Positions 1 to 49,546 of a stretch of DNA of 49,546 bases are shown here, in pieces. The notes beneath the pieces were generated by a model that was not told the origin of the DNA, made no database searches, and saw only the letters and a list, made by a program, of their open reading frames with translations. Both the position numbers and the translations under genes were made by a program. Source of the DNA: Basidiobolus meristosporus CBS 931.73 (lineage: Eukaryota > Fungi > Basidiobolomycota); the NCBI GenBank assembly GCA_002104905.1, contig MCFE01000654.1, forward strand, positions 1-49,546, read 5' to 3'. Positions within the stretch are counted from its first letter, which is position 1; every line of letters begins with the position of its first letter.

Positions 1-630
1 AGGAATAAGGTTCTTGTTGACCCAAACATGGGCGGGTCTAAAAGAAGCACCGTTGATACTGGATTTAGATGGACTGGATTTCCGAAGGCACAAGTATGAT
101 CACCACTCAGGCAAAATTAGAAACTATACAGGCCCTAATAAGTAAATGCTGTTGGAGAATACTAAGGGGACGGACAATCACAACCATCGATTTTCTAGAA
201 CTCAGATCGCGCGCTAAAGTTTGGTGCTTCAGGTTGATGATGTGGTGGTTTGTATGGGCAGTTCAACTTGAGTTGCTTGGGATTTGTACGGCAAAGTCAC
301 CTAGGGATCCCAAGTAAATATGGACTGATGTATTACACAAATACCGATAGGCGTCATTGAGTAAAACACAGGATAGGAATTAGGTTAAATGGTATATGGG
401 AATTGAGTTATCCGCGAAGACTGATTTATTTATAGATACTCCCTAATGGTAGATATTAATTCCCCATTAAGCCAATCTCCCGTTATCATGCCAACTTTCC
501 TTGAAAGTAGGGTATTGCTTCAAGCCACTGAATAAGTTATAGTCAGTTACATACATTTTGAGATTAGGTGCAGAAGTCAAGAGTATTATGGTACAGGTAT
601 TTAGGTCACAAGTATACTACTGACATTTTA

Positions 631-1848
631 CTAGAAACTGTCACTTTCCAGTTTCAGTCGTAAACCCAAGATATTTTGGACATCGTGAACGTAACTTAAT
701 GCAATCAGAAACCCAATCAAATCCAGGAGGGCGGGATCACTGGGATCATCATGGGTCCATGTTCTGATGGGGATTGCATTCGAAGGATTGATAAGGAATG
801 AGAACTCGGAGTTGTCTACTAGCGCGATCTCTCGCAGGTCCGTGTTGATCTGGGTCAGGTCTTTGGTGTACACTCCATCATAGTAGGTGCAGTGCTACAA
901 GATACCATGCAAGATGGTCAGTATTAGATGTTACCTGGCGAGTTACGCCTCACTCGTGCCACAGCAAATAGCCCCTCATCTCCCGCTACTACTACTACTA
1001 CTACTATTCCTACTACTATTCCTACTGATGACGAGGCTTGCAGAGAGCACCTGCCCAGTGGGGCACTGAGTGGAGGTGGTGGAACTTTAATGGGCACATA
1101 CCTGGCGATAATAGCGACCCTTGAAGATCTGTTCGCACACGCTGTGTCTCTTCTTGACTTCAGCCTCCAGCCAATCAATGATCGGGTCGGCATATTCTGA
1201 GACGGAAGCAGTGAAGATCACTAGGTCGTACCATTTTGCCATCTACATATTAAGAAAGGTGGCGAATGAGTAATGACTCGGAGGCGTGCGTTGGTCAGTA
1301 CTTGTGCTTGGAGCACTGTTTCTGATGGTGACAATTGGAGGGGGGGGTTCCAGCAGACTAACAGTGTATGCTAGCCTAAACGGCAAGGTGTCACTGCATG
1401 AATAGACCCACTTACCGTTGCAAGAAACTCGAACACAAAGGGACGATCGTAAACATAGTAGATGCAATCCTTCCCCTCATACGGGACATTGATCTGGAAA
1501 GGAGGACTCGGAGAGCCAGGATCGAGGGTAAGTTTGCTATGGATCAGCGTCTCATCCATGTCCAGCACTAGCACCTTGCGTCTTGTCTTCTCAATAGTGC
1601 TGATTGGCGGGGTAGCACCGCGCCATGAGATCTCTGCTCCAGGTGTGTGTCCACACGCCTTGACAGTGGTCCACCACTGAGGTGAGGGCGCCAAATACCT
1701 CCGATGTTTGCAAGGAGTGCAGTACTGAGGTAAGCAACCCGAGGATGCTGTTGCCCTTCGCAGGGTTGGTCAGCTGGACTGGATGAAGAAGTCCAGCCTC
1801 CATTGGAATCAGGTTGAGGCTTGGCGCTTGCAAGTTGTGGAACTCCAT
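631..1848 (-). CDS. Nem1/CTDNEP1 (Dullard)-like HAD phosphatase, left palindrome copy, spliced
   Basis: DMDETLIHS (DxDxT) motif, WYDLVIFTAS, YYRQHC, KDL, DNS and DVxNILxLR segments in minus-strand exons. Mirror image of the copy at 3812-5029. The ATG frame and the catalytic frame differ near the 5' end (unresolved short intron or frameshift). Confidence 0.75.
986..1025. repeat. (CTA)n imperfect microsatellite in Nem1-like intron (left arm)
   Basis: ctactactactactactactattcctactactattccta. Confidence 0.9.
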
Positions 1849-3811
1849 GGTTTATCTCTTCTACTGGTGGTGCTTTCTAGGCTTCTAGTGGCGTCTACTT
1901 CTATCTATTACTTACAACAGGTGTGCGTGCTTTCTCACAGTTGGATTAGTGCCTCTATTTCTATGTGGACGCGTAGTTCTATGTACAGCTTCGTGTGATC
2001 ACTGCCGCAGTGCTGGTAGAAAGGGTATGGAGTATACGGTTGTCACCCTCAAAGCTACAGTGACTGAGTTGTCTTGGGTCAGGGCCTAGGGATGAATAGG
2101 TGATCTATGCAGTGACTTCACTCGGTCAAGGATGGTCTTCAATCAGAGTATTTACAATTCACAGGACGTGCACGATTACAACTACTCCCGATGCTGCTGG
2201 TGGGGAGAATGCAAGTGACCCAGAAAAGTAGTGGAGTAGGATGTGGCGGGGTTGCGAGCGAAGGGCTGCGTCTAAGGCTGTCAAATGATCCAAGATGCGA
2301 GTGGAGAGCGATGCTCAGTGGACACTTTTGGAAAGCGGGGAAATGGAGATGTATTTATATGGGCGGTGGGTTGAATTTTGGTGGATGCGAGATCGTGCAG
2401 ATATGTGTGGATATTGTTGTGGAAATGAATGTGGGTGCTATAGTGGGTGTTGATGGGAGATTTGGGTGTTTACCCTCTGGGTGAAATTTTTTACCCCGGG
2501 CTGAATGAAATCGACCTGATGTTAGAATGTTTCAATCCCAAAGTAATGAATTATCACCCATGTTAAAGATGAATGTTTGTACTGGTAGGGCAATCATAAA
2601 CTACCCCCTCGTTGTCTCTATGATATGCTGGCAAGTGCCCGCACAGATTGACACTTAGAGGGTTTATCTTGAAAATAGTTCCTCGTTTACATGAGATACA
2701 ATGGATTTAGAATGTACTTTAAATTCTCCAATGCTCCACAGCTTGGGAATTTTTGAAAACAATAGGTATGAGCATCTTCGCTCAAAACAATGTAGTTCAT
2801 GATTTCCGAAGTATGATGGGCATTCTACATCTAGATCCACCTTTGGATCCATCGGAGATTGTTGCGGTATGTAAGCCACACTTCGGAATCATAATTGTAT
2901 CTCTTAAATGCTTGCGTACTAGTGATTGGCGACGTGATTGGGGGCACTTTCAACTCGTCGATCCGGTTAGAACAATGAGCAACATAAAACATGATAGCTC
3001 ACATCACGTTTCTATTACAATACTAGGCTGATATGTATTGATATGTACTCTATACTAAGATAAAGAACTCTTAGCTATACGTAGTGTAGTTTGTTCTTTG
3101 GATCTGAATCTGGAGGCACTGCTCATGCTTCGGAAATCACACACTACACGCCTGGTGCACGTAGAGGTCACCCGGAGGGTCAACATAAATCTCCCATCAA
3201 CACCCACTATAGCACCCACATTCATTTCCACAACAATATCCACACATATCTGCACGATCTCGCATCCACCAAAATTCAACCCACCGCCCATATAAATACA
3301 TCTCCATTTCCCCGCTTTCCAAAAGTGTCCACTGAGCATCGCTCTCCACTCGCTCCGACTCGCATCTTGGATCATTTGACAGCCTTAGACGCAGCCCTTC
3401 GCTCGCAACCCCGCCATATCCTACTCCACTACTTTTCTGGGTCACTTGCATTCTCCCCACCAGCAGCATCGGGAGTAGTTGTAATCGTGCACGTCCTGTG
3501 AATTGTAAATACTCTTATTGAAGACTATCCTTGACCGAGCGAAGTCACTGCATAGATCACCTATTCATCCCTAGGCCCTGACCCAAGACAACTCAGTCAC
3601 TGTAGCTTTGAGGGTGACAACCGTATACTCCATACCCTTTCTACCAGCACTGCGGCAGTGATCACACGAAGCTGTACATAGAACTACGCGTCCACATAGA
3701 AATAGAGGCACTAATCCAACTGTGAGAAAGCACGCACACCTGTTGTAAGTAATAGATAGAAGTAGACGCCACTAGAAGCCTAGAAAGCACCACCAGTAGA
3801 AGAGATAAACC

Positions 3812-5029
3812 ATGGAGTTCCACAACTTGCAAGCGCCAAGCCTCAACCTGATTCCAATGGAGGCTGGACTTCTTCATCCAGTCCAGCTGACCAACCCTGC
3901 GAAGGGCAACAGCATCCTCGGGTTGCTTACCTCAGCACTGCACTCCTTGCAAACATCGGAGGTATTTGGCGCCCTCACCTCAGTGGTGGACCACTGTCAA
4001 GGCGTGTGGACACACACCTGGAACAGAGAGTCTCATGGCGCAGTGTACCCCGCCAATCAGCACTATTGAGAAGACAAGACGCAAGGTGCTAGTGCTGGAC
4101 ATGGATGAGACGCTGATCCATAGCAAACTTGCCCTCGATCCTGGCTCTCCGAGTCCTCCTTTCCAGATCAATGTCCCGTATGAGGGGAAGGATTGCATCT
4201 ACTATGTTTACGATCGTCCCTTTGTGTTCGAGTTTCTTGCAACGGTAAGTGGGTCTATTCATGCAGTGACACCTTGCCATTTAGGCTAGCATACACTGTT
4301 AGTCTGCTGGAACCCCCCCCTCCAATTGTCACCATCAGAAACAGTGCTCCGAGCACAAGTACTGACCAACGCACGCCTCCGAGTCATTACTCATTCGCCA
4401 CCTTTCTTAATATGTAGATGGCAAAATGGTACGACCTAGTGATCTTCACTGCTTCCGTCTCAGAATATGCCGACCCGATCATTGATTGGCTGGAGGCTGA
4501 AGTCAAGAAGAGACACAGCGTGTGCGAACAGATCTTCAAGGGTCGCTATTATCGCCAGGTATGTGCCCATTAAAGTTCCACCACCTCCACTCAGTGCCCC
4601 ACTGGGCAGGTGCTCTCTGCAAGCCTCGTCATCAGTAGGAATAGTAGTAGTAATAGTAGTAGTAGTAGTAATAGTAGCGGGAGATGAGGGGCTATTTGCT
4701 GTGGCACGAGTGAGGCGTAACTCGCCAGGTAACATCTAATACTGACCATCTTGCATGGTATCTTGTAGCACTGCACCTACTATGATGGAGTGTACACCAA
4801 AGACCTGACCCAGATCAACACGGACCTGCGAGAGATCGCGCTAGTAGACAACTCCGAGTTCTCATTCCTTATCAATCCTTCGAATGCAATCCCCATCAGA
4901 ACATGGACCCATGATGATCCCAGTGATCCCGCCCTCCTGGATTTGATTGGGTTTCTGGTTGCATTAAGTTACGTTCATGATGTTCGAAACATTCTGAGTT
5001 TGAGACTAGGAACTCTGTCGGAAGAATAA
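3812..5029 (+). CDS. Nem1/CTDNEP1 (Dullard)-like HAD phosphatase, right palindrome copy, spliced
   Basis: ATG in aaaccATGg at 3812. GT-AG introns 4245-4417 and 4559-4768 join VLVLDMDETLIHS..FEFLAT / MAKWYDLVIFTASVSEYADPIIDWLE..RYYRQ / HCTYYDGVYTKDL..DVRNILSLR, typical of Nem1. Confidence 0.8.
4635..4677. repeat. (TAG)n imperfect microsatellite in Nem1-like intron (right arm)
   Basis: Mirror of 986-1025, one triplet longer, with different interruptions. Confidence 0.9.
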
Positions 5030-5481
5030 CCCCACACACCATGTAACGAGCCATGTAGCAAGTCATGTAACGAGCACAATACCCACTATCCAGTAACTTG
5101 CCTAATCACCAAAACAAAATATTTATTTGAATAAAGCAAAATTCAACCATTAGTGGCGCAATTGGTTGGTTTGTTTATATTCGATTTAGGTAATTTGGTA
5201 AATAGTAATATGGTCATCATCATCATGTTTTGATTTACCCAACACAACGAGCCTTACGCGAATCAGAATCAGTCTATGTAAATAGTAGCGCGTAGACCCA
5301 GACAGTCACTGGTTTCTTAGTTCACAATTTTTCATTTCTTCCATTGAGGCCTTCTATTAGTACTGATTCCATTATTTCCTTTGGTACGAAGTAATTATAT
5401 ACTCGGTCCAAAATACCCAGTTTGTAAATAGTGCTTTTCTTACACCCAATCTATAAGTTGTAATCTCTTAATTATTGCTCA

Positions 5482-8458
5482 ATGTTGGCCTCACCTTCGC
5501 AAAACCACGAAAATTCACAAACCAGACAAACGAATCCTCCTTACATACTCCCTACTCCACGTAGAATTGGAGGATATGTAGCCATACAGCCAAGATTACG
5601 AAGAGGTGTGTCGTTGGATTTGAGTCTATCAGATCCTGAAGATTCACCCTCACCCAGAGCAATGAAGAAAAAAATTCGCTGGACAGAAGCGGAGGATAAG
5701 CTTTTAATTTCAGGAGTTAAAAATTTTGGCTTGCGTTGGTCCAAAATCAGTAAAACTATACCTGGTCGTGGTAGTCATCAATGTTTGAAACGCTGGTCCC
5801 TATTAGTCCGAAAATTGGGCTCCGCCGAGATTCTTGGAAATGAGGAGCCAAGCGGAGGACACGTTACCTCCCGCACCAGTTACACCTACCATGCCGCGCA
5901 CCAATCCGCGAAGTATGGATTTTTCCGACGGTAATACCACACCTACAAGAAGGCGGCTATTTGATGAAACGAGAATGACACCTCAAACTATGAGGGCCGA
6001 GAGAGTCTTAACTAGGCACTCCGACGACCCCATGGTTCCAATATCACCAACAAGCTACAAAAGTGCAATAGAATTAGAAAAACTGTTATTCCAAGGCGGC
6101 CTGGACATCATGGATGACTCGGATAACGATGAGCACTCAATTTCATTGTCTGCGTGTTTGAAGAGCATCCCAAAATCCGCGGAAGACAGCCTCGCTCCGA
6201 TACCTGAAATCAAATCAGAAGCATACATACCTGACTTGTGCGATTTACCCTCAACACCCTCATCGTCTGACGAACACGCGACCGTAGCGGCAAATCTACT
6301 ACTTCCTCTTGCACCAATAACAAACACACCTACACCGAATGTATATTCCCAGATCTTGAGTTCATGGAACAAGTCACTCTACCTTGCAGTTATACAAGAC
6401 CTGATCGATGATTTCTCCGTCATTACTTCCCGTGTAAATAATTTAGCAACCAAAATGGTAATGTCAATAATGGGCCAACAGGACATTTGGGCCGCAACAC
6501 TAGAGCCACCCCCAACCTCAGAACCACCGGACACAATCACCATGAATGAGCTCGATGAGATTCTAAAGCAGGTCACTAGCATTGAGCCAGAAGCTACTTT
6601 ACCAAATCAGACAGACATCACAATAGATGAGTTATTGCAAGAAAACGATATGGAGCTATTACTTGGCGATTACGCGCACACAGAATCCAATCTCTCGTTA
6701 GATTACAACGACTTTCTAAAACAACTACATGGCCCAAGTAAGTGCTGCACGTAATACAGCATGTCCACCCCTTTACTAATGTTGATTACTTCTTAGAATT
6801 ATCACTGAAGCGTTTACAGTCTGAAGATGAGAGTGAAAGCACCGACCAGGAATTTGCTCTGCGAACTCGAAAGTTCAAACGAGAAAAGATGGAAGAGTTT
6901 CGCGAGGATAGGGGCGCTACCATCTCTAGTTAGTACTTTTGAACCAGTTGGCATGATTTGAAGCCGGCTATTGATCTCGTTTCCACCCTCCCAACCACAG
7001 AACACGAAGTAGAGGAGCTGTACAAAGAAGATGAGGAAGTGGACCAGCTGGAGCAAACGCAGGTTTTCGAAAAGGCCGTTCCTTCTGGGGAAGAATAGTG
7101 AGAGCACACCACATAGACTTGTGCAATGGCAACCGTTAGGCTAACACCAATTACCTTACCAGTGCGATATTCTCGCCCCAGCAATTGCATCTACTCCGAA
7201 AGCAACAGCAGCAAGTAAGTTGGCGTCCCTTATAGGTGACGATTCCCAAGCCCAATATTGACCCCGTGCAGAATCTACAAATAGTAGTTCAAGCATTTGT
7301 ATTGGAGAGAGAACTTCGTGGAGGGGATTCGGAATTTGGAATGCACTGGCAGAGCAAGATTGTATGTATATTGAACCATGTTGCTCAAGTCGAAGTAGTA
7401 TTTAACCACACTTAGAACGAGCTGAAGGATCTCCAATCGGAGGCACGAAAAACATCTCCACCTGAATATGTATCGTTCTTTGAAGTGGTTGGACTCGATT
7501 ATACGAACCTACTTTTCGAAGCACCTTTCTCCGAAGAATATCGATCCAAGGAGTTCGAGATGGCCATCCGTAAGCCGAAATCGAAAAGAATCAAAATCGA
7601 CACGAGAAACGGACAGCCGGCATGGGAGAACCGTGTCCAAGATCCTATACCTTTACCTATCTCGGTGAAGGCGGCGCTCGATGAATTTTACCCATTGCTG
7701 GATTTAGACCTAATACCGCAAATCGTACCTGGTAAGTAGGCATTTCACCGCAAGAGCGCACCATAAACGGGACCAATCCCGACTAATTTGCACACAAACG
7801 GCAGCACTGCCAAGGGTACGGGTGACCTTTCATCCATCCGAAGATTCGTATCCATTTTTGAAGTTCCTAGTTGAAGTTGATAGCATCCTTGATACTATTT
7901 ACCCTTAACCCTCAACCCTTGGCCCTTATTTAGCCTACTACTGATTGGCTTGAAATCCTTTGGCGACGATTGGAACACCATTCGATCGCATATGCTACCC
8001 AGCAAAACCCCCTCACAGCTGGAAAATAGATTCAACAATCTCAAGTCGAGACGCTACCCTGACAACCCAGTCAAGGTAACTCAGCCCATCGAGCGCCCAT
8101 AATCATAGATACTAATGCTCCGAACAATCTAGGAATATTATTTGCAACAGATCAAACCCCTGACGGTGGAGGAGGAAGAGATATTAAGAAATGTAAGTCG
8201 ATGCTTAGCCACTCTCCCATGATCTAGCCTTTGCTAATTGAGCCATAGTCCGTAAAAATGTACGGAAAACGGTTCAAGTTTATCAGCGAGAAATTCCTGA
8301 TACACAGACCAGCATTCATACTAAAACGGGCGTGGCAATTGCTTGTGCCCAAAAACAAGAAGGGTACTGGTGGTGACGCGGTGGATGATAGGATGGAAGA
8401 TGGTAAGCGCCGGCCTCAGTTTAATGATTCAACGCTACTGGCACTAACTCTATGCTGA
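5482..8458 (+). CDS. Multi-exon Myb/SANT-domain nuclear protein, GON4L/YY1AP1-like in its C-terminal half
   Basis: N-terminal Myb repeat (WTEAEDKLLISGVKNFGLRWSKISKTIPGRGSHQCLKRW). Introns at 6738-6796 and downstream give FSPQQLHLLRKQQQQNLQIVVQAFVLE, then VTFHPSED/LLLIGLKSFGDDWNTIRSHMLPSKTPSQLENRFNNLKSRRYPDNPVK and LTVEEEEILRN..MYGKRFKFISEKFL. There is a frame break at ~5807-5950. Confidence 0.7.
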
Positions 8459-9487
8459 TAGACGATGATGGCTATGCTACACCCTCGCTAATATGATCTT
8501 CGACAAACTGTGCAATTGTAGAACATTTGAATCCATTATAAACCTCAATAAATCAATGTAAAGTAACAAATCCGTCATTTATGCGCGTTGAAGGCAAAGC
8601 TGGCGTAACTCTAAACAAACCACATACCCAGTATATCCACAAATCTAGAGCATTTGGACCAATGATTGAGCTAGGGTGGCGTCGATTTCAACGGCTATTG
8701 GCTGGATTGGAAATCTCGGTCTTTTCCGTGGTGTGAAATGAGCCACTTGTGGACACGTACACAAAACACGACACCACGGGGCTGTTTACCGATGTAGCTA
8801 TATGAATTCCCTGTAAAGAACGATTAATTCCCGGAAACTATCGATCAAGATTGAAAGAAGAGCAGAGTTGCACAATCGATAAGAGGAATTCAATCTGGGG
8901 TCGCCTCTACGCTAGCCGGGAGTGGTTTATACAAAGCTAAATCTCAGTGATTGCTGTTCTAGCTCTTATTGTCGGCATTATCATCAAATCCAACGGCTTA
9001 TGGATACCTTCCAATAATTACCAATACCAGCTATTTATACACGCGATTCAATTCACACTCATTTAGAGTTTAACTTTATGGATCTCATCTCTCACCAATG
9101 AATCACGTACTCACATGTATGGTGTTGTAATCGCTCCTCTGGTTGTTGAGACTGTATGACGGTGATATCGTCACAAACCGAGCGGTCAGTGTATCTATTA
9201 TTGTTATGATTATTATTCTAAATCCTCATCTCTCTAGCAGAGTCCATGGAGGCTTCAATGTATCTTAGCCACTATTTGTTGTTGGTAAAATGGATAATAT
9301 TCCCCAAAAATCGGGCGAATCCTTCTGTGCTCACTGATTTCCCATTTTGATAGTGATGTTAGAGATTCGCTTACGTCAAATCATATATGAATCCGAGGAT
9401 TGGCTCATTCCGGCCTATTGACTGGGGTATATAAAGGGCGTGTTCAACTCCGTTACGAACAAGAATCCTCTTCGATCTTACTTGACC

Positions 9488-11064
9488 ATGACTACTCCTG
9501 TATGTATTTCGGTGGATGTTTGGTGACGAATTTCTCATTAATCCTGGTTGTTCTTTCAGCAAACTCCTGGAGCTGCTGCCGCCGCTATGCGTTACGAGTT
9601 GGACCAACTCATCAGCAAAATGCCCGAAGGCGGAAAAAGACACGTAAGTACCACCCTTGCTCGGTTCGTTATAGGCTTTCAAATACTTAGCCTTGTTGTT
9701 AGGCCTTCGCCAAGGAAATGGACGACTTCTTCCGTCTGTACAACCGTTTCCAGCTTGAGAAGAAGCACAAGACCAAGATCGTCTGGGATAAGATCAAGTC
9801 TCTTGCCGATGACAAGATCGTTCCTTATGCCAACCTTTCTGCCGCCCAAATCGCCGACAACAAGGATCTCTTGGATAAACTTGCTGTGCTCAAGCTTAAC
9901 GGTGGTCTCGGTACCACTATGGGCTGCGTTGGTCCCAAGAGTGCCATCGAAGTCAGAGACGGACAAACCTTCCTTGATTTGACTGTTCTCCAAATCGAGC
10001 ACTTGAACGAGAGCTCCAACATCAATGTTCCTCTTGTGCTTATGAACTCCTTCAACACTGATGATGATACCCAACGTATTATTCAGAAGTACAACGACTC
10101 TAATGTCCAGATCTTGACCTTCAACCAGAGTCGCTACCCTAGAGTAAACAACGACACCTTGGCTCCCATGCCTAAGGATCCTGCTGGTGAGCTTAGCCAC
10201 TGGTATCCTCCTGGTCACGGTGATCTTTTCGATTCATTGGCCAACTCTGGTCTTTTGGACAGACTCATCGCCGAAGGCAAGGAGTACCTTTTCATTTCCA
10301 ACGTTGATAACTTGGGTGCTATTGTCGACCCTACCATCTTGAAGCATATGGCCCAATCCGGTGCTGAATTCATCATGGAAGTTACCGACAAAACCAAGGC
10401 TGATGTCAAGGGTGGTACCCTCATTGACTACGATGGCACCGTTCGTCTCCTTGAAATTGCCCAGGTTCCTGAAGAACATGTCGACGACTTCAAGTCCGTC
10501 AAGAAGTTCAAGATCTTCAACACCAACAACTTGTGGGTCTCTCTTCCTGCCATCAAGCGTATCATCGACAACCGTGAATTGAACTTGGAGATCATTGTCA
10601 ACAAGAAGTCCACCCCCGATGGCACCAAGGTGATCCAGCTCGAGACCGCCGTCGGTGCTGCCATCAAGCACTTCAAGGGCGCCCACGGCATCAACGTACC
10701 CAGAACCCGTTTCTTGCCTGTCAAGAGCACCTCCGATCTTTTCCTTGTGACATCGGACCTGTACAAACTTGAGAACGGTCAGCTGACCCTCAACCCCAAG
10801 CGTATGTTCCAAACTGTTCCTCTCGTCAAGTTGGGCGACGAATTCAAGAAGGTCAACAACTACTCTGCTCGCTTCAAGACCTCTCCCCATATCCTCGAGC
10901 TTGACCATCTCACCGTTACCGGTGATGTCACTTTCGGATCCGAAGTCAGCCTCAAGGGTACTGTCATCATTGTCGCCAACCATGGCATGAGAATTGATAT
11001 TCCTTCCGGCGCTGTCTTGGAGAACAAGGTTGTTTCTGGCAACCTTCGTATCCTCGATCATTAA
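9488..11064 (+). CDS. UGP1: UTP--glucose-1-phosphate uridylyltransferase
   Basis: [26 protein letters not shown] and [10 protein letters not shown] motifs. Exons 9488-9499, 9560-9643 and 9703-11064 joined by GT-AG introns. Confidence 0.98.
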
Positions 11065-11193
11065 GTTCCTCCTATAATCCCGTCCAACCTCAACACATCG
11101 TATCTCGACATTCTACATGTAATTACCATACATCTCCTTTTCATCCCCTTTTGACATAATAAACCTTTTATGATTGTAAAATGCGTCCCAGTT

Positions 11194-12375
11194 TTATTGT
11201 TGACGTTCAGTTAGCCTGCAATCCAGCTGAATTTTGTTGGTCGAGTCTAGCACGATGAAGCTCGGCTGCTCGTCATCCCATTCCAAGATCAATGTTTGGC
11301 TACCCAACGATACAGGCCTTCTGAAGTGACAGGTCATCGTCACGCCGAGGTCCTTCCCGAATTGTTCGGTGAGCCATCTGGTCATTTCGGGGGAAGTGTG
11401 TATTACTCCGCTCACCAGCCACATTCCATGGCAAATGGGTTTTGAAAAGCCGAAGAGCTTAGACGTTGCCCAGTGAAGGTGGATTGGGTTAAAGTCCCCG
11501 CTCACCTTGGCGTAATTCCACCCAGCGTTGGATGGAATACGAAGTTCGCGGGTTGTACGTGGTGTTTCTGGTGTCTCTAGGAATCGCGATTCGGCCGAGA
11601 CGACGTTGTTGTTCCTCTTACCAAACGAGAGTCCCTGCAGCGAATATACCAATTAGCCTGAGGAAACGTAAAGGCTGGCCCATGAAATGCTTACACTGAA
11701 TACACACTTCCATATGACTTCTTTCTCCTCTCCGGAGTCACTTCCTTTCCAATACACTTCGGTGACCAGGTCAAACTCAATACCCCTTTTGGCTTCTCTC
11801 AGCTCACCCAAGGTGCAGCTGGCCATTAGTTTCTTTTGAGCTGGAAGCCCCTCCGTCTTGCTTTTATGCATGTCGATAAGCTCGCGTATGTGGAGTGCCT
11901 TCAGCACGGTGATCTCATTTTTAGTATTTACCGAGCCCAAGGGCTTGAAGGGGAATCTGGGGTGTGTAGCCAGTTCAAGCTGTAGCTGTCCGGTTAAACA
12001 CAGCAGGTAAAATGGAGGTAAATATGGAGGTAAATGTTGTACGCCTCTCAGAGCGGTGGACCTGCGCCGGGGCTCAGTTGTAACCGGGGTTTGGACACTG
12101 ATACTGTCCAGGTACTGTACCAGATGTAAAGGGTCGAAGGCAATTTCCGTTTCTACCGATAGCTTCTCTTCAGAGAATCGCTTTTTCAAACATTCCAAGT
12201 CACGATGCTCGCCCTTCTTTTTGAAAAGGTCAAAGCAGATTCGGAGGTAGGCACGTACCATATCCTGGCCATTTAACGGCCGGTGGGTTATCTCCTTATA
12301 TCTGCTCCACACATATAGCACGTATAGTGCCCCTGGCACTGCAAGTACTGACAATATGTTGGCTAGCGCGACCAT
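11194..12375 (-). CDS. MaoC-like double hot-dog-fold acyl dehydratase/hydratase with a hydrophobic N-terminus
   Basis: YAKVSGDFNPIHLH...FGFSKPICHGMW hydratase motif and FPFKPLGSVNTKNEIT in the N-terminal hot-dog domain. A 60-nt intron at 11635-11694 joins the two ORFs in frame. Confidence 0.85.
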
Positions 12376-12583
12376 TATGTGTGTCAAGCTCACTCTGCCT
12401 ATGTTGGTTTATAAGACTGGTGACGTGGAACAAAATTTGCTAAGCATTGAATTGACGGGTGCTGGTCATTGGTGTGATACAAACTGTAGCCATTATTATA
12501 TATTTTAATCAATCAATAGGACTTTATATGCATGGATTTGATAGCCAAAGAGGGGAACATAGCCGAACACTATATACTATCTA

Positions 12584-15500
12584 TTATGTATGCCTCACCT
12601 TTCGTGCAACTCGAGGGTATTCGCAGTACTTGTCTGCGATGGAGGTAATCTGGAAAGTACCTTCCTGGGAAGTATATATAGTGTATGTTCTCTCCTGTAT
12701 GTTGGTCACCGGTTTGGTTTCTAGTATTTCATTATGTCTACCATCCTTCGAGAGCTTGCTTCTAGTGTACGTGAATGAGAACGGCGGCTCACCGGTCAAG
12801 GAATTCAACCAGTATCTCGGTTTGGTCTCCTTCGAGAATCTTCTCCTCGATTTCGTTGCCTCCTGATAATCTGACCGAGGGAAGGGCGTGGATCTGGTAA
12901 GTTAGATCCTGTGGCTGAGAGCAGCAATTGCCTTGTCTCTGGTGGCACACCTTCGTCACGCTGAATACGCCCGGCTGGTCGGCCACTCTCTCGAACTTGG
13001 ATCTATCGAGGATCTCTGTCTTCGCCTCCTCTCCAAACTGGTACGAGATGGTCCAAGGGGCGCTTCCTTGCATGGCAAACGAGAGCACATCCCCAACACA
13101 GTAAGGACGTTGACTAATCAATGGCGATATACCAGCTGCACCTGCGACTTCAATGTGAACCTTGGCGCCTACGACATCTTGGTTGATGCATCCGGTAGCG
13201 TCAATCACATGCACCACGGATATGGTGTACTTCCCAACCTCTCTGAAGTGCAGGTTGGGGGTAAATCTGAATTGGTTCTCGGTGATGTTATTCATATGCA
13301 CGGTTTCCATGAGAACGTTGTCTCTGGCAATCTCGAAGACCAACGAAAAGGGTGCTTGTCCATTCAACCTTAGCAGAATAGAGTCCTGGTTGTCAGTGAA
13401 CTTTTCTCCGACACACTTGAACAATGGTGACTTCGGCTCCACCACCTCCACCACTGGTTTGGGCTGGACTAGTTGCTCGACTACGGTCTTGCCGAAGCTA
13501 TGGTCGACCTGAACAGGCTTAGTGTAAACGTCATCGCCAACGCTCTCCAGAGTGTATCTATACAACCCTGCGGGTGATGTTCTGAAGATGATTTTAGAGC
13601 TTGGGGAGCCAGTGGTTAGCTCCTTGTACTCTTTCTGAGTAGGGCCACCGTTAGCCGGTGTCCATTCCCGTTTGTACTTCAGCACCCAGGGGGCTTGCCC
13701 AGTCAAGCTAACATCTACTCCCGCATCATACCCCTCGCATACACTTTGTGCAATGTAAACATGACGCTCGTCAAGTGCACATTTGGAATCAGAAATCTTG
13801 ACCGAGGGTCGAGATATCCACGAGGCAGAGCAATGCTTCGATGATTCGCTGATTAGCCCCGAGCAGTAACCATCGCTAACGCTTAGTAGCTCGTAGGTTC
13901 CGGGTCGGTTGACGGTGATTCCGCCATTTGGATCCTTGATCACCACCTGATGAGCCTCTTTCGATTCCTCGCCAACTGCACGGTAGCTGACTGTCCAAGG
14001 AGACGATCCAGTCAACTTGACGGGAAGAGAGACCTTCTCGCCCTCTAGGAACGTCAACGAGCGAGAATCACAGGCGAACGAAGCTTGCGGGCCGGTCTTC
14101 TCAACTGTAACATCAATATCGGGTGTGTCGAGCTCACTGACACATCCGTTCGCGTCGGTGATCTTGACAAGTGAGTACGAGTACTTTCCAGATAGGCCAA
14201 ACTTGGGTGGAGACAGCACGACGTGGGGCTCGTGGATGTCTTTAACAGTGAAGGATTGTCTAGAGTTCTTGTATATAACATCGTAGACAAGAGTCCAAGG
14301 ACTAGTTCCTGAGAGGACCACGTCCAGGTTGGTGGATCCGCCGACGCAGTCCTTAATCTCTCTGCGCTCCATCTGGAACTTGGCCTTTGGCTGCGGGTGC
14401 ACCACTTGGGAAATCTTGATATCGATCGGCGTGCCCATATGATTCTTGTCGTCCACTTTCCAGAAATCGTACGTGTATTTGCCGGTCATGTTGGGTAGCA
14501 AGGTCATGGAGTGGCGGTATTTGTTGACGTGGACAGAGGAGAATACGGCCTTCTTGGACCCTTCCATCACTTGTTTGTAGTAGACGGTGAAAGGAGGCTC
14601 ACCGGTAAGCGTGAGGGTGAGTGCGGTGCCCAGTTCACCCACGCATGAGGAGTCAATGGGAGAGGAGTCGATCTGGAGTGTTGGAGGGGCAGGTTTTACG
14701 ACAGAGCACGAATCCGGGAGAATGACTTCGCCTGAGCAGTAGTTGTCCGAGACGGACAGGAGAGTATACACACCAGGCTCGCTGACCGATAGATCAGTTC
14801 TGGGGTTTTGAACACTGAGCTTCTTGGTATTGCTCTCGGTGAACTGTGGGACATCGTTACTTTCGTATTCCTCCCATGTCTGGTAACCGTACTTCACTTC
14901 CCAAGGACCGGTGCCACTCAATCGCAATGGTATCTTTGCGCCTGATCCCGGCTTCTCGCTTGCTTGGATCTTCATCGGGTTGTTCATACTACACTCGAAT
15001 TTGGCGTTGGGGCGAGAGTGGACGACAAAATGTCTCTTTCCTTTGGCCCCGAGGGAGTATGCCTTTGGCTCGTAATCATGAACATTATTGCAGCTGTCGG
15101 CAACCTTGGCGATTTTGTACAAAACCTCTCCGGGCGTATCAAGGGTAACGTTGAACGGAATCTCGATGACTTCTTCGGCTGCGGAAGGAATGTCCTGGAT
15201 GAGGTCAGCCTCTCTGTCCGGTCGAATATCCTCGATGGGGATCTTCACTATGGATCCGTTGATTCTTCGAGTGTAATGAAGTTTGAGTGGGGGATGACCA
15301 CGCACAACGAAGCTGAGATCCTGCAAATGGTCACCAACACAGTAGCTTTGTTCACTACCCGAACCTGGTGCGTCATTACCACCGAAATAGGCCTCCGGGC
15401 AGGATACGATCACCGCCTTCTTTTTGTACAACCTGAAGTCCGCCCCATTCTGGTCGACGACTCTTTCCAGCTTGTAGGAGCCAGGAATCTTGGCCAGGAT

Positions 15501-16423
15501 GTTGAAACGCCGTTCCTTGATGACGTCTCTGTCCTGGTGTCCAAAGTAGCTGGAGGGGATGTCTAGCTTGTGGATGGTTTTCTTTTTGGTTTCGAAGTCG
15601 GTTCTTGAGTACTCGATCGATTCCGGATACGTTCCATTTAAAATGACCGGAATGTTAATGTCGTTGGTGTCTTCTCCGGATTGCGTTCTGGGCAGGCAGA
15701 AACACTGGTCGTCGGGGTTGATTTTGGCAGTACTAGCAGAGGTCGGGTCAGGGTTTTGGCAAGCATCTTACCGTCCAAAATACAAATTCTTACCTGTGGG
15801 GAAGAATGCGCACAGTATGTTTACCCAAGATATGGGAGGAATCCGTGCCCTCGGCAAGCTTGTTGATTCCCTTTTTACCGCTCAGCACTTCGACGTTTTC
15901 TTCGTAATAGTACGGCACTGTCCACAAACAATCAGTTAATAGCCTAGCAAAGTTAAGTCGACGGGAACTCTTACTTTCTTGTTGTAAATGATGCGGGTTG
16001 ATCTTCGAGAGTAAACTGTTTGTGGAATCAGCGAACTAGATTCATAACCGCCCTAAAGTTAATGGCTGATTTATGCACCACAATGTCTTCACGACAGCGA
16101 CGTACCTGGGCAGGCGCAAACAGCCAAAAGTTCACTCCATTCAGAAGCAAGATGTACATAACATATTTCCATAGTGGTCGGTGCAACCAGGGGATTCTTA
16201 GCGACCAAACGCCAAGCAGAAATAGTGTATCGACAAGGAACCATTTGAAACCCCAAATCCCCGAATGAATCTCATCAATTTCATGATAAAGCTCGTATGC
16301 CTTGAAAGCCTGAAGTGCCCCGAATGCACAAAACGTGTAGAAGCGTTGCTGCGGTCCTTCCAGTATATTCAATGGTATCACAGGACGAGGCCCTTCCTGC
16401 ACTGGTGGTTGTGCTGCTTGCAT
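12584..16423 (-). CDS. POM152: Nuclear pore membrane protein Pom152
   Basis: N-terminal PVIPLNILEGPQQRFY and TM segment with FLxxxxxLRIPWL, followed by Ig-like repeats (LxGxxPW, G.Y.L..V.D..C). Final exon LTGEPPFSFTYTR..CEYP. Multi-exon. Confidence 0.93.
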
Positions 16424-16776
16424 CTTGAAGAATACAAACACTCAAAGAAGCTCAAACACGCGCTAACTACCTCGATCAGTATTAGGCAAGCACATCGAAT
16501 TTGTTTTTCTTTTATATGGGGATCCATCACTAAACAATCGCCAAATCAACGTCATGAGCAATTCTATTCTGGTATATGCATCGAGTATTCCAAAACGGGG
16601 TTTTCGCGAAAGGGCAACAATTTTTATTTTTTTTTTCTGCGTAAATCTCGGCGAGTTTTTTGATGCGCAAGACGGTGGTTTTTTTTTCAAGTAGCCAAGG
16701 TCAACAGGGTTTTGGTCGCTGGAGTTGTTTCGTAAATAATAGACCGACTTTCACATACTCCTGAATATACGTGAGG

Positions 16777-19700
16777 ATGGCGACAAAGAGAAAGGTTGCT
16801 TCCAAGAAAGCGGAGAATGTTTCCGAGAAGGTTGCTGTCTTTTCTAAAGTTGCTTGCTGTTGTCCAGGGTTGCACGAACTTACCTTTCTTTGTATACTAG
16901 AGAGCTAAGGTTCTTGATAGCGACGACGAATTTGACCTCGAAAAGGCCAAAGCTCTAATCGAAGAGCAAGACGTTTCGAGTGAGGAGGAAGAGGAAGAGG
17001 ATAGCGAGTCGGGGGGAGAGGGGGATTTCGTTGAATCGGACGAAGAAATGATTAGCGATGATGACGAAGATCTCATGGCAGCTGCTGCCGCTAAATCAGA
17101 GCGAAAGGCCGGCCCTCTGACCCAGGATGCCTTGTACAAAGCTCCTACGAACGAAGAAATGCAGGAGCTTAAGGATGCGACCGAGCTCTTCCATTCCAAT
17201 CTTTTCAAGTTGCAAATAGCTGAGCTACTCTCCGAAGTCAGAATCGATTACACCAAAATGAAGCCACTAGAGAAAACCTTGCACCATCTTCGTTCTATCT
17301 TCGATTCCATCCCCGATAGAAAAGAGGCTACGGTATGCGCCTTCCCTCCTATCCCCTTCTCCTTTGGATACTAACCCCTTTTGAATAGCTTGAGAAAATA
17401 GTCAAGGCCATGAAGAAGAGCAAGATCACGATTCCCTTCCCTAACCCTCAGCCACCCAGCGATATCCAATATACGTTTGGCTTCAAGAAGCCTACGCTGG
17501 TCAACCTTATCGGAAGTTATCCTCTGAAGACTGTGACCAAAGGGCGTCACCACTTTAATATTGATGTCTCTATAGAGATGCCAGAGGTTTGTTTACACCG
17601 CCTAGCATGTTAACGAAGTTCATCTATATCAACGCCACACATCCCATAGGAATTATTCCAAGAGAAAGACCACATGAATTACCGTTACTTTTATAAGAGA
17701 GCATATTACATTGCAGTCATTGCATCTGCTCTCAAAGACACAAAGTCCGGATTGAACCTCGACATTAGCTTTGAATTCCTTAACAATGACATGCGCCGTC
17801 CTATTCTGGTGCTGAAGCCCGTTCACGGTAAGTATCGAAATTTGCCATCGCTTCTCAGAGCCGCTCTCTAATATCGGCCCGTCCCTAGATCGGTCAGAGT
17901 TCGACTTCTCCAAGGCCAAGTGCGTGATCCGCATCATTCCCACTATCAAGCAGGGTCTCTTCCCTGTTCAAAGATTGGCTCCGGGCCGCAACAATGTTCG
18001 ACCAAACTTCCTTGGCTTGGACTCGATTTCCGAGGAGGACAGCAAACTTGCTACCCCTCAATACAACGCATCCATTCTTCTTGATTCAGCCCCCACCACG
18101 CATCTGAATTTCCTTTATCAGCAAGCGAAATCATGCGACAATTTCCGTGACGCTTGCCTGCTCGGTAAGGTCTGGCTCAACCAAAGAGGATTCTGCGACG
18201 GTACTACATCTTTCAACGGCTTCTTATGGTCTATGATCATGGGTTACCTGCTCAAGCCTGGGCCGAGTGGAACCAGAAGATTGGCCCCTGGCTTCAGCTC
18301 CTATCAGCTATTCAAAGGTACCATTGATTTCTTGGCGAATCACGACTTTGCCAAGGTCCCAATCTATATCGGCCAGCCTGCCGGTGACGAATTCACCCTT
18401 GAAGCGTTCCAATCGCACTACCCCTTCGTTTTCCTCGACGGCTCCGGGCATGTGAATCTTGCTGGCCTTGTGTCCGCCGATGAGTTGAACACCCTGCAAC
18501 ACGAAGCTAAGCACACTTTCCGTCAGTTGAACGACATCTCGCAGGATCACTTTGACGACCTGTTCCTCAAGCGTGTTGATGAGTTGCACTTCCGCTATGA
18601 CTATGTCATCCGCGTCTCCGATCTCCCGATCTCCTCCGTTTACTCGGATGTAGCTAAGCTGGACAACCCCTGCGCCTACAAGTTCATCGCCTCTCAACTA
18701 CCCCTGATCCTCAACAAAGGTCTCAACGATCGAGTTCGCCTCGTGGCTAAGCAATTCGATACTTGCAAAAGCTGGCCCCTTGACTCTAGCGTCCCAGTGA
18801 TGTCCGAGTCAACCCCCCTCTTCGTTGGAATCATCGCCAACCAGGAGAATGCCAACCGCTTGGTTGACAAAGGCCCAGGTGCTGAGGACACAGAAGCCGC
18901 CGAAGAATTCAGAAAACTGTGGGGCGACAAGGCGGAGTTGAGAAGATTCAAGGACGGAAGCATTGTTGAGAGTGTTGTTTGGTCGTGTAGCAGTGTCGAA
19001 GAGAAGGGTATGATCATCGTAGAAGCCATCACCCATCTCTTGGGACATCATTTCAACATCCCTAGCGACAACATCCAGTGCTTGAAGGGTGCCCTGGAGC
19101 AGAATATCCAGCTGTACAAGCTCCCTGCTTCACTTCTTGACGAGGGCTTGTCCAAGGTTGGATTCCAACCGGTGATGGGTGCGTTCAATGAGTTCTACAA
19201 ACAGTTGAGGGAGATCGAGCTGCCTCTAAGCTTGTCTGGCATTTATCCTGCTGCCCCTGAGCTGAGATACTCTTCTGTCTTCACTCCTCTCCCTCTTAAC
19301 ATGGCTATCCACAGCCGTCTTCCAGATGCTGCCAAATATGTCACTCCGATCGACGTTGTGCTGCAGCTCGAGACCTCTGGTAGATGGCCCGATGACCTCG
19401 TCGCCATTCAAAAGATCAAGAGTGCATTCTATCTGAAGATCTCCGAAGGATTGGAGTCCGAGTACCCGGATATGTACACCACCGTAGTGGATGAAGGTGA
19501 CGACTCCAGCATTCAATCATGCAGCTACTTGGATGTCACGGTCCCTGCCGGCTTTACCTTCCGCTGTCGCATCCAGAATGACCGCGAAATCACACTGCTA
19601 GAGAACGGTATCGCAGGCAAAGCTCTATCTCCACCTGAGCGCATTAGTTACCAGAATGCCTTGGCAGAATACAGGCGCCTATTTATCAACCGTCCCTGGC

Positions 19701-20668
19701 ATACTGCACAGATCCAATCCATTTGCCAGCGCTTCCCAACCCTTTCGCATACAATCCGTATCACCAAGCGTTGGTTCTCTGCACATATGTTGGCTCCTCA
19801 TTTCAGCGAAGAGCTGATCGAGTTGATTTGTGCTTATGTTTACCTCTACCCTGGCGCCTGGTCCGAACCTGGAAGCGGTTTCGTCGGCTTCAACCGTGTT
19901 CTCAAACTGGTCACCTCACATGACTGGAAGAACGAGCCACTCATCGTTGACTTGGACAACTCCATCAAGAATAGCGAGAAGGAAGAGATCCTCCAGAAGT
20001 TCAATGAGCTGAGAAAGAATGATGAGCATTGCAAGCATAGCTCCATGGTGGTTGCCACTAGCAAAGACCTGGACGGCTCCTGCTGGAGCAAGGAATCTCC
20101 ACAAGGAGTCATTCTGGTCAGAGCCAAGATGCTGGCCAAGGCCACGTTGAGCTGTATGATGGACGCTGTCAACCAAGGATCCGTTAGCTCCCTCAAGAAG
20201 ATCTTCGCTACGCCCCTCCAAGACTACGATTTCTTGATCAAACTTGACGCCGAAAAGTGCACTCGCTATTTCCAGAGATTCAAGCCTGACGTCAAACTCA
20301 TCAAGAGCAAGGGAGAGAAATACCGGAATTTGGTTCTAGAGCAGAATACCAGCGATGCCGCCAACACCAGAATTGGATTCGACCCTGTGCAGCTGTACCT
20401 GGCCGAGATCAAGGAGCTCTACAGCGACATGATCGTATTTTTCCACGATACCTTCGGTGGACACATGATTGCTGGAGTGTGGAAGCCTTCACAACTGAAG
20501 GCCAAGCCCTGGAAGGTGAACGCCGGCTTCTCCAGTATCCCGAAAATCGAGGAGAACAAGAACAAGAAGACCCCACTGATCCTGCCCAACATCCCCGACA
20601 TCCTCTCTGAGGTGGAGAGACTGGGCGCTGGATTGGTTACCGAGATTGTGATTCAGAATGAACACTAA
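16777..20668 (+). CDS. UTP22: U3 snoRNA-associated protein 22 / Nrap (NOL6)
   Basis: LFHSNLFKLQIAELLSEV, IGSYPLKT, NYRYFYKRAYY, FRKLWGDKAELRRFKDGSIVESVVW, SGRWPDDL and KRWFSAHML. Acidic N-terminus, several short introns. Confidence 0.96.
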
Positions 20669-21193
20669 GCTTGCCCTCGATGCCACCGCTATTGTACTCG
20701 CTTCTAATTTCCCCCATCGCATGTGAGCCAAGTGCCCCGCTTCATCAACATAGATTGACGTTTTTATTTCGTACTATAACCTTCATAGCTTGAGTGTGGT
20801 TGTATCCCTATTACTTTGTTGTTAATAAACCATTTAGTCGATTGCTTGTAACTGACGCTAAGCCACCCACCCCTCGCCGGAAGGAATTCCATTTGGTGCG
20901 ACTGCCGAGGTGCACCAAGAGATGGATAATCCTTTTCTCTGCTGAAACTGGCGCTGTGATACGCTGATTTTTGCGTTTCCATGGTTGTTGGGGGGGGGCA
21001 GAACGCATTTGGTCCATGTCACACGATTTTGCAGTCTTCCAATTTTTTCACGATTTTTTTTGTTTCCAATGGGCCAAGATTGGCGGGAGGAGTTGGTGGC
21101 GATAGTTTATAAGCACTATGCCGGTCACCCTCGACCTCACCCTTGGCTCACCAAGATCCTTCGTGTCTTCCTACCAGCCTCTCCTTTAACAAC

Positions 21194-23047
21194 ATGACTG
21201 CTGAAGAATATCAAGGTGCCATTGGTATCGATCTCGGTACCACCTACTCATGCGTTGCCGTGTGGGAGGGCGAGCGTGTGGAGATCATCGCCAACGAGCA
21301 AGGTAACCGTACCACTCCCTCCTACGTTGCCTTCACCGACAGCGAGAGACTTATCGGCGAGGCCGCGAAGAACCAAAGCGCCATGAACCCACAGAACACC
21401 GTCTTCGATGCCAAGCGCTTGATTGGCCGCCGTTCCGATGACCCATCCGTCAAGAAAGACATGGCTAACTGGCCTTTCACCGTCGTTGACAAGGATGACC
21501 AACCCTTCGTCCAGGTACAATACCAAGGCGAAACCAAGGAATTCTCTCCCCAAGAGATCTCCTCCATGGTCCTGGTCAAGATGAAGGAGGTTGCTGAGGC
21601 CAAGCTGGGCAAGGCCGTCCAAAAGGCCGTCGTCACCGTCCCTGCCTACTTCAACGACTCCCAGCGCCAAGCTACCAAGGATGCTGGCTCCATTGCCGGC
21701 CTCGAAGTCCTTCGTATCATCAACGAGCCTACCGCCGCCGCCATCGCCTACGGTCTCGATTCGAAGACCAACACCGAGAAGAATGTGCTCATCTTCGATT
21801 TGGGTGGCGGCACCTTCGATGTCTCCCTCCTCACCATTAACGGAGGGATTTTCGCCGTCAAGGCCACCGCCGGTGACACCCATCTTGGTGGAGAGGATTT
21901 CGATCACACCCTCCTCGAGCACTTCAAGCAAGACTTCAAGCGCAAGCACAAGTTGGACCTCTCCGACGATGCCCGTGCTGTCCGCAGATTGAGAACTGCT
22001 TGCGAGCGTGCCAAGAGAACCCTGTCCTCCCTGACTCAGACCACCGTCGAAATCGACTCCCTCTACCAAGGTATCGACTACCAAGCCAACATCACCCGTG
22101 CCAAATTCGAGGAGCTCAACAACGCCTTGTTCGACAACACCATCGAGCCGGTCAAGAAGGTCCTCAAGGACTCCAAGTTCGCCAAGAGCGAGGTCGACGA
22201 GATCGTCCTTGTCGGCGGTTCCACCCGTATCCCCAAGATCCAGTCTCTTCTCCAGGAGTTCTTCGACGGAAAGGAATTGAACAAATCCATCAATCCCGAC
22301 GAGGCGGTTGCCTACGGTGCCGCAGTCCAGGCCGCGGTGTTGACCAACACCTCCGGCTCCGAGAAGACCCAGGACCTTCTTCTCCTTGATGTTGTCCCCC
22401 TCTCCCTCGGAGTTGAGATGGAGGGTGGTGTCATGGCAGTCGTGGTTCCCCGTAACACCCCCATTCCCACCATCAAGAAGAAGGTCTTCACCACCGCTCA
22501 CGACAACCAAACCACCGTCGAGTTCCCCATCTACGAAGGTGAGCGTCCCATGACCAAGGACAACAACTTGCTTGGCAACTTCCAGCTCAGCGGTCTTCCA
22601 CCTGCCCCTCGTGGATCCCCCGAGCTTGAGTGTACTTTCGACCTCAACGCCGACGGTATCCTCAAGGTCACCGCACAGGAGAAAACCTCCGGTCGCAAGG
22701 CCAACATCACCATCTCGAACAGCTCTGGTCGTCTGAGCGCCGCCGATATCGATCGTATGATCAAGGATGCGGAGAAGTTCAAGGACGAAGACAAGAAGGC
22801 CGAGGCTCGTGTCCAGGCCAAGCAGGAGTTCGAGTCCTACATCTACCAAACCGAGAGCTCCCTCTCCGACATGAACGTCGCGTTGAAGATGAAGCGCGGC
22901 GACAAGGAAGCCGTCGAGGGTGCCCTCTCGGATGCTATGGAGTGGTTAGACCTCAACGCCAGCACCGCCTCCAACGATGAGATCTCCACTCACCATCGCA
23001 AACTCCAGAAGACCGTTACCTCCGCTTTCCGTAACCTCTATAAATAA
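21194..23047 (+). CDS. SSB1: Ribosome-associated Hsp70, Ssb type
   Basis: [24 protein letters not shown] and [11 protein letters not shown]-type signatures. No C-terminal EEVD (ends [12 protein letters not shown]). Intronless with strong codon bias. Confidence 0.95.
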
Positions 23048-23316
23048 TCCCCCCGCCCGAATTCGGCATCTTTCCCATGATCTCCATTCCTTGTATAGAA
23101 TAGTCGTGGAGTTTATAGATAATATTGAATAAATCTTGTCTGATTGACAGTGAACCCAGGTGATTCCCAACATGTATCCTCCTTCCTGAACCACCTGCTG
23201 TTCCCAATTGCTGGTTCGCATGTGGTTCCGTTCAGCGTTTCTACCTGCAACATTATCTGCGTTGGTGAAATCCGCCTCACTTGGTCTTTGTATGGATGTT
23301 CGTAAACTCTACTTTA

Positions 23317-23906
23317 TTAAGCCTTGACAAGGGTGTAGGATGGCGCACTCAAGGCCTTCACTCCACCCAACTCAACCAATTCGATCATGAAAAGATACTC
23401 AAGGATCTTACCCTCGCTCTTGGTGACCAACTCACCGGCGGCAATGGCGCTTCCGCCAGTGGCAATCAAATCGTCAACGATGATGACGTTGTTTCCGGGC
23501 TTGATAGCACCGACGGACATCTCGAACTCGTCAGTTCCGTATTCCTTCTCGTAGGTGGCCTTGATGTTGTTACCGGGCAACTTTCCAACCTTACGGACGG
23601 GAACGAAGCTGGCGCCAAGACGAAGGGCGATCAAGGGGCCGAAGAGGAAACCACGTGCGTCGAGACCTATGCGAAAGGTGAGTATGGGAAGAAACAGCGG
23701 GTTAGTGGGGAGATGAACTGACCGACAACCACGTCCACCTTCTCAGAGTGGGTGGCCAAGATGTGCTGGACGAAGTTGGTCACGACAGCCTCGACAGCCA
23801 AGGGATCTTGGAAGACGGGGAAGATGTCTTGGAATTGGATTCCCTTCTTGGGGAAGTCGGGGATGATGCGGAGCAAGCTCTTGACTCTTTCGATATCTTG
23901 GGACAT
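23317..23906 (-). CDS. APT1: Adenine phosphoribosyltransferase
   Basis: IPDFPKKGIQFQDI, GLDARGF, RKVGKLPG, YEKEYG and VIIVDDLIATGGS. 55-nt intron at 23667-23721. Confidence 0.97.
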
Positions 23907-24356
23907 TTCTGAGGGAATTGGAGGCGTAACCACCCACCGCCCAATGCACCCGACTTTTTCTACGAAATCAACATGATTTTTTTTCATCGGTCCTTGGTGC
24001 GAAGGAGATAAGTATATGTGGTCTTGATTTGTTAGTGTATCCCTGGGTGAAACCGTGGAAATCAGATTCCAACATTATTCAACTTGTGCGCAGGAAATGT
24101 TACATAGACACCACCATAACCATCAAACTTGGGACATGTTGCATAACCATAGCCATGACCATAATCATCAACCTTGGGATATGCCGCATTCACTTGGCCA
24201 TAATCATCCCGTTTGCTTCACTAGTGACCATCGTGCACGCATCGCCGAGATCCGTAGGGATCGGAGGGATTCTGCCGATTCTAGGGTCAGAAATTTTCTA
24301 TATATCTATATGGACGGATCGTGGTGGATAGGTGATGCTAAACTGGATGACAAGCC

Positions 24357-24725
24357 ATGCTCCTTAGACGCCTTCACTCTACACTCTCCGCTGCCTCCGC
24401 CCAGCACCAACCACCGGTCAAGCGCTCCGGTTTGCAGCAGGACGTAATAAATTTCTACCGGGATTGCTTTCGCGCCATAAGAAGCAAACCTCAGGTTAGT
24501 AGAGAGTCTTCATGTATCGTAGCGACCAATTCCCCCCCCACTGAGACGTTGCCTTCACTTGTATAGCAAAACCGTCCTCATTTCCAACAATACATCCGGT
24601 CGGAATTCCGCAAGCACGACCTTACGAAGCGAGATTTCGCCACCATCGAATACCTGCTTCGAGTGGGAAAGCGTAAACTGGAGCAAATGAGCAGTGGTAG
24701 TGTCAAGGACATCCACCTCACATAA
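24357..24725 (+). CDS. SDH6: LYR-motif succinate dehydrogenase assembly factor 1 (SDHAF1/Sdh6)
   Basis: RSGLQQDVINFYRDCFRA.. / FQQYIRSEFRK..KRDFATIEYLLRVGKRKLE. Intron 24495-24566. Confidence 0.9.
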
Positions 24726-24972
24726 ACAAAATTTCTGTACAATTAAAGATTTCCCTAAAAGTGAAACCCTCTACTTCTCTTGAAGCGCTTCACCAAGTGA
24801 AAGTACCAAATAGTGGTCAATGTTACTATCTGCCTCGCATGTGGCATGACTTGGGTGCTGGTACTGCTGCACTGTGTGTAAAAATGAATTTTTGATGGAT
24901 CGTCGCGGTCACGTGCCTACCCCACAGTACATATAGCCGGAAGAATTTGCCAGAGGTGGTGGTCGAGTTGCT

Positions 24973-26835
24973 ATGACTTCGAGAAATACCTTCACCGGCT
25001 TGGTAAGAACCTTAAGGCCGGCTCTCAACAGCCTGGTGAGAAAATACTCCACAAATGTGGCGGCTAGTAATAACAACGTGGTAGCAGAATTGCAAGCGCG
25101 AGGCTTAATAGCCTCTTTAACCAGGTTAGACCACTAAAAACCCAGCCCACCTGTCGCTAAGCTAACTCGTTTCCGGCAAAGCCCGAAAATCTTTAACCAT
25201 GTTGACTCCCCGACCACCATATATTGCGGAGTTGACCCGACCGCGAAAAGTCTGCATGTCGGTAATTTGTGCGCGCTTATGGGTCTATTACATTTCCAGG
25301 CCAAGGGGCATCAATCCATTGCTCTCGTATGTTCGAAAACTAGCTTTTGTCATTTGTCACGATTATCTGAGTCAGGTCTGCAATTAGATAGGCGGCGCCA
25401 CAGGGGCTATTGGTGACCCAAGTGGTCGTAGCACCGAAAGAACTGCCTTGGACGACGAAGTGTTGTGGAATAATGTAGCCATGATCAAGGCTCAGCTAGA
25501 CAACTTCTTCGAAAGGGGTCAGCAATACATAGATAGAAGAGGCAGCGCCATCCGTGCCGCCGACAGCATTCAACCTATCAAGGTATTGAACAACTTCGAC
25601 TGGTTTGGAAAAATGACTGCCATCGATTTCTTGACCGACGTCGGTAGATTTGCTAGAGTTGGTGCGATGTTGGCCCGTGAAAGGTAATCATGACGGTGTG
25701 GTGATCATCCCTACTTACGACATCCATAATAACCACACCATAGCGTCAAGGCAAGAATGGACAGCTCTCACGGAATTAGCTTCACCGAGTTCTCGTATCA
25801 ATTACTTCAAGCAAATGATTTCTGGCACCTGTACAAACACCACAATTGCAGTATCCAGGTACGGCACCCGCTATACCCACTCCATACCCAATACTGACCC
25901 GTGAGTAGCTCGGAGGCTCTGACCAGTGGGGGAACATCACCGCTGGCATCGACCTCATTCAAAAACGCCACAACTACGAGACACAAGGCTCCTTCACATC
26001 CACCGAGAATGATCTTGGCGTATATGGCATCACGCTGCCTCTATTGACCACATCCACTGGTGAGAAGTTCGGTAAATCAGCCGGGAACGCCGTTTGGTTA
26101 AACGAGAACATGACATCGCTGTTTGATTTCTACCAGTTCTTCATGAAAACCCCCGACTCGGAAGTGAAGAAGCTTCTAAACGTGTTTACCTTCCTGACCA
26201 CACAAGAGATTGACGAGATCGATAACGAACATCAGGTACTTCACAACCAAGTGAACTTTTTCCACATCCCTTTGTTCAACGATGTATTCCGCTCAGAAAT
26301 CACCTGAAGCGCGCCTCGGACAAATCAAATTGGCTAATGAAGTGACCGAGCTTGTCCATGGAGGTAATCACTAGCGTCATTCCTGCTTCATCGCTTTGAT
26401 CTAAATCTCCTCGTAACTCAGTCGAGGGTCTGAAAAAGGCACAGACAGCCACTCGAGTCCTGTTCCAGAACGACCTGAAGTCTGTCCGGGCTGATGACAT
26501 TATCAATGCCTTCAGCAACGACCAGCGCCTGAAATCCCTGGACGCTTCATTCATCACTCAGAGCGATGTCGCGCAAATTGCCGTCGCCAGCGGTGCCTGC
26601 AGTTCGAAATGTAAGAAATGGCGTTCGTCATTCATTGAGCCTTCCAGATGATTAATCCATGATGGCTATATTTGTAGCGGAGGCGACCCGACTTATCAAG
26701 GCTGGGGGGATGTATATCAATGGCGAGCGCATCACGGATCCAAAGCAAAAACTGCAAAGTGCAGATCTCATGGAGGAAAAGCTGATCGTTCTCCGCAGTG
26801 GTAAAAGTAACTATTGGTTCATTCGAGTCCAATAA
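24973..26835 (+). CDS. MSY1: Mitochondrial tyrosyl-tRNA synthetase
   Basis: [16 protein letters not shown] (HIGH), [20 protein letters not shown] and [15 protein letters not shown] (KMSKS). Presequence-like N-terminus, S4-like C-terminus, multi-exon. Confidence 0.95.
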
Positions 26836-27184
26836 CCATCATTCTTCATAATCGGCATCAAACTCAATAAATTTCATGGGAAGTCACCATGAGCTTGTGG
26901 CTTAGATCCCCTTCATTTGCTTCCAAATCATGATGGTATTTGTTGAATGACGTTGGGCTATTGATGCCCCCTTGTACCACATACCTGCTGTACAAATCCC
27001 TGATTCCCTCTCATCCTTAAGCACTACCACCACACCTAGAAGTGGACCAGCCTGGTCGATTCCTTGAACTTGCTTTTATTTGCCACGCCTCTTCCATTAT
27101 TCAAACCCACCTAGGTACGTTCAAAGTGTTCGCTGAACCGTAAACATCCCCTCGTTACTAACTGCTGTTGTGCAAAGTGAGATA

Positions 27185-27981
27185 ATGAAAATCGTCTACC
27201 CCGCCTTACTATGTGGCCTGTATCTTGCTGACTTGATAGCTGGATACAGTATTTACGTACAGCCCAGATCGGCGGAGTGCTTTTTTGAAGAGCTGAAGAA
27301 GGACGAGAAGATCACTGTATCGTACGAAGTAGGCGGAGCTGGACACTACGCGGTCGATTTTAAGGTAGCTTTGGCTGGGGCAGGGATGGTTGTTTTCTGC
27401 GCTTTCTGACGCGGCTTAGATGGTAGACCCGCAAGGCAGGGTGATCCAAAACCTAAGGGACAGACCCAGCGGCCAAGTGACAGTGGAGGTGGCCATTCCA
27501 GGGAAATTCACCTACTGCTTCCAGAACGAGGACTCCAACATGGTGGAGAAGACCGTGCTGTGGAATATCCATGGCCTTGAAAGGGATTCCGCTACGCCGG
27601 AGAAAGAGAACGAAGAAGGTACGTGGTGGGTGGTCTCCGGTATTGGTATTACTCTTACACACCCACGTAATCGCTAGGTGAAATGAACCCCATCGAGATT
27701 GAGATTGCCAAGTTGGCAGAGGGGATCTATCAAATCAAGGATCAACAAGAGTACATGGTCACTCGCGAGGAGAGTCACCGAAACAGTAAGTATCTCGTGT
27801 TCTGTTGCTTCAACACCAGACCACCCTTCTGACTCGGATCTTAACCTACTCTGTAGCTGCCGAAAGTACCAATTCTAGAGTCAAGTGGTGGTATGTGTTC
27901 CAGTCGGGAGTGCTGGTCGGCATGTGCGCCTTCCAGATCTACTACTTGAAGCATTTCTTCGAGAGCAAAAGAACCGTCTAA
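27185..27981 (+). CDS. EMP24: p24 family cargo receptor, beta subfamily (Emp24/TMED2)
   Basis: Signal peptide, GOLD domain (ECFFEEL, YCFQN), AESTNSRVKWW, TM segment and a C-terminal YYLKHFFESKRTV tail. Confidence 0.9.
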
Positions 27982-28453
27982 GGCTCACCCCCTCGTATAT
28001 ATCTACACATGTGAGGTAGAACCACCACCGTGCATTATCAATATAGGTCACTGTGGCTTTACTTTTCCTTTCTTATTCGATATTTTTAATGGTTGTGCTG
28101 TCAATATACATGGAGTTTCTTTGACCCACCCTGACTGTGATCAACGGGTGGGCAGAGAAAGATTAGCAGTAATAAAATTCAGTGGTTAGCCCCAGATGCC
28201 CTGGATGCTTCCCCGGCTCGGTGGGTATATGCGCAGTTAACCAATGCTGGTTAAATCCAAACAACCATTTGCGGAGGTATAGACAACATTCAAAATTTGA
28301 TGTTTGATCAAAGCGAAAAAATTCTCATTTCGAGCACGGTCATCGCGGGGTAAGGGTAGAGGGGTGATAGCGAGAAATATGATTCTTATGCGAATGAAAA
28401 TTTGAATCTTTATCCTTTAACTTGGCAACCTTCAGGAACGTCGTAGCATCGAG

Positions 28454-29232
28454 ATGGTAAAGAAAAGAAAGGCTTTGTTTAGCGCCGCCAGAGGCTTGGT
28501 CAGAATGTCCTGGAACAAGTACAACCTGTACAACCTGGTCCAGAGAGGTTTGAAGCCCAAGGATATGTCCAACAAGACACTTTACCAACAACGCTGGCAG
28601 GCCAAAAAAGACACTCGTGGTTATCACGGTCAATACGTTATCAACGAACGTCAATGGAAGGCCATGTTCAAGCCCAACCTCCCTACTGCCAACACAAAGC
28701 TAGGTGGTGACGATCGCGTCCCTCACCCCTCCGTGGCCTCTTTGACCTTTGCGGAAATGGAGCGCCGTTTGGACTTCATCATCTTCAGAAGCCATTTCTG
28801 CTCCAGTATCAACCAAGCTAGACAAGCCATTCTTCACGGTAACGTGTATGTCAACGAAAAGAAGGTATGTATCGAACAATATGACTGTATACTTAACATG
28901 GTCTAGCTGATATTAACCGTACTTTTCCTCACGCTCAGTTGCCTTATCCTTCCCATAGAGTAAAGGATGGAGATGTCGTTCGTATTGAGCCATCCGCTGT
29001 CTGCACCCTCTCCGGCACCCCTGGTCAGGAACTTACGTTCACCCCCAAGCCCTACCAGCAGCCATGGATGTTCCTTCCCGATTACTTGGAAGTCAACTAC
29101 AACACCTGCTCCACTATCTTCTTGAGATCCCCCATCTCCAAGCCCGGAAAGGTAGAAGTTCCTTCACCCTTCCCACCAGAGGTTCATGCCCTTGCCTATG
29201 AATTCTACGTCAAGAAGGGAAAAACTTCATAG
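28454..29232 (+). CDS. NAM9: Mitochondrial ribosomal protein uS4m (Nam9)
   Basis: VRMSWNKYNLYNL, KTLYQQRWQAKKDTRGYHG, MERRLDFIIFRSHF and PKPYQQPWMFLPDYLEV. One intron at ~28864-28939. Confidence 0.92.
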
Positions 29233-29412
29233 ATTCCTTCGCCCCAAGTATCCAACAAACCCTCTTTGCCATTCGCCTATGTCATTCATTCTATGTTTCC
29301 CAAGATAGACTTGGTGGTTTCGAATCATTCATCTTTTCATTTCGCATAGTACACTGAACCATTAAAAATATAAACAAAACGTCTATCGCCATTACTCTCG
29401 CCACCACTTTGG

Positions 29413-29467
29413 CCATAACCATAACCATAACCATATCCATATCCATAACCATCACGGTCACGGTCAC
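29413..29467. repeat. Degenerate hexamer tandem repeat (CCATAA/CCATAT grading into CGGTCA)
   Basis: ccataaccataaccataaccatatccatatccataaccatcacggtcacggtcac in the NAM9-TIM50 intergenic region. Confidence 0.85.
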
Positions 29468-29657
29468 TTTGCCGCCATCATGATGTGCTAATAATTCTGG
29501 GGAGGTTTAATGGTGAAAAATTTCCTTCCCGATCTTTCGCTGCGATTTATCCATAATCAGAAATAAAATTTCGAATATCGTGAGGTTAAATTTTGGCTTT
29601 TGGTGTACATCATAAGCTAGAGAAACTTTCCCTACCCGAGTGCATTATTTCCTCAAG

Positions 29658-31355
29658 ATGTTCTCCAGAAGACTCCCCTCCATACTGTCACGCACCCCTT
29701 TGGTTGCCAGATACACTACAAACACCTCCAAGGGTTTGGCTCAAGACATTCTTGAACAAAAGGTCAGCCAAACCGCCGGGAAGAGCCTTAAAGCCAAGAA
29801 GCCGTCCAAGCCCAAGGGCTCTGACAAAGGATGGCAAATTGGTTTGGGTGTTACTGCCGGTTTACTGACATTCACTGGCGGTGTTTTTGGATACCTTGGT
29901 CAGTTTCAACAAGAAGTTTGCTTGGCGTTGGTTTAGTGCTCACATTTCTTTACAATACAGGCAGACCATATGATTCAGAGGATAAGAATCAGGTTTGTTC
30001 GACGTAAGGTTCCCCTTTACCCCCACATCGCCCTAACCATTGGAATAACAGAAGGAGGACGAATCTCTCCTAGCTGCCTACAAAAGACGTGCTGAAGAGC
30101 GCGTGAATTCCACCATTCAGGTTCGCATGATGTTTCCCACGACCAGCAAGGGCCGTTTATTTAGCTTTGGATGTTCAGTATTTTAGCGAGCCTGCGTGGG
30201 AACAGCTTTTGCCTGATCCTCTTCCCGCCCCTTACCAACGCCCATACACACTGGTCATCAATCTGGACGAGACCCTTATTCATTCTACCTGGGATGTACG
30301 TATACCCTTCGCAGTGATGTATTTTAGCCTAGCGCTCAGCCGGTATTTTTAGATGGAGCACGGGTGGAGAATTGCTAAACGCCCTGGCGTCGACTACTTC
30401 TTGGCCTATCTGTCCCAATTCTACGAAATCATCGTCTTCACCTCACAGAACTCTATGGTAGGTGGTATGCCAAACTCTTAACCTGCTGATGGATCTAACA
30501 CTCCCCAAGAATGCCATGCCCATTCTTGACAAGCTCGATCCCTATCAATACATCATGTACAGACTCTACCGTGAAGCAACCCGCTACATCGATGGCGACT
30601 ACGTCAAGGTATGAGCCGTTGGCAATAGCTAACACCTCCCGACCTAACCACTGACCATCACACATACAGGATATCAGCCGATTGAACCGTGATCCCTCCA
30701 AGGTGATCATCATGGATTCCAACCCTAAGGCATACTCCCTCCAGCCTGAGAATGCGGTTGCCGTCAAGCCCTGGAAGGGTGAATCTGGAGATAACTACCT
30801 CTTGTCCATGATTCCCTTCCTTGAGAGTAAGTGGCGCGAAGAATATTGTCGCCGAATGGCAGTGATTAATGATGATCCATTTGCATAGGCTTGGTTCTCA
30901 TGGACATCCCTGATGTGCGTCCAGTGTGCCAAAACTACTACGGCAAGGACATCCCCCACGAATTCCAGGAGTGGGAAAACCAAATGAAGCAGCAGATCCG
31001 CATCCAATGGGAGGAGCAGAATCAGAACAAAAAGAAGGGCCTTGCCAGCCTGCTAGGTGGTGGCGGTCATGTAAGTTGATTCCCAAGAATCGCGCGAGGA
31101 TAGACACTCATTGGTTGATTGTAGCAAGAGCAAGGGCCAGTCTGGTACTTGGAAGAACAGCGTAAGCAACTCCACCAAACCTTTGCCCAGGAGCACGATG
31201 CCATGCAAGAGGCTGCTAAGGAGCAACTCAAAATGATCCAGGAGGAACAAGCCAAACAGGTCAAGGACATGAAGATGACCGTCTGGCAGCTAGTAACCCA
31301 GGGAGCACCTGCCCCTGGCCAGGAGGGCGAGGCCCCAGCCAGCCAACAAAAATAA
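29658..31355 (+). CDS. TIM50: Mitochondrial import inner membrane translocase subunit Tim50
   Basis: Presequence, one TM segment, [53 protein letters not shown] and NRDPSKVI. Multi-exon. Confidence 0.95.
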
Positions 31356-31790
31356 ACCAGGCACCATTTTAGAACAGTCAACATCCCGAGCAGTGAAATA
31401 AGTTAGCTTACTGCCATGCTCCGATCACACACACATTCGCATTTGGCCATTTGTTCCGAGCAAAATGGTAGCAATCTATTTGAAATAAACTGCACTTTCT
31501 TCCAGAATCCCACCAGGAAAAGCCAAGCTATATAACACGATCCGCAGGATATCATTGGGCCATCCGGACCACCGGTTTTTTTTCTTTTCTCGAGGGGATT
31601 TTTTTTCCTGCGCATTTTTTCGAAGGGGGGGATTTTTTTTTTCGCCTAGTAAAGCGGCCGACGGGCTATGGAGATTTTTTTCAGCTCGGTTTTTCTTACC
31701 CAGAAGTGACTTCGGCTTGCGCTCTCTTCCTTTGTCAACGGAATAGAAATACTCTCTTAGACTAAGTACCTTCTAACTAAACTTATCATA

Positions 31791-32867
31791 ATGGCTTTTG
31801 GTTGGTGTCACCCCTTTGCTTCTAGCCTCCCTTCTTCGACGGAACACTAACCCTTTTGATGAATCTCTAGAAAATCGTGGCGGTCGTGGTGGTGCTCGTG
31901 GTGGTGCCCGTGGTGGTTTCGGCGGTGGTCGTGGTGGTGCTCGTGGCGGCTTCGGCGGTGGTCGCGGTGGAGGCCGTGGTGGCTTCGGTGGTGGTCGCGG
32001 TGGTGCCCGTGGCGGCCGTGGTGGTGCTCGTGGCGGTGCTCGCGGTAATTATCTTGACGAGTTCGATATCCGAGAACCAGTGGACTAAATTGATACGTAT
32101 TTGCAGGTGGCCGTGGCGGTGCTCGCGGTGGTGCCGGACCTAAGGGCGGCAACAAGGTTGTTGTCGAGCCTCACAGACATGCCGGTGTCTTCATTGCCCG
32201 TGGTAAGGAAGATCTCTTGGTCACCAAGAACTTGACTCCCGGAGAATCCGTCTACGGTGAGAAGAGAATTTCCGTTGAGGGACCTGAGGGTACCAAGACC
32301 GAATACCGTGTCTGGAACCCCTTCCGTTCCAAGTTGGCTGCCGGTATCTTGGGTGGTGTTGATAACATCCATATCAAGCCTGGTTCTAGAGTTTTGTACC
32401 TTGGTGGTTCCAGCGGTACCACTGTTTCCCACGTTGCCGATATCGTTGGTCCCGAGGGTATCGTCTACGCTGTCGAGTTCTCTCACCGCTCCGGCCGTGA
32501 CTTGATCAACATGGCCAAGAAGCGTACCAACGTTATTCCTATCATCGAAGATGCCCGTCATCCTCACAAGTACCGTATGCTCATTGACTTGGTCGATGTC
32601 GTGTTCGCTGATGTTGCCCAGCCCGATCAAGCTCGTATTATCGCCTTGAACGCCCACAACTTCTTGAAGGCCGAGGGTCATATCGTGATCTCCATCAAGG
32701 CCAACTGCATTGACTCCACAGTCGAGGCCGTCAAGGTGTTCGCTTCCGAAGTCAAGAAGCTTCAACAAGAGCGTATCAAGCCTCAAGAGCAACTTACCCT
32801 TGAGCCATATGAGCGTGACCACGCCTTGGTTGTCGGTGTGTACAGACCCACTCCCAAGAAAGCTTAA
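31791..32867 (+). CDS. NOP1: Fibrillarin (box C/D snoRNP 2'-O-methyltransferase)
   Basis: RGG/GAR repeat N-terminus, [39 protein letters not shown] and [10 protein letters not shown]. Introns 31801-31870 and 32045-32106. Confidence 0.98.
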
Positions 32868-33218
32868 GCTCCCCCAACGATACGATCGATGTTAATATAG
32901 CTTTGAATTTCATAATATTTCCTTGTTTCTAGTTGAAATGAATGCTGTTTCTTTGTTCTCCCCCTTGAATTGATTGTTTTCCTATCCTCCCACTCTTTCA
33001 TACTAGACCATGGTGAGTTCACCCTTGCACCATTTCGTTGAAGACTTCGACCAATTTCATCTCGATAGATCCGATGCTCCGATATACATCTAAATAAATG
33101 TTCTCATTTATTAATGGTTGATCACCAAAGTTCTGTCGAATGGTAGCAGAAACTGATGACATACGTAAGTTATGCTATATGCATACACTCAACTATCGTA
33201 CAGCAAAGTCCCAATTGG

Positions 33219-33332
33219 CTACGACATTATCCATCTTACCTTGAAGCACTTTGAGCTCGAATCGAAAGTGCTGATGATTTCAGGAAGTGTTACTCCATCT
33301 TTTGGAAAGTATGAGCGCAGATGTTGAAACAT
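33219..33332 (-). pseudogene. Orphan duplicate of dysbindin-like exon 1
   Basis: MFQHLRSYFPKDGVTLPEIISTF is identical to exon 1 at 37274-37192. It then diverges and stops, and no downstream dysbindin exons follow. Confidence 0.8.
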
Positions 33333-33539
33333 CGGTAGAGTTGGGTAAGCAATAGTGTGTAGTAGAGTACCACTTAGATAAGTAGTCTCAATCTTCATAT
33401 GCAAATTCCACCATCACCACTTGCTACGTCATAAATGAATCAATCTTCAAATCCACCTTAATCCATCTGGACTCATGCCTTCACTCATTACTCAACAACA
33501 ATCCAGTCATCGTACACAATAAGCCGATATCTTTGCAAA

Positions 33540-33540
33540 T

Positions 33541-33571
<31 letters not shown>

Positions 33572-33578
33572 CATATAC
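33540..33578. repeat. (CA)n(TA)n compound microsatellite, copy A
   Basis: acacacacacacacacacacatatatatatacatatacac; the copy at 37482-37530 is longer. Confidence 0.92.
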
Positions 33579-33755
33579 ACATTTATTTGATGTTGATACA
33601 TAGTAGGAAACTCAGCATGTACTACTGCTACTCTCGACGACATGAAATGGCTGCCTAGAAACGAGTGATTCGTTAGTCTCTTCGCACACTTGCATTGTTG
33701 CTGTGTGCACGACCACCGACAGTGCTCGTTCAGTTCTCCTGGCTCAAGTGACAAA

Positions 33756-33833
33756 CATCTCAGGGAACCTTTCCTCGTCACTGTATATCGGACGGCACTT
33801 CCTAATATGTTTTGGTTGATTTCATCATGTTAT
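33756..33833 (-). ncRNA. Box C/D snoRNA candidate, target unassigned (copy A)
   Basis: C box ATGATGA (33828-33822), D' CCGA, C' GTGACGA, D box CTGA (33763-33760). Terminal AACAT/ATGTT stem and outer GGCTCAAG/CTTGAGCC stem. Lies downstream of a GTAAGC donor. Confidence 0.75.
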
Positions 33834-34117
33834 GCCTGTCTCCTTGAGCCACTCCCACAAACTAAACAACCTCTGGCTTCTGTGATACGCGCACACTCGC
33901 TATCAGTGTTTCTTGCTTACCAGAGTTGCTCGCCGGGCTGTGTTCTCAGGATACATGGGTCACTCCTGGCAGTGCGGTGTGTTCATGTGCTTGCTATACA
34001 TTGCTTTACTGTAGAAATACATTAGTATTTGTCTCTCTCATTCCGAGTACTCAGTCTCGGCACAGCTCATCATTTGCTGTGCCCTGACTGATCAGCTAGG
34101 GTAGCGTTGTTGCACGT

Positions 34118-34207
34118 AGTTCAGACATCCAAGGAAGAAATTGCCAGCATCGGACTCTCGTCCTTCGGTGGAAACTGCGAATTGGTGTCGGTTTTTCATC
34201 ATTTACG
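34118..34207 (-). ncRNA. U14: U14 (snR128/SNORD14) box C/D snoRNA, paralog a, copy A
   Basis: C box ATGATGA; domain A ATTCGCAGTTTCCAC, antisense to 18S GUGAAACUGCGAAU; domain B TTCCTTGGATGT-CTGA, antisense to 18S ACAUCCAAGGAA; CACGTA/TACGTG terminal stem. Confidence 0.95.
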
Positions 34208-34443
34208 TGTTCACCCCTCCCCCTTTCAGGTCAACAACGCTACTCTCGCTGATTTGTAACTGTGAACTATGCCTACCTGTTCTGTTGCCTCTTGGACCTC
34301 ATTTATCACCAGGATGTTGCTTTCATTATATACTACGTGGTACTTGTGTGCTGTAGAAACCATGAGTTAGCTCGTTATTCTCTTCATTCACTACGCGAGT
34401 AGAGACCAGGCTCCGGTTTCTCGCTAGTAGGGGACTGCTTCAA

Positions 34444-34533
34444 TGTTCAGACATCCAAGGAAGAAATTGCCAGCATTGGACTCTCGTCCTTCGGTGGAAA
34501 CTGCGAATTGGTAAATTGCTTTCATCATCTGAA
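34444..34533 (-). ncRNA. U14: U14 box C/D snoRNA, paralog b, copy A
   Basis: Same domain A and B guides and C/D boxes. Flanked by a GCTAGTAGGGG/CCCCTACTAGC stem. Confidence 0.95.
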
Positions 34534-34791
34534 GATGTCCCCCTACTAGCTTGCTCCCGGTGCAAGCCTATGGCTCTCGTTGCTTACCTGGTGCTTGTTG
34601 ATAGTCCTGCTATCCACCTTGCTCAGCTATCGTGCTGATCCGCGTATTTACATACAGTACACTGTTGGTCCTATTCATCATTCTAAACATCATGGTTAGC
34701 TAAAGGCTCACACAATCCACCCATCACATACTCCGGATGTCAGGAAGTCATTCCTCAATTGGTAGCATGTCAGCATGAGCTCGAAACTCTT

Positions 34792-34905
34792 ACGGTCAGT
34801 CAATCATACTGGCAAGTATAAAACACCCTCAGCGAAGGGCATTCCGGTTGTATCTTCATGGTCGATAAGACGGGTTGAAGACATATTTGGTTATCGTCAT
34901 TCCGT
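34792..34905 (-). ncRNA. snR190: snR190-like box C/D snoRNA, paralog a, copy A
   Basis: C box ATGACGA, internal TCGACCATGAAGA and CTTGCCAGT elements recalled from yeast snR190, D box CTGA, ACGG/CCGT terminal stem, linkage to U14. Confidence 0.72.
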
Positions 34906-35164
34906 TCTTTCCTTGGCCCTCTCGTGCCTCTCCCCCGCTCTCACTGCCACTGCTACCAATTGACTCCTGCCTTCCTGTTCGCATCACCCAGTAAACTCGA
35001 AACATTTGCTCACCTTAGTATCTGTTAGGTCTGCGGTCTTGGTAACTTGTGATGAGTCCTGCTCGTGGCCGTTTCTACCTCGAGACCTGTAAATGGTTTC
35101 CAGATTAGTACTCTGCCTCAAACTGACTGATACCAGCTGTCTTGCAGCTTGGCTAACAATGTAT

Positions 35165-35278
35165 GCGGTCAGTGAAGTATACTGGCAAGTATGAAACACC
35201 CTCAGCGAAGGGCATTTGGGTTGTATCTTCATGGTCGATAAGACGGGTTGAAGACAATTTTGGTGTTCATCATTCCGC
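35165..35278 (-). ncRNA. snR190: snR190-like box C/D snoRNA, paralog b, copy A
   Basis: C box ATGATGA directly after a GTAAGC donor, same internal elements, GCGG/CCGC terminal stem. Confidence 0.72.
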
Positions 35279-35526
35279 TTACATTGCTGCCGTCAAGTCG
35301 ACAAACAGCCTTCCCTCCACAGTCACTCTCGAGGCGAGTGTCTGGGAGATGGGCCTGCGGGTTGGACTGGACTGGACTGGACTGAACTGAACTGAACTTA
35401 AAACTCACCTTATCACTACAAGCACCGAGTTGTCATTGTGTGCTGCGACTAGAAGAAGTGGTTTGTTGAGAAGTCATCGAGGTTGCTTTTATCCCATCGC
35501 TCAACAGCAAACGAAATCATTGGAAG

Positions 35527-35543
35527 AATTTTTTTTTCATCGC
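35527..35543 (-). promoter_or_regulatory. Composite PAC/RRPE-like element (GCGATGAAAAAAAAATT), copy A
   Basis: Resembles the yeast ribosome-biogenesis motifs GCGATGAG and TGAAAAATTT. Lies ~40-50 nt upstream of a GATAAAAG TATA-like box of the snoRNA host transcript. Confidence 0.4.
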
Positions 35544-35777
35544 ACGAGCATTACAGGGATCCCTGAATACACTAGATCATTGATAACGGACTATTGGGGG
35601 AATAAAGAAATCAATACGACACACTATCCATGATCTCCAGAAATATCTAGAAATTTCCCATTTCTCGATATGTCGAATAATTAAAATGGATCATAAAACT
35701 AGGTCATCTACTTTATGTTTACAAATGTGCGAGGAAATATTGATGGTGGATATTACGACGGATACTACAAGAGGGAA

Positions 35778-37274
35778 TTAAAAATCATCATCGACATAAT
35801 CTTCATCCGGAATAACTAGTAAATTTGTCTCCTCCTCTTTGGATGGACTAGCAGTATGGTCTATAGCGGTGTTCTGATAAGTGTGAGCTAGAAAGTGTAC
35901 GAGAGCAAGGGAGTTGATCGAATCGCTAACCTCTTCGTCACTGATATCCCCCAGGAAATCATTCAGTTCATCTTGATTATCTTCTATCACCAGACTTTCC
36001 AAGTTCGGCACTGAGGCTATGCTTGAGGTTCTTGATGTTGCTATAAGAATAACAATACACATTAGATACCGATAAAGCAAACATTACGTCGGAAAGAACA
36101 ATTACTTGAGTTGAATGACATCTCGCTATTCTTCCGGTACATTTCCATTTGATGCTCGAAATTTCTCTGATAAGCCGTTCTTTTGCGCGACATGTTATCG
36201 CGCAATGTCTTTTCCAGCTGCACCTCCATCGCAGCTTTCTTATCGGCATACCGGGCCCTAAATAAATGGATGATTAACGCCCTTACTCGGTCTAAACGAT
36301 CCAAATCTTCCCCGATGTATTTACTTCTGCTCGTTCTTGTACGTTTCGAATTCCCGGATTTTCGCTGCTTTCCACTCTTTGAATTCATTTTCTTCGGCCT
36401 GCTCTAACAGCTGAGAGAATTTGGAGTCGATCCACTCAGCCTTTCGTTTCAGGTTGACTACCAATGTCGCTCAATTTGGTGGCGAACGGGTAGAGATTTG
36501 CTGGAATGCACATACCTATAGTCCCCTTGACCTCCTCCACCACCTCTTTGACCCCCGATAGGTGGTTGAGTTCCCTTTTGAACTGTTCACAGGAATTGTA
36601 ATGCTCCTCGCACTTGCTGCGTACCTCAGTGATTAAATTATCCGCCGCCTAAAGAAAGATTCGAGGGACGTATGTATACATATTTGCTTTCCCCGCCACC
36701 AAGATCAAGATGAAAACACCTACGCTGGCCAAACGAGCATTCTCACTATTGCGAGCTTTGATATGGTTCCATTCGGCTTCGTACCTAGCAAGTGGAGAAT
36801 TGAGTATGCTGGAGAACTCCTAAAGTATGCGAGCAAAGGTGGTCGTACTTCTTGGCCAGGATCAAACCACAATCAAGGTTGAAGGTAGAATACTCCGCCG
36901 TCGTGTTAGGGTGGGTGGAGGGCGCAACGTTACTCGCTCCGGAAGCGTTGTTCAAAACCGAGCCGAAATGTTTCGAGATTTCCGAACGTAACTTATTCAA
37001 CTTGCTCGACCTACACAAGAAAGGACGAACAGGTCAGGAAGGTGCAAGCTCGGAGGCTATACTCAATCTAACTCGTCTCTACCCTAAGTTTCCTTGTTGC
37101 CCTTCTGCTGAGCTAATGCAAAAAATGTCAGGAACGTTATGTGTACCACCTTTGGTAAAGAAAGCTTGGCGCTCGAGTGAGTGTGAGGTACCTTGAGTTC
37201 GAACCGAAGGTGCTGATGATTTCAGGAAGTGTTACTCCATCTTTTGGAAAGTATGAGCGCAGATGTTGAAACAT
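35778..37274 (-). CDS. Dysbindin (DTNBP1/BLOC1S8)-like coiled-coil protein, ~8 exons
   Basis: Spliced product MFQHLRSYF..NLDCGLILAKKYEAEWNHIKARNSENARLASAADNLITEV..FKEWKAAKIREFETYKNEQ..RKRTAYQRNFEHQMEMYRK..SVPNLESLVIEDNQDELNDFLGD. This parallels dysbindin (GLxLLSRYEDTW..QKFFEEAFQQDMEQY..DQEALDVFL). All inferred introns are GT-AG. Confidence 0.75.
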
Positions 37275-37481
37275 CGGTAGCGTTGGGTAAGCAATAGGGT
37301 GTAGTAGAGTACCACTTAGATCAGTAGTCTCAATCTTCATATGCAAATTTCACCATCACCACTTGGTACGTCATAAATGATTCAATCTTCAAATCCACCT
37401 TAATCCATCTGGACTCATGCCTTCACTCTTTACTCAACAACAATCTAGTCATTGTACACAATAAGCCGATATCTTTGCAAA

Positions 37482-37482
37482 T

Positions 37483-37521
<39 letters not shown>

Positions 37522-37530
37522 CATATACAC
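37482..37530. repeat. (CA)n(TA)n compound microsatellite, copy B
   Basis: Longer allele of the repeat at 33540-33578. Confidence 0.92.
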
Positions 37531-37703
37531 ATTTATTTGATGTTGATACATAGTAGAACTCAGCTTGTACTACTGCTACTCTCGACGACATGAAATGGCT
37601 GCCTAGAAACGAGTGATTCGTTAGTCTCTTCGCACACTTGCATTGTTGCTGTGTGCACGACCACCGACAGTGCTCGTTCAGTTCTCCTGGCTCAAGTGAC
37701 AAA

Positions 37704-37781
37704 CATCTCAGGGAACCTTTCCTCGTCACTGTATATCGGACGGCACTTCCTAATATGTTTTGGTTGATTTCATCATGTTAT
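37704..37781 (-). ncRNA. Box C/D snoRNA candidate, target unassigned (copy B)
   Basis: C box 37776-37770, D box 37711-37708. Identical core to copy A. Confidence 0.75.
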
Positions 37782-38065
37782 GCCTGTCTCCTTGAGCCAC
37801 TCCCACAAACTAAACAACCTCTGGCTACTGTGATACGCGCACACTCGCTATCAGTGTTTCTTGCTTACCAGAGTTGCTCGCCGGGCTGTGTTCTCAGGAT
37901 ACATGGGTCACTCCTGGCAGTGCGGTGTGTTCATGTGCATGCTATACACTGCTTTACTGTAGAAATACATTAGTATTTGTCTCTCTCATTCCGACTACTC
38001 AGTCTCGGCACAGCTCATCATTTGCTGTGCCCTGACTGATCAACTAGGGTAGCGTTGTTGCACGT

Positions 38066-38155
38066 AGTTCAGACATCCAAGGAAGAAATTGCCAGCATCG
38101 GACTCTCGTCCTTCGGTGGAAACTGCGAATTGGTGTCGGTTTTTCATCATTTACG
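38066..38155 (-). ncRNA. U14: U14 box C/D snoRNA, paralog a, copy B
   Basis: As 34118-34207. Confidence 0.95.
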
Positions 38156-38390
38156 TGTTCACCCCTCCCCCTTTGGGTCAACAACACTACTCTCGCTGAT
38201 TTGTAACTGTGAACTATGCCTACCTATTCCGTTGCCTCTTGGACCTCATTTATCACCAGGATGTTGCTTTCATTATATACACTGTGGTACTTGTGTGCTG
38301 TAGAAACCATGAGTTAGCTCGTTATTCTCTTCATTCACTACGCGAGTAGAGACCAGGCTCCGGTTTCTCGCTAGTAGGGGACTACTTCAA

Positions 38391-38480
38391 TGTTCAGACA
38401 TCCAAGGAAGAAATTGCCAGCATTGGACTCTCGTCCTTCGGTGGAAACTGCGAATTGGTAAATTGCTTTCATCATCTGAA
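38391..38480 (-). ncRNA. U14: U14 box C/D snoRNA, paralog b, copy B
   Basis: As 34444-34533. Confidence 0.95.
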
Positions 38481-38738
38481 GATGTCCCCCTACTAGCTTG
38501 CTCCCGGTGCAAGCCGATGGCTCTCGTTGCTTACCTGGTGCCTGTTGATAGTCCTGCTATCCACCTTGCTCAGCTATCGTGCTGATCCGCGTATTTACAT
38601 ACAGTACACTGTTGGTCCTATTCATCATTCTAAACATCATGGTTAGCTAAAGGCTCACACGATCCACCCATCACATACTCCGGATGTCAAGAAGTCATTC
38701 CTCAATTGGTAGCATGTCAGCATGAGCTCGAAACTCTT

Positions 38739-38852
38739 ACGGTCAGTCAATCATACTGGCAAGTATAAAACACCCTCAGCGAAGGGCATTCCGGTTGTAT
38801 CTTCATGGTCGATAAGACGGGTTGAAGACATATTTGGTTATCGTCATTCCGT
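38739..38852 (-). ncRNA. snR190: snR190-like box C/D snoRNA, paralog a, copy B
   Basis: As 34792-34905. Confidence 0.72.
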
Positions 38853-39110
38853 TCTTTCCTTGGCCCTCTCGTGCCTCTCCCCCGCTCTCACTGCCACTGC
38901 TACCAATTGACTCCTGCCTCCTGTTCGCATCACCCAGTAAACTCGAAACATTTGCTCACCTTAGTATCTGTTAGGTCTGCGGCCTTGGTAACTTGTGATG
39001 AGTCCTGCTCGCGGCCGTTTCTACCTCGAGACCTGTAAATGGATTCCAGATTAGTACTCTGCCTCAAACTGACTGATACCAGCTGTCTTGCAGCTTGGCT
39101 AACAATGTAT

Positions 39111-39224
39111 GCGGTCAGTGAAGTATACTGGCAAGTATGAAACACCCTCAGCGAAGGGCATTTGGGTTGTATCTTCATGGTCGATAAGACGGGTTGAAGA
39201 CAATTTTGGTGTTCATCATTCCGC
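39111..39224 (-). ncRNA. snR190: snR190-like box C/D snoRNA, paralog b, copy B
   Basis: As 35165-35278. Confidence 0.72.
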
Positions 39225-39468
39225 TTACATTGCTGCCATCAACTCGACAAACAGCCTTCCCTCCACAGTCACTCTCGAGGCGAGCGTCCGGGAGATGGGC
39301 CTGCGGGTTGGACTGAACTGGACTAGACTGAACTGAACTTAAAACTCACCTTATCACTACAAGCACCGAGTTGTCATTGTGTGCTGCGACTAGAAGAAGT
39401 GGTTTGTTGAGAAGTCATCGAGGTTGCTTTTATCCCATCGCTCAAGCAGGAACCGAAATCAGTGGAAG

Positions 39469-39485
39469 AATTTTTTTTTCATCGC
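39469..39485 (-). promoter_or_regulatory. Composite PAC/RRPE-like element, copy B
   Basis: GCGATGAAAAAAAAATT upstream of a TATA-like box at ~39433-39426 and the first host intron (GTGAGT..CCCGCAG, 39349-39301). Confidence 0.4.
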
Positions 39486-39958
39486 ACGAGCATTACAGGG
39501 ATCCCTGAAAACGCGATACCCGTCAATACCCATTATTGGACGTCCTAATGTTTGGTCGTGGCGAGAAATTTTTTCTCGAACCAAGTGGAATTTTTCCCAC
39601 CGACATCCCACGCAGGGAAATCATCGAATGCGCTTGGTTAAACCCGGTCGAAAATTAGGTTTAGCACTTAGGGATCATGGCCAATAACAATTCGAAAGAA
39701 CCTTTATATTTTACAAAATCTCGTATAATCGTGATACACTAGCAACAAACAAATCCAGACTCAAAATTCCACGCAAAACTTCCGTATAAAGTACGGTCAC
39801 AACTGGACAAAGCCAAAACTGAAAATTACAGAAATGAGTACACACGATTACTCCGCGCCCTGGACTGGTAAGGTAGGCGAGATGGGGGGGGGTAAGGACG
39901 TGGGCGAGGACGAGGGCGTGGGCGAAGAGTAACCAAGGAGTATGGAGTCTATCTCAAT

Positions 39959-41327
39959 TTACATGTTAAATATTGTCTGACCCTCACTCGCGTAGTCTGA
40001 ATTACGGTAGTTGTTGTTCGGATTCGAGCCATAGATCGGACTGTTGAGATCATCGTCGGTGACGATGCCCAAAGGCGAGTGAGGGGACGGCGGAAGGGAT
40101 GGGTTCATGGCTTGGTTGTAGGAATGGAAGTTTTCGGGAGACATCTGGAGTGGACAGCATGGGGTTGGAGTTCGGTTGGTTTAGGTAGTTGGTCTCCATC
40201 TGGATCTGTAAACCATTCCGCGCGAAGCTGTTCTGCTGATATGTCTGGCCGTTGGGGATGGTGGGGGATGGCTGGAGATTGTTCTGACCCGGAATCCGGC
40301 CGTTAGACGACACGTTCAGCTGCATGTTATGGACCATATTGTTGGAGCCCTCGGGGCTGGTGATAAAGATGGGCGGCCTGTCGCCTTCGTTCTTTGCTTC
40401 CGAACTAGCCTGGCTCAAATCGGTAGGAAAGGCTACCGGGAAGCAAGCATTAGACCGCTGTTATTGAAATCAATGAATGGCGCGTCAGGAAGAACTCACT
40501 AGGGATAGACGGATTCTGCTGGTGTATATGGTCCATCATGTTTTTGATCAATTGCTGTTGGATGGACTGGCGTTTCCTTGTCTCGGTCAGCTCCCGAACC
40601 ACCTCGGAGAGGTTGGCTTGGAGATGGGCGATTCTTTGCATCATGTCAGACTGGGTCACCTGCATCATGGTGATATGGGCATGTAAATCCCCGGTCTCCC
40701 TACGCAGCGTTTCCGACTCCATCGCTTTCCGCTTAATATCATCCAGGAGATCGGGACGACCGCGCAGGAACTTTGGATGAGAGAACTCCCAGATTTGGTT
40801 TTCGGCAAGGGTACGATGTCCTCTTGGGGATTTGTTCACCTTGTGAAAACCGTACCTGTAGGTGTGGGGGGTGGAAGAAACGGCTAGTTTAGTCACTGGG
40901 CAGCAGCAAGCTATCTGGGCTAGAAAACCCTCGGGGACTTACATGTTGAGCTGCCTCACAAAGCTGGAGAAGTTGTTGTGTTTGAAATGCTTCGGGAGTA
41001 CTTCCCTCGAAAACTCCATGATGTTGCACACGATGAAGGAGGTCCCGGAGTAATTCCAGGAAATCAGATGTTGGTACTGCTTGTCGATCACCATGCTAAG
41101 GGAACGTCCCAGGTTAGTGGGTGCTGGACAGGCCCAGAAAGAGTACATAATTACCCGTGCAGTTTGTGGACGAAATTGTTGTTCATGATTTTGACGTTCG
41201 GAGAGGGGGAGGATTTGTTGGAGGGGCTTTCGCTGATGGTGGGCGACATAGGAGCCTGTGGCGTGCCCACGTGAACGTCGGTTGGTTGAGGAATTTGTAG
41301 GCTCTGTACAGTAGCGGTCTGGTTCAT
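39959..41327 (-). CDS. HSF-type DNA-binding transcription factor (no receiver domain seen)
   Basis: NNFVHKLHGMVID..LISWNYSGTSFIV..FSREVLPKHFKHNNFSSFVRQLNM/YGFHKVNKSPRG..WEFSHPKFLRGRPDLLDDIKRK, then a coiled coil. Apparent frame break at ~40145-40180. Confidence 0.9.
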
Positions 41328-41579
41328 TGTAGCTGGGGTGGGGTGGTATTCAAGCGAAAGGAGGACAACTATGGGTAGAACATATACACACCGTACCAGG
41401 TATCCGATTGATATCAGCAAGGAAGGGTCGAAGGGGAATGGTGTCTACGAACAAACAAACAATATCAAGGTTTGCCGGTGGGAAAAGTTGCGCTCCAGAA
41501 TCCCTGAATGGAAGGGAGGAAAATATATATCGCACACCAGTCATTCACCAACAAGTTTATGCCAGTAGCTTAGTTCTCG

Positions 41580-42545
41580 ACGTCCGACATGATTGGCCTT
41601 AGCCATCGACCAAGCCTGCCCACCCTTCATGGATGGTCATTGTTGATTCCTCTTTTCCGGGAATCCATGGCAGATGGACCCAATGACGAGGTCCCCCTAC
41701 CGACCAAAAAAATATCGCCTTCTCGCTATGGCTCCGTGGGATAGGTCGAATTTGATCCCTCGATACTGCTCCAAATATGGCCTCGGGTGCTATGGATAGA
41801 CCAGATTGGTACAGATCTTCTCTTCCGTCGAATCTTCCAACGTGGCTTGGAACCTTCCATGCTTCTTTCATGACGTAACCGATCTCCCGGTGATTCAGGT
41901 CCTTGTTGTGTTGCTCTCTGGTTGCAGTGGGAGTAGAGATCGAATCTTTCCGATGTGGTTGACAATGAATCTGTCCGATGTAGTTGACAATCGTTCTGGT
42001 TTTATCTTAGGATTGGCGCCACATGAGATGGGCATGATGTATGGCCACCAGGGATACCCTCCATTTAACCGGTTTTCCCTGACTGTTCAACTTCGTGGTC
42101 ACCTGACTGGTCAAACGCCTACTTAGCGTGCTTGCAGTCGATCATCGAATGGAAATCCTCAGTTGGTCGATCCAAAGCTTATATATACATCAACTTGAAA
42201 TCGCTGATTCAATTGATGTTGCGTTGAGGAAAGTTCTTTTCCATATGTCGCGCGAAGGTTATCCAATCCCTGGCATGTATGGTTGGTGCCTATTTCCAGC
42301 CACTTCCTCACCAGAACCAATTCGGATAACGTTGTTCGGTTTCCGGGGACAATTCATATATAAAATCAATCGCATACTCTGGTGTTGGCATTGTGTCCAT
42401 GGCCATATAATAGCTCGCATAGATGACCTCTGCAACTGGTCTGGGTTTGGACTTGAGAAATGCTCTAGTGAAGTGTTGGTTGCTGTTGGCCAGCGTGGCA
42501 CCTTGAATCAATCGTGCAAGTTTCTCAGCTATTGACCAAAAGCCC
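41580..42545 (-). mobile_element. Probable degenerate Ty3/gypsy integrase relic
   Basis: Stop- and frameshift-ridden minus-strand fragments: LKSKPRP, YAIDFIYEL.PETEQRY, FPQR..ISD, GDLV and GWAG resemble the gypsy integrase pattern CQxxKP / SMDFIxxLP / G.P..IISD / VGDLV / KW.GP. Confidence 0.4.
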
Positions 42546-42984
42546 AAATGCTCTCTTGAGATTCTATTTATAGGATACTTACAGGATATTTGCTAATTCT
42601 TGAATTAGGAAAATCCTGGAATTTTCCTACATGACCTCCAATGCTTTCTTGATGATTTGATGATGCTTTGTAGATATTTCAAAAAGGTCCAACTTGAGTT
42701 CATGCTTTCTTGTAGTTCCATATCACTTCCAGACTCTCAAATTGACTTGTAATAAGTTGTGAGTTCTTGCAGCCTGCAATGTTTATAGCATTATAATCTC
42801 TCATCTTGTATTTACCTCTAAGGCAAAGGAATGGTATTACTGCTGCGGGAACCCTGATTTGATGTTGAGCTCAAAATTAAGCCAGAACTGGGTTAAAACA
42901 TTAGTCCAAGCCAAGGTTCTTTAAACTCTCACCTTGTATTGCATGATAACTGCTAATTTGCTGCATTGGTATCTGAGCTTTCTT

Positions 42985-43197
42985 TGTTGTAAGAGTCTTG
43001 GAGATATTAGAAGTGATTGGGAGAATAAGTTAATTATGTGGTTTTCACTTGATGATTTATTGAATGTACAAGTAGTATAGATACTTTTACATAGTCTCGG
43101 CAAATAAAGCAAGTTGAATTTGCTCAGGAAGGCCCTAAGAACCTGTGTGCAAAGTTTGGGGCTACTTGGACAACTTTGAGAATTTTCATATTCTGGG
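42985..43197 (-). mobile_element. Older truncated LTR of the copia family (3' part, inverted)
   Basis: Starts TGTTGTAAGAGTC, the reverse complement of the LTR end. Visibly more diverged than the intact LTRs. Confidence 0.9.
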
Positions 43198-43473
43198 TGT
43201 GGTAAAAATTTGTAATTCCACCTGAATATTCACCTAACTTAGTAACTTAGATCATTACCTTCAAATCCTAGAGAATACTGACCAAATTCCTTGTTGGGAT
43301 TTACTTAGAATATTTACCCAGAACATGAAAAATCTCAAAGTTGTCCAAACAGCCCCTAACTTTGCACACATGTTCTTGGGACCTTTTTTAATCTATTCTA
43401 CATGTTTGTAATGCCAAGACCCGGTAAAAGTATAAATACTACTTTTACATTCAATAATTCATCAAGTGAAAAC
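43198..43473 (+). mobile_element. Older truncated LTR of the copia family (5' part), interrupted by the full element
   Basis: Starts TGTGGTAAAAATTTG and follows the LTR sequence to ..GTGAAAAC, where the intact 5' LTR begins. Confidence 0.9.
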
Positions 43474-46400
43474 TGTTGTAAAAATTCGTATTTTCCACCT
43501 AAATATTCACCTAACTTAGTCACTTAGATCACCACCTTCAAATCCTAGAGAATACTGACCAAATTCCTTGTCGGGATTTACTTAGAATATTTTCACCAAA
43601 ATACCAGGTACCCAGAACATGAAAATTCTCAAAGTTGTCCAAACAGCCCCAAACTTTGCACACATGTTCTTGGGACCTTCCTTAACCTATTCTACGTGTT
43701 TGTAATGCCAAGACCATGTAAAAGTATAAATACTACTTTTACATTCAATAAATCATTAAGTGAAAACTACATAATCTACTTGTTCTCCAAATCACTTCCA
43801 ATATCTCCAAGACTCTTACAACAGGTTATGAGCCCCGAGCTGTCACTCTCTGCAATGTCTACTGCTGCTATTACTGGAATTTTTCCCTCTGCTGAAAAGT
43901 TGGATGGATCTAACTACCAAGTGTGGAAGGTGAAGATGAAGATGCTGCTACAAGAAAGAGGCCTTTGGGATATTGTCATGGGAGAAGAATGCCCCCCTAA
44001 AAACGTGGGAGAGGAAGCCTTAAAGTACCAGAAGAAAGAACAAAGTGCCTTTAACTGCATTTGCCTTAATGTCAAGGACAAATTGCTAATTCAATGCTCA
44101 AGAGCAAAAACGGCAAAGAATGCATGGAAGGCATTAGAAGACACCTACCAGTCATGTTCAGCTGCCAAGAAAATGTATCTGAGAAGAAAATTCTTTACTA
44201 CAAAGATGCTGCCAGGAGAAGAAATGAAAAATCTAATTAACAGAATTACCCTGCTGGTAGATGAGATGGAATCTGTGGGCGTACCAACTACTGATGAGGA
44301 TGTGATAGTTACCATCCTGAATAGCCTGACAGACAAGTTTCAGGGCCTTGTATCAGCCCTAGAGTCCAGAACTGAAGATTTGACATTAAATTACGTATAT
44401 GGAAGGCTCCTGGATGAAGAATTAAGAAAATCAAGCGCCAATAAGAAGGAAGAAGAAAATGCTTTAATAAGCAATGATAACCAACAAAGGAGGTACCCAA
44501 GACCCTACAAAGGCAACAACAACCTATTTTGCAACTACTGCAAAAGGAAAGGACACACATCAGACCGATGTTTCAAAAAGAGAGATTATCAGCAAAAGAA
44601 GCCTGAATATGGAAATGCTGCAACAACTGAAGATAGACTATTCATATCTGCACTAAATATGACCACAAACAAGGATTCTCAGACGTGGTATATTGACTCT
44701 GGAGCTTCCCAACACTTTACACACCAAAAAGAACTTTTTACCCAATATCAAGAAATTCCAATTAAGAAGGTTTTCATGGGTGACAATAGAACACTTGATG
44801 CAGTGGGAGAAGGAACTATCCAAGTAAACCTTAGAAGCAGTGAAGGAAGCCATACACTGACCTTTAAAGAAGTACTCTATGTACCAGAAATAGCCAAGAA
44901 CCTACTCTCTGTAAGCAAGGCCACAGCAGAAGGACTCAGTTTCAGTTTTGACAATTCTGGATGCAGGATCACTGATCAAAATGGTGCTCATATTGCTTTG
45001 GGCATCAGAGATCAGAATCTATACAAGTTGACTTATATTCCATCATATTTGGAAGCCAATATAAGTAACTTAAATGAAGAAACACCAATGCTTTGGCACA
45101 GGAGATTTGGACACATCAATTTTGATTATTTGCGCAAAATGATCAAAGATCAGCTAATTTCTGGAGTGAAAATTGATCCCCCAGCTAATTTGGAGCACTG
45201 TGAAGCCTGCATATATGGGAAACAAGCCAGACAACCGTTCAAGAGCTCTGGGTTAATCAAAACTAAGAAAAAATTAGATCTAATTCACTCAGATCTGTGT
45301 GGACCTATGCAAAATTTATCCTTAGGCGGGATGAAGTATTTAATCACTTTTATTGATGATTATACAAGATACACATGGGTCTACTTCATGGAGAGAAAGG
45401 AAGAAGCTCTGTCTAAGCTCAGGGAGTTTAAAGCCATGGTGGAGAGAGAAATTGGTGAAAAAATCAAGAAAATACGCTCTGACAATGGTGGAGAATATAC
45501 CTCAAAACTCTTCATCCACTTCTGCAAAATTCATGGGATAAAGCAAGAGACTACTGTACCATACTCCCCACAGCAAAATGGAGTAGCAGAACGAGCTAAC
45601 AGATCAATAATTGATATGGCAAGATCTATGATCCATGATCAAAAATTATCCTATGATTTTTGGGCGGAATCAGTTGCCACTGCTGTATATCTTAAAAATA
45701 GGAGTTATAACAGAATACTTCGTGATTCTACTCCATTTGAAGCATGGTATGGATACAGACCAAGTGCAGAACATCTAAGAATATTTGGGTGTACAGCATA
45801 TGCCAAAAAACTGGCCGGAAATCAGTCAAAATTTGAGCCAAAAAGTGTAAAATGCATATTTTTGGGCTACTGCAATGAGAGTAAGGCATACAGACTCTAC
45901 AATACCAAAGCAAAGAAGCTGATCAAGTCCAGGGATGTGTTGTTTGATGAAAATTCAAAATTTTCACAAAAAATGGCATCAGATGATGACAAAAATTTGA
46001 TCTCAAGTCCACCAATTGTCAGGATTGAATCAGAGCAAAACAATGAAAATTTTTTCACTCCAGAGGACTCTACAACCGTGGTTCAGCCAGAATCAGTGCC
46101 CAGGAATATCCCAGAAGTGATCATTCCAGTATCAAATGCCCGGAGACCAATCGGACAAGAAATAGCCCAAATTACTATATCAATGAGGGTACAAACTTAG
46201 CCTATGCCTATTCAGTCCATGTTGATGAACCCCAGACTGTAAAAGAGGCCCTAAATAGCCCTCAGACAAAGTTTTGGAGATCTGCAATGACTGAGGAATA
46301 TCAGGCCACTGATGGAAAATCAAACTTGGGACTTAGTCAAATTACCAATCAACCGAAAAATCAATTGGATGCAGATGGGTCTTCAAGACAAAATACAAGG

Positions 46401-48161
46401 CTGATGGTACAATTGAAAGATACAAAGCAAGACTTGTAGCCAAAGGATACTCTCAAACAAAAGGACTTGACTATACTGAGACCTTTGCACCGGTAGCCAA
46501 GTTTAATTCCATCAGATTAATATTGGCTATTGCAGCCAAATATAAGTTTTTTATTCATCAAATGGATGTAAAAACTGCATTTTTGAATGGAGAACTTGAT
46601 GAGGACGTGTATATGGACCAGCCTGATGGGTTTGTTGACCAAGATAACCCCCATTTGGTCTGCAAGCTTAAAAAGTCACTATATGGTCTCAAACAATCAC
46701 CAAGAGCCTGGAATTGCAAGATAGATTCTTATTTGGAATCTTTGAGTTTCAAAAGGAGTAATGCTGACTATAGTATATACTATAAGCCAGATAGAGCAAA
46801 TCCAGTTCTATTAGCTCTATATGTGGATGATCTTATTATAGCCACCAATAACCTAGAAACATTGGAAGAGACTAAATCCAGCCTATCTAAGGAGTTCAAG
46901 ATGTCCGATCTAGGAGAACTTAGTTACTACTTAGGGATTAAGTTCTCCATAGACAGAAGTACCCAGACTATTACCCTAAGCCAATCCAAGTATATTCAAG
47001 ATATACTAAAGAAGTACAAAATGGAAGACTGTAAACCGGCAGCTACCCCAATGGAGACAAACCTTAACTTGGTCAAAACTCAACCAAATCAAGAGAGCTT
47101 GGTGCCATCTGAAAGCCCTGACTTTCCTTATCAATCTATGGTCGGCAGTCTGATGTATATCATGCTTGGAACACGTCCAGATATCTCATATTCAGTGGGA
47201 GTTGTCAGCCAACATAATCAGAACTATGGATCTGATCATATTGCAGCAGTTAAGCGGATTTTTAGATACCTAAAAGGAACTGCTGATATCTGCTTAAGAT
47301 ACACTTATAAGGATTCAGAACAGGATCTTGTGGGATACTCTGATGCTGATTGGGGACAAAATTTAGAAGACAGAAGATCCACCACAGGATACACCTTTCT
47401 TTACTGTAAAGGAGCAATTTCATGGAATTCAAGAAAGCAACCAACCGTAGCACTTTCCACCACAGAGGCAGAGTATATGGCAGCCTGTGAAGCTACAAAA
47501 GAAGCAATGTGGTTAAGAAAGCTCTTTACAGATTTAGGCCTATGTCAAAAAACGCCTATTACTTTATTTCAAGATAATCAAGGATGTATACAATTAGGTA
47601 GAAATCCAACTTTTCATGCTAGAACCAAGCACATAGATATTAGACATCATTTCATACGTGAAGCTATAGAGAATAACTTAGTTAGCTTAGTTTACTGTCC
47701 TACAGATGAAATGATTGCAGACATATTTACCAAACCATTAGCTAGAGACAAGTTTGAATATCTTAGGTCAAAATTAGGACTAGTCAGTATGAACATTTAG
47801 CTGAGTGGGAGTGTTGTAAAAATTTGTATTTCCACCTAAATATTCACCTAACTTAGTCACTTAGATCATCACCTTCAAATCCTAGAGAATACTGACCAAA
47901 TTCCTTGTTGGGATTTACTTAGAATATTTTCACCAAAATACCAGGTACCCAGAACATGAAAATTCTCAAAGTTGTCCAAACAGCCCCAAACTTTGCACAC
48001 ATGTTCTTGGGACCTTCCTTAACCTATTCTACGTGTTTGTAATGCCAAGACCAGGTAAAAGTATAAATACTACTTTTACATTCAATAAATCATTAAGTGA
48101 AAACCACATAATCTACTTGTTCTCCCAAATCACTTCCAATATCTCCAAGACTCTTACAACA
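43474..48161 (+). mobile_element. Full-length Ty1/copia LTR retrotransposon (~4.7 kb)
   Basis: 350-bp LTRs at 43474-43823 and 47812-48161 with TGTTGTAA..TTACAACA termini and ~7 differences. PBS GGTTATGAGCCC at 43824; purine tract GAGTGGGAG before the 3' LTR; domain order gag-PR-IN-RT-RH. Confidence 0.98.
43828..47800 (+). pseudogene. Copia gag-pol polyprotein, interrupted by ~3 single-base indels at ~46150-46375
   Basis: CNYCKRKGHTSDRC knuckle, WYIDSGAS protease, LWHRRFGH..CEAC, IHSDLCGP / RSDNGGEY / QNGVAERANR integrase, MDVKTAFLNG and LYVDD RT, YSDADW RNase H. Confidence 0.9.
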
Positions 48162-48434
48162 AACATTATGATTGCTCACATCATGTACTGTCACATGAAT
48201 CTGCAAATGTCTATCTTACATGTTAGCACTGTTCATCTGAATGTATTACATTCCTCTCTGACATTGAAAAGTTGCATGTGATCTGTACTACCATGTACAG
48301 ATATGCCAAAGTATCTTCATTGTACAGCATCTGCAACATTCACTCAGACTTAGTTATTGATCATCACTTTTGCAGAGCAAATTCAGTAATAGCAGTAGTA
48401 GACATTGCTACAGAGTGACAGCATGCTCATAGTC
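48162..48434 (-). mobile_element. Degenerate PBS/gag 5' fragment of the same copia family
   Basis: The reverse complement gactatgagcatgctgtcactctgtagcaatgtctactactgctattactg aligns with ggttatgagccccgagctgtcactctctgcaatgtctactgctgctattactg at 43824 onward. Confidence 0.85.
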
Positions 48435-49546
48435 TGTTGTAAGAGTCTTGGAGATATTGGAAGTGATTGGGAGAACAAGTAGATTATGTGGTTTTCACTT
48501 AATGATTTATTGAATGTAAAAGTAGTATTTATACTTTTACATGGTCTTGGCATACAAACACGTAGAATAGGTTAAGGAAGGTCCCAAGAACATGTGTGCA
48601 AAGTTTGGGGCTGTTTGGACAACTTTGAGAATTTTCATGTTCTGGGTACCTGGTATTTTGGTGAAAATATTCTAAGTAAATCCCAACAAGGAATTTGGTC
48701 AGTATTCTCTAGGATTTGAAGGTAATGATCTAAGTGACTAAGTTAGGTGAATATTTAGGTGGAATACAAATTTTTACAACACTCCCACTCAGCTAAATGT
48801 TCATACTGACTAGTCCTAATTTTGACCTAAGATATTCAAACTTGTCTCTAGCTAATGGTTTGGTAAATATGTCTGCAATCATTTCATCTGTAGGACAGTA
48901 AACTAAGCTAACTAAGTTATTCTCTATAGCTTCACGTATGAAATGATGTCTAATATCTATGTGCTTGGTTCTAGCATGAAAAGTTGGATTTCTACCTAAT
49001 TGTATACATCCTTGATTATCTTGAAATAAAGTAATAGGCGTTTTTTGACATAGGCCTAAATCTGTAAAAGCTTTCTTAACCACATTGCTTCTTTTGTAGC
49101 TTCACAGGCTGCCATATACTCTGCCTCTGTGGTAGAAAGTGCTACGGTTGGTTGCTTTCTTGAATTCCATGAAATTGCTCCTTTACAGTAAAGAAAGGTG
49201 TATCCTGTGGTGGATCTTCTGTCTTCCAAATTTTGTCCCCAATCAGCATCAGAGTATCCCACAAGATCCTGTTCTGAATCCTTATAAGTGTATCTTAAGC
49301 AGATATCAGCAGTTCCTTTTAGGTATCTAAAAATCCGCTTAACTGCTGCAATATGATCAGATCCATAGTTCTGATTATGTTGGCTGACAACTCCCACTGA
49401 ATATGAGATATCTGGACATGTTCCAAGCATGATATACATCAGACTGCCGACCATAGATTGATAAGGAAAGTCAGGGCTTTCAGATGGCACCAAGCTCTCT
49501 TGATTTGGTTGAGTTTTGACCAAGTTAAGGTTTGTCTCCATTGGGG
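48435..49546 (-). mobile_element. Second copia copy in inverted orientation: LTR 48435-48781, PPT, RT/RNase H end (truncated by the window edge)
   Basis: Reverse complement of 47046-48161 with few changes, including TRP->TCP (CpG->TpG) and a 1-nt deletion near 49070. Confidence 0.96.

Follow-up and report, generated by a model that had tools for sequence, protein, structure and literature searches.

A duplicated non-coding gene in Basidiobolus meristosporus that likely hosts snR190-type, U14 and U49-like box C/D snoRNAs in consecutive introns

Analysis of a 49,546-nucleotide stretch of Basidiobolus meristosporus CBS 931.73 DNA (contig MCFE01000654.1, assembly GCA_002104905.1; hereafter the window) revealed a locus that, with a probability of about 0.85, represents a non-coding, RNA polymerase II-type, UHG-like host gene whose sole valuable products are five box C/D snoRNAs, one per intron. 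An Rfam search placed these five RNAs on the minus strand of 37700-39490 and identified them as two snR107 RNAs, two U14 RNAs and one SNORD49/U49-like RNA. The exon/intron model of the gene was built from splice signals, and the longest ORF in the spliced host RNA has just 30 codons. A second copy of the gene lies in the same window and is described below as copy A; the features of copy B are as follows.

37500..39440, minus strand: non-coding host gene copy B, six short exons and five introns (5' and 3' ends approximate)
39338..39516, minus strand: promoter-proximal block including exon 1, ~82% conserved in related species C
39106..39224, minus strand: snR107/snR190-type RNA copy 1, in predicted intron 1 (RF04328, 47.3 bits)
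38738..38852, minus strand: snR107/snR190-type RNA copy 2, in predicted intron 2 (RF04328, 52.9 bits)
38393..38480, minus strand: U14 copy a, in intron 3 (RF00016, 51.5 bits, E 6.9e-9)
38065..38153, minus strand: U14 copy b, in intron 4 (RF00016, 46 bits, E 2.2e-7)
37706..37780, minus strand: SNORD49/U49-like RNA, in predicted intron 5 (RF00277, 31.7 bits, E 2.4e-4)
37532..37537, minus strand: poly(A) signal AATAAA, 3' of the last host exon

The earlier note on this DNA had described five minus-strand C/D snoRNAs in this interval, and that description held, with Rfam matches, a C box, a CUGA D box and a terminal stem of 4-6 bp in all five. The C box is AUGAUGA in four of the RNAs, with the variant AUGACGA in snR107 copy 2. 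Two of the RNAs had been called snR190-like, and both score above the gathering score of RF04328 snR107 (44) and cover the full model (1-118); the family bears the fission-yeast name of an RNA whose orthologues are snR190 in S. cerevisiae and SNORD12 in human (Nat Commun 2025, PMC11971394). The terminal stems of the two copies differ in a compensatory manner (GCGG/CCGC in copy 1, ACGG/CCGU in copy 2). The two RNAs named as U14 are also U14: domains A and B, both of which pair with 18S rRNA, are intact and identical in copies a and b, though the scores of both fall below the gathering score of RF00016 SNORD14/U14 (64), the shortfall being in the short central hairpin and spacer. The fifth RNA, previously left unassigned, is SNORD49/U49-like, at a score below the RF00277 gathering score of 37. 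Around three of the five snoRNAs there are, in addition, external stems of 14-17 bp and -23 to -25 kcal/mol: at snR107 copy 1 (~17 bp, -25.1 kcal/mol, beyond all 500 shuffles), U14 copy a (-24.8 kcal/mol) and the U49-like RNA (-23.0 kcal/mol). Together with the terminal stems, these long stems may assist snoRNP assembly.

Some candidates were set aside. A C/D look-alike in exon 3 (AUGAUGA...CUGA at 38570-38628) had no Rfam match, and at 37986-38030 a hairpin that contains both boxes had only sub-threshold archaeal Rfam matches; both are unaligned in related species C and are regarded as chance. A Pfam search with the exons of the spacer gene gave no match, leaving the label "dysbindin-like" for that gene unsupported.

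All five intervals that hold a snoRNA have the layout of an intron, that is, GT..AG ends, a branch site (CTAAC or CTAAT) 13-19 nt before the AG and a YAG acceptor, and the distance from the snoRNA 3' end to the 3' splice site is 73-108 nt. Introns 3 and 4 are spliced, and introns 1, 2 and 5 are predicted from sequence signals:

39033..39349, minus strand: intron 1, predicted (GTGAGT ... TACTAAT ... CAG)
38630..38959, minus strand: intron 2, predicted (GTGAGC ... GCTAAC ... TAG)
38298..38534, minus strand: intron 3, spliced (GTAAGC ... GCTAAC ... CAG)
37957..38223, minus strand: intron 4, spliced (GTAGGC ... TACTAAT ... CAG)
37603..37868, minus strand: intron 5, predicted (GTAAGC ... ACTAAC ... 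TAG)

The donor, branch point and YAG layout given in the earlier note is thus present at every interval, and two of its donors are probably misplaced. The GTAAGC that it proposed for the first snoRNA lies inside the ~17-bp external stem, and the consensus GTGAGT at 39349 is likelier; in related species C, the conserved block reaches as far as 39338, which is just beyond this donor. GTAGCA, its donor for intron 2, faces competition from GTGAGC at 38959.

Evidence for splicing came from contigs of public run X3, which are cDNA because they show the removal of eight CT..AC introns of a neighbouring gene. These contigs extend over 37562-38962 at a depth of about 380-980. One of them joins 38297 to 38535, skipping 237 nt that are bounded by CT..AC on the plus strand, at a depth of 978.7, which is the removal of intron 3. 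Removal of intron 4 was seen in a joint from 34011 to 38227, which is the junction of exons 4 and 5 spread over both gene copies, 34011 (copy A) being equivalent to 37958 (copy B). The claim of one snoRNA per intron, and the spliced junctions that had been proposed as its check, are therefore borne out at introns 3 and 4, while introns 1, 2 and 5 agree with the splice signals. Other X3 contigs run unspliced through intron 2, intron 5 (37562-37938) and, in one contig, intron 4. The X3 contigs cover none of exon 1, intron 1 and exon 2, and the transcription start and the expression of the first snR107 RNA are predictions.

Contigs that are colinear with the genome across introns 2 and 5 would also be seen if some or all of the snoRNAs were released from internal promoters or by RNase III-type cutting of a polycistron, with introns 1, 2 and 5 unused. 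There are precedents for such release in the yeast SNR190-U14 unit and in the exonic U14 of S. pombe, the Neurospora cluster V has putative promoters before each snoRNA according to its authors (PMC2780460), and the long external stems at three of the snoRNAs would suit it as well. We nevertheless consider this route quite unlikely. This is because introns 3 and 4 are cut out exactly at the predicted sites, and because the same donor, branch and acceptor layout, with the usual distance from snoRNA to 3' splice site, recurs in all five intervals; contigs that keep an intron are expected from pre-RNA and are uninformative on the main route. Under release by splicing, the primary transcript would be spliced and the lariats debranched, and exonucleases would then trim the introns to the snoRNP core formed on the C/D kink-turn.

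The beginning and end of the host gene are marked by the features listed above. A contig piece from related species C (run X4) has 33 differences from 39338-39516, and this block contains GCGATG.., A/T runs and one ATAAAAG, motifs that may have a promoter function. At the other end, the AATAAA was read directly, and polyadenylation of the host transcript is presumed from it only. A protein-coding gene (ATG at 37274, 319 aa, nine exons) lies immediately downstream on the same strand, and the snoRNA introns could in principle be its 5'-UTR introns. The duplicated segment extends through the first coding exon of this gene to 37184, inside its intron 1, so that the two units are physically tight. 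Against a shared transcript, the AATAAA lies after the last exon of the snoRNA host and 37341-37539 has no X3 coverage. A contig with the joint 37112->37192 (depth 234) accounts for only ~106 nt of its bin according to a bin-depth estimate, and this estimate puts its start ~23 nt upstream of the ATG. The depths of the contigs are also unequal, at about 920-980 for the snoRNA host and about 230-340 for the gene. Finally, copy A shows this host structure as well, is not followed by a gene body, and still has perfectly conserved snoRNAs. Overall, it is very unlikely that the downstream gene is the host, and a separate non-coding host gene is the reading that we prefer.

Copy A was found by a blastn comparison of the window with itself:

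33242..35567, minus strand: host gene copy A, 97.4% identical to copy B
35160-35278, 34791-34905, 34446-34533, 34117-34205 and 33758-33832, minus strand: the five snoRNAs of copy A, with Rfam matches and scores as in copy B

The earlier note is silent on this second whole-gene copy. The duplicated host segment is 2.33 kb long, both duplication junctions are present in independent DNA contigs (X1/X2), and the upstream flank of copy A diverges beyond about 35600. Alignment of the two copies showed 63 differing columns, none of which falls in the 486 nt of snoRNA (binomial P 4e-7). In the comparison with related species C, contigs could be aligned at the five snoRNAs and the promoter block only: U14-U14-U49 are kept in order and spacing, and the spacers have given way to unalignable DNA. 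The U49-like RNA of that species shows four changes, all outside the boxes and the guide. Both gene copies appear to be under purifying selection.

With copies merely 2.6% diverged and with a different upstream flank at copy A, one of them (most likely A, which is without the downstream gene body) might instead be a silent, recent duplicate that has yet to decay. We consider this unlikely, given the absence of any of the 63 differences from the snoRNAs and the presence of the promoter-proximal block within the duplication. In addition, the X3 contigs carry the variants of copy A at 37949, 37995 and 38043, and the T that copy B has at 38226 is missing from them; at 38661, 38690 and 38920 they agree with copy B. 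This suggests that both copies are transcribed, with the assignment to copies not certain because the organism code of X3 differs. Gene conversion could also account for the identity of the snoRNAs. The gene carries old internal doublings of snR107 and U14, common to a related species, and the recent duplication of the 2.33-kb segment has brought the locus to ten snoRNA genes within 6 kb.

The likely targets of the snoRNAs were sought in eukaryotic rDNA loci fetched from metagenomes, used in place of the organism's own rRNA. For U14, exact complements of the domain A 12-mer ATTCGCAGTTTC and the domain B 12-mer CTTCCTTGGATG were found in 26 and 23 eukaryotic rDNA loci, respectively, and for one such match an Rfam SSU hit follows in the same locus. 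Both domains align to RF00016 with high posterior probability, both are complementary to 18S rRNA, and domain B directly precedes box D. Pairing of the U14 RNAs with 18S rRNA would serve processing through domain A and, through domain B, methylation at the C that corresponds to yeast C414. The U49-like guide UAGGAAGUGCCGUC shows no difference from the family consensus over 14 nt, and its best LSU partner, GUCGGCUCUUCCUA, is invariant in 64 loci and leaves one internal U-U mismatch, which is common to the family consensus guide because the guides are identical. As the SNORD49 target is human 28S C4426 (PMC9941101), the U49-type RNA would direct methylation at the LSU cytidine that corresponds to human 28S Cm4426. 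The D-box guide of the same RNA, GGAAAGGUUCC, had no consistent rRNA partner in the rDNA loci searched.

The snR107/snR190-type RNAs would use two antisense elements to pair with 25S rRNA, with a role in early 60S assembly and possibly in guiding methylation. The second element, ASE2 (AUACUUGCCAGUAU), is identical to the family consensus and lies before box D. A search for its partner gave a match of no more than 8 bp, to AUAUUGGC-type sequence of a few loci that are not fungal; the 5' LSU is missing from the fungal-type loci. ASE1, the element upstream of D', was compared with 25S helix 73 (yeast C2392-C2405, target G2395), with which continuous complementarity was expected. No such continuous pairing was found, as with the universal CGGGGAAAGAAGAC it forms helices of 5 bp and 6 bp interrupted by a 4x2 internal loop (-16.2 kcal/mol). 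In fungal-type LSU loci, ASE1 of both snR107 copies instead pairs with CGGGUUGAAGACA(U) in an uninterrupted Watson-Crick helix of 13-14 bp (-23.5/-24.3), at a site 189 nt downstream of the helix 73 site. The two sites have the flanks CGGG...GAAGAC in common, and the alternative site lies 33 nt before the P-loop Gm.

Tentatively, and at somewhat less than even odds, we propose that the first guide of the snR190/snR107-type RNA has, in this lineage, moved from helix 73 to this second 25S site. The switch would have arisen by a change of the linker from UUU(A/C) to AA and would replace the helix 73 targets (yeast G2395, S. pombe Gm2483, human Gm3878), with ASE2 retaining its chaperone contact. 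By the D'+5 rule, a 2'-O-methyl would be placed on CCGGGUUGAAGAC, at its third G, and we know of no guide for this site. In the Neurospora guide table no guide is listed near this predicted G or near the U49 site. The same altered guide is present in both snR107 paralogues and in both gene copies, and it is possibly new. The 25S site named for the predicted ASE1 pairing and the methyl on its third G is CCGGGUUGAAGACAU.

The earlier note saw the snR190-U14 linkage as kept, and it is, with the snR190-type RNAs 5' of both U14s as in the S. cerevisiae SNR190-U14 dicistron (PMC8536666). It further saw the intronic form as rebuilt, which implies a derived state, but such a form is on record for other fungi. 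In Neurospora crassa cluster V, CD16 (the snR190 homologue) and CD37 (U14) occupy consecutive introns (Liu et al. 2009, PMC2780460), and, as in the gene model for Basidiobolus, the snR190-type RNA comes first and U14 second, with a separate intron for each in a co-transcribed, UHG-like non-coding host that has short ORFs only. In Cryptococcus, snR190 and then U14 lie in introns 1 and 2 of the argininosuccinate synthase gene (bioRxiv 10.1101/2024.10.08.617225). Placement of the two RNAs in consecutive introns is therefore not new for fungi, and the intronic arrangement may be the older form. The Basidiobolus locus differs from cluster V, which has single copies and no U49-type member, in that both RNAs are doubled, a fifth snoRNA is present and the gene is duplicated; CD16 also has 13/0 pairing at the helix 73 site (Gm2357), where the Basidiobolus first guide is not continuous. 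The Cryptococcus host, in contrast, is a protein-coding gene with single copies.

The S. pombe mamRNA-snR107-U14 locus has an RNA of the same Rfam family, intronic and upstream of U14 in one precursor, whereas its U14 is in the 3' exon, aided by Pac1 cleavage, and that of Basidiobolus is intronic (PMC11971394; PMC12508059). ASE2, the stem-loop after box C' and the positions of D' and C' correspond between the two snR107 RNAs; in S. pombe ASE1 guides the helix 73 methylation given above. The k-loop consensus motif is of UAAAAC type and reads UACAAC in Basidiobolus, and a role of the Basidiobolus RNA with Mmi1/Mei2 would therefore not be expected. In S. cerevisiae, snR190 is a 60S assembly chaperone with two antisense boxes (domain V, domain I) (PMC8536666), and the SNR190-U14 unit is intron-less and cut by Rnt1 (as cited in PMC11971394). 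Yeast U14 has a Y domain, which in the Basidiobolus U14 is reduced to a hairpin with a 6-nt loop. Human ZFAS1 is similar in having SNORD12-type paralogues (SNORD12, 12B, 12C) in consecutive introns of a non-coding host (PMC11971394). The guide of human SNORD49A/B, which targets 28S Cm4426, shares the 14-nt identity described for the U49-like guide. Human U14 and SNORD49 have host genes that differ from each other and from that of SNORD12.

These results annotate ten previously unlisted snoRNA genes, the essential U14 included, at a locus where the ORF track is blank, and they indicate that a U49-type guide is present in a fungus, though S. cerevisiae is without a counterpart (PMC2656528 table). 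The two rounds of duplication make the locus a clean natural case of growth in snoRNA dosage. From the altered ASE1 guide follows the directly testable prediction that, next to the P-loop, the rRNA carries a methyl specific to this lineage. A protein-atlas comparison gave a fungal, Ascomycota/Zoopagomycota-like affinity. Basidiobolus is an early-diverging fungus, and the snR190-then-U14 linkage extends well beyond Dikarya, in which case one snoRNA per intron would probably be ancestral in fungi and the dicistron of yeast, which has no introns, would be the derived form.

Scanning of the whole window with Rfam at the gathering threshold gave four matches, all on the minus strand and all to RF04328 (snR107, fungal C/D box snoRNA): two in the host gene that we term copy B, and two with identical scores ~3.95 kb away, in copy A. 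A permissive Rfam scan restricted to 33000-40500 revealed two matches to SNORD14 (U14) and one to SNORD49 (U49) per gene copy. The RNAs of copy B are:

39106-39224, minus strand: snR107 copy 1 (RF04328, 47.3 bits; gathering score 44)
38738-38852, minus strand: snR107 copy 2 (RF04328, 52.9 bits; gathering score 44)
38393-38480, minus strand: U14 copy a (SNORD14, 51.5 bits, E 6.9e-9; gathering score 64)
38065-38153, minus strand: U14 copy b (SNORD14, 46 bits, E 2.2e-7; gathering score 64)
37706-37780, minus strand: U49-like RNA (SNORD49, 31.7 bits, E 2.4e-4; gathering score 37)

The array of five snoRNAs proposed in the earlier note is thus real, as Rfam matches were found for all five, with the snR107 matches above the gathering score and the others below it. 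The check suggested there, against U14 and snR190 models, recovered both snR107 and both SNORD14 members, the latter below their gathering score. The label "snR190-like" was correct, because snR107, a family first defined in S. pombe, is orthologous to S. cerevisiae snR190 and human SNORD12/B/C (PMC11971394). The fifth RNA, which had been left unassigned, is U49-like by its SNORD49 match. S. pombe snR107 lies upstream of U14, like snR190, and has two antisense elements: ASE1, the guide for Gm2483 in 25S rRNA helix 73, and ASE2, which is required for 60S biogenesis (PMC11971394).

All five RNAs have a CUGA D box and a terminal stem, and the C box is AUGAUGA in all except the second snR107 (AUGACGA). 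The snR107 paralogues are 90% identical, with ASE1, D', C', the internal hairpin and ASE2 unchanged, and differ in a compensatory terminal-stem pair (GCGG/CCGC versus ACGG/CCGU). The U14 paralogues are the same across domain A, a short central hairpin (one change), domain B and box D. The sequences flanking them are unrelated but, in each paralogue, pair into a stem of their own. Long external stems surround three of the RNAs (-25.1, -24.8 and -23.0 kcal/mol; shuffle means near -9).

Every snoRNA has a GT donor on its 5' side and, on its 3' side, a CTAAC/CTAAT branch site that precedes a YAG by 13-19 nt; the 3' splice site is 73-108 nt beyond the snoRNA 3' end. Once spliced, the exons total about 450-520 nt, end with AATAAA and lack any ORF longer than 30 codons. 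Immediately after the AATAAA comes a (TA)n(TG)n microsatellite (37478-37540 and 33536-33575), with an 8-nt indel between copies.

Public run X3 is marked "DNA?" but is plainly cDNA, because it has eight short CT..AC joints in a neighbouring gene. Splicing at the sites proposed in the earlier note was seen in part: X3 joints show removal of intron 3 (38297->38535, 237 nt) and, when read with the alignment of copies A and B, an exon 4/exon 5 junction spread over both gene copies (34011->38227). X3 contigs are colinear and unspliced across introns 2 and 5, and none covers exon 1 to exon 2, so that these parts are predicted from sequence signals only. The donor previously proposed for the first snR107, GTAAGC at 39229, falls within the external stem of that snoRNA; GTGAGT at 39349, located where a block conserved in related species C ends, is the likelier intron 1 donor. 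The region upstream of the host (39440-39490 and 39570-39590, minus strand) has motifs of GCGATG type and A/T runs (GCGATGAAAAAAAAATT; GAAAAAATTTCTC), the proximal ones within the block conserved in species C. We take these motifs to resemble the PAC and RRPE of ribosome-biogenesis promoters.

In X4, a run of related species C, the alignment of contigs is confined to the promoter/exon 1 block and the snoRNAs, all five of which are covered. One contig has U14, 185 nt, U14, 157 nt and the U49-like RNA (the spacers in the window are 200 and 158 nt), and another has two snR107 257 nt apart, versus 241 nt in the window. The four substitutions shown in the species C U49-like RNA are all in spacers, with none in the boxes or guide. 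As both doublings are present in species C, the internal doublings of snR107 and U14 are older than the divergence of the two species, and the 2.33-kb duplication is a recent event.

That duplication repeats 37184-39509 at 33242-35567 with 97.4% identity. Independent contigs from DNA runs X1 and X2 connect both copies across the 1.6-kb spacer, and at their loose end they match the flank that only copy A has. The copies differ at 63 alignment columns, none of them in the snoRNAs, which total 486 nt (binomial P 4e-7; with indels as single events, we reckon about 2.5e-5). The spacer contains a gene:

35797-37274, minus strand: coiled-coil protein gene (319 aa, 9 exons)

Its eight introns (57-79 nt), all seen as joints in X3, have very degenerate donors (e.g., GTACCT, GTAGAG, GTTAGC), and scanning the exons one by one gave no Pfam family for the protein. 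Its first coding exon is inside the duplicated segment, and therefore copy A holds an orphan exon 1 (~33250-33332).

Other features of the window are:

9718-11064, plus strand: UDP-glucose pyrophosphorylase gene
12789-15431, minus strand: nucleoporin POM152 gene
17924-20668, plus strand: Nrap/Utp22-type nucleolar protein gene
21143-23047, plus strand: Hsp70 gene
31798-32867, plus strand: fibrillarin (Nop1) gene (RGG-repeat exon 31864-32057; catalytic exon Pfam PF01269, E 3e-102)
40050-41400, minus strand: HSF-type DNA-binding protein gene, just upstream of host copy B
42983-49546: copia-type LTR retroelement (gag, integrase and reverse transcriptase ORFs)
650-2484 and 3168-5014: 1.85-kb inverted repeat (97.7% identity, 683 bp between arms)

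Fibrillarin is the methyltransferase of box C/D snoRNPs; its gene is convergent with host copy A, with ~0.7 kb from its stop codon to the host 3' end. The copia-type element has low GC (38%) and contains several repeat blocks, both direct and inverted.

No rRNA was found within the window. The target reference was 120 eukaryotic rDNA loci from metagenomes, retrieved by P-loop pattern, with LSU rRNA confirmed by Rfam in 2 of the 120 (one with an adjoining SSU start). The intergenic spacer of L095, the fungal-type metagenomic unit serving as LSU reference, contains a 5S rRNA gene (3943-4061 of L095). Exact complements of U14 12-mers were found in 26 (domain A) and 23 (domain B) of these loci. 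The guide of the U49-like RNA is identical to the SNORD49 consensus, and its best LSU partner is an invariant GUCGGCUCUUCCUA site (64 loci) with one U-U mismatch, which would be common to the consensus guide because the two are identical. SNORD49A/B guide Cm4426 of human 28S rRNA (PMC9941101), and S. cerevisiae lacks a SNORD49 counterpart (PMC2656528).

The first snR107 guide is GUCUUCAACCCG in both copies here, versus GUCUUCUUUACCCG in the family consensus. With the helix 73 sequence CGGGGAAAGAAGAC, which is universal and occurs in 92 loci, it pairs only through 5 and 6 bp separated by an internal loop (-16.2 kcal/mol), and with CGGGUUGAAGACA(U) through 13-14 continuous Watson-Crick pairs (-23.5 and -24.3 kcal/mol). 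The latter site occurs in five fungal-type loci, 189 nt downstream of the helix 73 sequence and 8 nt before the P-loop pattern. By our own estimate, so long a match would arise by chance at a guide position with a probability of about 1e-3 at most. The fifth-nucleotide rule from D' at CUUA gives the third G of CGGG as the predicted target, which matches the geometry of G2395/G2483 at helix 73 (S. cerevisiae snR190/S. pombe snR107). We hypothesize that the first snR107 guide may pair with a CGGGUUGAAGACA(U)-type 25S site, the reference rRNA being metagenomic fungal-type loci rather than the organism's own.

In Neurospora cluster V, the same snR190-U14 pair is co-transcribed from a UHG-like host, each RNA in an intron (PMC2780460). 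In Cryptococcus, a protein gene carries snR190 and U14 in its introns 1 and 2 (bioRxiv 10.1101/2024.10.08.617225); in S. pombe, an intronic snR107 is followed by an exonic U14 (PMC11971394; PMC12508059); the S. cerevisiae snR190-U14 dicistron is without introns (PMC8536666); and human SNORD12/B/C are in consecutive ZFAS1 introns (PMC11971394). The intronic arrangement of an snR190-type RNA and U14 is of an already known kind, to which three features, the doublings, the U49-type member and the altered guide, add modest interest.
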